52,962 bases of DNA. Source: a virus (lineage: Duplodnaviria > Caudoviricetes). How positions within the stretch are numbered: the first letter of the stretch is position 1; each line of letters begins with the position of its first letter. Both the position numbers and the translations under genes were made by a program. Where the stretch lies: the IMG/VR virus record IMGVR_UViG_3300030380_000587, positions 1 to 52,962 of that record. The stretch is one strand, 5' to 3'. Positions 1 to 52,962 of the stretch are shown here, piece after piece. The notes under the pieces are model-generated. The model searched no databases. It was given only the letters and a program-made list of their open reading frames with translations, and was not told where the DNA came from.

Positions 1-93
1 ATTCTTCTAAATCAAAAGTAATTGGTGCTTGATAGATACACTCAATGTATCTTGGTTTGTCGCTATCTACGTTCATAATGTTTAAACCTCCTC
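1..93. repeat. Copy 1 of left flank, repeated at 52661-52753
   Basis: 1-77 is identical to 52661-52737, with one mismatch at 78/52738, then identity through 93/52753. Contains the 5' end of the 85-aa gene seen complete at 52479-52736. Confidence 0.95.
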
Positions 94-303
94 CCTTATT
101 ACTCTATATTTTGCTATTGGTGTTGTTGCATTTGTTTCTCTCCACCCTTCATGGTTAGTAAAGGTCGGATAAAAAGCCACATATTGTCTACCAGATTTCT
201 CATCTGTCCAGAAATTTACATCTACATTTACACCTTCTTCTAGCTCTAAATCAGTCCAGTTATCTTCTTGCCATCTGAAATCCATATACTCATTTATGTC
301 CAT
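82..303 (-). CDS. Small acidic early protein (cassette allele A), unknown function
   Basis: 73-aa ORF with GGAGG SD; ends EEV-stop inside the repeat. Confidence 0.85.
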   Translation of the reverse strand: MDINEYMDFRWQEDNWTDLELEEGVNVDVNFWTDEKSGRQYVAFYPTFTNHEGWRETNATTPIAKYRVIREEV

Positions 304-377
304 AACGTTTAAACCTCCCCTTCTAAATCTTTTATTAATTCTTCTGCATCATCTTCATCATAAGACTTTTGCTCTAT
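297..377. repeat. Copy 1 of right flank, repeated at 52882-52962
   Basis: 81-bp exact match to the last 81 bases of the window. Confidence 0.95.
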
Positions 378-533
378 TAAATATTCTTTAAGTTCTTCTC
401 TTGTGTTGGGCAAACTATCTTCATAATAATCTGCAACCAAATCAGCTATCCAATCTTTAGCATTATAATCGTTTACATCATCCCATGCCCAAATTTCTGC
501 TAGATTTCTTTTTATAAGTAATATTTTATCCAT
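309..533 (-). CDS. Small acidic early protein, unknown function
   Basis: 74-aa D/E-rich ORF with SD; ends GEV-stop in the repeat. Confidence 0.85.
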   Translation of the reverse strand: MDKILLIKRNLAEIWAWDDVNDYNAKDWIADLVADYYEDSLPNTREELKEYLIEQKSYDEDDAEELIKDLEGEV

Positions 534-538
534 AACGT

Positions 539-772
539 TTAAACCTCCTCATCTTCTGGATATTGTTCTTCATAGCTTTTGAATCTTATGACCTTTGCCT
601 CGTGTATTTCTTCGTGCCACCCCTCAAAATAGTCCTCGTTTCTATTGGCTATGTGTTGGTTCTCATCAGAGAAAGCATATCGCTTTGCCTGAGTCTCGCT
701 GTCTGCATCTACTTCTATTGTTGCGAAGTAGTGCCTTTCTATTTCTATTAAATATGTTCCTTCTTTACTCAT
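539..772 (-). CDS. Small acidic early protein, unknown function
   Basis: 77-aa ORF with SD; 'IEVDADSETQA' pattern is common in small phage proteins; ends EEV-stop. Confidence 0.85.
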   Translation of the reverse strand: MSKEGTYLIEIERHYFATIEVDADSETQAKRYAFSDENQHIANRNEDYFEGWHEEIHEAKVIRFKSYEEQYPEDEEV

Positions 773-795
773 AGTGTTTAAACCTCCTTAAGTTT

Positions 796-981
796 TTAAC
801 TTCTATATATCTTAACATTCATTCTTCTAAAGTTCAACCCCAAGCCCTGCCTATCTGTATAAATATTATACTTAGTAATTGAATCTCTTGCGTAAGTCTT
901 CACTCTAAATTTAAAGCCTAAGATATTGATATGCCTAAACTTTTTCTTCGGTGTGAAAGTATCTCTGTATATTTTAATCAT
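796..981 (-). CDS. Small basic early protein, unknown function
   Basis: 61-aa K/R-rich ORF preceded by the GGAGGTTTAAAC repeat. Confidence 0.8.
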   Translation of the reverse strand: MIKIYRDTFTPKKKFRHINILGFKFRVKTYARDSITKYNIYTDRQGLGLNFRRMNVKIYRS

Positions 982-1002
982 AACGTTTAAACCTCCTTTA
1001 GT

Positions 1003-1146
1003 TTATATAATTGTTATCGCAATAATAACTAATACTATTGCTATTGGTTTTAATATATACCAATTTATTCTAAATATCAAGCTATCATCTGCCTGTCTTT
1101 TAAAATCCTGTTGAAAAATTGTCCACTCTTTTTTTAATTTATTCAT
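1003..1146 (-). CDS. 47-aa putative membrane protein (not in ORF track)
   Basis: Hand translation MNKLKKEWTIFQQDFKRQADDSLIFRINWYILKPIAIVLVIIAITII; SD repeat upstream; hydrophobic C-terminus. Confidence 0.75.
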   Translation of the reverse strand: MNKLKKEWTIFQQDFKRQADDSLIFRINWYILKPIAIVLVIIAITII

Positions 1147-1162
1147 CATGTTTAAACCTCCT

Positions 1163-1426
1163 CTAGTTGTTTAAGTCTGTTAATATATATTCACCACTCT
1201 GAATCTTTTTCCTTGTGTCGGCTATGCCCTCATTTAGAAATTGATTTCTGTATTTTCCTGTAGTCGTTGAATAATCCCAAAAATATTCATCAAGATATAT
1301 TTTACCTTGTGATTTCTTAGCAATTATACTTCTATAACTTTGGAAATATTCCTCGCCTTTATCATTTATAATAAACTGGTTCGCCACTTTATTACCTCTT
1401 GCACTTGTCATATTTTGTACACGCAT
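1163..1426 (-). CDS. Conserved phage early protein, unknown function
   Basis: 87 aa; FQSY...WDYSTTTGKYRNQFL pattern recurs in phage early proteins; SD repeat upstream. Confidence 0.8.
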   Translation of the reverse strand: MRVQNMTSARGNKVANQFIINDKGEEYFQSYRSIIAKKSQGKIYLDEYFWDYSTTTGKYRNQFLNEGIADTRKKIQSGEYILTDLNN

Positions 1427-1636
1427 TGTTTAAACCTCCTTTGATATTTGTAATTAATTAAACAATATGAACACCTTATAAAATTATTAATCACATTGCA
1501 AGTGTTTTAATCAAATTATTTTAAATTTATTTTAATTAAATTGCTTGTGTTCTCTGTCAATTTGTGCTAGTGATTTTTTTAACTAACATTTTTACAAATA
1601 AAATGCAATAGTTTTTTTAAGTTTATTTAACTAAAT

Positions 1637-1656
1637 TACTGTATAAATATACAACG
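1637..1656. promoter_or_regulatory. Possible LexA (SOS) box
   Basis: TACTGTATAAATATACAAC = CTGT-N8-ACAA, one mismatch from CTGT-N8-ACAG, in the intergenic region upstream of the early array. Confidence 0.35.
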
Positions 1657-1800
1657 TTTTAAATGCTCTCTATTGAACGTTTAGCAAGTAGTTAAGGGCA
1701 TAACATCAGATAGACAAACAAGCCCTTAAAACGGCTCTAATTAGCTTGAATGATTAAGGGGTAAAGTTTAAACGCTTTGCAAGTGTGAGAAATTCAAGAC

Positions 1801-1832
1801 AAAAAAAAGCCCCAATTAAGGGGCTAATTTTT
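1801..1832 (-). terminator. Rho-independent terminator after the SprT-like gene
   Basis: Minus strand AGCCCC-TTAATT-GGGGCT followed by a T run. Confidence 0.85.
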
Positions 1833-1841
1833 AGAGAGAGT

Positions 1842-2444
1842 TTAAACAATCTCTAGGGTATCACTTCCGCAACCATTACAAATTGTGTTAGTCATTCTGG
1901 CTATCATGGTCTTTGATGCTCTCCAACCAAACCCACAAGATGAACACTCCATTTTTATATTTCTGGTGCTTTGTTTCTTCTTGTTAGCTGTTGAAACTTC
2001 CGCATGGGGATAGTCTCCCAACTCTGAAACAATTTGCTCTAGTTTCTTTTTTAGTTCATCTCCAGCAACTGTTGCAGTCATTTTCCCAGTTAAGCCAATC
2101 TTAACCGCCATATCTTTAAATGGTTTTTTATGCCCATTCTTGCAGTCATCAACAGCGTGAATCATCTCATGGCTTAAAACGTCAAGAGCTTGAATAGAAT
2201 CACTAACAACGGGGCTAATGAATATTTCATTTACTCCAGCTTCTGAGCTGTTGCGATTATGACATACGCCTATTGCTTGATTTTTTGAGCCACTTCTTCC
2301 GCCACTTGCGGGAAATCCACAACTCACTTTTATATCTGTTGGAACTTCAATATCTACTGGTTCAAATACTTGTTTTACAAGCTTTGCCATTCCATCAACA
2401 AGCCACTCTTCACGGGTTCTAGTTTTATTTTCTAATAGTTTCAT
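1842..2444 (-). CDS. SprT-like zinc metalloprotease with C-terminal zinc ribbon
   Basis: HEMIH (HExxH) followed by GH..PF; C-terminal CSSC...CNGC. Start placed at 2444 because of the GGAG SD at 2454-2457 (ORF track start is 2477). Confidence 0.75.
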   Translation of the reverse strand: MKLLENKTRTREEWLVDGMAKLVKQVFEPVDIEVPTDIKVSCGFPASGGRSGSKNQAIGVCHNRNSSEAGVNEIFISPVVSDSIQALDVLSHEMIHAVDDCKNGHKKPFKDMAVKIGLTGKMTATVAGDELKKKLEQIVSELGDYPHAEVSTANKKKQSTRNIKMECSSCGFGWRASKTMIARMTNTICNGCGSDTLEIV

Positions 2445-2593
2445 GTTTATATACTCCTTTTGATTATTGTTAAACATAAGAGTATTTTAACCCGAAAAGC
2501 AGTTTAAACACAACCCCCAAAATGAAAAAACTTTAATTTATTTTTAGGGGTGGTTTTACCACGCTTTGCAAGTTGAAAAGTTTGAAATATAAA

Positions 2594-2697
2594 CTGTATA
2601 AATTTTGTACAACTTGCCAAACGCATTAACTAGCTTTGCAAGTTTTAGAAACTGTACAATTTTTGTACAGCTTTACAACTGTATAAATTTTGTACAG
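2594..2697. repeat. Three 19-bp imperfect palindromes CTGTAYAAWTTTTGTACAR
   Basis: Copies at 2594-2612, 2652-2670 and 2679-2697, interspersed with GCTTTGCAAGT repeats (~2563, 2633, 2727; also ~1774). Confidence 0.85.
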
Positions 2698-2976
2698 CTT
2701 GAAAAGTAGCCCGTAAATCTTGCCACGCTTTGCAAGTGTATCAAGTTTAAACGTTGTAGCTATAAGCTTTGAGGGGTAGGCAGAGTGCCATAGGGGGTGG
2801 GTGGCATATATACTAAATCTCATACATTTCTAGCCAGTTTTAGACGTTAACCAGATGACCGCCTAACCGTCAAACCACTTTCCAATCGTGCAAAGATTCA
2901 TATATTTTTTGACAAGCTTGTAAAGTAGTTTTATGGGGTATTATACTGGTATGTAACGGGGGGTATCGTTACACTC

Positions 2977-3005
2977 ATTATACATCTCAGAACACCTTTT
3001 GTCAA
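2977..3005 (-). promoter_or_regulatory. sigma70 promoter, leftward
   Basis: TTGACA-17 nt-TATAAT on the minus strand. Confidence 0.85.
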
Positions 3006-3042
3006 GTACTATCGAAATTATTTTTAAATATGCAGATAATGC

Positions 3043-3071
3043 TTGACAAACTGGTAAATGGCGTATATAAT
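3043..3071 (+). promoter_or_regulatory. sigma70 promoter, rightward (packaging/structural arm)
   Basis: TTGACA(3043)-17 nt-TATAAT(3066). Confidence 0.85.
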
Positions 3072-3078
3072 AATAGGC

Positions 3079-3507
3079 ATGTCTTACTTACCGGAAAAGA
3101 AAAGAAACTTGACGGAGAAGCAACAATCTTTTTTAGATAACCTCGTGGAAACACGGGGCGATTTTAAAAAGTCCGCAGAACTTGCAGGATACTCAGGTAA
3201 TCACTATCAAATCTTGAAATCACTTAAACATGAAGTAGTAGATTTAGCCTCAGACGTACTTGCTAGGGAAGCACCTACTGCTGCCTTTAAGTTAATTGAA
3301 GTACTTAATTCAGATAGACCTGTGCCACAAGCTAACTATAAGTTACAAGCTGCACAAACTATACTGGATAGAGCTGGTGTTGTTAAGACAGATAAGGTTC
3401 AAGTAGACCATAATGTTAGTGGAGGTATATTTATATTACCAGAAAAACAAACTGTGGAGTTGAAACAGACTTCTGACGGTGTGTACGAAGATATAGTTGA
3501 GGAATAA
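3079..3507 (+). CDS. Terminase small subunit-like protein
   Basis: LTEKQQSFL...SAELAGYS N-terminal HTH pattern and AAQTILDRAG; first gene of the packaging arm. ATG 3058 lies inside the promoter, so 3079 is preferred. Confidence 0.65.
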   Translation: MSYLPEKKRNLTEKQQSFLDNLVETRGDFKKSAELAGYSGNHYQILKSLKHEVVDLASDVLAREAPTAAFKLIEVLNSDRPVPQANYKLQAAQTILDRAGVVKTDKVQVDHNVSGGIFILPEKQTVELKQTSDGVYEDIVEE

Positions 3508-3512
3508 ATAAC

Positions 3513-3713
3513 ATGAAAGTATTTTTAACTGAATTAACTATGTACGGTAAAACATATGCTGGACCTAACATTATAGCGGAAAACATGGACACAGCTATAA
3601 AAGCTGCAGAACAGAACGGATTAGAGTTAGTTGGTGAGTTAGATACAATAGTAGTTGACGACTCTGGTAATTCTTACCATACTGAACTCTCATTTGAGGA
3701 GACAATACACTAA
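3513..3713 (+). CDS. Hypothetical protein
   Basis: 66 aa, GAGGA SD, coupled to the next gene. Confidence 0.75.
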   Translation: MKVFLTELTMYGKTYAGPNIIAENMDTAIKAAEQNGLELVGELDTIVVDDSGNSYHTELSFEETIH

Positions 3714-3910
3714 TGCCTAGAAAGAAAACAACGACTAAAAAGAAATCAACAGTAAATAAAGCAGGTAACTATACTAAACCTACCATGCGTAAAAGACTAT
3801 TTGAAAGAATTAAAGCCGGTTCTAAAGGCGGTAAGCCCGGACAATGGAGTGCTCGTAAGGCTCAGATGTTAGCTAAACAGTACAAAGCCAAAGGCGGAGG
3901 TTACAAATAG
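3713..3910 (+). CDS. Small Lys-rich protein (GQWSARKAQ family)
   Basis: 65 aa; GGKPGQWSARKAQ...YKAKGGGY motif; TAATG overlap. Confidence 0.8.
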   Translation: MPRKKTTTKKKSTVNKAGNYTKPTMRKRLFERIKAGSKGGKPGQWSARKAQMLAKQYKAKGGGYK

Positions 3911-4152
3911 TGGCACTTAAAAAGTCTCAAAAGTCTCTCAAAAGGTGGACAGACCAGAAATGGAGAACTGCTAGTGGTAAGAAATCTTCTGAAACAGGAG
4001 AAGTCTATGCCCCTGCAGCGACTATAAAGAAACTTAAATCAACTGCATCAGGTCGTAAGAAACTTGCAGCAGCTAATAAAAAGAAAAGAGAAGCAACCAA
4101 AAAAGGCAAACAACACGCAAGACATGGATTACATAAGGGGAAAAAAAGATAA
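3910..4152 (+). CDS. Small Lys-rich protein (QKSLKRWT..W family)
   Basis: 80 aa, GTG start overlapping the previous stop; highly basic. Confidence 0.75.
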   Translation: MALKKSQKSLKRWTDQKWRTASGKKSSETGEVYAPAATIKKLKSTASGRKKLAAANKKKREATKKGKQHARHGLHKGKKR

Positions 4153-4442
4153 TGGCTAAAAAGAAAGACCCAAGATTAGCTAGAGCAGGAGTTAGTGGTT
4201 TTAACAAACCTAAACGTACTCCTAATCATCCTAAAAAATCTCATATTGTTGTTGCTAAAGAAGGTGATAAAATAAAAACAATTAGGTTTGGACAAAAGGG
4301 AGCTAAGACTGCAGGGAAACCTAAAGCAGGAGAATCAGCTCGAATGAAAGCAAAACGTAAATCTTTTAAAGCTCGTCATGCAAAGAACATTAAACGAGGT
4401 AAAATGTCAGCAGCTTATTGGGCTGACAAGGTAAAGTGGTAA
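4152..4442 (+). CDS. Conserved basic phage protein
   Basis: 96 aa; IRFGQ..RKSFKARH..SAAYWA motif typical of a widespread viral family. Confidence 0.8.
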   Translation: MAKKKDPRLARAGVSGFNKPKRTPNHPKKSHIVVAKEGDKIKTIRFGQKGAKTAGKPKAGESARMKAKRKSFKARHAKNIKRGKMSAAYWADKVKW

Positions 4443-4862
4443 ATGGCTTACTCACAAAAAGTAATTGACAGGTTTGAGAGTGTACTCAATGAACCTGAAA
4501 AACACTCAGTAGGTAGGTTTAATCCCCAAGACCCTAATGTTGCTACTGGTATGACAGGAGCACCTGCATGTGGTGATGTAATGCGATTACAGTTAAAGTT
4601 AAACGGAGACATCATAGAAGATGTTAAGTTTAAAACTTATGGCTGTGGTTCTGCTATTGCATCAAGTACTATGTTTGTAGATATGCTGAAAGGTAAAACT
4701 ATAGACGAAGCAAAACAAATAAAAGATAAAGATATTGCCGAAGCTTTAGAACTTCCTCCTATCAAACTACATTGTAGTGTGTTAGCAGAGGAAAGTATTT
4801 GTAAAGCTATAGAAAATTGGGAAGAAAAAGTCGCACATCGACAACATAATTATTATGGGTAG
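4443..4862 (+). CDS. iscU: Fe-S cluster scaffold protein IscU
   Basis: GAPACGD, FKTYGCGSAIASS and LPPIKLHC: three conserved Cys and an HscA-binding LPPVK-like motif. Confidence 0.95.
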   Translation: MAYSQKVIDRFESVLNEPEKHSVGRFNPQDPNVATGMTGAPACGDVMRLQLKLNGDIIEDVKFKTYGCGSAIASSTMFVDMLKGKTIDEAKQIKDKDIAEALELPPIKLHCSVLAEESICKAIENWEEKVAHRQHNYYG

Positions 4863-5043
4863 ACAAATAGGTACTGACGATAGCAAAGATGCTGTTCCAT
4901 TAAGGAGGAGTATTTATGGTAAAAGTGATGGTGGTAAAGGTGCAAGACCTAGACCCGGAGTATATTCACAACAGTACAAAGACAATTTCGACAAGATTTT
5001 TGGCAAAAAATCGGGAGTAAAAAATGATAAAACAAAAGATTAA
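4855..5043 (+). CDS. Hypothetical phage protein
   Basis: 62 aa; GKG.RPRP...Y.DNFDKIF motif. Confidence 0.75.
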   Translation: MGRQIGTDDSKDAVPLRRSIYGKSDGGKGARPRPGVYSQQYKDNFDKIFGKKSGVKNDKTKD

Positions 5044-5272
5044 CTTAGTTGCTGATTGGCTACTGGGTATGCGTAAGAGGCTTTCTGAGAAACTTAAATT
5101 GTGGAAAAAGTGGTGTTCTCAGAAAGTCCAGCATTTTCACAAACTAATGAAAGCAAGTAGAATATATAAAGTTGCTAACAAGGTAATACAAAGTGAACCT
5201 AAGACAGCGAAGAAAAAAAAAGCATCAACTAAGGCTAAGACAACGAAGAAGACTACACCAAAGAAAAAGTAA
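5024..5272 (+). CDS. Lys-rich hypothetical protein
   Basis: 82 aa, GGGAG SD, histone-H1-like K/T/A tail. Confidence 0.65.
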   Translation: MIKQKINLVADWLLGMRKRLSEKLKLWKKWCSQKVQHFHKLMKASRIYKVANKVIQSEPKTAKKKKASTKAKTTKKTTPKKK

Positions 5273-5464
5273 ATGCCTACAAAGTTTAAGCCATCAGTCA
5301 AAAAATATGACCGGAAAACTGGTGTAACAACTGTTGAGCATTACTATATTAAAAATACAAGTAAAGAAGATTTACTAAAAGAATTAGAATCTCGTCATTT
5401 AAAACCTAAACTAAGGCAAAAGATACATAATGAACTTAGACGTAGAGGACAATATGACAAATGA
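5273..5464 (+). CDS. Hypothetical protein
   Basis: 63 aa; abuts the previous stop codon. Confidence 0.7.
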   Translation: MPTKFKPSVKKYDRKTGVTTVEHYYIKNTSKEDLLKELESRHLKPKLRQKIHNELRRRGQYDK

Positions 5465-5720
5465 ATATATTAAACGAACTTCATCTACAATACCATTTGG
5501 ATATGAGTTAGTAGACGAATCAAGTACATACTTGAAACCTGTTGAAGAAGAACTAGATGCTTTACAGATTGCTGAGAATATGGTAGTCAATGAAGAAGTA
5601 TCACTACAAGCAGCTTGTGATTGGTTAGAATATAAAACAGGTAGACGAATTTCAAGTCCGGGGCTGAAGAAACACATAGATAAAAAATATGGATTACGAA
5701 GCGAAAGACTGGGAAGTTAA
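5454..5720 (+). CDS. Small DNA-binding protein resembling a serine-recombinase DNA-binding domain
   Basis: IPFGY...EEE...SL...WL...GR.IS pattern; no catalytic domain; GAGGA SD supports start at 5454. Confidence 0.55.
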   Translation: MTNEYIKRTSSTIPFGYELVDESSTYLKPVEEELDALQIAENMVVNEEVSLQAACDWLEYKTGRRISSPGLKKHIDKKYGLRSERLGS

Positions 5721-7338
5721 TCCTCATCTTTATGTACAAGATAGCGAAGGCAATTTTGTAAAAAATAAAGATGGTACACCACGAAAAAAAGGTGGAAGAC
5801 CTAGAAAAGATGCGGAATCCGTAGCTCGTAATACGATTACTCGCAAACAAAAAAACATTCAGAAGCTTGAAGAAAAGCTACAAAACGCTAAGAAATCTTT
5901 TAAAAAACAAAAAGAAACACTTCAAAAACTAGACAATACAAAAGAAGGAGTGGTCAGTCCTGAAGATTTGGACACACTTCCTAAAGCTGTTAAAGAACAG
6001 TTAGACCAACACAATGTATTGTTTCATCCAAACGAAGGACCGCAAACAGACTTTCTTGCTGCTGGTGAGAAAGATGTACTTTATGGTGGAGCAGCAGGTG
6101 GTGGTAAGTCTTATGCGATGTTAGTAGACCCACTACGTTATGCACATCGTAAAGCACATAGAGCTTTAATACTTAGAAGGTCTATGCCAGAGTTACGTGA
6201 GATGATTGATAAGTCTCGTGAACTATATCCACAAGCATTTCCGGGTGCTAAGTTTCGTGAAGTAGAAAAACTTTGGAACTTCCCAAGCGGTGCAAAGGTT
6301 GAGTTTGGATTCTTAGAACGAGATGCAGATGTATATAGATACCAAGGACAAGCATACAGTTGGATAGGGTTTGATGAGATAACTCACTTACCTACAGAGT
6401 TTGCATGGAACTATTTAGCATCACGTCTTAGAACAACAGACCCTGAAATAAAAACATACCTACGTTGTACAGCTAACCCCGGTGGTGTTGGTTCACAATG
6501 GGTAAAGAAAAGATACATTGAACCTGTCGAACATAATACAAGCTTTGAGGGTAAAGATGGATTAAGTAGGAAGTTCATACCAGCTAAGTTAGCAGATAAC
6601 CCATACCTTTCTGAAGATGGTGTGTATGAACAAATGCTGAAATCATTACCACCAATTCAACGAAGGCAACTCCTTGAAGGTAACTGGGATGTAGCTGAAG
6701 GAGCTGCTTTTGTAGAATTTGACCCAACTGTACATGTAATTACACCATTTGAGCTACCAATAAACTGGGAAAGAGTTAAATCAGTTGACTATGGGTATGC
6801 TGCAGAAAGCTGTTGTTTATGGGGAATTTTAGACATAAATGACGGAACTTTAATAATTTATCGAGAATTATACAAAAAAGGCTTGACAGGTGAGGAATTA
6901 GGTAGTATAATAACAGATATGGAAATGGAAGACCCATTTTCGGTGAATGGTGTATTGGATACTGCAGCATGGGCAAAAACAGGTACAACTGGTCCAACTG
7001 TAGGTGAATCCTTGGTAAGAGCTGGTCATAAATTAAGACGAGCTGATAAGAATAGAATACAAGGTAAAATTCAAATACATGAATATTTAAAAGTTAAAGA
7101 GAACGGTAGACCAAGGTTACAGATATTTAATACGTGTCCTAATCTAATAAGAGAATTACAATCTATCCCTCTTTCAAAAACGAATCCTGAAGATGTTGAT
7201 ACACATGCTTCGGACCACGCATACGATGCGTTACGTTATATGATAATGAGTAGACCTAGAATGGAAAGCCCATTAGAAAGAATCAGAGGATTGAAACGAG
7301 AGATGTACAGACCTTCTGACTCTAAATTTGGATATTAA
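5689..7338 (+). CDS. terL: Terminase large subunit
   Basis: Walker A GGAAGGGKS, Walker B WIGFDE, motif ANPGG, nuclease motifs SVDYG and DHAYDALRY. Confidence 0.95.
   Translation: MDYEAKDWEVNPHLYVQDSEGNFVKNKDGTPRKKGGRPRKDAESVARNTITRKQKNIQKLEEKLQNAKKSFKKQKETLQKLDNTKEGVVSPEDLDTLPKAVKEQLDQHNVLFHPNEGPQTDFLAAGEKDVLYGGAAGGGKSYAMLVDPLRYAHRKAHRALILRRSMPELREMIDKSRELYPQAFPGAKFREVEKLWNFPSGAKVEFGFLERDADVYRYQGQAYSWIGFDEITHLPTEFAWNYLASRLRTTDPEIKTYLRCTANPGGVGSQWVKKRYIEPVEHNTSFEGKDGLSRKFIPAKLADNPYLSEDGVYEQMLKSLPPIQRRQLLEGNWDVAEGAAFVEFDPTVHVITPFELPINWERVKSVDYGYAAESCCLWGILDINDGTLIIYRELYKKGLTGEELGSIITDMEMEDPFSVNGVLDTAAWAKTGTTGPTVGESLVRAGHKLRRADKNRIQGKIQIHEYLKVKENGRPRLQIFNTCPNLIRELQSIPLSKTNPEDVDTHASDHAYDALRYMIMSRPRMESPLERIRGLKREMYRPSDSKFGY
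6883..6911 (+). promoter_or_regulatory. sigma70 promoter internal to terL
   Basis: TTGACA(6883)-17 nt-TATAAT(6906). Confidence 0.7.
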
Positions 7339-7341
7339 GGT

Positions 7342-9546
7342 ATGGCAGAACAAGATAATACATTTCTAAGTGCTAATTCTGTTTATGAAGAAGTAGAAGG
7401 CGAATCTGGAGTTAAACTAACTTTAGAAGAAGACCAGCAACGAAACTTAATTGGAATAATTAAAGGTCGTTATGCTCAAGCTGAAGAAGCTAGACAAACA
7501 GATGAGACACGATGGTTAAAAGCTTACGAAAATTATCGAGGCTTGTATAATCGTTCTGTTAAGTTTAGAGAATCTGAAAAGTCTCGAATCTTTGTAAAGA
7601 TAACTAAAACAAAAGTACTTGCTGCTTTTGGTCAATTAGTAGATGTTATCTTTGGAACTGGTAAGTTTCCAATCGGAGTACAGGAAACTAAAATACCAGA
7701 AGGTGAAACGGATTATGCTCATCTAGATATAAACAATCCTACACCTAGCTTAGAAACTTCTGAACCTGAAATGGATGTCAACGGTAACTCTGTTGATTAT
7801 GTAAGTCCATATGATGTTGGTTATGAAGGAGATGGGAAAGCTTTAAAACCCGGAGCTACGTTTTATAACGGTGTATTTCAAGATAGTTTAGAAGACCAAG
7901 CTGAAGATGCTGGTATATTATCAGATGGTGCAAGTCCAGACCCTCAAGCAATAGAATTATCTCCTGCACAAAGAGCTGCAAGGAGAATGGAAAAATTAAT
8001 ACATGACCAAATTGAAGAATCAAACGGGTCATCAGAAATAAGAAATGCTCTTTTAGAATCTTCTTTACTCGGTACAGGGATTGTAAAAGGACCATTTAAT
8101 TTTAATAAAAAACTTCATAAATGGGATGTTGGTGAAAACGGAAATAGAAATTATAATCCATTAGAAGTTAGAGTACCAAGAATTGAATTTGTAAGTTGCT
8201 GGGATTTTTATCCTGACCCAAATGCAACTAATATGGAAGAATGTGAATACGTTATCCATAGACACAAAATGAACAGAAGTCAATTAAGGCAACTAAGACA
8301 CATGCCTTACTTTGATGAAGATGCTATACGTAATGCAATTCAAATGGGTGCTAATTACGTAGAAAAAGATTTTGAATCACAATTAAAAGATGATGTTAGA
8401 GCTGATGAAGAATATAGTTCTAATTTTGAAGTTCTTGAATATTGGGGTATCATGGATGCTGAATATGCAAGAGAAGTTGGAATTGAATTAGATGAGACTG
8501 TAGATGATTTAGATGAAGTACAAGTAAATGTATGGACATGCGGACATTATTTACTTAGAGCTGTAATCAATCCATTTACACCATACCGAATCCCTTATCA
8601 TTCATTCCCATACGAAAGAAACCCATATAACTTTTTTGGTATTGGTATAGCAGAAAATATGGATGATAGTCAACAAATTATGAATGGTCATGCAAGAATG
8701 GCTATTGATAATCTGGCAATGGCTGGTTCATTGGTATTTGATGTAGATGAGTCTGCTTTAGTTGGTGGACAATCTATGGAAATATATCCCGGAAAAATAT
8801 TCCGTAGACAAGCAGGAATGCCGGGACAAGCCATACATGGTTTAAAGTTTCCAAATACAGCTCAAGAAAATTTAATGATGTTTGATAAGTTTAGACAACT
8901 TGCAGACGAACAAACAGGAATACCATCATACTCACACGGACAAACAGGTGTTCAAAGTATGACAAGAACTGCTTCTGGTATGTCAATGTTACTTGGAGCA
9001 GCTAGTTTAAACATTAAAACTGTTGTCAAAAATCTTGATGACTTTTTATTGAAACCATTAGGAGAAGCTTATTTCCAATGGAACATGCAATTCTTAGAAG
9101 ATGATTTGGATGTTAAAGGTGATTTAGAAGTTAGAGCTACTGGTACAAATAGCTTGATGCAGAAAGAAGTACGAAGTCAAAGACTTACTACTTTCTTACA
9201 AACTGCACAAAGTCCTGCTATTGCACCATTTGTTAAAATTTCTAAATTGGTTAGTGAACTTGCTTATAGCTTAGACTTAGACCCTGATGAAATACTCAAT
9301 GACCCTGAAGAAGCAGCTATCATGGCACAAATAATAGGAATGCAAAATGCTGGACAAACAAACAGCCAAGAAGCTCAACCCCTTAGTGAACAGTCCCCAA
9401 TGGGAGGAGTTCAAGGAGTACCTGAAGAACCTCAAGACCTTGGAGTTACAGGGACTGGCGGTGGCAACATCGGAACTGGAAATGTTCCGGTTGCAGGGGA
9501 AAGTGAGTTCTCTGGTGCGGTTGGAGCAACTGGACTTACAAGTTAA
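7342..9546 (+). CDS. Portal protein
   Basis: 734 aa directly after terL; GTGIVKG, WDFYPDP, FFGIGI and RTASGMSML patterns of podovirus portals. Confidence 0.9.
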   Translation: MAEQDNTFLSANSVYEEVEGESGVKLTLEEDQQRNLIGIIKGRYAQAEEARQTDETRWLKAYENYRGLYNRSVKFRESEKSRIFVKITKTKVLAAFGQLVDVIFGTGKFPIGVQETKIPEGETDYAHLDINNPTPSLETSEPEMDVNGNSVDYVSPYDVGYEGDGKALKPGATFYNGVFQDSLEDQAEDAGILSDGASPDPQAIELSPAQRAARRMEKLIHDQIEESNGSSEIRNALLESSLLGTGIVKGPFNFNKKLHKWDVGENGNRNYNPLEVRVPRIEFVSCWDFYPDPNATNMEECEYVIHRHKMNRSQLRQLRHMPYFDEDAIRNAIQMGANYVEKDFESQLKDDVRADEEYSSNFEVLEYWGIMDAEYAREVGIELDETVDDLDEVQVNVWTCGHYLLRAVINPFTPYRIPYHSFPYERNPYNFFGIGIAENMDDSQQIMNGHARMAIDNLAMAGSLVFDVDESALVGGQSMEIYPGKIFRRQAGMPGQAIHGLKFPNTAQENLMMFDKFRQLADEQTGIPSYSHGQTGVQSMTRTASGMSMLLGAASLNIKTVVKNLDDFLLKPLGEAYFQWNMQFLEDDLDVKGDLEVRATGTNSLMQKEVRSQRLTTFLQTAQSPAIAPFVKISKLVSELAYSLDLDPDEILNDPEEAAIMAQIIGMQNAGQTNSQEAQPLSEQSPMGGVQGVPEEPQDLGVTGTGGGNIGTGNVPVAGESEFSGAVGATGLTS

Positions 9547-9580
9547 AGAAGCATTACTGAGGAAAGAAGAGGAAATATAA
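9347..9580 (+). CDS. Small conserved post-portal protein overlapping the portal 3' end
   Basis: 77 aa helical protein with W..F..YL and FRLQG motif typical of the gene following portals; stop overlaps the next ATG. Confidence 0.65.
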   Translation: MLDKQTAKKLNPLVNSPQWEEFKEYLKNLKTLELQGLAVATSELEMFRLQGKVSSLVRLEQLDLQVKEALLRKEEEI

Positions 9581-10563
9581 TGGCAGATAAACAAAGAAGT
9601 ATTTTAGATGATGATACTAAAAAGTATCGTATAATGAAAGCCACAGGTGGTCCAGACGATAGTGGTAAAAATGAAAATGTTCTTGACTCAAGATTACAGT
9701 CTATGGTTGCTAATGAAGTTAAATTTTTACAAGAGTATGGTGACGAATATTTTAACTCTGGAGGTGGTATGTTCTCTAGATTAAAAATGAGTCTTGGAGA
9801 TAGTAACCAAGGTAAAAGATTATTTATTGAAATGCGTAAAGCAAATAATCAAATGGGTGGAGATTACACCAACGAACAATTATTAGACATGGCAAATAAA
9901 GGAATAAAAGATGCTGGTCTAGAATATATTATTTCAAACGATGTACTTCCAAAAGTCAAAAAATCTCATGGTGGTAAACCATTACCTAATGAAGGTTTAA
10001 AAAAATTACATTCAGAAGAGCCTGACCTTGTAGCTAGAATGCTAAAACAAGACGGTGGTATGATGACTTCAGATGATGAAATGGAAGAAGATTACATGCA
10101 ATTTATAATTGACAAAGCATTAACAGAAGAAGAAGAAATGATGCTAATGTCAAGACTAGAACAAGATATGGAGCTATCAATACTATTTGATAAAGTAGTA
10201 GATGTAGCTCAAGAATTTGCTGGGTCTGGTCCTGTTGAAGGTCCGGGTTCAGGAGTCTCTGATTCGATACCTGCTAGGTTATCGGATGGAGAATTTGTCT
10301 TTACTGCAAAAGCTGTAGAAGAAATCGGAAGTGACAATTTAATGTCAATGATGAAAGAAGCTGAAGCTAAAGCAGATGAAAGACAACAAGTTGCTACAGG
10401 CGGATTGCTTGATAGTGGAGAGGAAGAAATTGACGAAAATATTCAACGTCAAACTGTTGTACTTGAAAGGGGCTTTGTTCCTGAAGAGGATGATATGGTA
10501 GACGATGAAATTAAAAAACGTATGATGGACCCATCTACACAATCAAGATATGTTCGTAGCTAA
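9580..10563 (+). CDS. Head-region virion-associated protein
   Basis: 327 aa; GPGSGVSDSIPARLSDGEFV motif; repeated xxGG motifs. Confidence 0.7.
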   Translation: MADKQRSILDDDTKKYRIMKATGGPDDSGKNENVLDSRLQSMVANEVKFLQEYGDEYFNSGGGMFSRLKMSLGDSNQGKRLFIEMRKANNQMGGDYTNEQLLDMANKGIKDAGLEYIISNDVLPKVKKSHGGKPLPNEGLKKLHSEEPDLVARMLKQDGGMMTSDDEMEEDYMQFIIDKALTEEEEMMLMSRLEQDMELSILFDKVVDVAQEFAGSGPVEGPGSGVSDSIPARLSDGEFVFTAKAVEEIGSDNLMSMMKEAEAKADERQQVATGGLLDSGEEEIDENIQRQTVVLERGFVPEEDDMVDDEIKKRMMDPSTQSRYVRS

Positions 10564-10565
10564 AT

Positions 10566-10690
10566 AGTGATAGAGCTACCCTATTAGCGTAGGCACTCTA
10601 TTAAATATAAAACCGAAAGGCGACCTTTACAAGACAAGCCCTATAGTGCACATATAGCTACCTTGTTAATGAAGCCCTGATTAGGAGAAA
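10566..10690 (+). ncRNA. Structured leader upstream of the scaffold gene
   Basis: Stems ATAGAG/CTCTAT, CCTA/TAGG, ACAAG/CTTGT, CTATA/TATAG with repeated GCTACC and AGCCC segments. Confidence 0.5.
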
Positions 10691-10695
10691 AGAAA

Positions 10696-11583
10696 ATGAC
10701 TAATACAGTCCAAAAAGAGGAAAAGCCAAATCCTTATAACGCAAGAAAAGATTGGCACGATAAAGATGATAAACCTTTTGTATCATCTCAAAGTATGTTT
10801 TTTGAAGAACCTTCTGAGAAAAATAAACTTTTTGACAGTAACGATATTAATGATATTGAAGCTGAAGGAAGTGTAAATAGAGAAGAACTGGAAACTAAAA
10901 AGGATACTCCTTATAAAAGACCAGACTACAAAAAACGTTACGATGATTTAAAAAAACATTATGATTCTAAACTTAATGAGTTTAAATCCAGAGAACAAGA
11001 GCTAATAGAAGAAGCTACTAAAAATAGAACTGAATATGTTGCTCCTAAATCTGAAGAAGAACTAGAAGAGTTTAAAAATAATTATCCTGATGTTTATGAA
11101 GTTGTAGAAACTGTTGCACATATGCAATCGGAGTCTAAAGCAAAAGTTCTAGAAGAACGCCTTAGTAAACTCCAAGAACGTGAACAAGAGTTAATACAAC
11201 AAGATGCAGAAAAAAGGTTAGTGGAAAAACATCCTGATTTTGAGGATATTAGAAACAGCGATGATTTCCATGATTGGGCAAAGGAACAACCTAAGTCTAT
11301 TCAAGATTGGATATACTCAAATGTTGACGATGCCGATTTAGCTTCTCGTGCTTTAGATTTATTTAAGCGTGATGTAGGGATAGAAATTCCTAAAACGACT
11401 AAGTCATCTTCTAAACCGACCAAGTCTGCTGCAGATATGGTATCAACTAAAACAACAACAGTTGACCCCAAGCAGGAGAAAATTTGGTCAGAAAGGGAGA
11501 TTGCTGCATTGAGTATGGCAGAATTTGATAAATACGAAAAGGAAATATCAGATGCTATGCAAGAAGGCAGAATCACAAAATAA
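10696..11583 (+). CDS. Capsid scaffolding protein
   Basis: 295 aa acidic coiled coil (YKKRYDDLKKH, HPDF, C-terminal AMQEGRI) immediately before the capsid gene. Confidence 0.8.
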   Translation: MTNTVQKEEKPNPYNARKDWHDKDDKPFVSSQSMFFEEPSEKNKLFDSNDINDIEAEGSVNREELETKKDTPYKRPDYKKRYDDLKKHYDSKLNEFKSREQELIEEATKNRTEYVAPKSEEELEEFKNNYPDVYEVVETVAHMQSESKAKVLEERLSKLQEREQELIQQDAEKRLVEKHPDFEDIRNSDDFHDWAKEQPKSIQDWIYSNVDDADLASRALDLFKRDVGIEIPKTTKSSSKPTKSAADMVSTKTTTVDPKQEKIWSEREIAALSMAEFDKYEKEISDAMQEGRITK

Positions 11584-11610
11584 ACTATATTAACTTAAAG
11601 GAGAAGTATC

Positions 11611-12585
11611 ATGGCTCAATTTTTTGAACCCTCAACCGATACAAATGCTAACTTTGCAAACTCCGTAAGTGGACAAACTAATAGTTTCTTTTTACCTTCG
11701 GTTTACTCTAAAAAGGTTTTAAACTTCTTTAGAAAAGCCTCGGTTGTAGAAGCTATCACCAACACAGATTATGCTGGTGAAATTGCCTCTTTCGGAGACT
11801 CTGTAAAGATTATTAAAGAACCTGTAATTTCTGTGTCAGACTACACAAGAAATACAGACACAACTGAAACTAGACTAACAGACCAAGAAATTACTTTGGT
11901 TGTTGATAGTGCTAAAGCTTTCAAATTCATCGTAGATGATATTGAAACAAATATGTCACATGTCAACTTTAAAGAAGTAGCTTCTAGCTCTGCTGCGTAT
12001 GCTCTTAAAGATTCATACGATGCTGCTGTATTAGCAACTATGTTTAGTGGATGTTCATCTAGCTCACCTGACCATATTATTGGTTCAGATAGTGCAACTG
12101 CTGATGCTACTATGTCTCACGCAACTAATTCTGTAGACCTATTAGGCTCTGACGGAACTGGTGTTGATGCTATTGACCTTATGGCTAGAATGGCTAGATT
12201 ACTAGACGACCAAAATGTACCTGAAGAAGGTAGATGGTTTGTTGCTCCTCCTTCATTCTATGAAGAATTAGCACAGTCTGGTTCTAAACTATTGTCTGTT
12301 GACTTCAACGCAGGTCAAGGTTCAATTAGAAATGGATTAGTGTCAAGTGGTAAGTTAAGAGGATTTGATATGTACAAATCTAATAACATTGCTGCTACAT
12401 CTAATGCTACTGGTAAAGTAATGGCTGGACATATGAGTTCAACTGCTACTGCTAACACTATCCTTTCAACAGAAGTGTTGAGAGACCCAACATCGTTTGG
12501 TGATATTGTTAGAGGTCTTCATGTCTATGGTGCGAAAGTACTTAGAGAAGAAGCTCTTGTTAGTGCATTCTATGTAATTGACTAA
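11611..12585 (+). CDS. Major capsid protein
   Basis: 324 aa; FLPSVYS, ITNTDYAGEI..GDSVKI, VPEEGR, RGLHVYGAKV; strong SD AAGGAG; followed by a terminator. Confidence 0.9.
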   Translation: MAQFFEPSTDTNANFANSVSGQTNSFFLPSVYSKKVLNFFRKASVVEAITNTDYAGEIASFGDSVKIIKEPVISVSDYTRNTDTTETRLTDQEITLVVDSAKAFKFIVDDIETNMSHVNFKEVASSSAAYALKDSYDAAVLATMFSGCSSSSPDHIIGSDSATADATMSHATNSVDLLGSDGTGVDAIDLMARMARLLDDQNVPEEGRWFVAPPSFYEELAQSGSKLLSVDFNAGQGSIRNGLVSSGKLRGFDMYKSNNIAATSNATGKVMAGHMSSTATANTILSTEVLRDPTSFGDIVRGLHVYGAKVLREEALVSAFYVID

Positions 12586-12594
12586 TATCAATTC

Positions 12595-12623
12595 GGGGGA
12601 GTCTTCGGACTCCTCCACTTTTT
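12595..12623 (+). terminator. Rho-independent terminator after the capsid gene
   Basis: GGGGGAGTC-TTCG-GACTCCTCC then ACTTTTT; cUUCGg tetraloop. Confidence 0.9.
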
Positions 12624-12647
12624 AAATTTAATATAAGGAGAATAATT

Positions 12648-12839
12648 ATGCCAATGGGAAAAGGAACATACGGAAGCTCAGTAGGACGACCTTCTAAAAA
12701 AGAAAAAAGAGAAGGAATGATGAAAGGTATGATGCCGGGTATGAAAAAGAAAAAAGACATGATGTATGGTGGTGGAAGAGTTCAATATACAGATGGTGGT
12801 CCAGTAATGGATAATACACCTATGGCTGAACCAAATTAA
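12648..12839 (+). CDS. Small Met/Lys/Gly-rich protein
   Basis: 63 aa, AAGGAG SD; GKGTYGS.VGRP motif. Confidence 0.75.
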   Translation: MPMGKGTYGSSVGRPSKKEKREGMMKGMMPGMKKKKDMMYGGGRVQYTDGGPVMDNTPMAEPN

Positions 12840-12841
12840 TC

Positions 12842-13042
12842 ATGGCTAAAGGTGTAAAACATTATAAAAGAGATGGTACTGAGCATAAAGGCAGTATGCA
12901 TAAAATGCCTAATGGTCAGCTACATACAAATAAATCTCATACTAAAACAAGTGTAAGACTTTTTCATTTTAATGAGCTAAGTAAAACCGCAAAGAAAAAA
13001 GCTAAAGGTAACGCTAAAGGTAAAGCTAAAGGCAAAAAATAA
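12842..13042 (+). CDS. Small basic His-rich protein
   Basis: 66 aa; HKMPNG.LH...H motif. Confidence 0.75.
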   Translation: MAKGVKHYKRDGTEHKGSMHKMPNGQLHTNKSHTKTSVRLFHFNELSKTAKKKAKGNAKGKAKGKK

Positions 13043-13809
13043 TGGCAACAACATATTTAGACATAACTAACGAAATATTAAGAGAATTAAATGAGATTCC
13101 TCTTACATCAGCAAACTTTGCAAGTGCTGTAGGTTTACAACAATTTGTGAAAGATGCAGTTAATAAGTCTATATTTGATATTGCAAACGCTGAACCTCAG
13201 TTACCTTTCTTTGCAGTAGGTGAAAGTGGCTCAACAGACCCGTTCTATGGTAACGTAACTGTTGCTACAACTGCAGGAACAAGATGGTACGAGTTAAAAG
13301 AAAGCAGTTCTAATATTGCAAATGACTACGCTTCTATTGATTGGGATGATTTTTATGTTACCACAATCAATGTAAGTGGAGAAAGTTCACCTTTTGTTTC
13401 TAAAGGTTTAAAATTTTTAACATTAACAGATTGGAAACGTTATTATAGAGACGGTGATAATGCAGATGATGCAGATACACAAAATTATGGAGAACCACAA
13501 TTTGTTATTAAATCTCCAGATTCTAGAAAATTTGGATTAAGTCCAATACCAGACAAAGTTTACAACATACATTTTTATGCATTTGACAAACCTACAAAGT
13601 TAAGTGCACACGGAGATACAGTTGTATTTCCAGAACAATATGTAAATGTTATAACTGCTAGAGTACGATACTATGTATGGCAGTTTAAAGAAAGTGCTCA
13701 ACAAGCAGCTTTTGCTTTAGAAGATTATAAAAAAGAATTAAGACAGATGAAATCTAACTTGATGAATCCTCAACCAAAATATATGACAGACGATAGGAGA
13801 TACTTCTAG
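13042..13809 (+). CDS. Tail tubular protein A / head-tail adaptor
   Basis: 255 aa; TYLDITN.IL..LNE N-terminus, P.PD..Y motif; position after the capsid gene. Confidence 0.75.
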   Translation: MATTYLDITNEILRELNEIPLTSANFASAVGLQQFVKDAVNKSIFDIANAEPQLPFFAVGESGSTDPFYGNVTVATTAGTRWYELKESSSNIANDYASIDWDDFYVTTINVSGESSPFVSKGLKFLTLTDWKRYYRDGDNADDADTQNYGEPQFVIKSPDSRKFGLSPIPDKVYNIHFYAFDKPTKLSAHGDTVVFPEQYVNVITARVRYYVWQFKESAQQAAFALEDYKKELRQMKSNLMNPQPKYMTDDRRYF

Positions 13810-15416
13810 TGGCACAATCGCAACCATATACTGTTGCATGTGCTGGAGGATTAGTTAAATCATCAAACTCAATAGATTTACTTAAAAGCCCCGGTTCAGC
13901 AAGAGACCTAAAAAACTTTGAAGTATCTATTGAAGGTGGTTATAGACGAATCAATGGTTTTGCAAAGTTTGGTACAACAAATGCTACAAGACCTACAGGA
14001 AGTGCAACTACTATACTTGGAACATTTCCATATGCTGATGGAGTAATTATTACAGCAGATACTGGAATATTTTTTAGTAACGATGGACAAAACTGGTTAA
14101 ACATAGGTAGAGCTTCTGTCGCTAGTAGTGGAGATAACCATACAGCTTTTACAGGTAGAAGCACACTTACAAGAACAGGACAAGGACAATGTCAATTTAC
14201 ATTGTTTGATGGAGCTACATTTGATTATGGTCAAGTTATTATAGCAGATGGAGCAAACAAACCTTATAGTTTTAGAATGGAAGGTACTGGTGCTTTAGAT
14301 AGTAGAACTTTCTTTGCAGAAGAAATTACTGTAACTGGAACTAAAGGTGTTAAATATGTTACAGTAAATGATAAACACTTAATTGCAGCAGGAGTAGAAG
14401 ACAATTTAAGTACAGTTTATTTTAGTGGAACTTTAGACCCAACAGACTTTAGTAGTACAGGGTCAGGTGCAGTTGTTTTAGAAGACCAAATAGAAGGCAT
14501 TAAAGGTTTCCGTAATGAGTTATTTATATTTTGTACCAATAGTATATTTAAACTTATAAATATAAATGATTCAAGTAACATTGCAATAGTACCAGTCACA
14601 AAAAACGTAGGTTGTTTAAGTGGCTACAGTATTCAAGAGATTGGTGGTGACTTAATATTTTTAGCACCAGATGGATTGAGAACAGTTGCAGGTACAGCAA
14701 GAATTGGTGACGTTGAATTAGGAACTGTAAGTAAAGCTATACAACCTTTAGTAACTGATATAGCTACAAACATTAATACATTTATTATTAATAGTACAGT
14801 TATTAGAGAAAAGTCACAGTATAGATTATTCTATACAAACACAAGTTTTTCAAATAATGTTCAACGAGGAATTATTGGAACATTAAGACCAGATGGATTT
14901 CAATGGTCAGAAACTAGAGGAATAGAAGTAACAGCAATTAACTCTGGTTTTGATAGTAATAATATTGAAAGATATTATCACGGAGATACAGATGGATATA
15001 TATATACACACGATACAGGAAATGATTTTGATGGTGGTACAATCCTAGCAAGATACGAAACACCTGACTATGATTATGGTGATTTAGGAACTTTAAAAAC
15101 TTTACATTACCTAAAAGTATCTTGTGGTACAGAAGGACAAGTAGAGCCTGATGTACAAGTTAGATTTAATTATGGTGATACAAATACAGCACAACCTCCT
15201 ACATTATTTGATTTAGGAGTTATTAATCCACCATCTAAATTTGGTGATGCTGTATTTAACTTAAACACCTTTGGTGGTGGTGAGAATCCACTTATAAGAG
15301 TACCACTATTAGGTAGTGGACACAGTAACAATTTTACATTTATTAGTGAGGACACCAAAGCCCCTTACACAATTAATGGTTTATACGTAGACTATATACC
15401 TTCAGGCAGGAGATAA
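13809..15416 (+). CDS. Tail tubular protein B / nozzle
   Basis: 535 aa beta-rich; GGL, GGYRRI.G, GC...SIQEIGGDLIFLAPDGLR; GTG start. Confidence 0.75.
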   Translation: MAQSQPYTVACAGGLVKSSNSIDLLKSPGSARDLKNFEVSIEGGYRRINGFAKFGTTNATRPTGSATTILGTFPYADGVIITADTGIFFSNDGQNWLNIGRASVASSGDNHTAFTGRSTLTRTGQGQCQFTLFDGATFDYGQVIIADGANKPYSFRMEGTGALDSRTFFAEEITVTGTKGVKYVTVNDKHLIAAGVEDNLSTVYFSGTLDPTDFSSTGSGAVVLEDQIEGIKGFRNELFIFCTNSIFKLININDSSNIAIVPVTKNVGCLSGYSIQEIGGDLIFLAPDGLRTVAGTARIGDVELGTVSKAIQPLVTDIATNINTFIINSTVIREKSQYRLFYTNTSFSNNVQRGIIGTLRPDGFQWSETRGIEVTAINSGFDSNNIERYYHGDTDGYIYTHDTGNDFDGGTILARYETPDYDYGDLGTLKTLHYLKVSCGTEGQVEPDVQVRFNYGDTNTAQPPTLFDLGVINPPSKFGDAVFNLNTFGGGENPLIRVPLLGSGHSNNFTFISEDTKAPYTINGLYVDYIPSGRR

Positions 15417-15419
15417 CAA

Positions 15420-16622
15420 ATGGCAATAACAAAAGTTTCACCGGGATTACTAGATTTAGATTCTGGTATAACTATTAGTACAGCAGATAATACTAGCCAA
15501 TTAATTTTAACAAGTACTGACGCTGATTCATCTGCAGGACCTGTATTAGAGCTTTTTAGAAACTCTGGAAGCCCTGCCGATAATGATGCAACAGGACTTA
15601 TTTATTTTTATGGTGAAAATGACAATGATGAAAAGATAGCTTATGGTCAAATCTATACTCAAGTAAAAGATGCTTCAGATGGAACTGAAGATGGTTCGAT
15701 GTCGTTCTATACTATGAAAGCTGGAACAAGTACAGAAACTTTGAATTTGACTTCAGGTAAGGTTGGTATAGGAACTGCGAGTCCATCTTCAATACTACAT
15801 ATAGAAGGTGATACAAATTCATATGCATCAGCACCAGTTTTATATTTTGGTAGCACAAGCACAGCTAATGCAGCAATAAGAGACTGGGCAATAGGACCTG
15901 CTGATGATTCATATGGTAATTTTCATATCTTTAGAGGAACAAGCACAGGCTCAGACCCTATTAGTAACGATGGTAGAGTTTTTACTATAGCGAGTGCTGG
16001 AGGAGTTAGAATAGGAGATAGTGTTGGCACAGGTTATGCACTAACTGCTGATATAGGAACTGAATATGGTGCTATTATTCAAACAACAGAATCTACACCT
16101 TCAGCTAATCCAGCTTTTTGGGTGAGGGTAGATGATGATGGTTCAGTTGAAGAATTATTTAGAGTTCAAAACAATGGTTTAGTTAGAGCAAAAAATGGAA
16201 TACATTTTGGTACTGACACAGCAGCAGCTACCGCACTTGATGACTACGAAGAAGGTACAGCAACTCTTACAATGAGTGCTATAACAGCAGCTCCTACAAT
16301 AACTGAAGGTAATACATTTACTATTAACTATACAAAAATAGGAAACCTTGTAAGGTTTGTAGGTTATAGTTCAGCTAGAAATATTACAAATGTAGGAACA
16401 GGGGGAGCTAAATTTACTGGTTTACCTTTTGCTCAAGCTGGTGCTTATTATGGTCATGTAACTTTTGCCCATACTACAGCATTTGCATCAGATGTTGCAG
16501 TTGGATATATTGAAAATGGAAACACATATTTTTATCCAATTACACTAAGTTCAACAAGTGCTGCAAATTATCAAACAGGACAAAGATACGTAATGGTGCA
16601 AGGTGTTTATCATGTGGCATAA
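15420..16622 (+). CDS. Tail fibre / receptor-binding protein 1
   Basis: 400 aa; GKVGIGT.SP...LH repeat; LDDYEEGT...YTKIGNLV tip domain. Confidence 0.8.
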   Translation: MAITKVSPGLLDLDSGITISTADNTSQLILTSTDADSSAGPVLELFRNSGSPADNDATGLIYFYGENDNDEKIAYGQIYTQVKDASDGTEDGSMSFYTMKAGTSTETLNLTSGKVGIGTASPSSILHIEGDTNSYASAPVLYFGSTSTANAAIRDWAIGPADDSYGNFHIFRGTSTGSDPISNDGRVFTIASAGGVRIGDSVGTGYALTADIGTEYGAIIQTTESTPSANPAFWVRVDDDGSVEELFRVQNNGLVRAKNGIHFGTDTAAATALDDYEEGTATLTMSAITAAPTITEGNTFTINYTKIGNLVRFVGYSSARNITNVGTGGAKFTGLPFAQAGAYYGHVTFAHTTAFASDVAVGYIENGNTYFYPITLSSTSAANYQTGQRYVMVQGVYHVA

Positions 16623-16641
16623 CAAAAACAGATTTTAACGA

Positions 16642-16710
16642 ACACGAAAGTGTAAACCGAGTACGAAAGTACTCACATTTATAAACCTTATATCTAGTGG
16701 ATGCTAGATA
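16642..16710 (+). other. Three-hairpin intergenic element
   Basis: ACAC-GAAA-GTGT, GAGTAC-GAAA-GTACTC, TATCTAGT-GGAT-GCTAGATA. Confidence 0.7.
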
Positions 16711-16728
16711 CAGACCGGAGAAAATAAA

Positions 16729-17025
16729 ATGGCAATAACAAAAGAAATAGTAGAAGATAAGATTGAAGTTGTAGGAGACTACAAAGCAATCCAAATTCGT
16801 GAAGCGACTGTTATCAAAGAAGATGACAAAGAGCTTACAAGGTCTTTCCATAGGAAAGTACTTGAGTGCGTATCATCTGTAAAAAATGAAGATGACTCTT
16901 GGACACATACAGATACAGACGTATCAGGTGAGTCTGATGAAGTGAAAGGCATTTGTGCAGCAGTATGGACTACTACAGTTAAGAACGCTAAGAAAGCTGC
17001 TAACGAAGCTAACAGCCCTAGCTAA
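16729..17025 (+). CDS. Tail-fibre-associated small protein (putative chaperone)
   Basis: 98 aa; DKIEVV...QIR.A..I..D...SFHR...VWT family that commonly follows DYEEG-type fibres. Confidence 0.65.
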   Translation: MAITKEIVEDKIEVVGDYKAIQIREATVIKEDDKELTRSFHRKVLECVSSVKNEDDSWTHTDTDVSGESDEVKGICAAVWTTTVKNAKKAANEANSPS

Positions 17026-17046
17026 ATTAAAAAGGAGAAATAGATT

Positions 17047-18243
17047 ATGGCATTAACGAAAACCCCTATAGAATTATCTAGTACGCCTAGTATTGTTGAT
17101 GGTGGCAACGCTACTGCCATAACTATTGATTCTAGTGAAGATGTAACACTTGCAAATAATTTAGAAATAACAAGTACTTTAAAAGTAAGTGGAAAGACTT
17201 TTGGATTTGGAACAACTGCTAAAACAGATTCTCATTCAGGATGGAATCAATTCTATATAGGGCAAAAAGGAAATATATTTAGTGAAAACGCTACAGGTAC
17301 TCATGGTCTTGATGGACTATGGCTAACTGATAATTTATATGTTGATTCTGATACAGGTTCTTTTGCTAATATTGAAACTAACGAATCTTCTGCAATAAAA
17401 TTAGAAGGTGGACAACTACACTTTTATTCTCAAGCAAGTGGTAGTGCTGGAGCAGCAGTTACATTATCTGAAAAATTTAAGATTGATGGTGATGGAGTTT
17501 CTACAATAACAACTTCTACACCTAAAATTACTTTTATTGAAACTGACCAAAGTAACAAGCAATATCAAATAGGTTCTTTTGGAGCTGCTTTTGCTATCTA
17601 TGATGCTAGTAACAGTCAATATAGATATACGCTTACAACTGATGGAGACCATATTTTTAATGAAGGTGGACAAAACTGTGATTTTAGAGTAGAAACGGAT
17701 GATGAAGCTAATATGTTTAATATTGTTGGTGGAAGCAACATGGTTATGATAGGTAGCACTACTGCTGTTGCTACATCTCAATTTCAAATTTCTAGTACGT
17801 CTGACAGACATCAACTAACACTAACTTCTGGCAGTAACACTTCAATTAGTACTTCAGGTTCAGGAGATTATGCAGAAGGTGTAGTAGCTATTCCAAGTGT
17901 AAGTTCAGGAAATGTATTATCTATACCTATATACTCACAGGCTAACTTATGGAGACCTATGTATGTAGAGTTAATGTTTGTTTCTGGTGAATATAACAAA
18001 ACATCAGGTAAAGGAGGTTTTGCAAAATTAACTTTTGCTGCTTTAACTAGTATTTCTGGTCTATCTGAAGTAGCTGTTGGAGGTAATGTTGCATCTGTTT
18101 CAAGTAGTGGAATGAATATTACTGTTACTTTTACAACTGCATACAATGCAGGTCTTAATGATAAAGAAGGTGTTTATATGCATTATAAAGTTTTAAGTTA
18201 TACTCCAGATTATTTTCAAGCTTGGAACGCAACACTTAATTAA
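17047..18243 (+). CDS. Tail fibre / receptor-binding protein 2
   Basis: 398 aa; MALTK N-terminus, ATAITIDSSE, FNE....DFRVE motif. Confidence 0.75.
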   Translation: MALTKTPIELSSTPSIVDGGNATAITIDSSEDVTLANNLEITSTLKVSGKTFGFGTTAKTDSHSGWNQFYIGQKGNIFSENATGTHGLDGLWLTDNLYVDSDTGSFANIETNESSAIKLEGGQLHFYSQASGSAGAAVTLSEKFKIDGDGVSTITTSTPKITFIETDQSNKQYQIGSFGAAFAIYDASNSQYRYTLTTDGDHIFNEGGQNCDFRVETDDEANMFNIVGGSNMVMIGSTTAVATSQFQISSTSDRHQLTLTSGSNTSISTSGSGDYAEGVVAIPSVSSGNVLSIPIYSQANLWRPMYVELMFVSGEYNKTSGKGGFAKLTFAALTSISGLSEVAVGGNVASVSSSGMNITVTFTTAYNAGLNDKEGVYMHYKVLSYTPDYFQAWNATLN

Positions 18244-18258
18244 AAATAGGAATTTATT

Positions 18259-18471
18259 ATGACACAAGAAATACGAGTAGTTTATAAAGACAGCGATAAA
18301 TCAGTAGTAGGATTTATTGGTGCTGAGATAACTTATGAAAATGAAATACAACCTGCTTTAGAAAAAGACGGAGTAAAAGTAGCATCAGAAGTAATATCTT
18401 TTGCAGATGATATTGTTATTACAAATAATTTATTATCTGTTAATTCTGAAGGGGTTGCTAGTAAAGCATAA
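18259..18471 (+). CDS. Hypothetical protein (possible fibre chaperone)
   Basis: 70 aa with SD, directly after fibre 2. Confidence 0.65.
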   Translation: MTQEIRVVYKDSDKSVVGFIGAEITYENEIQPALEKDGVKVASEVISFADDIVITNNLLSVNSEGVASKA

Positions 18472-18515
18472 AAATAAAAAGGTCAAGAGAAAAATTTTAA
18501 ACGGAGACAAATAAC

Positions 18516-21500
18516 ATGGCAGGATATGTAAGACAAAGTTCATTTGTAGATGGGGATACCATTACTGCTGCACTTTTTAACGATGAGTATAATCAGCTAG
18601 TAAACGCTTTTCACAACTCTACAGGTCACTCACATGATGGCACAGCAGCCTCTGGTCCTGTTATTGGTCTCATTGGTGATGCAGGAGAAACTTCTCCAAA
18701 TAACAAAGTATTAATAGATACAACAAACAACTACATTGAGTTTTATGTAGAAGTAAGTAGCAATCCAGTACAACAATTATATATAGCCGATGGAGCTATT
18801 ATACCTGTTACTGATAACGATATAGACTTAGGTACTAGCTCATTAGAATTTAAAGATTTATATTTAGATGGTACAGCCCACATAGATACCTTAGATGTAG
18901 ATGCTAACGCAGGTATTATTGGAAACGCTACAGTAGGTGGTACATTAGATGTTACAGGTAACACAACACTTACAGCAAACTTAACAGTCAACGGAAATAC
19001 AACACTTGGCAACGCTGCAAGTGATACAGTTACTTTAACAGCAGACGTAGCTTCTGACATTATTCCAAGTGCTGATAGCACACATTCATTAGGTGACAGT
19101 TCTAATTATTGGTCACATGGTTACATTGATGCCATTACAACCACAGGTAATGTTGCAGTCGGTGGTAACTTAACTGTAACAGGTACAACTACATTTAATG
19201 GTGGCACAATCACAATGGGTGATGCAGCTACTGATAATGTGGTATTTGGTGCTGACGTAGACTCAAATATTATACCTGATGACGATGATACATATGACTT
19301 AGGTAGCTCTTCACAACAATGGAGAAACTTATTTATAGATGGTACTGCAAACATAGACAGCCTTGTAGCTGATACAGCAGATATAAATGGTGGTACAGTT
19401 GATGGTGCAGTTATTGGAGGCTCAACTGCAGCAGCTATTACAGGTACAACAATTACAGGTACAACAATTACAGGTACAAGTTTTGTAATAGGTTCAGCAG
19501 ATATAAGTGAAGCAGAACTAGAAATTTTAGATGGAGCTACAGTAACTACTGCAGAACTAAATACTTTAGATGGTATTACATCAAGCACAGCAGAACTTAA
19601 TATTCTTGATGGTGTTACAGCTACAGCAGCAGAGATAAATACTCTTGATGGTATTACATCAACAGTTGCAGAACTCAACATACTAGATGGTGTTACAGCA
19701 AGTGCCACAGACATAAACCTTATAGATGGTATTACGAATGGTACTGTTATAGCTAGTAAAGCTATCATAACAGATTCAAACAAAGACATTACTGGTGGTA
19801 GAAATATAACCATTAGTGGTGAGTTAGATGCAGCTACATTAGATATTAGTGGTGATGCAGATATTGACGGAACATTAGAAGCCGATGCAATTACTATTGG
19901 TGGTATTACATTAGCAGAAACAATTAGCGATACTGTAGGAGCTATGGTTAGCTCTAATACTGAATCTAATATTACAGTTACTTATGAAGATTCAGACAAT
20001 ACTTTAGACTTTGCTTTACCTGCAGCATTAGAGATTACTACGTCTATTGGAGTAGGTGGTGGCTCTACAAATGGTGTAGTCATTGAGCAAGGTGGAATTA
20101 AAATTAAAAATGGTGGAACACAATCATATGTAGACTTTTATTGTGAGTCAAGTAATGCACACTATGCTAGACTACAAGCACCAGCACATTCAGCATTTGG
20201 TGGTAATGTAACAATAACTCTTCCTGCTACAACAGATACATTAGTAGGTAGAACAACAACAGATACTTTAACAAATAAAACCTTAACAAGTCCTACTATT
20301 TCTGCTCCTGCAATAACAGGTACAGCTACTTTTGGTGGCTCAGATGGAGTTAGTATTTCTCAAGGTGTTGTTTCTATTAAGAATGGTGGTACACAGTCTT
20401 ATATAGATTTTTACTGTGAATCTTCTAACGCACATTATGCAAGATTACAAGCTCCTGCTCATAGTGCATTTAGTGGTAACATTGTTGCTACACTTCCTGC
20501 AACTACAGGAACTATTGCTTTAACATCAAGTGATATTACAGGTAATGCTGCAACAGCAACAGCTTTAGCTACAGCACGAACTATTGGTGGTACAAGCTTT
20601 GATGGTACATCTAATATTTCTGTAGGTTTAGCAGATACAGCTACAGCTTTAGCTACAGCAAGAACAATACATGGTGTATCTTTTGATGGTACAGCTAATA
20701 TAGATTTATCAGAAGTAGTACAAGATACAGTCGGTGCTATGTTCTCAAGTAATACTGAAACAGGTATTACAGCAACATATCAAGATAGTGATGGAACTAT
20801 TGATTTAGCTGTTGGTAATGTAGCTACAGTATCAGATGGTTCAAATTCAACTGCAATAGCTTCTGGAGGAACTATTACATTTGCAGGAACTTCTAACGAA
20901 ATAGACGTAGCAGAAAGCTCTGGTACAATAACATATGGATTACCAAGTAACGTAACAGTTTCTAATAACTTAACAGTCTCTGGAAACTTAACTGTAACAG
21001 GTACAACTACACAAACAGGTGCAATAGTATCGGATGATAACTTTACAGGTCTTACAAATGCTAACTCAGCTAATAGTACAGACTTTGGATTCTTTGGTAA
21101 GTATGTAGAGTCTAGCACAACTAAATATGCTGGTTTGTTCTATGATGCTTCTACTGATAATACATTTAGATTATTTGCAGATACACAAACAGAACCTGCT
21201 GTTACAGTAAATACTGGTGCAACAGGATATGCTGCTGCAAACTTAATTGTTAATAATTTAACAGGTACATTAGCTACAGCAGCTCAACCTAACATTACAA
21301 GCCTTGGAACTCTAACAGCTTTAACAGGTGGAACAGGAGACTTTAACTGGGATTCAAATACTTTAGTAGTTGATTCTTCTACAAATAGAGTAGGTATAGG
21401 TAATGCATCTCCAGATGTTTCACTTGATTTAGGTTCTAATACAGATTCTATTCATGTACCAGTAGGTACTACAGCTCAAAGACCCGGAAGCCCTGCTGCA

Positions 21501-23099
21501 GGTTACTTTAGATATAACACTTCATTAGCACAATTTGAAGGTTATACAGATGCATGGGGTGCTATTGGTGGCGGTGGTGGTACTAATACATTTACACACG
21601 ATGTCTTTACAGGTAATGGCTCTACTACAGCGTATGCTCTTAGCCAATCAACAGAATCAGAAGATAATTTAATAGTATTTATAGATGGTGTATTCCAAGA
21701 ACAAGGTGCATACTCTATAGCTACTTCAAGTGGTACTACAACATTAACATTTAGTGCTGCTCCTGCAAACGGAAGAAAAATTGTAGTTTATATAGTTGCT
21801 GCAGGTGTCTCTGGTTCAAACTTAAACATAGATACAATGACAGGGGATGGTAGTGATACTACTCTAACTCTAAGTATAGCTCCTGTAAATGAAAACAATA
21901 CACAAGTATTCTTTGATGGTGTATATCAGAACAAATCAACATACAGTATCTCAGGTACAACTCTGACATTCTCTACAGCTCCTCCAACTGGTGTGGCTGT
22001 TGAGGTTATGACATTTACTCAAACTGATATTAATGTTCCTGTAGACAATACAATTACTACAGCTAAAATTGTAGATGATGCTGTTACAAGTGCTAAGTTA
22101 GATACCAACATAGACATAGCAGGTACGTTTGATGTGACAGGTGCTACTACTTTAGATAGTACAATGTCTAGTACTGCTATAGCTGTTGGACAAACATCAT
22201 TCTCAGGTGGTAGTATTTTAGCTGATTTTCATGGCTCTGGTAGTGGTGTAGGTGCACAACTTGCTTTCGCTAACGACCACAATACAGATAAGTTTTTTGT
22301 TGGTATTGAAGGCAATACAACAGGCGATGCTTTTCTTTATCAACAAGAAGATGCTGATATAAATTTTTATACTAATAATGCTTTTAGAGCAAAACTTGAT
22401 AATTCTGGAAGTTTGCGACTACATAATACAGGAACTTTTGGAAACGCAGGTGGAAATAACTTAGTTATTGGTTCAGGCTCAGGTGCTAATGGACTAACAA
22501 TATATTCAGGTTCTGATTCTCAATCTACTATATTTTTTGGTAATGATGGTACGAATGGTGATACAGAAGCTGCTGTAGAATACACACATGAATCATATTC
22601 ACATGCAGGTTCAAGAAGAAGTTTAGCTTTTAGAACTGCTAATTCTGTTCAAGCAAGAATTACACAACACGGTGGTATAGCTTTTGGTTCAGACACAGCA
22701 GCAGCTAATACTTTAGACGATTACGAAGAAGGTACATGGACTGTATCTGAAGTAAATGGTCAAGGTGGAACTGTAACAACAAACAGAGCTAATTATACTA
22801 AAATTGGAAGAATGGTTTATGCTTCGGCTTCTGTTACTATAGGTACAACTACAAATGCTAATACATTAAATTTGAGTCTTCCTTTTACATCAAGTATTAA
22901 TGGATATTATTTAGGGGGTGGAAATGTAAGTTACCACCAATTACCTACAACACAATCTGTTAATTTAAGACCAAATATTGAAAACGCTGCTAGTAATGTA
23001 TTCTTTTTATATGGAGACAATAGTACTGTTGATTTAAATGTAAAATGTAATGAGGCATCAACTAAACGAATAGACTTTTTTGTACAATATCAAGTATAA
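18516..23099 (+). CDS. Long mosaic tail fibre protein
   Basis: 1527 aa G/T/S/A-rich; GHSHDG N-terminal anchor, AELNILDGVT repeats, ARTI.G.SFDG repeats, GNGSTT/DGV.Q domains, LDDYEEGTW tip. Confidence 0.85.
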   Translation: MAGYVRQSSFVDGDTITAALFNDEYNQLVNAFHNSTGHSHDGTAASGPVIGLIGDAGETSPNNKVLIDTTNNYIEFYVEVSSNPVQQLYIADGAIIPVTDNDIDLGTSSLEFKDLYLDGTAHIDTLDVDANAGIIGNATVGGTLDVTGNTTLTANLTVNGNTTLGNAASDTVTLTADVASDIIPSADSTHSLGDSSNYWSHGYIDAITTTGNVAVGGNLTVTGTTTFNGGTITMGDAATDNVVFGADVDSNIIPDDDDTYDLGSSSQQWRNLFIDGTANIDSLVADTADINGGTVDGAVIGGSTAAAITGTTITGTTITGTSFVIGSADISEAELEILDGATVTTAELNTLDGITSSTAELNILDGVTATAAEINTLDGITSTVAELNILDGVTASATDINLIDGITNGTVIASKAIITDSNKDITGGRNITISGELDAATLDISGDADIDGTLEADAITIGGITLAETISDTVGAMVSSNTESNITVTYEDSDNTLDFALPAALEITTSIGVGGGSTNGVVIEQGGIKIKNGGTQSYVDFYCESSNAHYARLQAPAHSAFGGNVTITLPATTDTLVGRTTTDTLTNKTLTSPTISAPAITGTATFGGSDGVSISQGVVSIKNGGTQSYIDFYCESSNAHYARLQAPAHSAFSGNIVATLPATTGTIALTSSDITGNAATATALATARTIGGTSFDGTSNISVGLADTATALATARTIHGVSFDGTANIDLSEVVQDTVGAMFSSNTETGITATYQDSDGTIDLAVGNVATVSDGSNSTAIASGGTITFAGTSNEIDVAESSGTITYGLPSNVTVSNNLTVSGNLTVTGTTTQTGAIVSDDNFTGLTNANSANSTDFGFFGKYVESSTTKYAGLFYDASTDNTFRLFADTQTEPAVTVNTGATGYAAANLIVNNLTGTLATAAQPNITSLGTLTALTGGTGDFNWDSNTLVVDSSTNRVGIGNASPDVSLDLGSNTDSIHVPVGTTAQRPGSPAAGYFRYNTSLAQFEGYTDAWGAIGGGGGTNTFTHDVFTGNGSTTAYALSQSTESEDNLIVFIDGVFQEQGAYSIATSSGTTTLTFSAAPANGRKIVVYIVAAGVSGSNLNIDTMTGDGSDTTLTLSIAPVNENNTQVFFDGVYQNKSTYSISGTTLTFSTAPPTGVAVEVMTFTQTDINVPVDNTITTAKIVDDAVTSAKLDTNIDIAGTFDVTGATTLDSTMSSTAIAVGQTSFSGGSILADFHGSGSGVGAQLAFANDHNTDKFFVGIEGNTTGDAFLYQQEDADINFYTNNAFRAKLDNSGSLRLHNTGTFGNAGGNNLVIGSGSGANGLTIYSGSDSQSTIFFGNDGTNGDTEAAVEYTHESYSHAGSRRSLAFRTANSVQARITQHGGIAFGSDTAAANTLDDYEEGTWTVSEVNGQGGTVTTNRANYTKIGRMVYASASVTIGTTTNANTLNLSLPFTSSINGYYLGGGNVSYHQLPTTQSVNLRPNIENAASNVFFLYGDNSTVDLNVKCNEASTKRIDFFVQYQV
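19437..19479 (+). repeat. 15-bp tandem repeat ATTACAGGTACAACA x~3
   Basis: Directly visible; encodes ITGTT repeats. Confidence 0.85.
20103..20503 (+). repeat. Internal domain duplication in the long fibre
   Basis: IKNGGTQSY(V/I)DFYCESSNAHYARLQAPAHSAF occurs at ~20103 and ~20376, differing mostly at synonymous positions. Confidence 0.85.
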
Positions 23100-23341
23100 T
23101 GGAAATATCAACTTACATAATTTGGAACGTCTTTATAACTTTAGTATTAGGACCTATCCTCTATAACATAAAACAAAATACTGCTGAAGCTAAAAGGTTA
23201 GATATATTGTTAAACAAAACCAGAGAAGAAATAGCACGAGACTACGTAACAAAACAAGAACTTAAAGATGACATGACTAGACTAATGGACAGGCTAGAAA
23301 AACTTGACGAAAAGCTTGACAAACTCTTTGAAGTCAAGTAA
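23099..23341 (+). CDS. Small membrane-anchored coiled-coil protein
   Basis: 80 aa; N-terminal hydrophobic helix, YVTK.E coiled coil. Confidence 0.75.
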   Translation: MEISTYIIWNVFITLVLGPILYNIKQNTAEAKRLDILLNKTREEIARDYVTKQELKDDMTRLMDRLEKLDEKLDKLFEVK

Positions 23342-23344
23342 AAT
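23316..23344 (+). promoter_or_regulatory. sigma70 promoter for internal virion genes
   Basis: TTGACA(23316)-17 nt-TAAAAT(23339). Confidence 0.7.
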
Positions 23345-23367
23345 ACAATCTTGAATGGAAAATAATT

Positions 23368-26199
23368 ATGGCTAAAAAACAAAAAACAAAACGAAACAAA
23401 TACTCTTCTGGTAAGAGAGTAAGAGCTATTAGCGAAAGACAAGATTATCGTAAGGGTGGTCGTGTCGGTTTTGATGTCGGAGGAATAACTGCAGGTTTTC
23501 AGGACTATGGTGAAGATTACTATGAAGATAGAGGTAGAGGTAGAGGAAGAGGTGCAGGAAATAATAATACCTATACTGGAGAAACTGCAGAAGAAAGAGC
23601 TGCTAGGTTAGCTGCAGAGGAAGCGGCTAGACAAGCTGCATTAGAGGAAGCTGCAAGATTAGCTGCAGAAAAAGCTGCTCAAGAAGCTGCAGAAGCTCAA
23701 GCTGCTGGAGAAACGGTAGAGCAGAAACAAGCCACTAGAACTAGAGTTGAAGAAGGAATGCAAGGGATAGTGCCTGATGCTGCTAAAATACCTGATGCTC
23801 AAAAGATTGATGAGAATATTAAGCAGAAGACAACTACTATGGCAGAGCCTACAAAGGCACAAACATTTCAAGCTAAAAACCAACCTAAAGAAGCAGTAGC
23901 CACTTCACAAGCTGCACAAGCTGATGAAACAATCGGTCAAGATTTAAAAGCTGCAGGTTATGATGCAGCGACAGTAGCTGATAAAGATGTAGCAGTTGAT
24001 GCTGCACAAGGTACAGTTACGAGAGGTCCAATAGGAGACATACAAGGAACAATTACAGCACCAGTTAAATTTGCTAGTGTTGATGAAGTTAAAGCTGAAG
24101 CAGCTAAAGCTAAAACTGTAGATGATATTCTTACAGGTACATATTTAGTTGATGAAGTTGAGGGAGAAGATACTACAGTTAATCAAACTCCTGATGCTGA
24201 AAGACAAGAACGTGAAACTCTTCTTGGAGAACCTGCTCCAGATGCAGTCGCTGCTGCTATTAATGATACTGTTGGATATGAAGCTGCAAAACAAAGAGCT
24301 GTAAAAGGTACTGCTGCTCAAGGTGCTGCTGCTGATATGATTGCAGCTACTGGTAATTTACCTCCAGAAATATCTGCTGCTATTGTTCAAGACCCTGCAA
24401 CAGTAGAAGCTCAAATAGATAACGAGCCAGTAGAAGTACAAGCTGCAGTTGCTGCTTTACCTACAGAAGCTTTAGTATCTTCACAAATGGATACACTTTT
24501 AGGTGGTATGGAAGATGGTGAAGTACCACTATGGGCAAAACCTGCTGTTGATGCTGTTAATCAAAGAATGGCTCAAAGAGGTTTAGATGTTTCTAGTGTA
24601 GGAAGAGATGCTTTATTTAATGCTATTATTCAAAGTGCTTTACCTATGGCTCAAAGTAATGCACAAGCTTTACAAACAAGAGCAGCTCAAAATTTAAGTA
24701 ACGAGCAACAAGCTAACTTACAAGAAGCTCAACAAGAACAACAATTACGAATGGCTAACTTAGCTAATCGTCAAAGTGCTGAAAGCCAAACAGCTCAAAT
24801 GGCACAGCAAATGAAAGTTATGCAGAGTCAGTTTGACCAACAAGCTGTAATGACTACTGCTGACCAACAACAACAAACAAGAACACAGAACCTACAGAAT
24901 CAACAACAAGCTGCTGTTATTCAATCACAGAATGAGCAACAGATGCGTATGCAAAATCTTGGCAATGAGCAACAAGTTGAGATGGCAGAGCTTCAGATAG
25001 AAGCTAATGTTGAAGGTGCAAACCAAACTGCAGAGAATCAAGAGAAGATGGCAGAAATGCAAATTGCTGCTGACTTCCTTTCTAAGAATGCTGCGTTTAA
25101 ACAGCAGATGGAAGTTGCTAATTTAAGTAACGAACAACAGATGCGATTAGCTAATTTATCTTCACGTAATTTAGCTGCTAGTGAAAATTTAAGTAATGCA
25201 GAAAAGATAGAACTTGCAAATCTTAATAAGACTATGCAAACGAATCAGCTTCAAGCACAGATAGCTAGTCAAATGAATTTGGCTCAACTTAATGTTGACC
25301 AACAATCAGCTATCCAGAATGCTACTACAAAAGCAAACATGGATATGACTAAGTTTAATGCTGCTCAACAAGTTGAATTAGCTAATAGTAAATTTATGCA
25401 GACTGTAGCGATTGCAGACATGAATGCTGAACAACAAGCTATCATGCAAAATGCAACTGCAATGGCTTCAATGGATTTAGCAAACTTAGGAACAAGAGAA
25501 AGACTAGCTGTACAAAATGCTCAGAACTTTTTAGCAATGGATATGGCTAATCTTAATAATAGACAACAAGCAAACATGATGAAAGCTCAACAAGAGCAAC
25601 AAAGATTGTTGTCTGACCAAGCTGCAATAAATGCTTCTAAGCAATTTAATGCTGCTAGTGAAAATCAAACTAATCAGTTTATGGCTAGTATGGCTGCACA
25701 AATGAGTCAGTACAATACAAACCAAACAAATGCAATGAGGCAGTTTAATGATACGCAAACAAATGCTGCTGCTGCAAGAGATGCTCAAAGAGCTGCAGAT
25801 GTTGAGAAGTTTAATACTCAACTTGCAACTCAGGTAGACCAGTTTAATGCGAACCAAGACTTTGCAAGGAATCAATGGAATGCACAGAACGAAGCTATCG
25901 TTGAACAATCTAATGTAGAGTGGAGACGTAAAACTAATGCTGCTAATACTGCTGCACAGAATGCTATTAATATGCAGAATGCACAGAATGCATTTAACTT
26001 GTCACAAACTTCTATGTCATTCTTATGGCAAGAAATGAGAGACCAAGCTGATTATGATTTTAGAGAAGGTGAAAACGAAAAGAATAGAATAGCACAAATT
26101 GTAAATACTGCACTAGCTTCAGACCCATCGAAGTATGGTGGTAGTTTGAAAAATATACAAGATTTAATTGGAGCAATAACAGGAGACCTATTCGGATAA
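23368..26199 (+). CDS. Internal virion (ejection) protein, Q/A/N-rich coiled coil
   Basis: 943 aa; long ANL.N.QQ repeats; position after the fibres. Confidence 0.7.
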   Translation: MAKKQKTKRNKYSSGKRVRAISERQDYRKGGRVGFDVGGITAGFQDYGEDYYEDRGRGRGRGAGNNNTYTGETAEERAARLAAEEAARQAALEEAARLAAEKAAQEAAEAQAAGETVEQKQATRTRVEEGMQGIVPDAAKIPDAQKIDENIKQKTTTMAEPTKAQTFQAKNQPKEAVATSQAAQADETIGQDLKAAGYDAATVADKDVAVDAAQGTVTRGPIGDIQGTITAPVKFASVDEVKAEAAKAKTVDDILTGTYLVDEVEGEDTTVNQTPDAERQERETLLGEPAPDAVAAAINDTVGYEAAKQRAVKGTAAQGAAADMIAATGNLPPEISAAIVQDPATVEAQIDNEPVEVQAAVAALPTEALVSSQMDTLLGGMEDGEVPLWAKPAVDAVNQRMAQRGLDVSSVGRDALFNAIIQSALPMAQSNAQALQTRAAQNLSNEQQANLQEAQQEQQLRMANLANRQSAESQTAQMAQQMKVMQSQFDQQAVMTTADQQQQTRTQNLQNQQQAAVIQSQNEQQMRMQNLGNEQQVEMAELQIEANVEGANQTAENQEKMAEMQIAADFLSKNAAFKQQMEVANLSNEQQMRLANLSSRNLAASENLSNAEKIELANLNKTMQTNQLQAQIASQMNLAQLNVDQQSAIQNATTKANMDMTKFNAAQQVELANSKFMQTVAIADMNAEQQAIMQNATAMASMDLANLGTRERLAVQNAQNFLAMDMANLNNRQQANMMKAQQEQQRLLSDQAAINASKQFNAASENQTNQFMASMAAQMSQYNTNQTNAMRQFNDTQTNAAAARDAQRAADVEKFNTQLATQVDQFNANQDFARNQWNAQNEAIVEQSNVEWRRKTNAANTAAQNAINMQNAQNAFNLSQTSMSFLWQEMRDQADYDFREGENEKNRIAQIVNTALASDPSKYGGSLKNIQDLIGAITGDLFG

Positions 26200-26211
26200 C
26201 GGAGAAACATT

Positions 26212-27078
26212 ATGGGATTATTTAGTAAAATTAAAAAAGCTTTTAAGAAAGTTGTTAAGGGCGTAAAGAAAGTCGTTAAGAAAGTTGTTAAAGGTGTTAA
26301 AAAAGTTGTTAAGAAAATAGGCTCAAGTAAAATATTAAAAGCCCTAGCTATAGCTGCTGCAGTCGTGGTGACGGGAGGTGCAGCTCTTACAGCGTTTGGT
26401 GGAACAGGGGCACTTGCCACAAGTAAACTAGGAGCATTTATGATGAATGCAAGTGGTAAGATGTTAGGTGGTACTGTATTTGGTGGAACTGGTACATTAG
26501 CTAAAATAGGAAACGTTGCAATTAAAACTGTTTCAAAACCTTTTGGTGCTATTGGTGGTGCATTAGGAAGTACTGCTAGAGTAGGTGCTAACTTATTAAC
26601 TGGTCAACCTGCATTTCAAGCTGGTCCGGGACAAGTATCTGCTTATGGTAATCCTTTAGTTTCTCAAGGTGGAGAAATTGTTGCAGGAACAGGACAAGCT
26701 GCTTCAGCTCCGTTTAGTGGTGCTGCAGTAGGTGGTGTAACAGCTCCTGTAACAGAAGTTGCTGGAGAAGCTGCAACTGAAAAATATTTCTTTGGTAATA
26801 AATGGGGAGACCTTGCAGTTAGAACGGGTGCTGGTGTAGTTGGCGGTGTTGTTAGCGGTGCTGCTCAAGCAAAACTAATGGAAGGAGACCCATCAGGTCA
26901 AATGGCTGGACTAGCTAACGAAAGTAAAGAATATCAAGACAAGCTACAAGTGTTTGCAGAAAACAATAATATTAATTTAGATGATATTTATGGTCAATTA
27001 ACTTATGGAACTGCTGACCCAGCTTATCAAATTAATTCAGATTTATATAGACAAGATACTGTAGGAGTACCAGCATAA
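26212..27078 (+). CDS. Internal virion (pilot/ejection) protein
   Basis: 288 aa; cationic amphipathic N-terminus followed by Gly/Ala-rich hydrophobic segments. Confidence 0.65.
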   Translation: MGLFSKIKKAFKKVVKGVKKVVKKVVKGVKKVVKKIGSSKILKALAIAAAVVVTGGAALTAFGGTGALATSKLGAFMMNASGKMLGGTVFGGTGTLAKIGNVAIKTVSKPFGAIGGALGSTARVGANLLTGQPAFQAGPGQVSAYGNPLVSQGGEIVAGTGQAASAPFSGAAVGGVTAPVTEVAGEAATEKYFFGNKWGDLAVRTGAGVVGGVVSGAAQAKLMEGDPSGQMAGLANESKEYQDKLQVFAENNNINLDDIYGQLTYGTADPAYQINSDLYRQDTVGVPA

Positions 27079-27824
27079 TGGCAGAAGTACAAAAACGAAG
27101 AGGTGCTAAACCTATTATTTCTAATAGTGTAAGTGAAGCTTCAAGAGATATTGTTTTAGATGCTTTAGATGCAGGATATAGTATTGATGAACTTGCTCCT
27201 GATATAGGGCAAAAATTAAGAGGTGAAGCAAAGTTTAGTCAAGAAGGAATGGATGAACTTGTTAATCTTTCTAATGAAGGAGCACCGATTCCGGGACAGT
27301 CTTTAATGAATGACCCTGACCAAGCTTACCCATGGGAAAAACCTGCAAAGTTTGCAAACCCTAGAGAAGCTTTGAATGTAATTGTTACTGAACTATTACA
27401 ACCTGAAGCTGTTCAAAATATTGTATCAGCACTAGCAAATGGTGCAGCAGTTGCAGATTTATCTATTGCAGTTTTATATTCTAAGTTTTCAACAGGAGAT
27501 ATAAATCCTGATGTCATGCTACTATTAGTAGAACCCGTTATGTATATTATGATGGCTATTGGTGAAGAAGCAAATATTAAATATAATATTGAAGGTAATG
27601 ATTTAGATGAGTTTGATGATGAAGATGATTTAGAAGAGAACGAAGAAAAATTAAATCAATTTAGAAATGCTTTTACTGATGTTAAACAAGGAGCTATAGA
27701 AAAAAATATATCTCCTCAAAACATTAATAATGGTACAGTACCTTCAGATATATTAGACAAAGTTAAAGAAAAAGGTCCAGAAATACAACAAATAAGAAGT
27801 ATATTAAGTAGAGGAGAAGCATAA
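27078..27824 (+). CDS. Conserved virion-region protein
   Basis: 248 aa; PIPGQSL...YPWEKP motif; coupled stop/start. Confidence 0.7.
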   Translation: MAEVQKRRGAKPIISNSVSEASRDIVLDALDAGYSIDELAPDIGQKLRGEAKFSQEGMDELVNLSNEGAPIPGQSLMNDPDQAYPWEKPAKFANPREALNVIVTELLQPEAVQNIVSALANGAAVADLSIAVLYSKFSTGDINPDVMLLLVEPVMYIMMAIGEEANIKYNIEGNDLDEFDDEDDLEENEEKLNQFRNAFTDVKQGAIEKNISPQNINNGTVPSDILDKVKEKGPEIQQIRSILSRGEA

Positions 27825-29773
27825 TGGCAATGAAAGATTATATGACGAACAGCCCGTTTGGACAGGTTGCTGGTGCTCTATTGGCTAAAAAAGATGATGA
27901 CTACAAAAAAAATATGGCTATCGCTTTTGGTGCTGGATTTTTAAAAGACTTTTTAAGTAACTTAACTGCCTTTCAACAAGAAGAAAGATTAGATGCAAGA
28001 GATAGATTAAAAACAGAATCTGATATAATTTTTAGTAAGGACTCAAGTGAATGGGCAGATTTTGCAGATGAAAGAGCTAGAGTAGATGAATATAATAGAA
28101 TGGGTGAATCTGCTTATTTAAATAAATATGCATCACAAAACATGACATACTCAGATGATGCTATAGCAAGAGGCATTACTTGGGAAAATAGAATGCAGTT
28201 ACCTAAAGATGTAAGAGATTCATTACAAGATGAATTTAATTCACAAAGAGATAGAGGCAAACAAGAAATTGAAATTTTAAGACAAGACCCAAGAGTTAAA
28301 TTTAGAACGGTGCAAGGTTATACCGAAGCTGGTAGGAGAGCTTTTTTAGCAAAAGATGAATTAGCTAAGAATGACCCTACAAAAAGAGGAGTTATTAGAG
28401 AAGAGTGGAATAATTTATTTAAATTTGATAAAGATGGAAACTATACTGGTAATAACGCTGAAAAAATAAGAATGGATAGAGCTATTGAATTAGCTGTGGA
28501 AGATTATGATAATCAACAACTTTCTGTACAAGCAGCAACTAGACGTTTAGAAGACTTTTATTCTGGCTCAATAGGTGGAGATGCTGGAGATTTAGAATTT
28601 GATAGTATTAATATGTCGCAAAAACCTTACGATGCAGAAACAATACGTCAACAAAAGAAAGTAAATAAAGATATTTTAGAAGAAAGAAATTCATCTGGTC
28701 GTTATACTGGTAGAGTTAATAAAGCTTTCTTTGATATACCTTTAGAAATTCCTATTGTTAGAAAAGATAAAATAGGTGAAGATGGTAATCCTGTTAAGGA
28801 AACTGTTAATATTAAGGAAGGTAATTTTCAAAATATTAAAGTGTTAGATGCAAACGGACAAGTTTCAGTTTTAAGCACAGAAATGTTATATGATGCATTA
28901 GCGGTACATCAACTTAGACAAAATGAAATGTTAATAAAAAATGGTTCTAATGCTTTGGTAGGTGCTCAATCAATTCATTCTATTTTTAATCAATGGGCTA
29001 ATGAAGGTCGTTTTCAAAGATTAAAAGATGTAAGAAAAGGTGAAGGATTTTTTGATGGACCAGAGCAAATTACATGGAACGGTGAAGATATTCTTTTAGT
29101 ATTACCTAGTACAAACGGTAATAATTTAATTGAAAATAAAGTACAGCTTTCAGATGCGGTAGCAACTCATCAAACTCAAGGAGAAGATAAAACACCTGAA
29201 GTTTCAGATGATGGTATTCCTGCGTTTGATGCTAATAAAATGAATTTATATGCTCAAGATGGTATGGATACAAAGTGGTCATCTTTATCTTCTGTAGAAA
29301 AAGAAAGAGAAATTAATGCATATATTAATTTATATCCTGAACATGAAGAACAAATTAGACAAATTTTAACTAATAAAAATTTACCAGATAACTCAGAAGT
29401 TCCAGAAGAAAAACAGACTACAGAACGAAAACAATTTTCGGAATTAAATGAAGAGGAAATGAATGCGTTACTTGAAAGAACAGATGATAAAGCTAGAAAA
29501 GAAATGAGACAAGGTGTTAAATCTTTATTAGGAATGCAGCCTGAACAAATTCTTAATAGACGAATTAAACAAGTTAATAGAGCTATAGAAAATATTAATG
29601 CTGGTAGAATGGGTAGCGTAAACTCAACGGAATTTAGAAAGTGGATGAAGGACACTAAAGATATAAAATCTAGTGATTTTTATAAATTAGATAAACAAGA
29701 AAGACTACCTTTATTTGAAGAATATTTAGATGTATTAAATAAACAGTTAAGTATGGTAGACAATCAAAATTAA
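27824..29773 (+). CDS. Putative internal virion protein
   Basis: 649 aa charged helical ORF within the ejection-protein cluster. Confidence 0.6.
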   Translation: MAMKDYMTNSPFGQVAGALLAKKDDDYKKNMAIAFGAGFLKDFLSNLTAFQQEERLDARDRLKTESDIIFSKDSSEWADFADERARVDEYNRMGESAYLNKYASQNMTYSDDAIARGITWENRMQLPKDVRDSLQDEFNSQRDRGKQEIEILRQDPRVKFRTVQGYTEAGRRAFLAKDELAKNDPTKRGVIREEWNNLFKFDKDGNYTGNNAEKIRMDRAIELAVEDYDNQQLSVQAATRRLEDFYSGSIGGDAGDLEFDSINMSQKPYDAETIRQQKKVNKDILEERNSSGRYTGRVNKAFFDIPLEIPIVRKDKIGEDGNPVKETVNIKEGNFQNIKVLDANGQVSVLSTEMLYDALAVHQLRQNEMLIKNGSNALVGAQSIHSIFNQWANEGRFQRLKDVRKGEGFFDGPEQITWNGEDILLVLPSTNGNNLIENKVQLSDAVATHQTQGEDKTPEVSDDGIPAFDANKMNLYAQDGMDTKWSSLSSVEKEREINAYINLYPEHEEQIRQILTNKNLPDNSEVPEEKQTTERKQFSELNEEEMNALLERTDDKARKEMRQGVKSLLGMQPEQILNRRIKQVNRAIENINAGRMGSVNSTEFRKWMKDTKDIKSSDFYKLDKQERLPLFEEYLDVLNKQLSMVDNQN

Positions 29774-29787
29774 TCAAGGATATATTA

Positions 29788-32700
29788 ATGACAATTAATA
29801 ATAACAATCTTGGTTATTTTAGTTCAACTCAAGAGCCTGATGAAAATGTAGTTACGCCTTTAGTAATAGAACCTAATGTGCAAAACTTAGGTTATTTTTC
29901 TTCTCCAGCGATTGAGACTCAAGAAGAAACTAGAGTACCTCCTAAAGATATATCAACATTGGGATATTTTGCTACGCCTGAAATTTCATTAGCAAGAGAA
30001 ATAGCCTTTGGTCAAGCTCAAGAACCAATGGCATTAGGAAGTGCTTATCGTATTGCTAAAGCTGGATTAGGTTCATTATTTAATCGTAACGAAACTTATG
30101 AAGAAGCACGAAAAAGAATTGAAGATGAACGACAAGAAGAAATATTTGAAGAGTTTTCAGAGTTTAGAGGTAGGAAAGAAACAGCCGGTACATTAACTGG
30201 TAGAGCATCAGTAGCTTTAGCTGACCCTATTACATTTATTATTCCATGGGCAAAATTTGCAAAGCTTGGTAAAGTTGCAAGTCTAGGTGCAGGTGGTTCA
30301 TTTGCTGCAGGAGATATGGCTCTTAGAGAAGAAGCTTTATACGGAGAAATAAATCCTTATACAGTAGGAGTAGGGTTTGGATTAGGTGTTGCCGGTGCTC
30401 AAGCAGGTGATATGATAATGGCTGCATATAGTAGATATGCAAGTAAACCTGTTAATGAAGTTGTACAAGTAACTAATGCATCTGGACAAAAAGTAGGTAA
30501 GCCTGTAACTATTTCAGGAGATACCAAACCTAAAATTATTAAGCAAACAGACCAGCCTAAAGTTGAAAAACTTATTAAAGAAGTAACCATTGATAGTGAT
30601 GAAGCACTAAAAAATATTGGTACACTTACTACACGATTAGATAGAATAGGTGTTAGAAGAAAAGAAATTTCTGTCGAACTTAAAAAAATTAAAAGTCAAC
30701 ACAGAAAAGTTTTAACTAAACAAGAATTAAAAGAAGATGATTACTTTACTTTTATTACAAACCAAGCTAAAACAGAAAGAGGTAAATTAACTGCTGAAGT
30801 AAGAGCAATTAATAAAGAACTCAAACAAATTTATACTGAGGAATTACCAGATAATTTGTTAGATGTTATAAATAAAAGTGTACTGAACGGACAAAAAAAT
30901 GGATTACTTACTGAAAGTTTTGCACGAAGCATAATCCAAGAAAGTGTAAGACCACTTATAGGTGGTATTATTGGAGGTGGTATAGGAGCTACCTTTACAG
31001 AGGAAGGAGATGGTAATGCTAAAATGCTTTACTTTGCTGCAATCGGAGCAACGTATGGTAAATTTCAAAAAACTATCCAAAGTAAACCTTATGAAATAGT
31101 ATCTAAAAAAGTTAAGGATGCAATGGGGAACGAGTTTGTAAAAGAATATAGACGTTCTTATTGGAACTATCTAAAAGGACTGACAGCCGGTTCACATGTT
31201 CAAGAGCTTATGTCATTCTCAAAACCAGTTGTAAATTATGCAGCTAAAATGTTTAAAATGCAAGGTGGTGGAGTTCAGCTTGGTTCTCGTACTAAAGAAC
31301 TAAGTGTAGAAGAAGAAGCTATTTTACAAACAGGATATTGGAGAGATTTGTATTCTAATTTAGTTAGTAAGTATGATGATGATGTTTTAGAATTAGCTGG
31401 TAAACTTTCCAATAATAGAAATTTAAAGTCTAAAAAATATTCTTTTTTAACAGATGAAGATTTAGCAAATCCAAAACTTGCTCAAGCTCAAAAATTATCT
31501 TTAGAAGTAGATGAGTTTACATTAAGTTTTAGAAACTATGCTGTGTCACGAGGTTTAAATTTTGATGATGAAGCTCAGTATGGTTTGACTCAACTATTAA
31601 AACAAGAAGCTATTGATACAGCTAATTATAATAAAGTTAAATCAGAATTAGCAAATGCTTTTTTTATACAAAACAGTAAAGAAGTAGGAAATAAATTTTA
31701 TAAACCTAAAGGTAAAAAGGAAATTGCTGCAGCTAGAGCAAGAGCTGAAGATATAGCTGGAGAATATTTGCAAACAAGTACAAGTTTGAGAGCACGTTCT
31801 ATTTGGAAAAAAGAAACAGACGATGCTATTTTTCAAGCTAATAGTTTAAAGAAACAAAGAGATGAAGAATTTGTTTTAGATGCTGCTAGACATTTTAATA
31901 AATCTAGAACATTATATGACCAAGAAGCAAGAGCTTCGGTGTCACATTTATTTGAACAAAATCCTACAGAAACTTTACGTCAGCTAATTAGTAATACTGT
32001 TAATGTTGCAGAATTTGTAAAACGATTTGGTGCAAAGGGAGAAGGAGTAAAAAAACTTTTTAAAGATATTGATGATGAAATTAAGTTGATGGCTGACCCA
32101 ACTAATCAATATAAAAATGCTAGGCAGTTATATTTAAATAATCCGGCTGCGAGAGCTAGAGCACAAGCAGAAAAGAAAAAAATTAAAGATTCTTTAGAAG
32201 CTTACTTTGGTGTATATCAAGTAGACCAAATGCCTACAGGAGATGTTGGTCAAGCGATTGTTACATTTTTACAAACTGGGTTAGCTACAACTAGATTAGC
32301 TAGAGTAGCAATACCAAGTTTAGGTGACTTGTTACAGACTATTACAAATAGTGGCTATAAAGCTGCATACAAAGGAGCAGTCTCAGAAATAAAATTATCT
32401 ACAGAAGGATTAGGTTTAAAGGGAACTCAAAAACAAGTAGCTGGAAAAGATGCTACTTTTGTTGATAAATTTGTAGGTAACAATAGGCACGATGCTTTAC
32501 TTGAAAGAGAACTATCAGATGTATTATTAGTAGGTGGTGGTAATGTAAAAAGATACCAAAGAAAAGTAGCTGATTTTACTAGACAATATTTTGAAGTAAT
32601 TCAACTAGGTAGAGTTACTAGGACAGCAAGAAACTGGGCATTTGATTCTGGTGTTCATAGAGCTATGGACATTGGGCAAACTGTTAAGAAAGGTAGAACT

Positions 32701-33594
32701 TCAGAATTTTTAAAAACTAAAGAAGCTTTACAAAAAGAAATGGATGCCATGGGATTATCGCAAAAACAATTTACATATCTTGGACAATTTGATACTTTAG
32801 AAAAAGCTATCGCTGACCCTATTGCTAAATCTTATTTGAAAAAAGCAGGATTGAAAGCTGCAGATAGAGATGCATTAATACCTCAAATTGGTAATAGAAG
32901 ATTGTTTGCTCAAAGTAAAAATCCTTATGTTAAATTCTTAGGTAGTTTTTTATCATGGGCACAAGCTAAAACATCTCAATCAAATGCTCTTATAGCTAGA
33001 GTAGAACAAGGAGATGGGGCATTATTTGTACGTATGGCTGCTGCTATACCTATATTTATGGGAGTTAGAGAAACTCAAATAGCACTTTCGACAAATAAAA
33101 ATTATAAAGAAGAAGTTGCTAAAGAAACTATTCCTCAAAAAATAGGAGAAGGAATTAGTTTTGCTGGTTGGAATACTTATATTGTAGAAAAAATTAGGTC
33201 ACTCATTAAATTTGATACGTTTGGTAGCAATACAATGGAACAAGTAGCACCTGTTTTAGGATACATGCAAGATTTATCTGAGATTGGTACTAAGCCTGTT
33301 GGTAAATTATTAAACTCTGAAGCAGATACTTTACTTGAAGCACTTGGAGAAGCAGGTGGAAGTATAGCAAAAGAAACAGCAGAAGTCTTACCATTCGCTA
33401 GAGAGGTTGTACCTATTGTAGAAGAAGCTATAGATGATGATGTTTATATTGATTCTACTAGAGGATACTCTACAGGTGGTTTAGTTGAAGGAGAATTTAA
33501 AGTACCAAATACAAAAGAAAACCCTGCTGACAGAGAAAGTGCAGAGTTAGGCGGACTGACATACAGAGACCAAATGGAGGATTTATTAGGATGA
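29788..33594 (+). CDS. Large internal virion protein
   Basis: 1268 aa, last gene before lysis; ADP...IP and Gly-rich membrane-like segments. Confidence 0.65.
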   Translation: MTINNNNLGYFSSTQEPDENVVTPLVIEPNVQNLGYFSSPAIETQEETRVPPKDISTLGYFATPEISLAREIAFGQAQEPMALGSAYRIAKAGLGSLFNRNETYEEARKRIEDERQEEIFEEFSEFRGRKETAGTLTGRASVALADPITFIIPWAKFAKLGKVASLGAGGSFAAGDMALREEALYGEINPYTVGVGFGLGVAGAQAGDMIMAAYSRYASKPVNEVVQVTNASGQKVGKPVTISGDTKPKIIKQTDQPKVEKLIKEVTIDSDEALKNIGTLTTRLDRIGVRRKEISVELKKIKSQHRKVLTKQELKEDDYFTFITNQAKTERGKLTAEVRAINKELKQIYTEELPDNLLDVINKSVLNGQKNGLLTESFARSIIQESVRPLIGGIIGGGIGATFTEEGDGNAKMLYFAAIGATYGKFQKTIQSKPYEIVSKKVKDAMGNEFVKEYRRSYWNYLKGLTAGSHVQELMSFSKPVVNYAAKMFKMQGGGVQLGSRTKELSVEEEAILQTGYWRDLYSNLVSKYDDDVLELAGKLSNNRNLKSKKYSFLTDEDLANPKLAQAQKLSLEVDEFTLSFRNYAVSRGLNFDDEAQYGLTQLLKQEAIDTANYNKVKSELANAFFIQNSKEVGNKFYKPKGKKEIAAARARAEDIAGEYLQTSTSLRARSIWKKETDDAIFQANSLKKQRDEEFVLDAARHFNKSRTLYDQEARASVSHLFEQNPTETLRQLISNTVNVAEFVKRFGAKGEGVKKLFKDIDDEIKLMADPTNQYKNARQLYLNNPAARARAQAEKKKIKDSLEAYFGVYQVDQMPTGDVGQAIVTFLQTGLATTRLARVAIPSLGDLLQTITNSGYKAAYKGAVSEIKLSTEGLGLKGTQKQVAGKDATFVDKFVGNNRHDALLERELSDVLLVGGGNVKRYQRKVADFTRQYFEVIQLGRVTRTARNWAFDSGVHRAMDIGQTVKKGRTSEFLKTKEALQKEMDAMGLSQKQFTYLGQFDTLEKAIADPIAKSYLKKAGLKAADRDALIPQIGNRRLFAQSKNPYVKFLGSFLSWAQAKTSQSNALIARVEQGDGALFVRMAAAIPIFMGVRETQIALSTNKNYKEEVAKETIPQKIGEGISFAGWNTYIVEKIRSLIKFDTFGSNTMEQVAPVLGYMQDLSEIGTKPVGKLLNSEADTLLEALGEAGGSIAKETAEVLPFAREVVPIVEEAIDDDVYIDSTRGYSTGGLVEGEFKVPNTKENPADRESAELGGLTYRDQMEDLLG

Positions 33595-34040
33595 ATATAG
33601 ATTTATGTAAAGAACAAATTAAAAGACACGAAGGAGAAGTGTTAGAAATTTACGAAGATAGTTTAGGATATAAAACTTTAGGCATAGGACACTTATGTCA
33701 GCCTCAAGACCCTGAATATAACTTAGAAGTTGGTACACCGATTAGTCAAGAAGTTGTAGACATGTATTATGAAGATGACTTTCATAAACACTTGGAAGAG
33801 GCTAGACACGTCTTTGGAAGTGATGAAGATTTTTATAACTTACCTGAAGACATACAACACGTCTTAGTTAATATGTGTTTTAACTTAGGTGCAAACAGAC
33901 TTTCCAAATTTAGAAACATGTTAAAAGCTTGTAGAGAACATAACTGGAAAGAAATGGCTGTTCAAATGGAAGACTCTAGATGGTTCGGACAAGTGGGCAG
34001 ACGTAGTAAAGAATTACAAGATATGGTACTAGGAGTATGA
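33591..34040 (+). CDS. Endolysin, T4-lysozyme-like (GH24)
   Basis: HEG-x7-D-x5-T catalytic pattern (HEGEVLEIYEDSLGYKTLGIGH), NMCFNLG, SRWFGQVGRR. Confidence 0.9.
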   Translation: MNIDLCKEQIKRHEGEVLEIYEDSLGYKTLGIGHLCQPQDPEYNLEVGTPISQEVVDMYYEDDFHKHLEEARHVFGSDEDFYNLPEDIQHVLVNMCFNLGANRLSKFRNMLKACREHNWKEMAVQMEDSRWFGQVGRRSKELQDMVLGV

Positions 34041-34041
34041 A

Positions 34042-34515
34042 ATGAAAGGACTATTAAAAAATATAGTTGGAGCTGTTGCTCCTACATTAGGAACTGCATT
34101 AGGCGGACCTATGGGAGGCATGGCAGCTAATATGATAGCTGATGTATTGGGAGTACCTAATACACCAAAGGCTATAGAGAAAGCAGTACAAGAAGCTACA
34201 CCTGAACAGATGCTTGAGCTAAAGAAAGCTGAACAAGCTTTTGAAGTACAGATGAAAGAGCTTGATGTAGATGTTTACAAGTTAGAAGTAGCTGACACTC
34301 AAGATGCTAGAAAAAACTTTAGTAAAGATTGGACAGCTCGTATCATGGGTATAGCTACAGTTGGTGGATTCTTAGGATATATATTCTTAGTAACACTACA
34401 ACCACCAGAACAAAACTCAGAAGCGTTAATAAATTTAGTGTTAGGTTATTTAGGTGGTCTAGCATCGGCAGTAATTAGTTTTTACTTCGGAGCTTCTAAC
34501 TCTACGAAAGAGTAA
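34042..34515 (+). CDS. Putative holin
   Basis: 157 aa; APTLGTALGGP N-terminus, D..DAR, two C-terminal TM helices ending FYFG; adjacent to the lysozyme. Confidence 0.7.
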   Translation: MKGLLKNIVGAVAPTLGTALGGPMGGMAANMIADVLGVPNTPKAIEKAVQEATPEQMLELKKAEQAFEVQMKELDVDVYKLEVADTQDARKNFSKDWTARIMGIATVGGFLGYIFLVTLQPPEQNSEALINLVLGYLGGLASAVISFYFGASNSTKE

Positions 34516-34865
34516 TGGACGAATTTATAAATGTAATAAACCAAGTAGGTTTTCCAATCGCAGCAGCGTTAGGACTTGGATGGTTTATATGGAAGTTAAT
34601 AAATAGAATTATAGATGGCATGGAAGCCAAACTTGATACTTTAGATGATAAGGTACAAGCAAGTTTAGATACAATGGAAGAGAGAGTAACCACTAAACTT
34701 GACAGTCAATATGGCATCATAGTTAGTTTAATTGATAGAGTAAGAGCAATGGATAATCAAAGTATTAGACAGGATGTTCTACTTAAAACTTTACTAGGCG
34801 TACCAAACTTAGTAGAGATAGATAAGATTGCAAAGGCAGACAGAGATGACCAAAGAAAAGATTGA
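34515..34865 (+). CDS. Membrane-anchored coiled-coil protein
   Basis: 116 aa; INQVGFPI TM helix; overlaps csgF. Confidence 0.7.
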   Translation: MDEFINVINQVGFPIAAALGLGWFIWKLINRIIDGMEAKLDTLDDKVQASLDTMEERVTTKLDSQYGIIVSLIDRVRAMDNQSIRQDVLLKTLLGVPNLVEIDKIAKADRDDQRKD

Positions 34866-35355
34866 AAATATACATCCAATGACACAAATTACTATTGCTT
34901 CGATAGTACAAGTTTGTGTACTAGGATTAATGGGTTTGTCTATGTTTTTTATTAACATAGCTTTTGCAGATGAAATGGTTCATAAGTTTAAGAACCCATC
35001 CTTTAGTGGAGAAAATACTAGCTCTCATTATCTTACTATTGAGAACCAAGAGTTTAATCGTAAGATGACAATCAAAGAAGAAATCAAAGCTTTACAAGAG
35101 CAAATCAAAAGAGACAAGGAAAACACAACACTCGCAAGATTTATTAGAAATCTAGAGTCACGGATTTACGCACAACTATCAAGGCAATTAGTAGAAAATT
35201 TATTTGGGGAGAACCCTAGTACAGAAGGTACTATAGAACTTGAAGGAAATACCATTTCTTATATAAGCGATGGAGAAATAATAACACTTACAATTACGGA
35301 TGCAGATGGAAATGTTACGATTATTCAGTTGCCTATTGGTAGTTTTACTTTCTAG
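34828..35355 (+). CDS. csgF: Curli assembly protein CsgF-like
   Basis: Signal peptide ending AFA, then DEMVHKFKNPSFSG (CsgF N-terminal F.NP.F.G); exact start uncertain. Confidence 0.8.
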   Translation: MQRQTEMTKEKIENIHPMTQITIASIVQVCVLGLMGLSMFFINIAFADEMVHKFKNPSFSGENTSSHYLTIENQEFNRKMTIKEEIKALQEQIKRDKENTTLARFIRNLESRIYAQLSRQLVENLFGENPSTEGTIELEGNTISYISDGEIITLTITDADGNVTIIQLPIGSFTF

Positions 35356-36106
35356 TGGTTGTGCAGTTATAAGTCAGAATAATGATTTAGTATTAACAAA
35401 AAAGATACAAGCTCCAACAACACTAACATTACAATCAGAAGAATTACTAAACTTACCGGCAGCAAAAGTACAGCCTACAATAGCGATATACCCTAATAGT
35501 TTTAAAGATTTAACAGGGCAACGAAGAAGCAATAGTTCGTTTGCTTTATTCAGTACTGCAATAACACAAGCACCTGAAGCGTTTTTAATTAGAGCATTAA
35601 AGCATACATCAGGTGGTAACTTTTTTAGAGTTGTAGAACGTGTAGGTTTAGATGACCTTACCAAAGAAAGACAACTCATACGTACAACTCGTAAAGAGTT
35701 TGAAGAAGATAATAAATTAAAGCCCTTGTTATTTGCAGGGCTACTGGTTCAGGGCGGTGTCGTTTCTTATGAAGCGAACCAAAGGTCTGGAGGATTGGGT
35801 GCTCGTTACTTAGGAATAGGTAACAGTAAACAATACCGAGAAGATAATGTAACTATATCATTGCGATTAGTTTCAGTATCCACAGGTGAAGTACTAATAG
35901 AAACTTTAGTGACTAAAAGTATTTTATCTACAAGCATATCTCAGGATGTTTTTCGTTTTATTGAACAACAAACAGAGTTAGTAGAAATAGAAGGAGGCGT
36001 GGCTGAGAATGAATCTGTATCTATAGCTTTACAAAAGGCAATAGAGACAGGAGTTTTAAATATAATAAATATAGGAATAGAGAGAGGCTATTGGGAATAT
36101 GAATAA
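35312..36106 (+). CDS. csgG: Curli secretion pore lipoprotein CsgG
   Basis: Lipobox LSSGC; FKDLTGQ, FSTAITQ, FRVVERVGLDDLTKERQLIR, GARYLGIG, LRLVSVSTGEV. Confidence 0.92.
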   Translation: MLRLFSCLLVVLLSSGCAVISQNNDLVLTKKIQAPTTLTLQSEELLNLPAAKVQPTIAIYPNSFKDLTGQRRSNSSFALFSTAITQAPEAFLIRALKHTSGGNFFRVVERVGLDDLTKERQLIRTTRKEFEEDNKLKPLLFAGLLVQGGVVSYEANQRSGGLGARYLGIGNSKQYREDNVTISLRLVSVSTGEVLIETLVTKSILSTSISQDVFRFIEQQTELVEIEGGVAENESVSIALQKAIETGVLNIINIGIERGYWEYE

Positions 36107-36809
36107 AATAATATTAAGTTTAGTAGCTATAATATCTTTAGGTATTTATGCTGCAGATAATGAAATATATGTTGAGCAATCTGGTGCGACAGCAAATCTT
36201 GATTTAGAGCAACTCGGTTCTGCTAATATTATTGGAGGTTTGAATTCCGTAGCCGGTACATTAACACCTCTTGACTTAGACGGAACAGGAATGACATTAG
36301 ACATCAATCAAATTGGTGACACTAATAAATTCTTAGGAGATATTCTAGCTGATAGTTTGACAGGTTTCTTTGAGTTTGATGGAGATAGTAATAGCTTTAC
36401 AATTCAAGTAGACCCGACAAATACTTATGGAGCAGATAGTTCTAATTTAAATGTTGATGTTACTGGAAGCACTAACACCTTTACACTTGACTTGGCAACG
36501 AGTTCAATGGCTAGTAATACTGACCTTGATTGGATAATCAATGGTTCAGGAAACCAACTAGACTTTGATATAGATTATGATGGTGGCACAAGTTATGTAG
36601 ATATTGATGGTGATAGTAATACAGTTAGTTTTGATGGACAAGGATATGCTGGTGGTTATTTTTACTTAGACCAGACAGGAGGTTCTAGAACATTCAACAT
36701 ACAACAACAGAGTACACTAGATAATGACTGGCTTAAAATACTTAGTACTGGTTCTAACGGTACTGTTTGTGTCATCCAAAACGATGGCGGAACAGCAGTC
36801 GGTTGCTGA
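36099..36809 (+). CDS. Curlin-like secreted repeat protein
   Basis: Signal peptide; N/D/G/S/T-rich ~23-aa repeats such as EQLGSAN, NQIGDTN, FDGDSN, VTGSTN, INGSGN, IDGDSN; directly after csgG. Confidence 0.7.
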   Translation: MNKIILSLVAIISLGIYAADNEIYVEQSGATANLDLEQLGSANIIGGLNSVAGTLTPLDLDGTGMTLDINQIGDTNKFLGDILADSLTGFFEFDGDSNSFTIQVDPTNTYGADSSNLNVDVTGSTNTFTLDLATSSMASNTDLDWIINGSGNQLDFDIDYDGGTSYVDIDGDSNTVSFDGQGYAGGYFYLDQTGGSRTFNIQQQSTLDNDWLKILSTGSNGTVCVIQNDGGTAVGC

Positions 36810-37833
36810 GATAGGCAGCATTACAGAGCTTGAAGGTTTTGGCAGAGTTGTAAGAGACGATACTTACAAAGCTGCACTAGCCTTCGATATAAACAGTTAC
36901 GATAATGTCCAAACTTCCAATGGGAGAGTGGGCATTACGTTTCTGGATGATAGTCAAGTAAGATTGACTGAACATTCTGAACTCATTATTGATGAGTTTA
37001 TATATGACCCTGACCCATCTAAATCTAAGATGGCTCTACAGTTTGCGAGTGGTACTGCAAGATTTATCACAGGAAAACTCGCAACTATAGATAAACAAAA
37101 CATATTTATAAAAACTCCAAGTGCTACGATAGGTATTCGTGGTACTGATTTTACTGTGACTGTTGACGAATTAGGTCGTTCTTTAGTCATATTATTACCT
37201 GACGATGACGGTCTACCTAGTGGAGAGATTGTCGTTGCAACAGCTATGGGAGAGGTTGTACTTAATAAACCTTACCAAGCTACTACAGTTTCTATATTTG
37301 AAGCTGAACCCACTAAGCCAGTTATCCTTGACTTAACACTTGAGTTAATTGATAACATGTTGATTGTAAGCAAACCAAGGGAGAATAAAGTTGCCACAGG
37401 ACAAGACGGAGATAGTAGTACAAGTAATGTTCTTGATATTGATTATCTTGATTTTGACGATTTAGAACAAGACTATTTAGCAGGAGATGAATTAGAATTT
37501 ACAGAGCTAGATATAAATTATTTAGATGTAAATTTTTTAGAAGACCTACTAAATATAATTGAAGATATAAACGAATTAGATACAACTAATACACTATTAA
37601 AAACAGATATAGATTTAAAAGGTACAGCATTTGGGTTTGACCAAGAAACTCAAATCAATACTTTTACAACAGATAATCTCATAACTTTTTACAAAACGTT
37701 AGAAGATACTGTTAGGTTAGATTTAGATAAGAGTGGTTCATATACTGTCATACTAATACAGAATGGTAAGAGCACTCAGATTGTGGTGAATGGTGGAGGA
37801 AGCTCTACCATAACGATAACTCAAGGAGATTAA
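36724..37833 (+). CDS. FecR-domain periplasmic protein
   Basis: Signal peptide; D.VQT..G...ITF.D.S.V.L..HS.L.ID and IKTPSATIGIRGTDF; acidic C-terminal half. Confidence 0.85.
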   Translation: MTGLKYLVLVLTVLFVSSKTMAEQQSVAEIGSITELEGFGRVVRDDTYKAALAFDINSYDNVQTSNGRVGITFLDDSQVRLTEHSELIIDEFIYDPDPSKSKMALQFASGTARFITGKLATIDKQNIFIKTPSATIGIRGTDFTVTVDELGRSLVILLPDDDGLPSGEIVVATAMGEVVLNKPYQATTVSIFEAEPTKPVILDLTLELIDNMLIVSKPRENKVATGQDGDSSTSNVLDIDYLDFDDLEQDYLAGDELEFTELDINYLDVNFLEDLLNIIEDINELDTTNTLLKTDIDLKGTAFGFDQETQINTFTTDNLITFYKTLEDTVRLDLDKSGSYTVILIQNGKSTQIVVNGGGSSTITITQGD

Positions 37834-37834
37834 T

Positions 37835-39568
37835 ATGAAGTGGTCTTTACCTTTACTTGGACTTTTAATTGTACCTTTACTTTTTAACTCTGTACCTTTA
37901 GAGATACTTAGATTAAAAACATTTGATACTTTTGTAGAAACTCCAGAACCATCTGGACATTTTACAATTTTAAATATTACTGAAGAAGACGTACAAGAAA
38001 GAGGTGGCTATCCTTTTCCTAGACAAGACTTAGCAGAGATACAACGACAACTAATTAACGAAGGTGCATTAGGAGTGGGTTGGGTTATTCTATTTCCACA
38101 GCCAGATAGGTTTGGTGGAGATGAAATCTTTTCACAGATGCTAAGTTATGTTCCTAGTGTACTAGCAATGCCAGAGTTTGAGAATAATATTTATCCTGAA
38201 ACACATGGTACTGTTATCCTTGGACCAGATGTAGACTTACCAAAAGCTACAGGGTTTTTAGAAAATGTACCTATACTAAAACAATCAGCAGCTCAAGGAG
38301 TAGTGTCGGCAAGAGTTGATGTAGATAATCTTGTCAGACGATTACCTTTACTACAGCAAACTCCAGATGGTTGGGTTGCTGCCTTTGGTACTCAAGTACT
38401 AAAGTCATTAGTAGGTGGTGACACTTATCAAATTAAGACTAACGAGAATGGTATTGAGATGATAAGAGTCAAAGGATTACCTCCGGTAAGCACAGATAGT
38501 CTTGGGAGAAAATGGATTAGTTGGGTTGATACACCACAAACTACCTTAAAAGAAATGGATGTTGCAGGTAAGTTTGTATTCATAGGTGTAACTGCGAAAG
38601 GAGTTATGCCACAGTTAGCAACTCCAAACGGATTGTTAGAGCCTCATAAGATACAGGCTGCACTTGCAGAAAGTATTTTGATTGACTCTCCTTCCATACC
38701 TGACTACAGATTATTTGTTGAACTATTTATATTATGCATTTCCGGATTACTAATCGCCTTTATTATAAGTTACTTTGGTATAACGTGGGGATTACTTTTA
38801 GCTGGTATGGTAATGTCATCAGTTGCTGGTTTAGGTTATTATTTTGTATCTCTAGGTTATTTAGTTGATGTAACTTGGAGTTTGATAAGTATGACACTTA
38901 TCGCAACTCAACAGTTCTATCTAAACTTTAGGACACAGTTTAAACTTCGTCAACAAATTAAGAAACAATTTGAGCATTATCTTGACCCAGCTCAAGTCAA
39001 ACGATTACAAAACAATCCAGAGCTTTTAAAGTTAGGTGGTGAAAGAAGACGATGTACATTTTTATTTACAGATGTTAGAGGCTTTACAAGTTTGTCAGAG
39101 AAGTTAGAGCCTGAAGAAGTTACAGAGATTATGAACAAGGCTCTTACCATACAAGCCAATGCAGTTAAAAAGTATGGTGGAATGGTAGATAAATATATTG
39201 GTGATGCGATGATGGCTATCTTTAATGCTCCTATGGATTTAGATAGACATGAACATCAAGCTATATTAGCAGCGTTAGAAATAAAAACTAAAATGAAAGA
39301 ATCAGATTTAGATATTGATATAGGTATTGGTGTGAATACGGGTGAAGCTGTCATAGGTAATATGGGAAGTGATACTCGTTTTGATTATACAGCTATAGGT
39401 GATGCGGTAAACTTAGCAGCTCGTTTAGAATCTAGCTGTAAGGAAGTAGGTAAAGATTTAGTTATAGGTGAAGAGACAATTAAATATTATCATGGAACTA
39501 TGTATCAAAAGTTAGATTCTATCCGTGTTAAAGGTAAAGAAAAACCTATAAAAATTTATACAATATGA
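37835..39568 (+). CDS. CHASE2-domain class III adenylate cyclase
   Basis: GGYPFPR, FPQPDR, DVDNLVRR, TPNG (CHASE2); 3 TM helices; FTDVRGFT, DKYIGDAMMA, FDYTAIGDAVNLAARLE. Confidence 0.92.
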   Translation: MKWSLPLLGLLIVPLLFNSVPLEILRLKTFDTFVETPEPSGHFTILNITEEDVQERGGYPFPRQDLAEIQRQLINEGALGVGWVILFPQPDRFGGDEIFSQMLSYVPSVLAMPEFENNIYPETHGTVILGPDVDLPKATGFLENVPILKQSAAQGVVSARVDVDNLVRRLPLLQQTPDGWVAAFGTQVLKSLVGGDTYQIKTNENGIEMIRVKGLPPVSTDSLGRKWISWVDTPQTTLKEMDVAGKFVFIGVTAKGVMPQLATPNGLLEPHKIQAALAESILIDSPSIPDYRLFVELFILCISGLLIAFIISYFGITWGLLLAGMVMSSVAGLGYYFVSLGYLVDVTWSLISMTLIATQQFYLNFRTQFKLRQQIKKQFEHYLDPAQVKRLQNNPELLKLGGERRRCTFLFTDVRGFTSLSEKLEPEEVTEIMNKALTIQANAVKKYGGMVDKYIGDAMMAIFNAPMDLDRHEHQAILAALEIKTKMKESDLDIDIGIGVNTGEAVIGNMGSDTRFDYTAIGDAVNLAARLESSCKEVGKDLVIGEETIKYYHGTMYQKLDSIRVKGKEKPIKIYTI

Positions 39569-39569
39569 C

Positions 39570-39598
39570 TTGACAAATGTGAATATCGACCCTATAAT
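39570..39598 (+). promoter_or_regulatory. sigma70 promoter for hsp20
   Basis: TTGACA(39570)-17 nt-TATAAT(39593). Confidence 0.85.
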
Positions 39599-39604
39599 AG
39601 TAGG

Positions 39605-39662
39605 GAAGAGTGTGCGAAAGGTTCGGCACTCATAAACTTGCTTTATATAAGGAGTTAATATG
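39605..39662 (+). promoter_or_regulatory. ROSE-like RNA thermometer
   Basis: First hairpin GAGTG...CACTC, then AACTTGCTT pairing with AAGGAGTT (SD) with a bulged G; upstream of a small heat shock gene. Confidence 0.7.
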
Positions 39663-40073
39663 ACAAACATAAAAGCATTTGGACAATTCAGTCCGTTCTC
39701 AGTCGGGTTTGATGACATCTTTAATACATTACAAAGAGCATCAATACCTAATACAAACTATCCACCTTACAATATTCTTAAAAAAGGTGAATCATATTTT
39801 ATTGAAATGGCAATGGCAGGGTTTAAACGTTCTGACATTGATATTGAAGTAAAAGATAATACATTAACTATCTCTGCAGACTACGAAAAGAGAGAGGATG
39901 ATATAGAATTTATTCATAAAGGAATTTCTGAACGAGAGTTCTATAAAAAATTTGCTCTAGCTGAATACGTAGAAGTAAAGAAAGCTCAGATGATTGATGG
40001 TGTCTTGGTTATTCAACTGGAAAAAGACATACCAGAGGAACAAAAGCCAAAAAAAATCAAAGTTTCTAGCTAA
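39660..40073 (+). CDS. Small heat shock protein (Hsp20, IbpA-like)
   Basis: VGFD, NYPPYNI, IEMAMAGF, HKGISER.F...F.L, DGVLVI.L. Confidence 0.95.
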   Translation: MTNIKAFGQFSPFSVGFDDIFNTLQRASIPNTNYPPYNILKKGESYFIEMAMAGFKRSDIDIEVKDNTLTISADYEKREDDIEFIHKGISEREFYKKFALAEYVEVKKAQMIDGVLVIQLEKDIPEEQKPKKIKVSS

Positions 40074-40101
40074 AAATAGCTAAATGCTCTGAGAGCTTCA
40101 T

Positions 40102-40180
40102 AGAAGCCCGTGGCTGCATTTTAGGTGTTTTTGGACCAATGGTATTACTTACACCCTAATCGTTCAACTACGGGCATTCT
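40102..40180. other. Long stem-loop where the two arms converge (possible bidirectional terminator)
   Basis: AGAAGCCCGTGG.../...CTACGGGCATTCT with inner TTAGGTGT/ACACCCTAA. Confidence 0.45.
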
Positions 40181-40194
40181 GTGAGGTCGTTTTT

Positions 40195-40410
40195 TCACAA
40201 AGCCTCAGTTTCACGTTCTAAATATCGATGAAGTGGTTCGAGTCTTTCTTTTGCTCTACGAAGTAAAGTTTTGACTAGAACTCTGTCGTATTCTGGAAAA
40301 CATTCATCTACTTTTTCTACTGGCAACTCTGATATTTCTGTTACTATCTTGTTATCTTTTGTTAATAATAGTTTGAAACTAATAAGATTAGCTTCCTGCT
40401 TCTTACTCAT
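40195..40410 (-). CDS. Hypothetical protein
   Basis: 71 aa overlapping the nrdB stop. Confidence 0.75.
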   Translation of the reverse strand: MSKKQEANLISFKLLLTKDNKIVTEISELPVEKVDECFPEYDRVLVKTLLRRAKERLEPLHRYLERETEAL

Positions 40411-41386
40411 TTACTGTCCTTAAATTTGCAAAGTTAATTAAGTCTTGTTTTCCTCTGAGTCCAGCCTTCATGTAAGTAGTAGCTCTACCTTCAAAGAAGT
40501 TCTGATGCTCAACACCCATCACTTCATCTATCCAACCAAGAGGATTTTCTCTTTGGTCATAATTAGTTTTTAATCCTAGCTGTAGTAATCTTCTATCAGC
40601 TATGTATCTATTATATGCATACATATCTTTCTTGGTCAATCCTTGTAAGTCTCCCATCTCAAATACTAAATCAAGAAACTTATCTTCCAGCGTTACCATC
40701 TCTCTACATATTTCATACAACTCTTTTTTAAAATCATCTGTCCATATGTCAATGTTCTCTTGTATGAACTCTCTAAATAATTTAGTCATGGCTTCAACAT
40801 GCATTGACTCATCACGAATAGAGTAAGTTACAATCTGTCCCATACCTTTCATCTTTCCGAATCTTGGAAAGTTTAACAAGATTGCAAAGCTACTAAATAA
40901 TTGTAGTCCTTCTGTAAATGCAGAATAAACTGCTAATGTTTTTGCAATAGTTCTCTTATCATTCTTACGTGGTTTAAACGTTCCCACATAGTCATGCTTG
41001 TCTGCCATCTCTTCATACTCTGAGAATGCTTTATATTCTAACTCAGGCATTCCAACTGTGTCAAGTAATAAACTGTAGGCATCTTGATGGATTGATTCCA
41101 TGTTAGCAAAAGAACTCATCATCATTCTTGCTTCTGGTTTTTTAAAGATGGGCATATATTTATCTATATATCCACTCGCTACATCGACATCTGACTGAGT
41201 AAATAATCTAAAGATTTGAGTCAATAGATTTTTTTCTGTTGGTGAAATGTCCTGCCAATCTTTTACATCTGTATGTAATGGTACAGATTCTGGCATCCAA
41301 TGCATTTGATTTTGTAGTTTGTAGTAATCGTACATCCACGGATACTCAAACGGTTTATAGTAATCTCTTGTTGATAGTAAGCTCAT
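40403..41386 (-). CDS. nrdB: Ribonucleotide reductase class I beta subunit
   Basis: FTQSD, MESIHQDAY, FTEG, IRDESMH diiron ligands and radical Tyr; NFFE...Y tail. Confidence 0.95.
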   Translation of the reverse strand: MSLLSTRDYYKPFEYPWMYDYYKLQNQMHWMPESVPLHTDVKDWQDISPTEKNLLTQIFRLFTQSDVDVASGYIDKYMPIFKKPEARMMMSSFANMESIHQDAYSLLLDTVGMPELEYKAFSEYEEMADKHDYVGTFKPRKNDKRTIAKTLAVYSAFTEGLQLFSSFAILLNFPRFGKMKGMGQIVTYSIRDESMHVEAMTKLFREFIQENIDIWTDDFKKELYEICREMVTLEDKFLDLVFEMGDLQGLTKKDMYAYNRYIADRRLLQLGLKTNYDQRENPLGWIDEVMGVEHQNFFEGRATTYMKAGLRGKQDLINFANLRTVNE

Positions 41387-41395
41387 TAGTTCTCC

Positions 41396-43291
41396 TTAAC
41401 CTTCACAGGCAATACATCCCTCATCATCTAATTTAATACGAGGAATTTTTATGTTAACATTCTCTACGTTTCTAGCTGCATTAGACCTAAAGTAATATAG
41501 CGATTTAAGTTTATGCATTCCATACCAATGAACATCATTTACATACTGCATATATTCATCATGTACTTCTTGGCTATCCGTAGTCTTAGGTAGTGTAAAA
41601 AATAAATTTACACTTTGACTTTGACAAATAAATTCTTGTCTCATATGTGCATGTTCGACAATCCATATTTGATTTATTTCATTTGCGGTTTTGAATAGTT
41701 CTTTTTCTTTCTCATCTAGTATCTCTAGCTGTTGAACTGAACCATCATTACCTGATATATCTTTCCAAACTTCTTCAAGTTCTTTACCTTTCAATCCTTT
41801 AGACTTTAAAAGTTTATCTAAGTATTTGTTCTTAACTTGGTAAGTACCTGACAAAGTTTTGTGCGTATATGCATTAGCCCTATAAGGCTCAATACTAGGG
41901 GAAGTCCCACTACAAATAATACCGGAAGAAGCGTTAGGAGCAATAGCAAGTAGATTAGCATTTCTAAGCCCTGAACCATGTATATCAGGAGCTTCACCCC
42001 TTTCTTCTGCCAAGTATTGAGAAGCTTTTGTCGCTTCTCTTTTGATGTGACTAAAGGCTTTATGATTAAAGCCAGTTGCGAATATACCTTCAAAAGGTAT
42101 TCCTTTAGATTGAAGATAAGCGTGGAAGCCCATTGCCCCAAGACCAAGAGACCTTTCCCTATACGCTGAGTAAGCTGACTTGGTATAACCTTCCTTATCT
42201 TCTTTAATATATTTTGAAAAACGTTTGAAGTTTGCACTATATTCTCCGAGTTGTGATGTGTCTACAGCATTATCAATATAATGTTGTAAGACGTTATCGA
42301 GCATTGTAATTAAATCATTAATGAACTCATCATTCTTTGACCACTTATCAAAGTGTTCTAAGTTGACAGAAGATAAACAACAAACTGCTGTACGTTCTTC
42401 GTTAGTAGGTAAGGTAATCTCTGAACATAAATTACTTTGCCTTATGTTTAGTCCTAAATCTTTCTGTGATTTTGGTAAAGCTTCGTTACACGTATCAATG
42501 TTAATCATGTATGGCTCACCTGTTTCAGCTCTAGCAAAAAGTATTTGCCACCATAAGTCTCTAGCATTGACCGTCTTAACAGCTTCGTTAGTCTTAGGGT
42601 CTATCAGTCTCCAGTCTTCATCGTTCTCTACAGCTTCTAAGAATGCATTGGTAATGTTTATTCCATTGTGAAGGTTTAAACACTTCCTATTAATATCACC
42701 ACCTGACTCTCTTCTAATATTTATAAACTCTTCAATCTCTGGATGGCTAATGTCCATGTATGCTGCATAACTTCCACGTCTTGTAGTGCCTTGATTAAAG
42801 GCTAACATCTGTGAATCTACGACATGCATAAAGGGGATTGACCCAGTAGAACGAGAACCGTGAGTAGTAGAAATACCATTACTACGCACATCTCCCCAAT
42901 ATCCACCGATGCCTCCACCCGAACTTGCCAACCAAATGTTCTCATCGTAATGAGCAGATAAACCAACCCTGCTGTCAGGAACATAATTAAGGAAGCAACT
43001 GATAGGAAGCCCACGAGTTGTACCTCCGTTGCTAAGTATAGGAGTACTGAACATAAACCAACAATCGGAGCTGTAGTTATAAAGTCTCTGAGCCAATTCA
43101 TAATCTGTTTCTCCTTTATATGTTGCTGCAAATACTGAAGCTCTAGCAAAAGCTTCTTGAGCATGGGTTTCATTATCCCAAAAGTATCTGTCTTTGAGTG
43201 TATCTAAACTAAACTTATCAAACTTTTTTTCTTTATCATAATCTATACATATACCGAGGTAAGGTTTCTTGCCTATCTTATCTTCCATCAT
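41396..43291 (-). CDS. nrdA: Ribonucleotide reductase class I alpha subunit (no ATP cone)
   Basis: STP.LSN, PISCF, SNLCSEI, VCCLSS, APNASS, SLYY, C-terminal CIAC. Confidence 0.95.
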   Translation of the reverse strand: MMEDKIGKKPYLGICIDYDKEKKFDKFSLDTLKDRYFWDNETHAQEAFARASVFAATYKGETDYELAQRLYNYSSDCWFMFSTPILSNGGTTRGLPISCFLNYVPDSRVGLSAHYDENIWLASSGGGIGGYWGDVRSNGISTTHGSRSTGSIPFMHVVDSQMLAFNQGTTRRGSYAAYMDISHPEIEEFINIRRESGGDINRKCLNLHNGINITNAFLEAVENDEDWRLIDPKTNEAVKTVNARDLWWQILFARAETGEPYMINIDTCNEALPKSQKDLGLNIRQSNLCSEITLPTNEERTAVCCLSSVNLEHFDKWSKNDEFINDLITMLDNVLQHYIDNAVDTSQLGEYSANFKRFSKYIKEDKEGYTKSAYSAYRERSLGLGAMGFHAYLQSKGIPFEGIFATGFNHKAFSHIKREATKASQYLAEERGEAPDIHGSGLRNANLLAIAPNASSGIICSGTSPSIEPYRANAYTHKTLSGTYQVKNKYLDKLLKSKGLKGKELEEVWKDISGNDGSVQQLEILDEKEKELFKTANEINQIWIVEHAHMRQEFICQSQSVNLFFTLPKTTDSQEVHDEYMQYVNDVHWYGMHKLKSLYYFRSNAARNVENVNIKIPRIKLDDEGCIACEG

Positions 43292-43565
43292 CTTGTTTTC
43301 CTGTTAAATATAAGGCTATTATAGCATAGTGAATAATCTTTAGCAAGTCATTTGGATTCTTACCATTCTTCTTTCCATACCTCATAGCGTATTTCATAAT
43401 GTTACCAATACAGAAACCTTCACCGTGTCCAGCATCAAGTATCATATCTGTCGCTTGATATTTACCTCTAGCATAATGTTCAGTATATGTTGAATCAATA
43501 TGAGATTTAATTGTTTCTAAAATTTTATCCTCTGTAAATTTGTAATCTCTTTTCTTCATACCCAT
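43278..43565 (-). CDS. DUF3310-like (gp1.7-like) protein
   Basis: HY...GFCIGNIMKY..R.GKK....DL.K...Y pattern. Confidence 0.65.
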   Translation of the reverse strand: MGMKKRDYKFTEDKILETIKSHIDSTYTEHYARGKYQATDMILDAGHGEGFCIGNIMKYAMRYGKKNGKNPNDLLKIIHYAIIALYLTGKQDDGR

Positions 43566-43978
43566 TCCTCTGGTAAGTTATCTTCTCCATACCATGTAAA
43601 GTTATTTGTCTCTGCCCATTCTGCATGAGTTCTTTTTGTACCATCTTTTCTTTTCTTAGCTTGTGGCATAGGTGAGTAAGGTTTCTGAAATAAAAATACT
43701 AACTCATAATTTTTAGGTAATGCCTCTCGTATATGTATGTACTTACTATACTCTGCATAGTCCCAAAATCTACCTTTAGCTTCTAACAAAATTGTTTTAC
43801 CATTGAACTCTTTAACAAAGTCTGGTTCGTATCTATGCTTCACTACATAGTCAATCATCTCACTATGATGCTGCCATTTACTTAAAACATTTTCGTGTAA
43901 GCTAACCTCCCACAAACTATCATAGCCTTTAGGTACGTTAATCTTTTTAGGTCTTGGCTTTCTTGGTTTTCTAGCCAC
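43556..43978 (-). CDS. T7 endonuclease I-like Holliday junction resolvase
   Basis: YDS.WE, YEPDF, LEAKG.F, T.AEWAE..F motifs. Confidence 0.85.
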   Translation of the reverse strand: MARKPRKPRPKKINVPKGYDSLWEVSLHENVLSKWQHHSEMIDYVVKHRYEPDFVKEFNGKTILLEAKGRFWDYAEYSKYIHIREALPKNYELVFLFQKPYSPMPQAKKRKDGTKRTHAEWAETNNFTWYGEDNLPEEWV

Positions 43979-44222
43979 GTAATAATTCCTCTAATGTAAT
44001 ATCAGGATTACGTTTTATTTTTTTATTAAACCATCGTAAGCTATAAGCACTTAATAAAATTCTACCCATACCATAGACGTGTGTTTGCTCTGGTAAAAAC
44101 TCATGTAAGTTTTTTTTGTTAATCTTAGAAGTGTCTTCACTATCAGGGGTCATAGTTCTCAACCATTCAATTAACATGTTCTCTGCTTTACGTCTTAATC
44201 TTTTAGCTTTCTTGCCATTCAT
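43971..44222 (-). CDS. Hypothetical protein
   Basis: 83 aa, MNGKKAKRLRR N-terminus. Confidence 0.7.
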   Translation of the reverse strand: MNGKKAKRLRRKAENMLIEWLRTMTPDSEDTSKINKKNLHEFLPEQTHVYGMGRILLSAYSLRWFNKKIKRNPDITLEELLRG

Positions 44223-45024
44223 AATTCTTTACCAGTTGCCAATACTTTAATATACTGTTGAACATATCTCTATGTTTCTCGTGGGATTCTTTATCCCATA
44301 TATGACATAAGACTAAGCTTGTATCCTCTCTATCTACAAAGATAGAAACCCTCTCTGGATTATCTATATTGCATCCTTGAGCATACGCAGATAGTTGCAT
44401 ACCGTGGTCATCATAAACTAATTTAGCAGGTTCTTTACCATCTAAGTTGTCTTTAGTTTTAAAGTCAACGAATATACCTGACTTAGAATATAAGTCTATC
44501 TTACCACCATATCCTTGTTTTGCACAGAAGGAATCTTCTGCTATCCACTCTTCATCTGGAAAGTTTTCATCCAACCATGATTGAATTATTTCGTAAGGCT
44601 TAGACGTACCTAGCCCTAAGAAACCTTGTTCAATCTTAGCATGAATCTCTGTACCTTTCTTCGCTGCGTTTAAACCTATCTCTTTAGAATGTTGTTTACA
44701 TCTGAAAGCAAACCCCTCTAAGGATTCGTCATCTTGCTTTTCTAAAGTAAGTGCAGAGTTTAAGGCTTGATTTATTTTCCAGTTTTCTAAGGATGGTTTA
44801 GCTACCATACCTAGAATCGTAGTGACTGAAGGTACTAATCCTAGAGACCTAGCATCTCGTAGATTGGTATTTCTTTCTTTACCATTAGCACCTATGATTG
44901 TGTACATAGGTTCTCCATCTTTGGAGTACCAATGACCAGCTTCCGATTTATATTTAGAAGCTGCTAGTTTATTATATACTTCCTGAGAAGAACTGTCAAT
45001 AGTTTTTTTATTTTTCTTTGTCAT
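44203..45024 (-). CDS. PD-(D/E)xK exonuclease
   Basis: PSVTTIL, GTEIH, GKID, VDFKT, QLSAY motifs. Confidence 0.85.
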   Translation of the reverse strand: MTKKNKKTIDSSSQEVYNKLAASKYKSEAGHWYSKDGEPMYTIIGANGKERNTNLRDARSLGLVPSVTTILGMVAKPSLENWKINQALNSALTLEKQDDESLEGFAFRCKQHSKEIGLNAAKKGTEIHAKIEQGFLGLGTSKPYEIIQSWLDENFPDEEWIAEDSFCAKQGYGGKIDLYSKSGIFVDFKTKDNLDGKEPAKLVYDDHGMQLSAYAQGCNIDNPERVSIFVDREDTSLVLCHIWDKESHEKHRDMFNSILKYWQLVKNYEWQES

Positions 45025-45430
45025 TTTCTGACTCCTTGAATGCTTTGATTACATCACTAGAAAATAATTTCTGTAAATTAACTAAGAACATTTTACTTGC
45101 GTTGTTATCTCCACCCGATACTGTTTTAAAATAATCTAATTTATCTACAATAGTTTTCAATACATCTGTTTTAAAAACTAAAGTACAAAATTCATTATCG
45201 CCAACACATAGATTATGAAACCAGTAATCAGATTCTGTTGTTCTTATTCCTGATGGTTTGTTCCAGCATTCATATTCAACACAGATGTTTCCTGTCTTCA
45301 TCCACATACCACGTTCTGACTTGACTTCTATCTTTTTATTAGTTAGCATATCTACAATCTTTTCTTCACGGATTGTACCATACTGTAAGTCTATGTCAAA
45401 TTTCTTTCTGTCTTCTTTAATGGGTTTCAC
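45008..45430 (-). CDS. Conserved phage protein, possible PD-(D/E)xK fold
   Basis: FDIDL.YG...E, IEVK, TGNI.VE, KPSGI..T.SDYW. Confidence 0.6.
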   Translation of the reverse strand: MKPIKEDRKKFDIDLQYGTIREEKIVDMLTNKKIEVKSERGMWMKTGNICVEYECWNKPSGIRTTESDYWFHNLCVGDNEFCTLVFKTDVLKTIVDKLDYFKTVSGGDNNASKMFLVNLQKLFSSDVIKAFKESENDKEK

Positions 45431-47147
45431 TCCAATTCCCTCCTATTTTATATTCGCCATCTAAAGGACAGCGAAGGTTAAAACTTTCTCCAGCTTTGAT
45501 AATACTATCAACAGCAAGAGAGCCTGTAAATTCTGCTTGACTTTCTTTAACTTCTATTTGCCATTCATCATGTATGTTAGCAACAAACTTATAATCAATA
45601 GTGTTTAAACGTAACATTAAATCTAAATCAACAAGAGCTTTCTTCATAACAATAGAACCTGCTCCCTGTAATAATGTATTCAATGCCGAGTGTTGATTTC
45701 TAACATATAACTTTCTACCATCTATTCCTTTGAGGTAAGTTTTTGTAGATGCTCTTTGTACTCTATCTCTAAGAGATTTAAATGAAGGCTTATTATCGAA
45801 GAAATGTTGTCTAGCTCTTCGACCATCTGCCTTACTTCCTCCAACCACACTTCCAAGCTTTTCATCTCCTGCTCCGTACATGAGTGCATAGATGAATGTT
45901 TTTGCCTTATCTCTAGATTCAAGCTGTGCAAGTCTTTGATTGGCGGTGTGAATGTCTCCGTTAATGATTTCATTTATAAACTCCTCGTCAGCCATATAGT
46001 GTGCTAACATTCTTATTTCTAGTCCACTAGCATCTACTCCTAGTAAAACATTACCTTCTTCTACAGTCCAACATGCTCTGCATTCCTTACCGAAAGGGCT
46101 AGATACACTTGGTACTTGTGCCATGTTAGGATTACGATGAGTCATACGACCTGTTATCGTACCGTTAGGTATGACAAACCCATGTACTCTTCCATCATCT
46201 GTGACTGCTTCAAACCATGAATCAATCTGTGCAATTCTTTTCTGTAGTAATAAAAAGTCTGCAATCAATTTAGCTTCATGTATGTGCGTTATCTTTGATA
46301 ATGTTTTCTCATCTACAATAGGCTGACCTGTTGGTGTAAATCTATCTGGCTTCCACCCAAAATCAATTAGGTATTCTCCAATCTGTTTACGACTACCAAG
46401 ATTAAACTCTTGTAAAGTCTTACGCATGAATGGATTATAGTTGGAAGTGTTTAAACAGTTTGTATATTCTTCATCCGTGAGTCCACGTTTAGAAAGTTGT
46501 CCATCCTTTTTAATGTATGGAGTAACTAACTTACTATCTACCCACTTAGGTTTAAACGTCTTCTGTACCTCATCCTCAATGGCTTGTTTCTTTTCTCTTA
46601 ACTCTGCTAACAAAAGTTCAGCGTGTAAGATGTCAAACTTAAATCCATTTGTCTCTTGCTGCTTTATGATACGAGCTACACCTTGTTCTAACTCGATGGA
46701 ATCTTTTGAGAATCCTTTACTTTCTTTTCTTAGTTCTTTGAAGACTTGAGTATTAAGTTGTACATCTCTTACACAATAGTCTAGCATTTCTTGAGAGTAA
46801 TTTAAATAATCATTGAAGTCAATCTTGTTGAATCCTAATTTGTATCCCCAATTTTCTAAGCTATGTCCACCCTCTCTAGTTGGGTTGAATAGTCTGGATA
46901 AAACTAGCGTATCTATTACAGGTATCTTTGATAAATCTACATCACTAAACTTATGTATCATAGGTATATCAAATCCAATAATGTTATGACCAATTAAAGT
47001 ATCAGCAGTAGCTAAGAACTCATAACCTTTTTGTAATTCATCTGGTGTAAACTTAAATATCTGACCAGTTAAAGGGTCTTGAGCTACAATACACCACACC
47101 TTCGTGGCGTTTAAATCATCTGTCTCTATGTCAAATACTAAATCCAT
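45417..47147 (-). CDS. Family A DNA polymerase (T7 gp5-like) with 3'-5' exonuclease
   Basis: FDIETD, GHNIIGFD, YCVRD; motif A DASGLE, motif B KTFIYALMYG, motif C HDE. Confidence 0.95.
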   Translation of the reverse strand: MDLVFDIETDDLNATKVWCIVAQDPLTGQIFKFTPDELQKGYEFLATADTLIGHNIIGFDIPMIHKFSDVDLSKIPVIDTLVLSRLFNPTREGGHSLENWGYKLGFNKIDFNDYLNYSQEMLDYCVRDVQLNTQVFKELRKESKGFSKDSIELEQGVARIIKQQETNGFKFDILHAELLLAELREKKQAIEDEVQKTFKPKWVDSKLVTPYIKKDGQLSKRGLTDEEYTNCLNTSNYNPFMRKTLQEFNLGSRKQIGEYLIDFGWKPDRFTPTGQPIVDEKTLSKITHIHEAKLIADFLLLQKRIAQIDSWFEAVTDDGRVHGFVIPNGTITGRMTHRNPNMAQVPSVSSPFGKECRACWTVEEGNVLLGVDASGLEIRMLAHYMADEEFINEIINGDIHTANQRLAQLESRDKAKTFIYALMYGAGDEKLGSVVGGSKADGRRARQHFFDNKPSFKSLRDRVQRASTKTYLKGIDGRKLYVRNQHSALNTLLQGAGSIVMKKALVDLDLMLRLNTIDYKFVANIHDEWQIEVKESQAEFTGSLAVDSIIKAGESFNLRCPLDGEYKIGGNWSETH

Positions 47148-47149
47148 AA

Positions 47150-48811
47150 TTAAAATGCTTCGTCTGAATCATCATCAAACATTATATCATCATTACTAAC
47201 TTCAGTCAATCTTCCTGTATCATTATCATACATAACACTACAAGCCATTCCAACATCTCCTGTGTATCTTGATTTTAATATACGCATCCTTGTTGTTCTC
47301 GCTTCTTCTGCATCGTCTGACTGTTGATTACGTTCCAATGCTATCACACAATCACTTAATTGTCCAATACTATTTGAACCTCTAAGATGAGAGAGTGATA
47401 CCTCAATACCATTCTCATGTCCTTTGTTACCATCTACTCTACGTAAGTGGGAAACTAAAATAATACCAGCACCTGTTTCTTCTACTAAGCTTCTAAGTCT
47501 TGTCATAATAGAATCAATGGCACGTCTCTCATCTCCTTCATGCACCGCACTAACTAACATATGTAAATGGTCTACCACTACCCACTTACAATCACATCCG
47601 ATAATCATAAATCTTAGTTTGGTAAAGATGTCATCGATGTCGTTAGTTCCAAAATGAGAATGTACCCATACTCTGTTCTTGTTGTCCCCATCATACAAGA
47701 TGTCAAACATCTTATCTAATTCTTCAACAGAAAACTTCTCTCGTTCTTGGTCAATGTAAAGTCTGGCGTTAGCTTCGATAGATAAGATACCATCGATAGT
47801 TCTTCTCCAGTCCTCTTCAAGTGCTATGATACCAACGTTATCCTTTGTCTCTTTGATAAGCCAATGCTCTAGTTCTCTAGTAACACTTGACTTACCTAGT
47901 CCTGTACCACCTGTAAGAGTTACAAGTTCTCCTTGTCTGAGTCCATATAGTTTCTTATTCAATCCTTTGTAAGGATAAGGAACACTTTGCTTCTTCTCTC
48001 TGTTGTGGAACTTATCTCGCTGCTCTGAGACATTGATAACACCAGATGGGGTATAGACTTTAGCTGCCCACCATGATTCAACAAACTCTTTATGCTTGTT
48101 ATTTTTAAGCATATCGTTAGGGTCTTTGTACCCATTGGGGAGTGTAACTATCTTAGCCTTACTAGGTTTAAACAGCCTCGCTACCTTTACTGCTGCTTCC
48201 TTCCCTGCCTTGTCATTATCAAATGCAATGATTACATTTTCAAATTCATCAAAGAACTCTAGGCTTTCTTTAACATCACGTACAGCTCCTTGAGCACCAC
48301 GTTTGATGGATACTACAGCCCATTTACTTCCTAGCAATTCGTAAGCTGCCATAGCATCACACTCCCCTTCCGTTATCGTGACATACTTGCCACTCTTGAA
48401 GAGTTGTTGTCCGAACAATCCTGTTTCATTATAAGTACCAGCTACGAAGAAGTCTTTAGTCTTCACGTGCCGACACTTAGTACCTGCTAGTTCATGTCCG
48501 TTGTAGTAAGGGTAAAAGTGTTTGATGACATTACCTTGATGGTCATGTGCTACCTTTACTCCATACTTAGTAGCAGTAGGCTGAGAGATTTTTCTGTCAG
48601 ACAAAGCTGCAAATATTCCCTCATCTACTACGTCAGGTTTTTTAGTTTCAGTTTGAAATTCCATATCTTTTCCCTCACATGATTTATTATAGTCAGGCAT
48701 AAACTCCCCGCAACTGAAACACTTTGCTGAACCATCTTCGTTGATTCCGACAGCATCACTACTATCACAAAGCGGACAAGGTTGATGAACTTTATCCCAA
48801 GTTTTTTCCAT
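47150..48811 (-). CDS. Primase-helicase (T7 gp4-like)
   Basis: CPLC/CFSC zinc finger, TOPRIM EGE.D and FDND, GGTGLGKS, VDHL, LRGS. Confidence 0.95.
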   Translation of the reverse strand: MEKTWDKVHQPCPLCDSSDAVGINEDGSAKCFSCGEFMPDYNKSCEGKDMEFQTETKKPDVVDEGIFAALSDRKISQPTATKYGVKVAHDHQGNVIKHFYPYYNGHELAGTKCRHVKTKDFFVAGTYNETGLFGQQLFKSGKYVTITEGECDAMAAYELLGSKWAVVSIKRGAQGAVRDVKESLEFFDEFENVIIAFDNDKAGKEAAVKVARLFKPSKAKIVTLPNGYKDPNDMLKNNKHKEFVESWWAAKVYTPSGVINVSEQRDKFHNREKKQSVPYPYKGLNKKLYGLRQGELVTLTGGTGLGKSSVTRELEHWLIKETKDNVGIIALEEDWRRTIDGILSIEANARLYIDQEREKFSVEELDKMFDILYDGDNKNRVWVHSHFGTNDIDDIFTKLRFMIIGCDCKWVVVDHLHMLVSAVHEGDERRAIDSIMTRLRSLVEETGAGIILVSHLRRVDGNKGHENGIEVSLSHLRGSNSIGQLSDCVIALERNQQSDDAEEARTTRMRILKSRYTGDVGMACSVMYDNDTGRLTEVSNDDIMFDDDSDEAF

Positions 48812-48828
48812 GTTAGCCCTCCGACTGT

Positions 48829-49095
48829 TTAAACGTTATCTGTTGATTCTTCTTCTATAGTTTCTGCATCCTCAACAGGCTCATCATTTTCTACCATAGC
48901 TTCAGGAGTTTCTTTTAAAAGATTCTCCAGATTACTTCTATGAGTAGAACTAGCAAACTGTAAAGCCTCTATAATAGTTTCTAAACTTCCTACCTTTGAG
49001 ATAGTTACAGTTGCTCCACGTTTCTTATCCTCATCTGCTATTTTATTAACATCGTATTGAATTTCCCCGTCATCATTTTTAATATTGATAATCAT
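48829..49095 (-). CDS. Hypothetical protein
   Basis: 88 aa; its stop lies within a GTTTAAAC. Confidence 0.75.
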   Translation of the reverse strand: MIINIKNDDGEIQYDVNKIADEDKKRGATVTISKVGSLETIIEALQFASSTHRSNLENLLKETPEAMVENDEPVEDAETIEEESTDNV

Positions 49096-49097
49096 AA

Positions 49098-49517
49098 TTA
49101 AAATTCCTCGTTATCAGAGTCTCCCTCTGAATCATATTCTACTAAGTTAAGAACTTTTACAGCCATAAGTTCTGCAAACGTCCCGTAATTTCCTGTATAA
49201 GGCTTTATCTTAACCCTTACAGTTGAGCCATTTCCAACAGCAACATCAAGCGGATTACCTTCTCCATCTAATAACTTAGGTGCAGCGTTAGGCGTACCAT
49301 CTTTTCTGTTGGCATGTCTACTAAAAGAGAATGCAGGTTCATCATACTTGAGTTGACCATCTCTGGTTCTCACTTGTTTTAAACCTAGACCCTCTAGTCT
49401 ATTAGCAGTATCCTCATCTGTAAGCACAACGATTTGATACTTATGTGGTTCAAATCTCCTGTTAGGTGTGCTGACATTAGCATACATACTCTTTCCATCT
49501 AAATACTCATACTCCAT
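49098..49517 (-). CDS. Single-stranded DNA-binding protein (gp2.5-like)
   Basis: VGNGS.V, L.AV.V..LVEY, acidic tail ending in F; upstream of the primase. Confidence 0.8.
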   Translation of the reverse strand: MEYEYLDGKSMYANVSTPNRRFEPHKYQIVVLTDEDTANRLEGLGLKQVRTRDGQLKYDEPAFSFSRHANRKDGTPNAAPKLLDGEGNPLDVAVGNGSTVRVKIKPYTGNYGTFAELMAVKVLNLVEYDSEGDSDNEEF

Positions 49518-49552
49518 AGTTTTATCCTCCGTAGGTTGTATTAAGTGTTGCC

Positions 49553-49581
49553 ATTATATCATACTTTGGCTTTGAGTTCAA
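49553..49581 (-). promoter_or_regulatory. sigma70 promoter for the replication operon
   Basis: TTGAAC-17 nt-TATAAT with extended -10 TG. Confidence 0.75.
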
Positions 49582-49607
49582 TAGTTTTTTGAAATTAATT
49601 TGAGATT

Positions 49608-49825
49608 GTTTAAACGGGTGGCAGTACTTGGTGTAGTTCTTATCCTGCTTCATCCACAACCTTTCACAAACCTGATTGATAAGGGGAAAGGATTTTACGG
49701 TGGCTCTAGCACCACGTTTAAACGTTTCAAAAGGAGCTGGTTTTAAGGGCACAAGACCAGAAACTTGCACGACTGAATCGAATACCATAGGTTTAAAAGG
49801 AAATTTATGAGGGCTATTCCTATGA
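49608..49825. ncRNA. Candidate structured non-coding RNA
   Basis: GC-richer intergenic tract with five consecutive predicted stems; strand uncertain. Confidence 0.4.
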
Positions 49826-50020
49826 TACGCCACGAACATTCTCATCATTGTATTTAAAAAATTCATCCCAACAAAAACTAACATCTTTAAGAAAAGAAAT
49901 CTTAAAAAAATCATCAATGTGCTCAACCATATAACCAAACTGATTTGGCTGTGAGCTGATGAAGTTTTGAAAGTTTCTATACTCATCCCTCGTTAATGTC
50001 CTTGTCTTGTTGTCAATCAT
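49820..50020 (-). CDS. Hypothetical protein, probably leaderless
   Basis: ATG 50020 follows TATAAT by 7 nt; the ORF-track start 50029 lies within the -10 box. Confidence 0.65.
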   Translation of the reverse strand: MIDNKTRTLTRDEYRNFQNFISSQPNQFGYMVEHIDDFFKISFLKDVSFCWDEFFKYNDENVRGVS

Positions 50021-50027
50021 GTCAGGC

Positions 50028-50056
50028 ATTATAACATATCTCCTTTGTAAAGTCCA
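50028..50056 (-). promoter_or_regulatory. sigma70 promoter
   Basis: TGGACT-17 nt-TATAAT with extended -10 TG. Confidence 0.65.
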
Positions 50057-50063
50057 GCGTTAT

Positions 50064-50261
50064 TTAAAAATATTTATTTAAAACTTCTAGCTTATCGTTG
50101 TAATCTGATATAGCTTGTAGCTCTTCTTCAATAGTCTTCAATAAGTCTGGATGTTCTGGAACTCCTACCGCTTTGTCTAGCATTATGTTTACGTTCATAA
50201 TGTGCCAACCAATCAAGCCTTCTAAATTATTTTTTAGTGCTTGTATAATCTCTTCTCTCAT
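50064..50261 (-). CDS. Conserved small phage protein
   Basis: 65 aa; H..N......VGV.EHPD....IE.EL.......DKLE.L.KYF family. Confidence 0.8.
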   Translation of the reverse strand: MREEIIQALKNNLEGLIGWHIMNVNIMLDKAVGVPEHPDLLKTIEEELQAISDYNDKLEVLNKYF

Positions 50262-50262
50262 A

Positions 50263-50562
50263 CTACCCTCCTAAGAATAGTTTTAAAATACCGCTAAACA
50301 ATATCACTACTGCTACCGCATTTAAAATAATTAATGCTCTGTCTTTCCACAGAACCCCTACCCACAACCAACCTAAACATCCTACAAAGGATAGTAATAA
50401 ATCAAACTGTGGTAAAACTTGTGCACCTCTAAACGACATTGCTACTAACATGATGGCTGATGCTGACCATTTAACATACCAAGATAAATCATACTTAGGT
50501 GTTGCTGATTTAAATATTCTTTTAGAATTTTCTAATTCTTTTTTAGAAAAGTTTTGTGTCAT
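50263..50562 (-). CDS. Small 3-TM membrane protein
   Basis: WYVKW..S, GWLWVG.LW.DRALI.LN; start 50562 from an ATGA overlap. Confidence 0.75.
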   Translation of the reverse strand: MTQNFSKKELENSKRIFKSATPKYDLSWYVKWSASAIMLVAMSFRGAQVLPQFDLLLSFVGCLGWLWVGVLWKDRALIILNAVAVVILFSGILKLFLGG

Positions 50563-50693
50563 ACCATATACCTTGTATCTATGATATAGCAATCTTGTTT
50601 AAACGTTCTGTCGCAAATACTAAAAGCTACGATAAAACAAGCCAACATAAAAAACAAATAAATAAAATCTCTTCCATTAAATTGTGGTGTCAT
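50559..50693 (-). CDS. 44-aa membrane peptide (not in ORF track)
   Basis: MTPQFNGRDFIYLFFMLACFIVAFSICDRTFKQDCYIIDTRYMV; ATGA overlaps at both ends. Confidence 0.65.
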   Translation of the reverse strand: MTPQFNGRDFIYLFFMLACFIVAFSICDRTFKQDCYIIDTRYMV

Positions 50694-50962
50694 GCTCCAC
50701 CTCTGCAATATAAATCTATTAATTCTTGACCTGTCTTTTCTTCTCCAAAAGTATGTATTGTCTCTCCATATTTTTTTCTAACAATCAATCCATTATTGTA
50801 TTCTATGTCCATAACCTTACCAACCTCAGTATCCCAAGGTCTATCATCATACCACATAGATTTTAAGCTGTGAATATGTACCGCTTTAGGAACTTTTGCC
50901 CACTCTTCTGCTTCAAGTAGCAACCTTTGTTGACTAACCCTATCATCATGCTCTGTCATCAT
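50690..50962 (-). CDS. Hypothetical protein
   Basis: 90 aa, GGAGG SD. Confidence 0.75.
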   Translation of the reverse strand: MMTEHDDRVSQQRLLLEAEEWAKVPKAVHIHSLKSMWYDDRPWDTEVGKVMDIEYNNGLIVRKKYGETIHTFGEEKTGQELIDLYCRGGA

Positions 50963-51080
50963 AGTCCTCCTCTCCTAACACATCCTCACTATACTCATTT
51001 GTATCTACTATCGGTGCATTATTGTAGTAATCATCTACAACATCATCAATATTTATAATTCTTTTTGTATCATCACTCAT
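50946..51080 (-). CDS. 44-aa highly acidic protein (not in ORF track)
   Basis: MSDDTKRIINIDDVVDDYYNNAPIVDTNEYSEDVLGEEDYDDRA; AAGGA SD; first ORF after the promoter at 51165-51193. Confidence 0.65.
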   Translation of the reverse strand: MSDDTKRIINIDDVVDDYYNNAPIVDTNEYSEDVLGEEDYDDRA

Positions 51081-51164
51081 ATTTATATCCTTTTTAAAAT
51101 ATTTTAATTATTTAATTTATTAATTATTATAATTATTTGTTTGATACCTTAAAAAATTTAAAAG

Positions 51165-51193
51165 ATTATAACATTTTTTATAAGGTAAGTCAA
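51165..51193 (-). promoter_or_regulatory. sigma70 promoter
   Basis: TTGACT-17 nt-TATAAT with extended -10 TG, within a very AT-rich gap. Confidence 0.8.
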
Positions 51194-51219
51194 ACACTTT
51201 GTTAATTAATTGAGTCTGT

Positions 51220-51459
51220 TTAAACATACTCTACTACTGGTTCTATTTGAAATGCCCAACACCAATGACCATTATCTAAGTCAAGGATTTGATTACGTTC
51301 TTGTATATGCCACCAATCAATCTCCTCTACTGGAATACCTTCTTTACTTCCGTTAGAATAGTTTAGCTGGATTCCTGTTACCATTACCTTTCTAGGTTCT
51401 TCCATACCAAAGCTACCTCTCCATAGAACATCATCTCCTATTCTTAATGTATCACTCAT
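51220..51459 (-). CDS. Hypothetical protein
   Basis: 79 aa, GGAGG SD; stop lies inside a GTTTAAAC. Confidence 0.8.
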   Translation of the reverse strand: MSDTLRIGDDVLWRGSFGMEEPRKVMVTGIQLNYSNGSKEGIPVEEIDWWHIQERNQILDLDNGHWCWAFQIEPVVEYV

Positions 51460-51670
51460 TGTCTTCCTCCTTGTTATCTTTAACTAATTGTAGTGTTGGT
51501 TTATCTTTTATTTCAAAGTCTGGTGTAAATGTTATCAAAGGTTCGATAGGTTGTCCATTCATATCCCAAGTATCTATAATTAATTCATCTGTTGAATCAT
51601 CAATGTAGATTATCTTACCTGTTGATGTTGTTATGTAAGCTACGTTGTCTGCTTTTACTTCTATAATCAT
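51452..51670 (-). CDS. Hypothetical protein
   Basis: Likely start MIIEVK at 51670 (GGAGG SD, ATGA overlap). Confidence 0.7.
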   Translation of the reverse strand: MIIEVKADNVAYITTSTGKIIYIDDSTDELIIDTWDMNGQPIEPLITFTPDFEIKDKPTLQLVKDNKEEDNE

Positions 51671-52158
51671 GCTACCTCCCTTGTCCACCAGTCTGGTCTG
51701 GCTCTGCCTTTCTCCCACTTAGCGTAATGCTTCTCATTGATACAGTAATCTCTGTACGCTTTAATAGGGTTATCGTTCTTGTATTCATCTGGCATAGCTT
51801 GTGCAAGTGGTGTCATACTTTTTTTAGTAATGTTTGGTATCTTTTTTAAAGGTTCTTTTAGTTTAGTTATACTTGCATGTTCTCTCCCATATCTAAACTT
51901 ATACTCGCTACCTAAAGCTAGGAAGTGTACATACAACCAAAGATAATTTAATCTAGATTCTCTTGCCCATACAGTACATGGATGATTCCAGTATGCTCGT
52001 TTGTAAAGTCCTACACTATCTGCATATTCATCTCCATCTATTTCTCTATGTGCTGTGCATAACATCTGTGCTGTTTCCAATGGCATTTTTACCAACATCT
52101 TATCAGGTTGTGCTATTGCACACTCTATTGGGCTATCATCAAAATAAAATATATTCAT
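51667..52158 (-). CDS. Pyrimidine-dimer DNA glycosylase (DenV-like) family protein
   Basis: MNIF..D..P...A....DK..VKM.LE.AQML, HPCTVWAR, EY..RYG..H, AYR.Y. Confidence 0.7.
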   Translation of the reverse strand: MNIFYFDDSPIECAIAQPDKMLVKMPLETAQMLCTAHREIDGDEYADSVGLYKRAYWNHPCTVWARESRLNYLWLYVHFLALGSEYKFRYGREHASITKLKEPLKKIPNITKKSMTPLAQAMPDEYKNDNPIKAYRDYCINEKHYAKWEKGRARPDWWTREVA

Positions 52159-52168
52159 AGTTCCTCCT

Positions 52169-52486
52169 TTATTTTATCCAACATTTATATCCTGTGCATT
52201 TGTCAAGTGTATCTCCACAATGCTCACAATAATCTTCATCTTGTTTAAACATATCCTGTTGATATTCATTAGCCATATCATCTAACTCTTTAGAAGATAA
52301 GCCACCTGTTGCATGATGAGATAGAAACTTTATCAGTAAAGTCGTATCATCATCATTGCTTTGATTATCATACATGAACTCGCAACAGTCGTCAAACAAA
52401 TCAGGTCTGTCATGTATCTGCCAGAGTCTGTTTAAACGTTCTCGTATCTGATACATTTGCTCCGTTTTAATTAAGTCATTATCCAT
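52169..52486 (-). CDS. Hypothetical protein with C-terminal Cys cluster
   Basis: Likely start MDNDLIK (GGAGG SD); CEHC.....C....C at the C-terminus. Confidence 0.7.
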   Translation of the reverse strand: MDNDLIKTEQMYQIRERLNRLWQIHDRPDLFDDCCEFMYDNQSNDDDTTLLIKFLSHHATGGLSSKELDDMANEYQQDMFKQDEDYCEHCGDTLDKCTGYKCWIK

Positions 52487-52736
52487 TAAGTCCCTCCACA
52501 AAATCCCAACCATCTGTTAATATATTTTCTTTGTCTGCCCATTTATAATCTGGGTCGCCAATATCTCCATCATGTTCTGCTGTGCTACCATCTTTATATG
52601 TAATGTAAAGCGTTCCATATTTGATATAGTAATCGTCTACCTCATTAAAGTCAACTCCTAATTCTTCTAAATCAAAAGTAATTGGTGCTTGATAGATACA
52701 CTCAATGTATCTTGGTTTGTCGCTATCTACGTTCAT
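52479..52736 (-). CDS. Small acidic early protein
   Basis: 85 aa, preceded by GGAGGTTTAAAC; YYIKYGTLYI...DG motif. Confidence 0.8.
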   Translation of the reverse strand: MNVDSDKPRYIECIYQAPITFDLEELGVDFNEVDDYYIKYGTLYITYKDGSTAEHDGDIGDPDYKWADKENILTDGWDFVEGLNG

Positions 52737-52753
52737 ACTGTTTAAACCTCCTC
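52661..52753. repeat. Copy 2 of left flank (matches 1-93)
   Basis: Direct comparison; one mismatch. Confidence 0.95.
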
Positions 52754-52888
52754 AAATTTATCTTCATAAAAATACACAACAGCTACAGTTCCTTTTGTCG
52801 CACTCTCATGTACACTAAAATCTACATCATAAAACTCATTGTCAAGCCTGTCAAGTAATTCTTGTTCACTCAATTTATCTTTGTCCAT
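52742..52888 (-). CDS. 48-aa acidic early protein (cassette allele B; not in ORF track)
   Basis: MDKDKLSEQELLDRLDNEFYDVDFSVHESATKGTVAVVYFYEDKFEEV; bounded by repeats at 52740 and 52892. Confidence 0.8.
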   Translation of the reverse strand: MDKDKLSEQELLDRLDNEFYDVDFSVHESATKGTVAVVYFYEDKFEEV

Positions 52889-52962
52889 AACGTTTAAACC
52901 TCCCCTTCTAAATCTTTTATTAATTCTTCTGCATCATCTTCATCATAAGACTTTTGCTCTAT
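52882..52962. repeat. Copy 2 of right flank (matches 297-377)
   Basis: 81-bp exact match; encodes the C-terminus of the 309-533 gene. Confidence 0.95.

Follow-up and report, generated by a model that had tools for sequence, protein, structure and literature searches.

The window, by which we mean the whole 52,962-nucleotide stretch of DNA analysed here, opens with an array of small genes, all read leftward from the minus strand. First in the array is P1 (1163..1426), a conserved gene for a basic protein of 87 aa, with counterparts in 14 cultured Pelagibacter phages at 70–77% DNA identity. It is followed by P2 (1003..1149; 48 aa, with a hydrophobic tail), which is absent from relatives L146 and L150, and by P3 (796..981; 61 aa, pI 10.9), which is 98–100% identical in 11 metagenome contigs and serves as the anchor for comparing arrays. 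Beyond P3 lies a zone of variable cassettes: X1 (539..772; 77 aa, pI 4.5), placed differently in L141, L063 and L147; X3 (309..533; 74 aa, pI 4.1); and X4 (82..303; 73 aa, pI 4.3), whose slot has another occupant, X5 (52753..52888; 45–48 aa, pI 4.1). All of the variable cassettes encode small, acidic proteins (pI 4.1–4.5). Gene C (52479..52736; 85 aa), whose first 25 codons are read again at 2–76, is the conserved right border of the zone. Comparison with Pfam and PHROG gave no named family for any cassette protein, P1 alone falling in a PHROG, the unnamed phrog_21575.

Successive genes of the array are separated by 0–24 nt, and no promoter-like site was called within these gaps. A leftward promoter-like site at 2977..3005 (minus strand) matches TTGACA-17-TATAAT at 12 of 12 positions; nearer the array, only a 9/12 match is seen (1483–1510). 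Between the two lies a gene for a Spartan-like protease (1842..2477), discussed below, and 3′ of this gene, ahead of the array, is a minus-strand terminator-like hairpin with a T run (1808..1825), flanked by copies of the 8-bp palindrome GTTTAAAC at 1766 and 1840. On the evidence of gene similarity and synteny with HMO-2011 and HTVC103P/115P, the phage is classed as an HMO-2011-type podovirus. Its TerL is 65.6% identical to that of HTVC115P and 48.8% identical to that of HMO-2011, and tblastn gives matches for portal, capsid, PolA, primase and RNR.

Each gene of the array is preceded by the same 12-mer, GGAGGTTTAAAC, which occurs in nine exact copies in the window, every one on the minus strand. 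The mean in 100 dinucleotide-preserving shuffles was 0.01 copies, and none of the 100 reached nine, so the repeat array described in the initial annotation is real. Copies 1 to 3 (1428..1439, 1150..1161 and 985..996) precede P1, P2 and P3, respectively, and copy 4 (776..787) precedes X1, forming the left border of the variable zone. Copy 5 (537..548) precedes X3 and includes the Val-stop of X1; copy 6 (307..318) precedes X4 and includes the Val-stop of X3; and copy 7 (80..91) includes the Val-stop of X4 and precedes gene C, seen here as the open frame 2–76. The last two copies are copy 6 read again at 52892..52903, where it precedes X5, and copy 7 read again at 52740..52751, where it includes the Val-stop of X5 and stands before the full-length gene C. 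An ATG follows each copy at 0–3 nt (3 nt in seven of the nine, with 1 nt at 1428 and none at 1150), and GGAGG accordingly stands 7–10 nt from the start codon. GTT TAA within the repeat ends four different upstream genes, as had been noted at the outset for an E-V-stop overlap, and the Val-stop role falls to five of the nine copies because the end of 309–533 is read twice. The 12-mer is a composite linker, made up of a strong Shine-Dalgarno (SD) sequence (GGAGG) and one copy of GTTTAAAC.

The copies at 52740 and 52892 are re-readings because the contig ends overlap: positions 1–93 and 52661–52753 are 98.9% identical, and 297–377 and 52882–52962 are 100% identical. They are the same loci as 80 and 307, and the count of nine copies holds for the contig, but comes to seven per genome. 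The contig wraps round a genome of ~52.66 kb via a variant path that carries another gene between copies 6 and 7. The overlap captures one cassette exchanged exactly between two linkers.

Cassette content in relatives and populations

The close-relative set comprises 13 near-identical records (the window, L063 and L140–L150), in which P3 is 98–100% identical and the array takes 10 configurations. For example, X1 comes after P3 in the window, and after X2 in L141 and L063; X5 follows X3, X2 or P3 depending on the record. Homology blocks found by blastn begin or end 0–25 nt from a linker, and some end inside linkers. In L156, a cassette has moved together with its upstream linker into a lineage that otherwise uses plain SDs.

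Variation is also seen within populations. Logan contigs from four runs, which as contigs are silent on rates, duplications and circles, break at every linker. In run X1, the path through X4 has a depth of 24.1 and an alternative 204-nt path a depth of 8.8, with flanks at 34–42; the X4 and alternative paths stand at 8.75 and 11.6 in run X5, and at 6.1 and 5.3 in run X6. A 1150-nt contig of run X6 lacks cassette X1 exactly, position 536 being joined to 776 with 13 nt shared. In run X8, stretches without contig cover carry no meaning. Several array haplotypes, among them X4 versus X5 and the exact loss of X1, co-occur within a single metagenome, from one water sample. As judged by these sequence comparisons, whole cassettes are gained, lost and exchanged in natural populations, with junctions at linkers, and it is highly probable that the crossovers themselves fall there. 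The repeat-bounded shuffling proposed in the initial annotation is thereby borne out: close relatives differ in cassette content and order, their breakpoints lie at the repeat, and variants occur within single samples.

Early gene content and order are thus not fixed among close relatives; distant relatives that lack the TTTAAAC part vary too. In 27 such loci (L176–L202; P3 59–66% identical), which hold 0–1 copies of GTTTAAAC and have no 12-mer in common, arrays still differ by whole genes at gene borders. L181 and L180, for example, have P3 genes that are 100% identical at the DNA level, and one of the two has a whole extra gene, placed precisely at a gene border with an overlap of 8 nt. At 99–100% P3 identity, arrays vary whether or not a clade has the 12-mer. 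Because variation is found without the TTTAAAC part, the repeat can be said to mark where crossovers fall, but has no demonstrated causal role in plasticity. Separately, relatives L119–L121 carry iteron-like tandem repeats near gene C, which are not linkers.

These distant arrays lend some weight to the idea that the repeat is simply a preferred, homogenised ribosome-binding-site (RBS) context, with breakpoints placed by illegitimate recombination and by selection for junctions between genes; so do other lineages with a repeated strong-SD context of their own, such as L187. We nonetheless regard this explanation as unlikely. The joints carry a common 12–13 nt and homology blocks end inside linkers, and in L156 cassette and upstream linker travelled jointly into a plain-SD lineage. 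In addition, the TTTAAAC part is under selection at places that are not ribosome-binding sites and in phages with GC contents of 0.32–0.63, as described below, and a preference for a particular RBS context cannot account for that part of the repeat.

The palindrome and the protease gene

Judged by its abundance and conservation, GTTTAAAC is under selection of its own, across the early/middle region and in unrelated phages, the linkers being one of its uses. The window contains 31 sites, compared with 1.76 ± 1.43 expected, and 27 of them lie in the minus-strand early/middle block. Four non-linker sites surround the protease gene (1766, 1840, 2502 and 2745, spanning 1766..2752). Another 14 are spread over 40972..52437 in the minus-strand block, two of them on stop codons (48827 and 51218), one before a start (50597), and 11 inside genes, including those for ribonucleotide reductase, exonuclease, DNA polymerase and primase-helicase. 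The relative G003 keeps 24 of 26 alignable sites, versus 6385 of 13967 (46%) background 8-mers, and 10 of the 11 intragenic sites are among those kept. None of six intragenic sites checked is present in HTVC115P/HTVC103P, and four of the six accompany amino-acid differences. With 1, 0 and 0 sites in the ~50 kb genomes of HTVC115P, HTVC103P and HMO-2011, the motif was rejected as a general HMO-2011-type trait.

In diverse phages, the motif extends to R-N3-Y-GTTTAAAC-R-N3-Y. Among 235 sites in loci with GC of at least 0.40, Y at −1 and R at +1 occur together in 216, and R at −5 and Y at +5 in 185; SD-fused copies have G at −1, breaking the flank rule on that side. The exact word was counted 490 times, versus 53 for the commonest single-mismatch variant, such variants being about 10 times rarer. 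UUUAAAC is a classic slippery heptamer for −1 frameshifting, but this reading was dropped in view of the symmetric flanks and of intragenic sites that fall in both open frames. The palindrome would instead be a double-strand DNA site for a symmetric dimer, and we think it probable that it is bound by protein.

Alternatively, the motif may work in RNA, as a processing, decay or translational-control signal of early/middle transcripts. T4 RegB, which cleaves Shine-Dalgarno regions of early mRNAs, offers a comparison. In keeping with such a role, sites are almost confined to the early/middle block, not only in the window but also in Methylophilales phage Venkman, where 30 of 34 fall in the first 14.6 kb, and nine sites in the window lie between SD and AUG. 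Yet the flanks are two-fold symmetric in unsymmetrised counts, the pattern that a dimer on duplex DNA would leave; there is clustering of sites around promoters and terminators, outside translated sequence; and a search of positions 1–3200 against Rfam (E up to 0.1) gave no match. A function in RNA therefore seems to us quite unlikely.

As a DNA site, GTTTAAAC has precedents of a general kind. HIP1 of cyanobacteria is a highly iterated palindrome, and the KorA and KorB sites are global operators of IncP plasmids. Like HIP1, the motif is an exact 8-bp palindrome in strong excess, lineage-specific and kept both within and between genes; like the Kor sites, it repeats one symmetric sequence many times across a functional block. 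It differs in the word itself, in its link to phages of many hosts (GC 0.32–0.63) and to a protease gene, and in having no tie to a methyltransferase, ParB or HTH regulator; the window proteins that were scanned include no recognisable methyltransferase. In the literature, searches for the word or for phage SprT-like proteins returned only cloning sites and passing mentions. The main texts on HMO-2011-type phages (PMC9038755) and on the isolation of Venkman (PMC8163748) name neither SprT nor the word, though their supplements may list the gene.

The protease gene (1842..2477, minus strand) opens the leftward unit, and its terminal Val-stop lies inside a GTTTAAAC. Its product is a Spartan/SprT-like zinc metalloprotease with the motif HEMIH and a zinc ribbon at the C terminus. 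The zinc ligands H103, E104, H107 and H116 (HExxH plus a third histidine) are invariant across 36 homologues. The match to Pfam SprT-like PF10263 scores 25.5 bits against a gathering cut-off of 25.6 (E 1.2e-5), that to the unnamed phrog_6361 has E 1.6e-40, and a family profile run against PDB sequences finds Spartan only at E 0.32. For the AF2 model (pLDDT 90.5), the top Foldseek matches are 6mdw and 6mdx, with probabilities of 0.99 and 0.95, E values of 1.5e-3 and 6.1e-3, and low TM-scores (0.27–0.33). The modelled fold is like the solved SprT domain, and DNA-dependent protease activity is putative. The protein is also predicted to form a symmetric homodimer, in a model that speaks to pairing and says nothing of DNA binding. 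The dimer scored 0.69, compared with 0.00 for the best of three controls, with contact agreement of at least 66% and pLDDT of at least 79 across runs; among proteins of solved structure, 20 of 30 that form pairs and one of 23 that are single chains came up to this mark.

With Spartan (SPRTN) and SprT, the protein thus has in common the HExxH...H zinc site, the best fold matches and a zinc-binding module after the protease domain, whereas the low TM-scores and a Pfam score 0.1 bit below the cut-off set it apart. We know of no Spartan protein for which a link to an exact DNA word or a predicted symmetric dimer has been described. ArdC, the plasmid anti-restriction protein, is another zincin-type protease that is carried by mobile elements and expressed early, and one homologue, from a Bordetella phage, is annotated 'antirestriction protein'. 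The N-terminal ssDNA-binding domain of ArdC is absent from the Pfam hits at E up to 1.

Several observations tie the palindrome to this gene. When the window's ORFs were compared with G001, the protease alone of 92 ORFs gave a match; with G002, the matches were the protease and one 70-aa stretch of a structural protein. Motif-first evidence comes from one search only, which yielded these two outside lineages plus the window's own clade. Across 80 homologue loci in IMG/VR, which were gathered via the protease and are not phylogenetically independent, 52 hold at least four GTTTAAAC sites (0.06–0.65 expected), mostly downstream of the gene. All 19 P3 and C loci that carry the protease gene have at least four sites. 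Cultured phages show the same excess, with 34 sites in Venkman, 11 versus 0.16 expected in R26L and 5 versus 0.35 in Bas97. No second protein family common to the enriched loci was found by tblastn, a search that a small, fast-evolving DNA-binding protein would escape. The motif does not always accompany the gene: the 17 homologue loci with GC of at least 0.64 each hold 0–1 sites, and L218 and L271 hold none. No other palindrome stood out in 16 of the high-GC homologue loci under a maximal-order Markov test, which is uninformative here: the motif raises the counts of its own sub-words, so that GTTTAAAC itself reaches a ratio of only 1.5.

It is possible, and we suggest it tentatively, that the protease itself is the binder of the palindrome. 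More speculative still is the proposal that the 18-bp palindrome and the Spartan-like protease form an undescribed two-part system, in which a protease dimer is addressed to the sites and the SD fusion of the pelagiphages is an integrase-free cassette joint. Such a system would move among unrelated phages, including podoviruses, siphoviruses and temperate phages of alpha-, beta- and gammaproteobacterial hosts. After gaining the gene, a phage would accumulate exact sites across its non-structural region, including places where doing so alters the encoded amino acids. The protein at these sites may serve a global operator network, or may be a DNA-site-activated protease that clears host proteins from incoming early DNA. 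In the pelagiphage clade, fusion of the site to the Shine-Dalgarno sequence would have made a universal joint for the integrase-free exchange of acidic early-gene cassettes.

Mechanism of exchange and related systems

How might the cassettes be exchanged? Pfam and PHROG scans of 50 window proteins, which took in part of the plus-strand block, revealed no integrase, serine recombinase or transposase, in agreement with the initial annotation, to which no dedicated recombinase was evident. Of its candidates, an exonuclease and an SSB are both present, in the form of an exonuclease (44203..45024; phrog_298) and a Gp2.5-like ssDNA-binding and annealing protein (49098..49517; phrog_112), the latter a candidate for short-homology annealing. 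Also encoded, like these on the minus strand, are an endonuclease (43556..43978; phrog_945) and a family A DNA polymerase (45417–47147) and Toprim-DnaB primase-helicase (47150–48811) that together make up a T7-type replisome. We propose that exchanges would be short-homology events, by annealing or template switching, across the 12–22 nt common to linkers. The phage's own proteins for T7-type replication and recombination would carry them out, in co-infection or within one genome, and a site-specific recombinase would play no part. Selection would then retain only those junctions that leave stop, RBS and start intact. We lean towards this homology-driven mechanism, by a modest margin of confidence. 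The best explanation overall, to which we give a probability of roughly 60%, combines the composite linker, short-homology exchange and a palindrome that would act as a dimer site tied to the protease family.

The array had been likened to an integron, and the likeness extends to apparently promoterless small genes in one orientation, a recurring site as border, putative reading from upstream and combinatorial content. In a stricter form of this comparison, the array would be a true analogue of the integron, with GTTTAAAC at the core of a dedicated system for site-specific recombination or nicking, the enzyme of which might be the protease-zinc-ribbon protein or a partner. The sharp, symmetric 18-bp consensus would suit such a role, as would the presence of the site at cassette borders, at either end of the protease gene (positions 2502 and 1840 of the window), and on the protease stop codon in 7 of 23 homologue loci examined. 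But the scans noted above hold no candidate enzyme, eleven sites lie inside essential genes and are conserved there, the protein fold is that of a zinc protease and neither a nuclease nor a recombinase, and only 82 of 457 sites in diverse loci have the SD-site-start context. Neither an IntI integrase nor attI was found, and the linkers have no attC-type sites or imperfect inverted-repeat hairpins, their only inverted repeat being the 8-bp palindrome. With no trace of site-specific recombination, the array is not like an integron in its mechanism, and the stricter version is very unlikely; the junction evidence, namely the ends of homology blocks and the 13-nt joint, fits homology rather than site-specific exchange. 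That assembly errors produced the swapped end cassette and the apparent variants is improbable in the extreme, for although the window is a metagenome assembly (IMG/VR class linear, completeness 68%), both paths are seen in contigs from three different studies, alternative arrays recur in independent assemblies, and X5 is found in full context in L142 and L148.

The array appears to work like a set of promoterless cassettes exchanged by short homology, for which the closest known system is the shuffling of promoter-early stem-loop (PeSL) cassettes in T4-type phages. In both systems, the small, non-essential ORFan genes of a plastic region are set apart by a short repeated regulatory motif, and recombination between copies leads to insertions, deletions and replacements among close relatives, with no dedicated recombinase; indels and replacements bounded by the repeated motif are found here too. 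As presented by Arbiol et al. 2010 (PMC2839356) and Comeau et al. 2014 (PMC4122927), PeSLs consist of a sigma-70 promoter and a terminator hairpin, act in transcription, and have been shown to form mini-circles. The linker described here differs in being 12 nt long, in comprising an SD, a stop codon and a palindromic DNA site, and in having no promoter and no hairpin.

A second parallel concerns the enzymes. T7-type replisomes make deletions between short direct repeats, as in T7 itself. In human mitochondrial DNA, deletions between short direct repeats are likewise attributed to a T7-type replisome (PMC11346376, PMC7197994). The window encodes enzymes of the same kind (Gp2.5-like SSB, primase-helicase, family A polymerase and exonuclease), and the repeat length is similar, with ~12–13 nt at the joint. 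Here, by contrast, the position of the repeats keeps all products in frame and expressed, and genomes exchange cassettes with one another besides losing them.

These results bear on a long-standing question. Phage mosaicism has long been ascribed either to short 'linker' homologies or to random joints filtered by selection. In the present case, the linker is an exact one of only 12 nt, its products are in frame, and haplotypes can be counted per water sample of an abundant marine phage group, which makes the question quantifiable with long-read viromes. The variable cassettes, which encode small, acidic proteins, lie at the end of the genome that is expressed first, the usual place to look for anti-defence genes. 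Finally, the joint occurrence of an exact 8-bp palindrome and one protease gene in phages of GC 0.32–0.63 points to an undescribed pair of cis-element and protein, and since its cultured carriers include Methylophilales phage Venkman, Dinoroseobacter phage R26L and, more weakly, E. coli phage Bas97, the pair is directly testable.

An HMO-2011-type podovirus with an overlapping end

The window is a complete IMG/VR virus record of 52,962 bases (GC 35%), classed there as linear and with a CheckV estimate of 68%. Its TerL shares 65.6%, 65.0% and 64.8% identity with the TerL proteins of Pelagibacter phages HTVC115P, HTVC103P and HTVC104P, respectively, and 48.8% with its counterpart in Puniceispirillum phage HMO-2011. 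The same phages are matched by its portal, capsid, family A polymerase, primase-helicase and ribonucleotide reductase, and on protein similarity we assign it to the HMO-2011-type podoviruses. Plus-strand genes from 3058 to 40073 are mainly structural and late, and minus-strand genes from 40195 to 52962, running on into 1–2477, are early and replicative. Two promoter-like sequences lie back to back, at 2977–3005 (−) and 3043–3071 (+), each matching TTGACA-17-TATAAT at 12 of 12 positions. The leader before the gene of a Spartan/SprT-like protease (1842–2477, −) is about 490 nt long.

The contig ends overlap, with 1–93 matching 52661–52753 (98.9%) and 297–377 matching 52882–52962 (100%). Between these segments the two ends diverge: 94–296 carries gene X4 (73 aa) and 52754–52881 carries gene X5. 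Judging from this arrangement, the assembler made one full circuit of a ~52.66 kb genome, circular or circularly permuted, and re-entered via a variant in which another cassette stands between the same pair of linkers. The contig is thus probably complete, despite the 68% estimate.

Several other genes deserve mention. A block of cellular-type genes (34828–39568, +) comprises CsgF (34828–35355), CsgG (35300–36106), a FecR-domain protein (36724–37833) and a CHASE2 sensor fused to an adenylate/guanylate cyclase domain (37835–39568). It is present in G003, a relative, and missing from HTVC115P, HTVC103P and HMO-2011; curli genes in a marine methylophage are among the subjects discussed in PMC9004378. 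The genome also holds a NifU/IscU-like iron-sulfur scaffold gene (E 5e-39) and an Hsp20 gene (4443–4862 and 39660–40073, both +). A 163-aa protein (51667–52158, −) matches pyrimidine-dimer DNA glycosylase in Pfam at 23.6 bits (cut-off 23) and phrog_624, 'DNA binding protein'.

Gene exchange at the 12-bp linker

The 12-bp linker GGAGGTTTAAAC occurs nine times in the window, on the minus strand only, where 0.01 copies are expected. Its distance to the ATG is 3 nt in seven copies and 1 or 0 nt in the others, which places GGAGG 7–10 nt from the start codon. Four different upstream genes take their last codon and stop from the GTT TAA within the linker. The three roles given to the repeat in the initial annotation, as Shine-Dalgarno (SD) sequence before ATG, palindrome and Val-stop of four upstream genes, are all real. 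The count of nine is correct for exact copies in the contig, but the genome holds seven, as two are re-read where the contig ends overlap through the variant path.

Searching IMG/VR for the repeat plus NNNATG returned 68 stretches, and in five the pattern matched 3–5 times; the 12-mer alone gave six loci of the same GC with 2–6 copies. A metagenome scan with P3, a conserved array protein encoded after P1 and P2 in the window, yielded 63 loci, whose plus-strand ORFs were clustered and whose arrays were written as cluster strings. P3 is 98–100% identical in 13 records (the window, L063 and L140–L150, L142 being the L053 contig and L143 the L016 contig), and these show 10 array configurations. 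The window itself has P1-P2-P3-X1-X3-X4-C at its start, where C is the conserved right border and the remaining names denote small cassette genes, and ...X1-X3-X5(-C) at its end, a form shared with L148. The others are P3-X2-X4-C (L140), P2-c52-c22-P3-X2-X1-C (L141, the X2-X1-C part also in L063), P3-X2-X5-C (L142), P3-X2-X6-C (L143, L145), P3-X3-c22-c71 (L144, L149), P3-c72-X1-X4-C (L147) and two arrays without P2 (L146, L150). A single cassette is thus found in varied slots, with varied neighbours. In pairwise blastn, collinear blocks of 92–100% identity begin or end 0–25 nt from a linker; the X1 block common to the window and L063, for example, starts 2 nt ahead of one linker and ends 17 nt inside the following one.

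Variants also co-exist in natural populations. Parts of 1–2500 are found in 20 public sequencing runs, stored as contigs, and four of these runs were aligned to the window. In all four, contigs break at every linker (1–77, 48–326, 297–549, 520–805 and 776–2500), as is expected at branch points of an assembly graph. In run X1, probably the source sample (runs are named separately from cassettes), the X4 path has a depth of 24.1 and a 204-nt contig linking 93 to 297 a depth of 8.8, with flanks at 34–42. We infer that this contig is cassette X5, since its length fits 46 + 128 + 30 nt. Both the X4 path and the alternative recur in runs from other studies, X5 (8.75 and 11.6) and X6 (6.1 and 5.3). 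In run X6, a 1150-nt contig fuses 536 to 776, the two sides sharing 13 nt, so that cassette X1 is precisely lost from linker to linker; loose contig ends at 549 in runs X1 and X5 lead into this junction as well. Array comparison and population contigs together show, at the level of assembled sequence, that whole genes are exchanged at the repeat, as had been proposed; such contigs reveal no rates, duplications or circles.

Two further observations concern this region. Within P1, high-depth contigs (35–65) of three runs join 1198 to 1269, and probably derive from other pelagiphages with P1 homologues. Over 761–2018, which reaches from P3 to the protease gene's end, identity to G003 is 94%, compared with 83–91% in the rest of the genome; the conserved array head may have been recently exchanged.

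Whether the repeat causes the exchange is a separate matter. In 27 loci with P3 59–66% identical (L176–L202), which hold 0–1 copies of the linker's 8-bp palindrome GTTTAAAC and share no common 12-mer, arrays still differ by whole genes. In L181 and L180, two of these loci, P3 DNA is 100% identical and one of the pair has an extra gene, placed exactly at a gene border, where the homology blocks overlap by 8 nt. Other lineages have a recurrent strong-SD context of their own. Because relatives without the repeat vary gene by gene, plasticity is a general property of the early region. The 12-mer marks the positions of the joints in the window clade, and elsewhere the joints too carry short ribosome-binding-site homology. 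We could not show that the longer repeat increases the rate.

No integrase, invertase or transposase was found among 50 window proteins scanned against Pfam and/or PHROGs, in agreement with the earlier remark that no dedicated recombinase is evident. The phage does encode a T7-type set comprising a Gp2.5-like SSB and annealing protein (49098–49517), an exonuclease (44203–45024), an endonuclease (43556–43978), primase-helicase and family A polymerase. In T7 itself, deletions occur between direct repeats of similar length. T7-type replisomes also figure in discussions of short-repeat deletions in mitochondrial DNA (PMC11346376, PMC7197994). This enzyme set and these precedents favour annealing or template switching, which would act between the 12–22 nt common to linkers, either within one genome or between co-infecting genomes. 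The array was initially likened to an integron; it behaves like an integrase-free array of apparently promoterless cassettes but is no integron. Of the described cases, modular shuffling by PeSLs in T4-type phages comes closest (PMC2839356, PMC4122927). PeSLs, as presented in those papers, are promoter-terminator units, whereas the linker is a translational joint, and we would class the array as a variant of repeat-mediated modular shuffling.

A palindromic site and a Spartan-like protease

The palindrome GTTTAAAC extends well beyond the linkers. It occurs 31 times in the window (1.76 ± 1.43 expected) and is the commonest 8-mer of the genome; the minus-strand block (~15.8 kb) holds 27 copies and the plus-strand block (37 kb) four. 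Nine of the 27 lie in linkers, a further three on stop codons (1840, 48827, 51218), one before a start (50597), three in intergenic sequence round the first gene (1766, 2502, 2745) and 11 within genes, including those for polymerase, primase-helicase and ribonucleotide reductase. Relative to G003 (87% identical), the palindrome is intact at 24 of 26 alignable sites, including 10 of the 11 intragenic ones, versus 6385 of 13967 background 8-mers (46%). For six intragenic sites compared, the word is absent from both HTVC115P and HTVC103P; at one site the difference is purely synonymous, at four it goes with amino-acid changes, and the sixth is within an insertion. The enrichment is absent from the cultured HMO-2011-type phages checked. 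These comparisons indicate that the palindrome is selected at the nucleotide level in the window lineage. Adjoining the sites at 1766 and 2745, in opposite arrangement, is one 13-nt word (1774–1786 and 2727–2739), also seen beside palindromes in L016, which could be a second regulatory element.

Two phages found through the motif alone are very different from the window. G001 (52.8 kb, terminal repeats, GC 0.61) has 32 copies, 19 in the first 10 kb, and G002 (a 25.6 kb fragment, GC 0.45) has 13, all within the first 4.8 kb. Their copies lie between SD and ATG, before the SD, on stops and in the loops of GC-rich hairpins. At 7305, 8153 and 8770 of G001 (L080), the palindrome sits in the loop of 8–10 bp GC-rich inverted repeats whose arms resemble SD and anti-SD; one repeat is directly 3′ of the protease gene. 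When 92 window ORFs were searched by tblastn, the sole match in G001 was 1842–2477 (36% over 215 aa), and G002 matched the same ORF (36% over 175 aa) plus a 70-aa stretch of a structural protein.

This ORF, the protease, is the first gene of the leftward unit, with a palindrome 24 nt 5′ of its first ATG, a second on its stop codon and a terminator-like hairpin after it. Searching IMG/VR with a profile built from seven homologues gave 80 loci (36–74% identity), of which 52 hold at least four palindromes (0.06–0.65 expected), four hold three, six hold one or two and 18 none. All 17 loci with GC of at least 0.64 have 0–1 copies, and only seven of 63 loci of lower GC have fewer than three. Where long flanks are available on both sides, the sites are mostly downstream of the gene (upstream/downstream counts are 1/17 in L243 and 2/18 in L211). 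Among 23 homologue loci, a palindrome lies inside the gene, 53–89 nt past the called start, in 18, and the stop codon falls within one, as in the window, in seven.

Homologues also occur in 164 GenBank phage records, the majority from Arthrobacter, Microbacterium and Streptomyces phages, which we infer to correspond to the high-GC, motif-free group. Others carry the motif: Methylophilales phage Venkman has 34 copies over 38.6 kb, with 30 inside the initial 14.6 kb, where its non-structural genes lie; Dinoroseobacter phage R26L has 11 in 40.5 kb (GC 0.63; 0.16 expected); and E. coli phage Bas97 has five (0.35 expected). Among loci with P3 or C, all 19 with the protease gene hold at least four palindromes; of those lacking it, 67 hold fewer than four and 20, all short, hold at least four, most of these (P3-bearing) in the same clades by array. 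No second protein family common to the enriched loci was found by tblastn at E <1e-4. The majority of loci were gathered through the protease gene, and the loci are phylogenetically non-independent. In two more distant relatives, long arrays of an 11-nt word upstream of gene C (L120 1905–2215 and L121 2876–3060; periods of 25 and 17 bp) look like iterons.

The flanks of the palindrome bear on how it may be read. In unsymmetrised counts over 235 sites from loci of GC at least 0.40, position −1 is C/T in 96% and +1 is A/G in 95% (both in 216 of 235), and −5 is A/G in 94% (A in 71%) and +5 is C/T in 83%. Exact copies are about ten times commoner than single-mismatch variants. The flank bias defines an 18-bp consensus with two-fold symmetry, R-N3-Y-GTTTAAAC-R-N3-Y. 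In diverse loci, only 82 of 457 sites have the SD-site-start context. The linker obeys the flank rule on its start-codon side (R at +1, the T of ATG at +5) and breaks it on its SD side (G at −1). The two-fold symmetry argues for a site read as duplex DNA by a symmetric dimer over an RNA signal. Our leading reading is that the palindrome is a candidate binding site for a phage-encoded symmetric protein, reused across the non-structural region. Its copies would act either as a set of global operators or as the address to which a DNA-dependent protease is directed.

Among candidates for the binder the protease ranks first, at rather less than even odds. Its HExxH...H motif is invariant and a zinc ribbon lies at its C-terminal end; it scores 25.5 bits against Pfam SprT-like (cut-off 25.6) and matches phrog_6361 (unnamed) at E 1.6e-40. 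Its model is confident (pLDDT 90.5), and the fold it matches best is that of human Spartan (6mdw and 6mdx; probability 0.99 and 0.95; TM 0.27–0.33). A two-copy prediction gives a symmetric interface including invariant R22 and E23, with a score of 0.69 (best of three controls 0.00), at least 66% contact agreement between runs and pLDDT of at least 79; among proteins of known structure, 20 of 30 pairs and one of 23 single chains attained the same mark. This supports a predicted symmetric dimer; the model is silent on DNA.

Little is said of phage SprT-like proteins in searchable papers. One is described as toxic to Mycobacterium smegmatis, causing filaments (PMC7474061), and host proteins are suggested as targets of jumbo-phage copies (PMC7824862). 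In the searchable literature we found no paper treating GTTTAAAC as a phage motif, and its pairing with a Spartan-like protease gene appears to be undescribed. Unexpectedly, the linker borrows a widespread, strongly selected palindromic site that is tied to this gene, a pairing testable in cultured phages.

Follow-up and report, generated by a model that had tools for sequence, protein, structure and literature searches.

A palindromic site array in the early arm of a Caudoviricetes genome and its association with a SprT-like gene

Genome arms and the distribution of GTTTAAAC

The window analyzed here is a 52,962-nt stretch of DNA from a marine Caudoviricetes phage (IMG/VR record IMGVR_UViG_3300030380_000587), which is divided by a divergent promoter switch. 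A leftward consensus sigma-70 promoter (TTGACA-17-TATAAT, 12/12; 2977..3005, minus strand) starts the early/replication arm, and a rightward consensus sigma-70 promoter (12/12; 3043..3071, plus strand) starts the structural arm. In the early arm, the first protein-coding gene (1842..2477, minus strand) encodes a 211-aa protein with a SprT/Spartan/Wss1-like zinc-metalloprotease fold. Directly 3' of this gene is an intrinsic terminator, composed of a hairpin and a T-run (1808..1825, minus strand).

The eight-letter palindrome GTTTAAAC has an exact count of 31 in the window, which agrees in number and coordinates with the original prediction of about 31 copies made by eye, and its expectation of about 2 per genome is close to the computed value of about 2-3. 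The proposed split was likewise recovered, with 11 copies in 1-2760, 16 in 40972-52899 and four at 9005, 25095, 38938 and 39821. Because the window ends overlap (1-93 resembles 52661-52753, and 292-377 resembles 52877-52962), the copies at 52740 and 52892 duplicate those at 80 and 307, leaving 29 unique copies. The suggested polarization persists after this removal, with 25 copies in the 15,617-bp early arm and four in the 37,043-bp structural arm, and the motif domain ends at the promoter switch.

In the first 3 kb, a copy in the non-coding leader (2745..2752) adjoins a CTTGCAAAGCG repeat, and another (2502..2509) occupies an operator-like position 24 nt upstream of the SprT-like gene's ATG. 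The latter had been placed over a putative -35 element, but it does not lie over one, and the sole promoter-like match in the vicinity begins at 2490. The TAA of the copy at 1840..1847 terminates the SprT-like gene, and an intergenic copy downstream of the terminator (1766..1773) again adjoins a CTTGCAAAGCG repeat. The copies that follow are GGAGGTTTAAAC junctions located in the spacer between the SD sequence and ATG of gene 1163-1426 (1428..1435), ORF 1003-1149 (1150..1157), gene 796-981 (985..992) and gene 539-772 (776..783). Three more occupy the corresponding spacers of gene 309-533 (537..544), gene 82-303 (307..314) and the next gene (80..87), where the TAA also serves as the stop codon of genes 539-772, 309-533 and 82-303, respectively. 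The terminal-overlap duplicates are found at 52892..52899 (junction 307) and 52740..52747 (junction 80), the latter forming the stop codon of ORF 52742-52888 and lying in the SD spacer of gene 52479-52736. In total, GGAGGTTTAAAC accounts for nine of the GTTTAAAC copies, all on the minus strand.

Elsewhere in the early arm, a TAA within GTTTAAAC ends gene 51220-51459 (51218..51225) and gene 48829-49095 (48827..48834, just upstream of the primase SD), which together with 1840 verifies the three stop-codon copies claimed. The copy at 50597..50604 falls within the small ORF 50559-50708, shortly before gene 50263-50592 begins. The others are intragenic. Two are present in gene 52169-52513 (52430..52437, CGT-TTA-AAC, R-L-N; 52243..52250, ATG-TTT-AAA-C, M-F-K), two in gene 49522-49986 (49716..49723, T-F-K-R, the fully palindromic ACGTTTAAACGT; 49608..49615, P-F-K-Q) and one in primase/helicase gene 47150-48811 (48166..48173, L-F-K-P). 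The DNA polymerase gene carries three: T-F-K-P using a rare ACG codon, which is conserved in motif-rich relatives (46550..46557), C-L-N-T where motif-poor relatives have C-L-D-T (46449..46456), and R-L-N where these mostly have K-L-N (45603..45610). Single copies are found in the exonuclease-like gene 44203-45024 (44668..44675, G-L-N) and in the genes for the large (42674..42681, C-L-N) and small (40972..40979, T-F-K-P) subunits of ribonucleotide reductase.

Two of the four structural-arm copies reside near the convergent junction in plus-strand genes, one in an Hsp20-like gene just across from the early arm (39821..39828) and the other in gene 37835-39568 (38938..38945), whose homologue in related contig L014 also has sites. 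The remaining two are isolated, in gene 23368-26199 (25095..25102) and portal gene 7342-9546 (9005..9012).

Selection on the word and its flanks

GTTTAAAC ranks first among the 8-mers of the window (z 22.7), followed by its own sub-words (z 7.6). Markov models predict 2.0-3.0 copies (orders 1-4) or 6.6 (order 5), and dinucleotide shuffles give a mean of 1.76 and a maximum of 7, with 0 of 100 reaching 31. Thus, the enrichment holds under the Markov-corrected statistics proposed as a check. It had been considered that the excess might disappear without the nine SD-linked copies or after codon correction, but 22 copies remain where about 3 are expected, and the excess inside genes survives synonymous-codon shuffling. 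When codons are shuffled within genes, the minus arm has 13 internal sites versus 2.08 (reached in 0 of 1000 shuffles) and the plus arm has 4 versus 0.69 (reached in 4 of 1000). Of the peptide positions in the minus arm that permit the word, 13 of 21 carry it. The early arm is depleted of words one mismatch away from GTTTAAAC (7 versus 19.2 expected; 26 versus 31 in the late arm), and the DNA polymerase sites are created by the rare ACG codon and by D-to-N and K-to-R replacements. The enrichment and the selection on the word establish GTTTAAAC as a deliberately maintained DNA site.

The extended site is a symmetric dyad of about 18 bp, R-N3-Y-GTTTAAAC-R-N3-Y. Among 41 intragenic sites, R occurs at -5 in 40, Y at -1 in 35, R at +1 in 30 and Y at +5 in 34, and this preference holds in both reading frames against the codon-position background. 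Across 148 unique sites there is no other conservation out to 45 nt on either side, and a search for hairpin covariation revealed no site-wise complementarity beyond the column marginals. Dyad flanks that lack hairpin covariation are probably the signature of a dimeric double-stranded DNA binder, judging from the sequence pattern. The original interpretation holds in part. Symmetric flanks, selection in all frames, sharp polarity and a co-varying phage gene support a protein-binding site on early-expressed DNA. The Chi-like recombination signal offered along with it is not supported, given that neither the site nor its flanks have an orientation, both being symmetric.

These same features bear on whether the word acts in early transcripts, as a nuclease target, a translational-coupling element or a frameshift site. 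Nine copies are located between an SD and an ATG, the internal TAA can end the upstream gene, and UUUAAAC is a known slippery heptamer. However, the flanks are symmetric, and sites occur in all reading frames. The non-coding leader also carries one, as do plus-strand genes by the junction (38938, 39821). Furthermore, the slippery register is present at only six intragenic sites and no Rfam family matches the window, which makes an RNA-level role highly improbable.

We consider it similarly far-fetched that a restriction-modification or methylation system targets the sites. GTTTAAAC is the PmeI site, and its 8-bp palindrome and dimer-type footprint would suit such a function, but phages usually avoid restriction targets rather than enrich them. 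The co-varying gene has a protease fold, and a scan of 64 ORFs found neither a methyltransferase nor a restriction-type nuclease.

Co-occurrence with the SprT-like gene

The modeled protein from 1842-2477 has a SprT-like fold that matches the Spartan SprT domain (6mdx_A; Z 9.1, rmsd 2.9, 96 aligned), although its Pfam score of 25.5 is just below the cut-off of 25.6. It carries a HEMIH motif and a C-terminal CxxC...CxxC zinc ribbon. The HExxH motif and neighboring residues are invariant among 60 diverged family sequences, and K168, Q169, R172 and K175, which are conserved basic/zinc-ribbon positions, do not vary between clades with different words, which counts against our best explanation. The protein is predicted to homodimerize, with a model score of 0.69 versus 0.00 for the best of three controls, at least 60% of contacts reproduced between runs, and a partner pLDDT of 78 or more. 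Among proteins solved as pairs, 20 of 30 attained this mark, compared with 1 of 23 solved as single chains. The modeled interface takes in the invariant residues R22, E23 and P89.

Among related contigs, the gene family is present in all 12 that are motif-rich and in none of the 14 that are motif-poor, where no early-side sites were found, and it is the only gene cluster perfectly associated with the motif. The distribution among relatives is thus all-or-none, although the Fisher tests of this association carry no correction for phylogeny. Arm polarity is a property of the window's group, as 11 related motif-rich contigs together have 94 sites over 45.4 kb of early-side sequence and 3 over 54.3 kb of late-side sequence. 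Motif-rich and motif-poor lineages are interleaved on the polymerase tree, where the trait needs at least four changes, and the SprT-like alleles are only 37-67% identical, yet the same word accompanies them. In orthologous genes of motif-rich pairs, sites are shared at 13/16, 3/6, 4/7, 4/5, 5/8 and 2/7 positions, with control 8-mers conserved at 0.40-0.10, whereas rich-poor pairs whose identity is at least as high have none in common (0/5, 0/7, 0/7, 0/4 and 0/6).

The anchor protein of motif-rich contig L160 is identical to that of motif-poor L162 and L166, and early arms are exchanged as modules. The gene and its sites might therefore be inherited as one exchangeable early-arm module without being functionally linked. 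Early arms are indeed swapped relative to late arms, and homology breakpoints fall at motif-bearing junctions in 11 of 40 cases versus 10.7% expected. However, sites in conserved replication genes are found only in gene-bearing genomes despite the interleaved polymerase tree. The same word also accompanies the gene in contigs of 41-66% GC that lack homologues of the group's polymerase, primase and anchor genes, and different words accompany different protein clades. The family-wide survey largely refutes such hitch-hiking, and we assign it almost no probability.

This survey covered 80 contigs encoding the SprT-like family. GTTTAAAC goes with 50 of these (44 at p<1e-3 and a further 6 at p<0.01), ATTTAAAT with 6 (p<1e-3), and GTTTACAC with a 10-member clade of 63-72% GC, where it occurs 65 times versus about 2 expected. 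In the protein tree, the ATTTAAAT proteins form one clade with 100% support, and 42 of 46 main-clade members go with GTTTAAAC. Thus, protein clade tracks word, and a Y(-1)/R(+1) rule is common to all three words. None of the three is seen in 14 of the 80 contigs, which counts against our best explanation; several of these are short, but L190, L192, L194, L219 and L244 are not.

In 9 of 15 low-GC copies (the window's group), a site is positioned 23-62 nt upstream of the SprT-like gene. The distance is 31-75 nt in 9 of 10 copies from the high-GC clade, where an equivalent of site 1840 also lies just beyond the gene in 7 of 10 contigs. That only 9 of the 15 gene copies in the window's group have the close-upstream site also counts against the best explanation.

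The 1842-2477 protein matches 164 cultured-phage records. Phages Elezi, Zeta1847 and R5C carry the gene, which is gp44 in Elezi and gp103 in R5C, and have 23, 22 and 17 motif matches (0 each for the reversed control), whereas HTVC115P and HTVC103P lack it and have 2 and 0. Counting against the best explanation are the genome-wide sites of Elezi, Zeta1847 and R5C, which have no one-arm polarity, and E. coli phage ep3, with only 4 copies as a raw count. In Elezi and Zeta1847, the SprT-like gene comes after a phage sigma-factor gene, and the asymmetric GTTTACAC is biased to the direction of transcription (51:14 in the high-GC clade; 17:6 and 16:6 in further counts).

A promoter element for a phage or host sigma factor could account for this gene order, for the co-directional GTTTACAC and for the promoter-embedded subset of Zeta1847 sites. 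However, few sites have a partner hexamer at a fixed distance: 8 of the 148 from the window's group, and none of the 51 from the high-GC clade or the 23 from Elezi. In the window, most copies fall within genes or are separated from a start codon by 1-3 nt, and a sigma-factor gene was not found. We regard this possibility as very remote.

A candidate cognate array and its relation to known systems

Our best explanation overall, to which we give a probability of roughly 55%, is that the GTTTAAAC sites are the cognate binding array of the early SprT-like protein. The protein itself would bind the sites and presumably acts as a protease, and our proposals for its substrate and for the benefit of the array are likewise conditional. 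Selection keeps about 1.6-2 sites per kb over the leftward early/replication arm, placed where they cost least: in SD-ATG spacers, at the TAA stops of upstream genes, in permissive Leu-Asn and Phe-Lys codon pairs, and by rare amino-acid changes. In the preferred mechanism, the array would tether a DNA-dependent protease along this arm and thereby activate it. There, the protein could cleave or displace DNA-bound proteins or block polymerases, and the site just upstream of its gene may let it regulate its own expression. The co-occurrence points to a protein-and-site system common to many phages, of which we found no published description.

A less probable but still serious alternative is that the protein binds the sites purely as a stoperator-like regulator or roadblock for early shut-off or silencing, with a protease fold that is vestigial or self-processing. 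The site upstream of the SprT-like gene itself and the orientation bias of GTTTACAC along transcription are consistent with this role, and in Zeta1847, 6 of 17 sites are within the spacer of sigma-70-like promoters. In addition, each arm of the window begins at a consensus host promoter, and the searches found no further temporal regulator. However, a promoter arrangement fits no more than 8 of the 148 sites from the window's group, and retained enzymatic activity is argued for because the catalytic HExxH and its neighbors are invariant in the 60 sequences.

It is unlikely that another host or phage factor binds the sites and that the SprT-like protease is only functionally coupled to it, for example by cleaving that protein. 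Spartan and Wss1, whose fold matches, act on DNA-bound proteins without known sequence specificity, and the conserved DNA-facing residues are constant between clades that use different words. However, a single host factor cannot explain the words because word tracks protein clade across very different hosts and GC contents (32-72%), and among early genes only the SprT-like gene co-varies with the motif.

A cognate array read by the SprT-like protein would have several partial precedents. Cluster A mycobacteriophage stoperators are asymmetric 13-mer sites bound by a monomeric HTH immunity repressor (L5 repressor) in temperate phages (PMC9283540). As there, more than 20 copies of a short word are dispersed in promoters, short intergenic gaps and genes, the proposed partner is phage-encoded, and the asymmetric GTTTACAC variant has an orientation bias relative to transcription. 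Unlike those sites, the window site is palindromic with dyad flanks, its array is confined to one arm, and the partner is a zinc-protease fold and predicted dimer. No integrase or repressor match was found in the window, unlike in stoperator phages.

For the actinobacteriophage 'SprT-like protease', the fold has been described and a role near lysogeny genes suggested (bioRxiv 10.1101/2025.05.26.655371; PMC12363180). In the available parts of these two reports, a motif array is not linked to the gene, although one mentions 'repeat sequences (data not shown)'. This protein of Cluster AZ Arthrobacter phages belongs to the same family as the window's, with about 198-211 aa and a C-terminal DNA-binding module.

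By analogy, the array also resembles palindromic arrays that mark bacterial chromosome domains (matS/MatP, SBS/SlmA, NBS/Noc and parS/ParB), in which a dimeric protein recognizes a short palindrome limited to one region of a replicon and acts on that region. Here, however, the replicon is a phage genome, the partner is unrelated in fold, and no MatP, SlmA, Noc or ParB homologues were found in the window.

Spartan (SPRTN) and Wss1 are eukaryotic repair proteases that, to our knowledge, do not read DNA sequence, a point against our best explanation, and we know of no sequence specificity or cognate site array for them. The phage protein has the protease fold and HExxH in common with these enzymes (PDB 6MDX/6MDW and 5XBN; Z 9.1 and 7.3), as well as an added zinc-binding, DNA-facing module. 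The idea of DNA as a protease-activating scaffold may carry over by analogy. Unlike Spartan and Wss1, however, the evidence from the phage family points to a specific 8-10 bp word for each protein clade.

Distribution and sequence constraint of the palindrome

The original prediction counted about 31 copies of the eight-letter palindrome GTTTAAAC. The exact number is 31, with every site first listed among them, and 29 copies are unique once the terminal overlap of the window is allowed for. The word is roughly 10-20 times more frequent than expected: shuffled window DNA carries a mean of 1.76 and a maximum of 7 copies, and under Markov models of orders 1-4, which expect 2-3, it is by far the most deviant 8-mer. 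The proposed polarity toward the early/replication arm also stands, with 25 unique sites in the 15,617 bp of this arm (1.37 expected) versus 4 in the 37,043 bp of the late arm (1.62 expected).

The window is a whole IMG/VR virus record, from a marine podophage of ~52.7 kb. Two divergent consensus sigma-70 promoters, each a 12/12 match, lie ~37 bp apart at ~2977-3071, and thus both arms start from host-type promoters of maximal strength. Leftward, the early arm runs through a repeat-rich non-coding leader of ~500 bp, small early genes and replication genes (gp2.5-like SSB, primase/helicase, family-A DNA polymerase, exonuclease, endonuclease and ribonucleotide reductase), wrapping round the contig end to reach ~40195. 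Rightward, the late arm carries packaging, head, tail, fibre and lysis genes and an Hsp20 gene. None of 64 scanned ORFs was identified as a phage RNA polymerase, sigma factor, methyltransferase, integrase or repressor, and the window has no recognisable temporal regulator.

Several features of this layout deserve mention. The leader (2480-2975, minus-strand sense), which spans the interval from the early promoter to the first gene and is conserved in the related contig L014, carries three TTGTACAAAATTTATACAG-like dyads, three to four CTTGCAAAGCG repeats and C-rich tracts, and a further CTTGCAAAGCG repeat lies near 1775. It could be a replication origin, an iteron set or a structured leader; Rfam gives no match anywhere in the window, the leader included. 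Two small ORFs in this region (2626-2823 and 2504-2626), considered as candidate site binders, are artefacts of repeated non-coding DNA. The window ends overlap imperfectly, positions 1-93 corresponding to 52661-52753 and 292-377 to 52877-52962, with 98-99% identity in both blocks. The gene between these blocks differs (94-291 versus 52754-52876), and both edges of the swapped piece lie at junctions of the SD-linked form GGAGGTTTAAAC; the piece is either a natural cassette variant or the result of a two-strain assembly. In addition, a 1527-aa tail-fibre-like gene contains in-frame tandem repeats of 5 x 39 nt (19511-19744) and 2 x 84 nt (20523-20690). The early gene at 51667-52158 (minus strand) matches the pyrimidine-dimer DNA glycosylase family (PF03013, E 6.7e-5; phrog_624, 1.2e-54) and occurs alike in relatives with and without the GTTTAAAC array.

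Nine copies of the palindrome take the form GGAGGTTTAAAC, with a start codon 1-3 nt further on, and in several of these the internal TAA doubles as the stop codon of the upstream gene. The original prediction named loss of the enrichment on codon or Markov correction, with the nine SD-linked copies removed, as its refutation. The enrichment persists when synonymous codons are shuffled and the proteins kept fixed. The minus arm has 13 internal sites versus 2.08 in such shuffles, with 0 of 1000 shuffles reaching 13, and the word is used at 13 of the 21 peptide positions able to encode it; in the plus arm it is used at 4 of 9 (null 0.69). Intragenic copies occupy both open registers (xGT-TTA-AAC and xxG-TTT-AAA-C), and three more form stop codons, which indicates that the constraint acts on nucleotides and not on peptides. 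Words with one mismatch are rarer than expected in the early arm (7 versus 19.2), a deficit that the late arm does not share (26 versus 31). Across 11 related loci, we classified 16 sites as translation-start, 43 as intragenic, 8 as stop-only and 16 as intergenic. Phages normally purge short palindromes.

The flanks of the word point to the kind of site it forms. Among 41 unique intragenic sites pooled from motif-rich relatives, R is found at -5 in 40, Y at -1 in 35, R at +1 in 30 and Y at +5 in 34, and the preferences at -5, -1 and +5 hold in each reading frame separately against a codon-position-matched background. Among 148 unique sites of the window's group, nothing is conserved beyond +/-6 nt, out to +/-45 nt. 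This pattern would be expected of a symmetric dimer reading ~18 bp of duplex DNA, and it speaks against the word being an RNA-level signal, a Chi-like signal or a promoter element. In the relatives L092 and L097, a few intergenic sites resemble extended inverted repeats, which could suggest a hairpin or cruciform; mirrored flank positions are complementary no more often than expected from column frequencies, and thus there is no sign of hairpin selection. The Chi-like recombination signal offered in the original prediction should be an asymmetric word oriented toward a DNA end, whereas here both the core, a palindrome, and the preferences in its flanks are symmetric. A promoter element should have a partner hexamer at a fixed distance, which is not found, and only 8 of the 148 sites fit TTGnnn...TAnnnT (-35/-10). 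RNA-level signals such as RegB-type cleavage or -1 frameshifting conflict with the symmetric flanks, the use of three registers and the fact that sites fall in non-coding DNA as well as in genes of either arm. Likewise, a type II restriction-modification target (PmeI-type) is a poor fit, since the site is enriched about 10-fold and not avoided, and the 64 ORFs include no methyltransferase or endonuclease family of this kind.

A single gene associated with the array

A search with the DNA polymerase recovered 80 contigs (77-93% identity). In 10 of them GTTTAAAC ranks first among 8-mers, and the others carry it at background density (39 sites in ~579 kb). The Pelagibacter phages HTVC115P and HTVC103P, distant relatives of the window's phage (~66% nucleotide identity across half the replication genes), have 1 and 0 copies, respectively. 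Motif-rich pairs share 13/16, 3/6, 4/7, 4/5, 5/8 and 2/7 sites in orthologous genes, compared with fractions of 0.40 to 0.10 for ordinary 8-mers. No site is shared by rich-poor pairs whose nucleotide identity is as high or higher (0/5, 0/7, 0/7, 0/4 and 0/6). In the polymerase, three sites are held at fixed codons, made by a rare ACG in T-F-K-P and by the changes C-L-D-T to C-L-N-T and K-L-N to R-L-N. The polymerase pays for the high copy number in rare codons and amino-acid replacements. Five changes of the trait are required on a quick polymerase tree, at least four of which are forced by well-supported branches. Thus, the GTTTAAAC array is a binary, selected trait.

Clustering of all ORFs singled out the gene at 1842-2477 (minus strand), the first protein-coding gene of the early arm, which codes for a SprT-like protein and is absent from HTVC115P and HTVC103P. 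Seven low-GC contigs fetched by this protein are all motif-rich, with the array on the early side only (60 sites in 24.7 kb versus 2 in 39.4 kb). A second set was anchored on the first late-arm gene, which is common to both states, and comprised 25 contigs in which the early side extends for 1.5 kb or more. The SprT-like gene is present in all 11 motif-rich contigs, and the 14 contigs that lack it have no early-side site at all, giving a Fisher value of 2e-7 in a test that ignores phylogeny. The 11 motif-rich contigs together have 94 sites on the early side versus 3 on the late side. When the window is included, the SprT-like gene is the sole cluster with perfect association (12/12 rich versus 0/14 poor), and no further cluster among the other early genes shows it. 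The 87-aa gene at 1163-1426 was considered as a determinant, but it also occurs in the motif-poor contig L048. A scan of the viral collection for the junction cassette gave multi-copy matches confined to the window's phage group (6 of 32 loci). Four of these six (L103, L105, L109 and L120) extend to the start of the early arm, and all four carry the gene. Presence or absence of the array is thus predicted by a single gene.

These genomes are mosaic. Alleles of the SprT-like protein are 37-67% identical to one another, and the window and L134 share 49% identity in this protein versus 93% in polymerase and 98% in the anchor gene. The association must be read with the caution that early arms have been swapped relative to late arms, as in the motif-rich contig L160, whose anchor protein is identical to those of the motif-poor L162 and L166. 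Breakpoints fall at motif junctions in 11 of 40 cases in the small-gene region (p 0.003), as a role in recombination would have it; this figure is confounded with gene boundaries, and the replication genes give 0 of 11. Motif-poor genomes carry two replacement genes, one coding for a PF17338 'GP88' protein and the other without a family match. The 'GP88' gene is present in 8 of 11 informative motif-poor contigs (e.g. L168:904-1776; also L144, L162, L165, L171, L173, L176 and L177), in the early-arm region where rich genomes have the SprT-like gene, and was never seen in the motif-rich genomes examined. The combination of gene and word density could serve as a simple genomic marker for sorting such mosaic relatives.

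The SprT-like protein has 211 aa, with an HExxH motif (SHEMIHAV) and a C-terminal CxxC...CxxC, and residues H103, E104 and H107 are invariant in 60 sequences. It scores 25.5 bits against Pfam PF10263 (SprT-like), whose gathering cut-off is 25.6. The same match is precomputed for many homologues, and depositors call cultured homologues 'SprT-like protease'. The protein also matches phrog_6361 (1.6e-40), and the family has 839 database matches. A search of PDB sequences with the family profile returned nothing below E 0.26. The structural model (pLDDT 89.3) adopts a SprT protease-domain fold, with human Spartan as the best match (6mdx_A; Z 9.1, rmsd 2.9, 96 aligned residues, 21% identity), followed by mini-zincins and Wss1 (5xbn_A, Z 7.3); Foldseek finds 6mdw at E 8.9e-3. 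An accessory zinc-binding module, which may face DNA, is suggested by conserved C178, C200 and C203 and by a rubredoxin-like ribbon at residues 170-211 (Z 4.1). Modelling supports a dimer: the homodimer scores 0.69 versus 0.00 for the best of three controls, with contact agreement of at least 60% and partner pLDDT of at least 78. Among proteins of solved structure, 20 of 30 pairs and 1 of 23 single chains attained the mark applied to this score. The modelled symmetric interface includes the invariant residues R22, E23 and P89.

Words and protein clades across the family

A family-alignment search yielded 80 contigs, in 44 of which GTTTAAAC is enriched at p<1e-3 and in 6 more at p<0.01. The enriched set includes contigs of 41-66% GC that carry no homologue of the window's polymerase, primase or anchor gene within +/-10 kb. 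In six family contigs of ~52% GC, ATTTAAAT takes the place of GTTTAAAC; pooled over the seven-contig clade formed by these six and L233, it occurs 30 times versus 1.58 expected. A third word, GTTTACAC, is the most deviant 8-mer of any kind in a 10-member clade of 63-72% GC (65 versus ~2 expected), and its flanks follow the same rule (Y at -1 in 40/40, R at +1 in 36/40). Nine of the 10 contigs in this clade have a site 31-75 nt upstream of the gene, and seven have another immediately beyond its 3' end. It is also the only clade with an orientation bias, GTTTACAC favouring the strand of the gene by 51 to 14. On the protein tree, GTTTAAAC accompanies 42 of 46 members of the main clade, whereas the ATTTAAAT and GTTTACAC proteins form separate clades with 100% and 99% support.

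We also considered the notion that each lineage simply has its own palindrome. Among the polymerase-anchored relatives, ATTTAAAT, TAAATTTA, TAATATTA and others fail Bonferroni correction, and ATTTAAAT is significant only in the separate contig set defined by the protein family. None of GTTTAAAC, ATTTAAAT and GTTTACAC is seen in 14 of the 80 family contigs. Some SprT-like clades without these three TTTA-type words (L213, L098 and L217; L194, L195, L219 and L244) have other strongly enriched 8-mers, namely AAGCCATG (15 versus 0.92), ACGTCCTA (12 versus 0.21) and GACGTTCC (15 versus 0.76), which may be further cognate words or unrelated repeats.

The SprT-like family is encoded in 164 records of cultured phages. 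Over whole records, Arthrobacter phage Elezi carries 23 and Microbacterium phage Zeta1847 carries 22 copies of GTTTACAC, and Dinoroseobacter phage R5C (61% GC) has 17 copies of GTTTAAAC; a reversed control pattern gives 0 in all three. In the same comparison, the gene-less HTVC115P and HTVC103P give 2 and 0 hits. Their sites are genome-wide, whereas the array of the window's group is confined to the early arm. In E. coli phage ep3, whose homologue is 29% identical, just 4 copies occur, and one of these lies ~20 nt upstream of the gene. Because Elezi, Zeta1847 and R5C are cultured, the link between protein and word is open to testing.

Other observations concern the surroundings of these sites. 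In Zeta1847 (L256), sigma-70-like promoters carry 6 of 17 sites in their spacers, and a recurrent repeat of ~30 bp, TTGCGC-gagt-GTTTACAC-gcgtg-TATGAT, combines such a promoter with a spacer that contains the word, oriented either way (e.g. 21925, 28927, 29759, 31604 and 32052). In Elezi (L254, 32991-34909) and Zeta1847 (18155-20579), the SprT-like gene is the first or second gene after one for a phage RNA polymerase sigma factor, with a serine integrase no more than ~3 kb further on. In R5C (L257, NC_041921.1), all GTTTAAAC copies seen in a 28.7-kb stretch have C...G flanks, often within the GC-rich dyad gcgCGTTTAAACGcgc, and this phage carries queuosine/7-deazaguanine synthesis genes.

Interpretation and relation to known site arrays

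The most likely reading of the GTTTAAAC array is as the set of cognate binding sites for the SprT-like protein. The readings that invoke hitch-hiking, a host factor only, RNA, a promoter, Chi or restriction each fail one or more direct tests. For the bound protein, we favour the action of a protease that would be tethered to and activated by DNA and would also control its own gene, because the catalytic motif is invariant. The main alternative is that the protein forms a roadblock without proteolysis, as in the stoperator system discussed below. More broadly, we give a probability of roughly three in ten to the proposal that a large family of phage SprT/Spartan-like proteases is sequence-addressed, each clade having its own word of 8-10 bp (GTTTAAAC, ATTTAAAT, GTTTACAC and possibly others). 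Tens of genomic copies would then tether and activate the protease on phage DNA, where it could strip or cleave host proteins on the DNA, for instance silencers, defence nucleases or stalled polymerases.

If true, this would be a previously unrecognised principle of takeover or counter-defence, common to abundant marine podophages and soil actinophages. HTVC103P-type pelagiphages are ranked by their describers, in passages of their account, among the most abundant marine viral groups, and the window's group is related to them; the system may therefore matter for the early programme of common ocean phages. In the portions of the literature covered, the SprT-like phage family is annotated by fold alone and no demonstrated function was found. 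The link between protein clade and DNA word provides a first concrete, testable molecular handle on this family. Within the main-text passages reached by our literature search, we found no account of these words as phage motifs and no site array tied to SprT-like proteins.

Two kinds of known system offer comparisons. The matS/MatP, SBS/SlmA, NBS/Noc and parS/ParB arrays differ from that of the window, which has no match to the MatP, SlmA/TetR or ParB/Noc families. However, they are similar in that a palindrome is confined to one genome domain (25 versus 4 sites in the window). The nearest described system, judging from passages of PMC9283540, is the stoperator array of Cluster A mycobacteriophages. 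Stoperators are asymmetric 13-mers oriented with transcription, unlike the palindromic word and symmetric flanks described here, and they are bound by a monomeric HTH immunity repressor, whereas the co-varying gene in the window codes for a protease fold predicted to dimerise. No repressor or HTH family was found among the 29 minus-arm ORFs scanned, and the two systems, by the same passages, also differ in phage lifestyle. What they have in common is the many dispersed copies of one word, 29 of them unique in the window, placed in promoters, intergenic gaps and genes.

What the first reader, a model, noticed from the sequence alone, without database searches (positions are those of the whole stretch)
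52661..52962. The same genomic slot holds two unrelated genes at the two window ends: apparent cassette exchange
Seen: the ends are not a simple terminal repeat. Left flank (1-93 = 52661-52753) and right flank (297-377 = 52882-52962) are shared. Between them the start carries a 73-aa gene (82-303) and the end carries an unrelated 48-aa gene (52742-52888). Both begin ATG GAC A, both end GAG GAG GTT TAA (EEV-stop), and homology breaks within a few bases of the GGAGGTTTAAAC repeats. Inference: this is an assembly bubble in a circular genome, i.e. co-existing phage variants with precise whole-gene replacement at repeat-bounded slots. The 77-nt exact left match looks like an assembler k-mer. A 77-nt right overlap would start exactly at the ATG (301), which may hint at a third allele or an empty slot.
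Basis: partly seen in the sequence, partly recalled or inferred. Interest (0 to 1): 0.9.

Follow-up and report, generated by a model that had tools for sequence, protein, structure and literature searches.

The report
Swappable early-gene cassettes in a marine phage
The two ends of this marine phage contig overlap because the assembler went round a circular genome and passed once through each of two co-existing versions of one small-gene slot, and related phages show that such small genes are swapped, lost and gained exactly at a short repeated ribosome-binding linker.

Summary
Window 1-93 equals 52661-52753 with one mismatch at 78. Window 297-377 equals 52882-52962 exactly. Between these flanks lie unrelated genes, A73 (82-303) and B48 (52742-52888), both on the minus strand.

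The window is a whole virus record. It wraps round a roughly 52.6-kb genome and crosses a two-allele bubble twice.

In 4 of 4 public marine runs (3 studies), contigs join both alleles to the same flanks. Allele depths add up to the flank depth but are unequal, so these are co-existing variants. A second polymorphism appears in 3 of 4 runs: exact loss of the Z77 cassette between two linker copies.

Across the window's two versions and 9 related contigs I found 15 cassette families in 23 adjacencies. Five different genes sit directly upstream of X85. Every breakpoint lies within 8 nt upstream or 14 nt downstream of GGAGGTTTAAAC.

The most likely mechanism, inferred rather than shown, is short-homology recombination or template switching at a translational-coupling linker. 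No recombinase or homing-nuclease gene was found.

This is a new variant of known boundary-sequence, PeSL and SAS phenomena. The hinted third allele or empty slot was not seen. An early-module excess of the palindrome GTTTAAAC remains unexplained.

The parts
1..93 (.). Left shared flank. It holds the first 76 nt of gene X85, a 3-nt spacer, a linker copy and 2 more nt. It duplicates 52661-52753.
   Evidence: one mismatch at 78 and an exact run of 77; the Logan contig of X85 ends at 77 in all 4 runs.
82..303 (-). Allele A of the slot: gene A73 (73 aa). It belongs to a conserved phage-only family of unknown function.
   Evidence: ORF. (13 unnamed marine protein clusters). (33 invariant columns in 19 sequences). 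(contigs 48-273 or 48-326 in 4 of 4 runs).
297..377 (.). Right shared flank. It holds ATGGACA of the slot gene, the spacer, a linker copy and the 3' end of Y74. It duplicates 52882-52962.
   Evidence: exact over 81 nt.
309..533 (-). Gene Y74, the upstream neighbour of the slot. It ends ...EGEV inside the linker.
   Evidence: only 3 IMG/VR loci encode a relative.
539..772 (-). Cassette Z77. It is present in only part of the population.
   Evidence: The loose end at 549 in X1, X3 and X5 equals window 789-805, which skips 550-788. Z77 contig depth is about half to two thirds of Y74 depth.
80..91 (-). Linker GGAGGTTTAAAC between A73 and X85.
307..318 (-). Linker between Y74 and A73.
537..548 (-). 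Linker between Z77 and Y74. It is one end of the Z77 deletion junction.
776..787 (-). Linker between g61 and Z77. It is the other end of the Z77 deletion junction.
985..996 (-). Linker between g48 and g61.
1150..1161 (-). Linker between g87 and g48.
1428..1439 (-). First linker of the array, upstream of g87.
796..1426 (-). Cassettes g61 (796-981), g48 (1003-1149) and g87 (1163-1426) of the same array.
52479..52736 (-). Gene X85, the conserved downstream anchor of the slot.
   Evidence: (43 IMG/VR loci encode a relative). (5 different upstream neighbours).
52742..52888 (-). Allele B of the slot: gene B48 (48 aa). It belongs to a conserved phage-only family of unknown function.
   Evidence: (41 loci).. 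(204-nt contig, joint 93->297, in 4 of 4 runs). (no relative in genome contigs).
52740..52751 (-). Linker between B48 and X85. The spacer here is AGT; with A73 it is ATT.
52892..52903 (-). Linker between Y74 and B48. It lies in the duplicated right flank.
52661..52962 (.). The stretch that makes the record longer than one genome unit. It is the second pass through the slot, by the B48 route.
   Evidence: Unit length is 52,660 bp with A73 and 52,585 bp with B48.

Best explanation
The record is one complete, circular or circularly permuted genome of about 52.6 kb. It belongs to a lytic marine phage distantly related to the HTVC103P-type pelagiphages.

The assembler walked round the circle and passed a two-branch bubble twice, once by each branch. 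The contig therefore starts X85'-A73-Y74 and ends X85-B48-Y74'. The two branches are real variants that co-exist in the sea.

The slot is the last position of a polycistronic array of small early genes. Each gene is joined to the next by the same linker, GGAGGTTTAAAC, followed by 0-3 nt and ATG. The linker carries the Shine-Dalgarno sequence of the next gene. In most cassettes it also carries the last codons (E-V) and the TAA stop of the gene before, so it works as a translational-coupling joint (inferred).

Because the linker is identical at every joint, it also offers 12-22 nt of homology. Recombination or replication template switching can use this to delete, insert or replace whole cassettes without harming neighbours. 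The location of the breakpoints is shown. The enzymology is inferred. The likely agents are the phage's own T7-type replication and annealing proteins.
For: Wrap-around:
- Independent contigs carry X85 contiguous with the cassettes found at the window's start.
- The closest cultured phages are 54.1-54.8 kb.

Co-existence (all 4 of 4 runs, 3 studies):
- An X85 contig ends at 77.
- An A73 contig has 0-1 other letters.
- A 204-nt contig covers 48-93 with the SNP and joins 93->297. Its length equals 46 + 128 + 30.
- Depth of A plus B against the X85 flank: 8.75 + 11.6 versus 19.2; 24.1 + 8.8 versus 34.3; 20.5 + 7.46 versus 32.1.
- A:B ranges from 43:57 to 73:27, so the two are not copies in one genome.

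Second polymorphism: the loose end at 549 in 3 of 4 runs equals window 789-805. This is exact loss of Z77 between two linker copies.

Comparative evidence:
- There are 15 cassette families and 23 distinct adjacencies in winA, winB and 9 contigs. Five families lie directly upstream of X85.
- In 72 pairs with a different upstream cassette, exact identity ends 0-8 nt before GGAGG. In 50 pairs with a different downstream cassette, it ends 0-14 nt after the linker.
- Unrelated proteins share the linker-encoded C-terminal E-V.
- B48 relatives elsewhere run on past EEV.

Operon structure: the array has no promoter-like or terminator-like sites above background, while a perfect consensus promoter lies upstream at 3005-2977.

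Recombination candidates: a gp2.5-like SSB/annealing protein (E 4.5e-10), an exonuclease, a primase-helicase and a T7-like DNA polymerase.

Other lineages have their own uniform linkers: L211 has GGTGAATGATG six times, L217 GAACGAAGATG six times, and L049 GGAGGCGTTTAAAC.
Against: - Logan contigs (k = 31) tie each allele to only 30-46 nt of flank. Linkage of A73 or B48 to the rest of the genome, or to Z77 presence or absence, is therefore not shown.
- Depths are whole-contig means and can include k-mers of related phages.
- One of the runs may be the source sample.
- The pair counts are not independent events. Cassettes were delimited by the linker itself, so only the extension test is independent.
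- The spacer SNP at 78 travels with the allele (AGT with B48, ATT with A73). At least the downstream crossover can therefore lie in the homologous X85 gene rather than in the linker.
- At deeper divergence the A73 and B48 families sit among very diverse neighbours without this linker. It is present upstream at 0 of 11 A73 loci and 2 of 38 B48 loci. The linker is thus not needed for mosaicism in general.
- The contig's right overlap is 81 nt, not 77 nt, and this is unexplained.
- No experiment or read-level evidence shows the recombination mechanism.
Confidence: 0.75

Rival explanations
1. This is a dedicated site-specific cassette system. The 8-bp palindrome GTTTAAAC in the linker would be the target of a phage-encoded nuclease or recombinase that excises and inserts cassettes, in an integron-like or homing-like way.
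For: - GTTTAAAC occurs 31 times against 1.76 expected, and 0 of 100 shuffles reach 31.
- In the early module it occurs 27 times against 0.66 expected, and it is the most over-represented 8-mer there. In the late module it occurs 2 times against 1.35 expected.
- Copies inside coding sequence lie in different frames (read by me from the contexts printed).
- Coding-sequence copies are kept in relatives at 81-87% overall identity: 5 of 6 in L006, 5 of 5 in L008 and 5 of 5 in L019.
- The variant linker of L049 keeps the palindrome.
- Cassette boundaries are exact.
Against: - No integrase, resolvase, HNH or GIY-YIG match was found in the window.
- The cassette proteins and six further early-module ORFs scanned gave no nuclease or recombinase family at or above the curated cut-off.
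- The exchange points are not fixed. The spacer triplet goes with the upstream cassette, and SNP 78 goes with the allele.
- Sister lineages have the same cassette architecture with non-palindromic linkers.
- Most GTTTAAAC copies are not at cassette joints.
Confidence: 0.1
2. The linker is only a translation signal. Cassette changes would arise by random illegitimate recombination, and selection would keep only those events that fall at gene boundaries.
For: - The A73 and B48 families have many different neighbours in lineages that lack this linker. For A73 there are 8 upstream and 6 downstream neighbour clusters in 11 loci.
- The literature notes that conserved boundary sequences are absent from most phage mosaic joints (PMC3029335, passages read).
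Against: - Within the lineage, every one of 23 adjacencies uses the identical 12-mer.
- The Z77 loss joins the two repeat copies in register.
- Unrelated proteins end in the linker-encoded E-V.
- Each lineage has one uniform but different linker. Homogenisation by exchange explains this better than a host-optimal translation signal.
Confidence: 0.1
3. This is a mis-assembly or a single-genome structure. Either two different phages were joined through a short shared repeat, or one genome carries both copies (Y74-A73-X85 and Y74-B48-X85) as a partial duplication or as unlike terminal repeats.
For: - IMG/VR classes the record as linear and 68% complete.
- The shared flanks at the ends are short (93 and 81 nt).
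Against: - Allele depths are unequal (24.1 versus 8.8, and 20.5 versus 7.46) and sum to the flank depth. One genome holding both would give equal depths, each half of the flank depth.
- The Y74-B48 and Y74-A73 joints both exist in 4 of 4 runs.
- Relatives carry A73 or B48 alone at this slot.
- A genome size of 52.6 kb fits cultured relatives at 54-55 kb.
Confidence: 0.04

Closest known systems
PeSL (promoter-early stem-loop) cassettes of T4-type phages (Arbiol et al. 2010, PMC2839356: abstract and section 16 read; Comeau et al. 2014, PMC4122927: listing only)
   Same: Repeated short elements flank small non-essential ORFans in a plastic region. Differences between close relatives (insertion, deletion, replacement) map to the repeats. 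Recombination between repeats is proposed to excise or insert single-gene cassettes.
   Different: PeSLs span about 100 bp and are transcriptional units made of a sigma-70-like promoter plus a terminator stem-loop. Here the repeat is 12 nt (up to about 22 nt with the spacer and first codons). It overlaps the coding ends, carries the SD and stop, and sits inside one operon with no promoter or terminator at the joints. Mini-circles are not shown here.
Start-associated sequences (SAS) of Cluster K mycobacteriophages (Pope et al. 2011, PMC3203893: passages read)
   Same: Both are short asymmetric repeats of 12-13 bp that contain the SD core and lie a few nt upstream of ATG starts. Both occur in one orientation, are restricted to the non-structural half, sometimes contain the upstream gene's stop codon, have conserved positions beyond the rRNA-pairing part, and are associated with genes of different families.
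   Different: The sequence differs (GGGATAGGAGCCC there). SAS were not linked to cassette exchange or to population polymorphism. There is no palindromic core and no extended inverted repeats here.
Short conserved boundary (linker) sequences of the modular theory for lambdoid phages (as summarised in PMC3029335, passages read; the original papers are recalled, not seen)
   Same: Homologous recombination at short conserved sequences between otherwise unrelated modules produces viable mosaics.
   Different: In lambdoid phages the sequences lie between functional modules and are found at only a minority of joints. Here one identical linker bounds every single-gene cassette of an array, and the polymorphism is seen segregating in natural samples.
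Integron gene cassettes
   Same: Arrays of promoterless single-gene cassettes are read from an upstream promoter, with cassette gain, loss and replacement at defined joints.
   Different: There is no IntI-type integrase and no attC-like long imperfect inverted repeat. The setting is a lytic phage genome, and exchange points are not fixed to one phosphodiester bond.
Deletion between short direct repeats in phage T7
   Same: A T7-type replication and recombination machinery removes DNA between direct repeats of about 10-20 bp. This resembles the exact Z77 loss between two 13-nt repeats.
   Different: That work was a laboratory observation on artificial repeats. It did not concern a natural, genome-organised linker system.

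Membership tests
Assembly wrap-around through a two-allele bubble (circular or circularly permuted genome) | Both contig ends share flanks around a divergent middle. | tested here: met
   flanks of 93 nt (1 mismatch) and 81 nt (exact), with middles of 203 versus 128 nt.
Assembly wrap-around through a two-allele bubble (circular or circularly permuted genome) | The contig end and contig start are true neighbours in independent assemblies. | tested here: met
   in L006, L007, L008, L170, L172, L175 and L176, X85 is contiguous with g61, g48 or g87.
Assembly wrap-around through a two-allele bubble (circular or circularly permuted genome) | Both alleles are joined to the same flanks within one sample, and allele depths sum to the flank depth. 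| tested here: met
   seen in 4 of 4 runs. The caveats are that flanks are only 30-46 nt (k = 31 contigs) and depths are contig means.
Assembly wrap-around through a two-allele bubble (circular or circularly permuted genome) | The graph topology and k of the original assembly. | not testable with these tools
   The assembly graph is not available. The 77-nt left overlap fits k = 77, but the 81-nt right overlap does not.
PeSL cassettes (T4-type) | The repeat contains a strong sigma-70-like early promoter. | tested here: not met
   no promoter-like site at the joints above background. The joints are only 12 nt plus 0-3 nt.
PeSL cassettes (T4-type) | The repeat contains a stem-loop terminator. 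| tested here: not met
   within 1-3100 the terminator-like sites lie only at 1720-1825, outside the array.
PeSL cassettes (T4-type) | Differences between close relatives map to the repeats. | tested here: met
PeSL cassettes (T4-type) | Excised mini-circles exist. | not testable with these tools
   One search listed no back-joint, but contigs drop rare molecules. Raw reads or inverse PCR are needed.
Start-associated sequences (Cluster K) | A short repeat with the SD core lies within a few nt of ATG, in one orientation, in the non-structural half only. | tested here: met
   9 of 9 exact copies are on the minus strand, 0-3 nt before ATG, all in the early module.
Start-associated sequences (Cluster K) | The consensus is GGGATAGGAGCCC (as given in PMC3203893). 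| tested here: not met
   The linker is GGAGGTTTAAAC.
Integron cassettes | An IntI tyrosine recombinase is encoded next to the array. | tested here: not met
   no PF00589 match in the window. The control matched in 14 of 14 genomes.
Integron cassettes | An attC-type imperfect inverted repeat ends each cassette. | tested here: not met
   The joints are 12-25 nt, and the only symmetry is the 8-bp palindrome.
Boundary/linker sequences (modular theory) | A short conserved sequence is flanked by unrelated sequence on either side in different genomes. | tested here: met
   identity ends 0-8 nt upstream and 0-14 nt downstream of the linker.
Boundary/linker sequences (modular theory) | Exchange is carried out by general homologous recombination. 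| not testable with these tools
   Only candidate proteins were found.

The most novel reading that the evidence does not exclude
The linker may be more than a passive homology patch. It could be the joint of a dedicated, phage-borne cassette-exchange system. Its palindromic core, GTTTAAAC, is 41-fold over-represented across the early module and conserved even inside genes. This core would be bound or cut by an as yet unrecognised early protein. That action would stimulate cassette excision, capture and replacement, and would keep a standing polymorphism of host-takeover or anti-defence genes in natural populations of a lytic marine phage. It would be a functional analogue of an integron without an integrase.
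Probability: 0.12. Interest if true: 0.9.

Novelty: new variant of a known kind. Interest (0 to 1): 0.6.

Why it matters
1. It bears on an old dispute about how phage mosaics arise: homologous exchange at short conserved linkers, or random illegitimate recombination followed by selection. Here one 12-nt linker bounds every cassette of an early-gene array. All breakpoints among close relatives fall on it. Two such events, a gene swap and an exact cassette loss, are caught segregating in sea-water metagenomes from several studies. This makes the question testable in an abundant marine phage group.

2. The swapped genes are small, acidic, phage-only early proteins. These are the class expected to act in host takeover or counter-defence. 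Intermediate frequencies of A73 and B48 in several samples suggest maintained diversity.

3. There is a practical point. The record is a chimera of two variants with a 302-nt second pass, and it is classed as linear and 68% complete. Checks that look for exact terminal repeats will miss complete genomes that close through a bubble.

Tried and rejected
- Generic scan for the linker plus ATG in viral contigs.
- Linker plus X85-start pattern and two-linker pattern in viral contigs. Both found only the three contigs already in hand.
- Function of A73 and B48. Pfam gave nothing at or above the curated cut-off. A73 has 13 unnamed clusters. The AlphaFold model of A73 was poor (pLDDT 57). The B48 model was fair (pLDDT 77, one helix plus a hairpin), but 0 of 91 PDB matches had E <= 0.001. 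The protein atlas gave no usable lead. Function remains unknown.
- B48 family in genome contigs. Of 87 pattern matches, none was confirmed, so there is no host hint.
- Third allele or empty slot at this position. One search listed no joint 77->304, and the Y74 contig starts at 297 in X1, X3 and X5. Contigs drop rare variants, so absence is not proved.
- Mini-circles or tandem duplications. One search listed no back-joints. Contigs cannot exclude them.
- Cover gaps (for example 851-1000, and Y74 in X2) are not used as evidence.
- HTVC115P early region. It has no common linker and 1 GTTTAAAC in 12 kb, so the linker is not a feature of the cultured relatives.
In one search the filter meant to drop linker copies from the flank table failed, so that table covers all 31 sites and I do not use it.
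- Rows dropped. L173 and L174 are the same contigs as L007 and L008 and were left out. L019 and L219 (partial matches at locus ends) were left out, and L202 gave no ORF there.
- Supplementary files of the papers were not opened. They may hold linker or repeat tables for the pelagiphages that I could not see.
- Literature searches for an earlier description found PeSL, SAS and boundary-sequence papers. They found none on this linker or on HTVC103P-type early arrays. I did not search for the motif string itself.
Full report
**What is in the sequence**

The window is a complete IMG/VR virus record of 52,962 bp, classed there as linear and 68% complete. Its two ends overlap in an unusual way.
- Positions 1-93 equal 52661-52753, apart from A versus C at 78.
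- Positions 297-377 equal 52882-52962 exactly.
- Between the flanks the start holds 203 nt and the end holds 128 nt of unlike sequence.

All genes here are on the minus strand. In gene direction the start of the record reads Y74 (309-533), then A73 (82-303), then the first 76 nt of X85. The end reads X85 (52479-52736), preceded by B48 (52742-52888) and by the last 69 nt of Y74.

A73 and B48 are unrelated. BLASTP gives E = 4.1, and the only aligned part is the shared C-terminal EEV. Both start ATGGACA and both end GAGGAGGTTTAA.

The repeat GGAGGTTTAAAC is far beyond chance. There are 9 exact copies plus one with one mismatch. Shuffles give 0.23 matches at up to one mismatch, and 0 of 100 shuffles reach 10.

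**What phage this is**

GC content is 35.2%. A minus-strand module covers 39-52.9 kb and continues at 1-2.75 kb. A plus-strand structural module covers 3-39 kb.

The minus-strand module encodes several replication proteins:
- a T7-like DNA polymerase
- a primase-helicase
- an exonuclease
- a gp2.5-like SSB/annealing protein
- ribonucleotide reductase

The nearest cultured phages by DNA polymerase (51-54% amino-acid identity) are Pelagibacter phages HTVC115P, HTVC103P and HTVC104P, with genomes of 54.1-54.8 kb. They are described as the HTVC103P-type group, with a replication module and an HMO-2011-like structural module (bioRxiv 10.1101/2019.12.14.876532, passages read). A genome unit of 52,660 bp (with A73) or 52,585 bp (with B48) fits that size better than the 68% estimate does.

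A perfect consensus promoter at 3005-2977 on the minus strand heads the early module. The array of small genes at 1-1440 has no promoter-like or terminator-like sites above background.

**Is it an assembly bubble of co-existing variants?**

Three lines of evidence agree.

1. The end and the start of the record are true neighbours. In independent contigs X85 is contiguous with g61, g48, g87 and g211, which lie at the window's start.

2. The alleles share flanks within single samples. I searched public runs with the B48 end (52600-52962). Six runs from three studies held 0.94 of its 34 sampled words. I then laid four of them (X1, X2, X3, X5) on the A73 end, window 1-1500. All four are Logan contigs with k = 31. 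In 4 of 4 runs:
   - a contig of X85 stops at 77
   - a contig runs from 48 through A73 with 0-1 other letters
   - a 204-nt contig covers 48-93 with one other letter (the SNP at 78) and joins 93 to 297

   The 204-nt length equals 46 nt of left flank, plus the 128 nt specific to B48, plus 30 nt of right flank. Both alleles are therefore tied to the same flanks within single runs.

3. The depths add up.

| Run | A73 | B48 | A73 + B48 | X85 flank | Y74 flank |
|---|---|---|---|---|---|
| X1 | 8.75 | 11.6 | 20.4 | 19.2 | 23.6 |
| X3 | 24.1 | 8.8 | 32.9 | 34.3 | 41.6 |
| X5 | 20.5 | 7.46 | 28.0 | 32.1 | 31.4 |

The unequal allele depths exclude one genome that carries both copies.

Limits:
- The flanks tied to each allele are only 30-46 nt.
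- Depths are contig means.
- One run may be the source sample.
- X3 and X5 belong to one study.

**A second polymorphism in the same samples**

In X1, X3 and X5 a contig that fits up to 549 goes on with 17 letters that are exactly window 789-805. This joint skips 550-788. That is the Z77 cassette plus one linker, lost in register between the linker copies at 537-548 and 776-787.

The Z77 contig has 12.5, 25.7 and 19.3 depth in those runs, against 23.6, 41.6 and 31.4 for Y74. Part of the population therefore lacks Z77.

No joint 77->304 (an empty slot) was listed, and the Y74 contig begins at 297. Contigs cannot prove absence.

**Do breakpoints in relatives fall at the repeat?**

X85 has relatives at 43 IMG/VR loci. 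Only three contigs there, plus six further metagenome contigs, carry the exact linker before X85.

I cut the two window versions and these nine contigs at the linker. This gave 15 cassette families in 23 distinct adjacencies.

Directly upstream of X85 lie five different genes:
- A73: window, L170, L176
- B48: window, L007
- C62: L008, L175
- D54: L171
- Z77: L006, L172, L177

The upstream neighbours also differ. A73 follows Y74, n55 or Z77. B48 follows Y74 or n55.

Where the downstream cassette is the same and the upstream one differs (72 pairs), exact identity ends 0-8 nt before GGAGG. In the converse case (50 pairs), it ends 0-14 nt after the linker. The pairs are not independent events, and the cassettes were delimited by the linker, so only this extension test is independent.

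The order of cassettes is mostly collinear. Much of the variation can therefore be read as presence or absence within a pan-array. L177 is an exception: there a cassette ending ...FEEV precedes Z77.

**Where exactly the exchanges occur**

The spacer triplet after the linker tends to go with the upstream cassette. It is ACT after g61, GTT after n55 and Y74, AGT after B48 and ATT after A73.

On the upstream side of the slot the neighbours Y74 and n55 are unrelated. The joint must therefore have formed within the 22 nt shared by the two contexts, which are the linker, GTT and ATGGACA.

On the downstream side the SNP at 78 travels with the allele. X85 is identical to its relatives for the first 11-79 nt. 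That crossover can therefore lie in X85 itself.

**The linker as a translational joint**

In most cassettes the last codons and the stop lie in the linker (...GAG GTT TAA). Unrelated proteins therefore end in E-V: Z77, Y74, A73, B48, C62, D54, n55 and a 100-aa protein in L172.

B48 relatives in other lineages continue past EEV. This suggests that the linker truncates the gene in this lineage.

GGAGG lies 8-10 nt before the ATG. The stop lies 2-5 nt before the next start. This layout is typical of translational coupling (established knowledge; not tested here).

**Other lineages**

The A73 and B48 families are real, conserved, phage-only genes.
- A73 has 33 invariant columns in 19 sequences.
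- B48 has 9 invariant columns in 25 sequences.
- No B48 relative was found in genome contigs.

At greater distance these families sit among very diverse neighbours without this linker. It is present upstream at 0 of 11 A73 loci and 2 of 38 B48 loci. One contig holds homologues of both families at separate places.

Several lineages have their own uniform joint at small early ORFs:
- L211: GGTGAATGATG, six copies
- L217: GAACGAAGATG, six copies
- L049: GGAGGCGTTTAAAC, five copies before ORF starts

The cultured HTVC115P has none. Uniformity within a genome, combined with difference between lineages, fits homogenisation by exchange at the joints better than it fits a single host-optimal signal. 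This is an inference.

**Mechanism**

The best-supported reading has two parts. The linker is first of all a translational-coupling joint. Its identity at every joint then lets recombination or template switching remove, add or replace cassettes in register.

Candidate enzymes are the T7-type annealing protein, exonuclease, helicase and polymerase. In T7, deletion between direct repeats of about this length is known, but I cite this from recall and did not see the paper.

A site-specific mechanism is less likely. No integrase, resolvase, HNH or GIY-YIG match exists in the window (with positive controls). The exchange points are not fixed. Sister lineages use non-palindromic joints.

That rival is not excluded, because of the palindrome GTTTAAAC:
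- It occurs 31 times against 1.76 expected.
- It occurs 27 times against 0.66 expected in the early module, where it is the top 8-mer. In the late module it occurs 2 times against 1.35 expected.
- Its copies inside genes are kept in L006 (5 of 6), L008 (5 of 5) and L019 (5 of 5) at 81-87% overall identity.

I have no explanation for this excess.

**Comparison with what is known**

The system works like PeSL-mediated modular shuffling in T4-type phages (PMC2839356, abstract and section 16 read). It also works like the short boundary sequences of the modular theory (summarised in PMC3029335, passages read). The linker looks like the start-associated sequences of Cluster K mycobacteriophages (PMC3203893, passages read).

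It is not a member of any of these:
- It has no promoter or terminator.
- It has a different sequence from SAS.
- It has no integrase or attC.

My literature searches found no description of this linker or of cassette polymorphism in HTVC103P-type phages. Supplements were closed, and I did not search for the motif string itself.

**Verdict**

- Shown: the wrap-around, the co-existence of two alleles and of a cassette loss, and the location of breakpoints at the linker.
- Inferred: the recombination mechanism, the coupling function, and any role of the cassette proteins.
- Unexplained: the 81-nt right overlap and the GTTTAAAC excess.

Noticed in passing
window 38938-52962 and 1-2752 (29 of 31 sites); also 9005 and 25095: The 8-bp palindrome GTTTAAAC occurs 31 times against 1.76 expected. 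In the early module it occurs 27 times against 0.66 expected. Many copies lie inside genes in different frames, and they are conserved in L006, L008 and L019. Some extend towards AACGTTTAAACGTT. The function is unknown.
   Followed up: partly
window 2977-3005 (-) and 3043-3071 (+): Two divergent promoter-like sites match the sigma-70 consensus at 12 of 12 positions (TTGACA-17-TATAAT). They lie between the early and structural modules.
   Followed up: no
window 1808-1825 and 1440-1841: A terminator-like hairpin follows g211. After it comes a 400-nt non-coding stretch before the cassette array. That stretch holds two GTTTAAAC copies. A short ACACTTGCAAAGCG-like sequence recurs beside the GTTTAAAC copies at about 1766 and 2745, the latter lying outside this stretch.
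   Followed up: no
window 4443-4862 (+), 39660-40073 (+), 40403-43291 (-): Auxiliary genes are present: a NifU-like Fe-S scaffold (Pfam E 5e-39), an HSP20 (E 4.5e-19) and both ribonucleotide reductase subunits. The first early gene, g211, has a weak SprT-like match just under the cut-off.
   Followed up: no
L211, L217, L049 (also L204, L218, L190): Other lineages of this phage group have their own uniform joint before small early ORFs. L211 has GGTGAATGATG six times, L217 has GAACGAAGATG six times, and L049 has GGAGGCGTTTAAAC.
   Followed up: partly
L029:1750-2060 (also L028, L030): Dense tandem arrays of 25-nt and 17-nt units contain AAATTTGCCTT (15 copies in 4.4 kb). They lie upstream of an X85 relative and look iteron-like.
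   Followed up: no
window 1198-1269 (gene g87): All four runs show a high-depth joint that skips 70 nt, with sides of 29-30 nt and several mismatches. It is probably from g87 homologues of other pelagiphages, since g87 is the only part of 1-2500 with DNA matches to cultured Pelagibacter phages.
   Followed up: no
window 274 (inside A73): In X1 and X2 the A73 contig branches at 273/274 into a sequence found in L181, another lineage's A73 homologue with a different joint. Nearly identical A73 DNA is thus shared between lineages.
   Followed up: partly
whole record: IMG/VR classes the record as linear and 68% complete. It seems instead to be a complete genome plus a 302-nt second pass through the slot. 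End-repeat checks miss it because the overlap is interrupted by the allele swap.
   Followed up: partly
L182 and L196 (one IMG/VR contig of 12,026 bp): Homologues of both A73 and B48 occur on the same contig at separate places. The two are therefore independent cassettes, not strict alleles, across the wider group.
   Followed up: no
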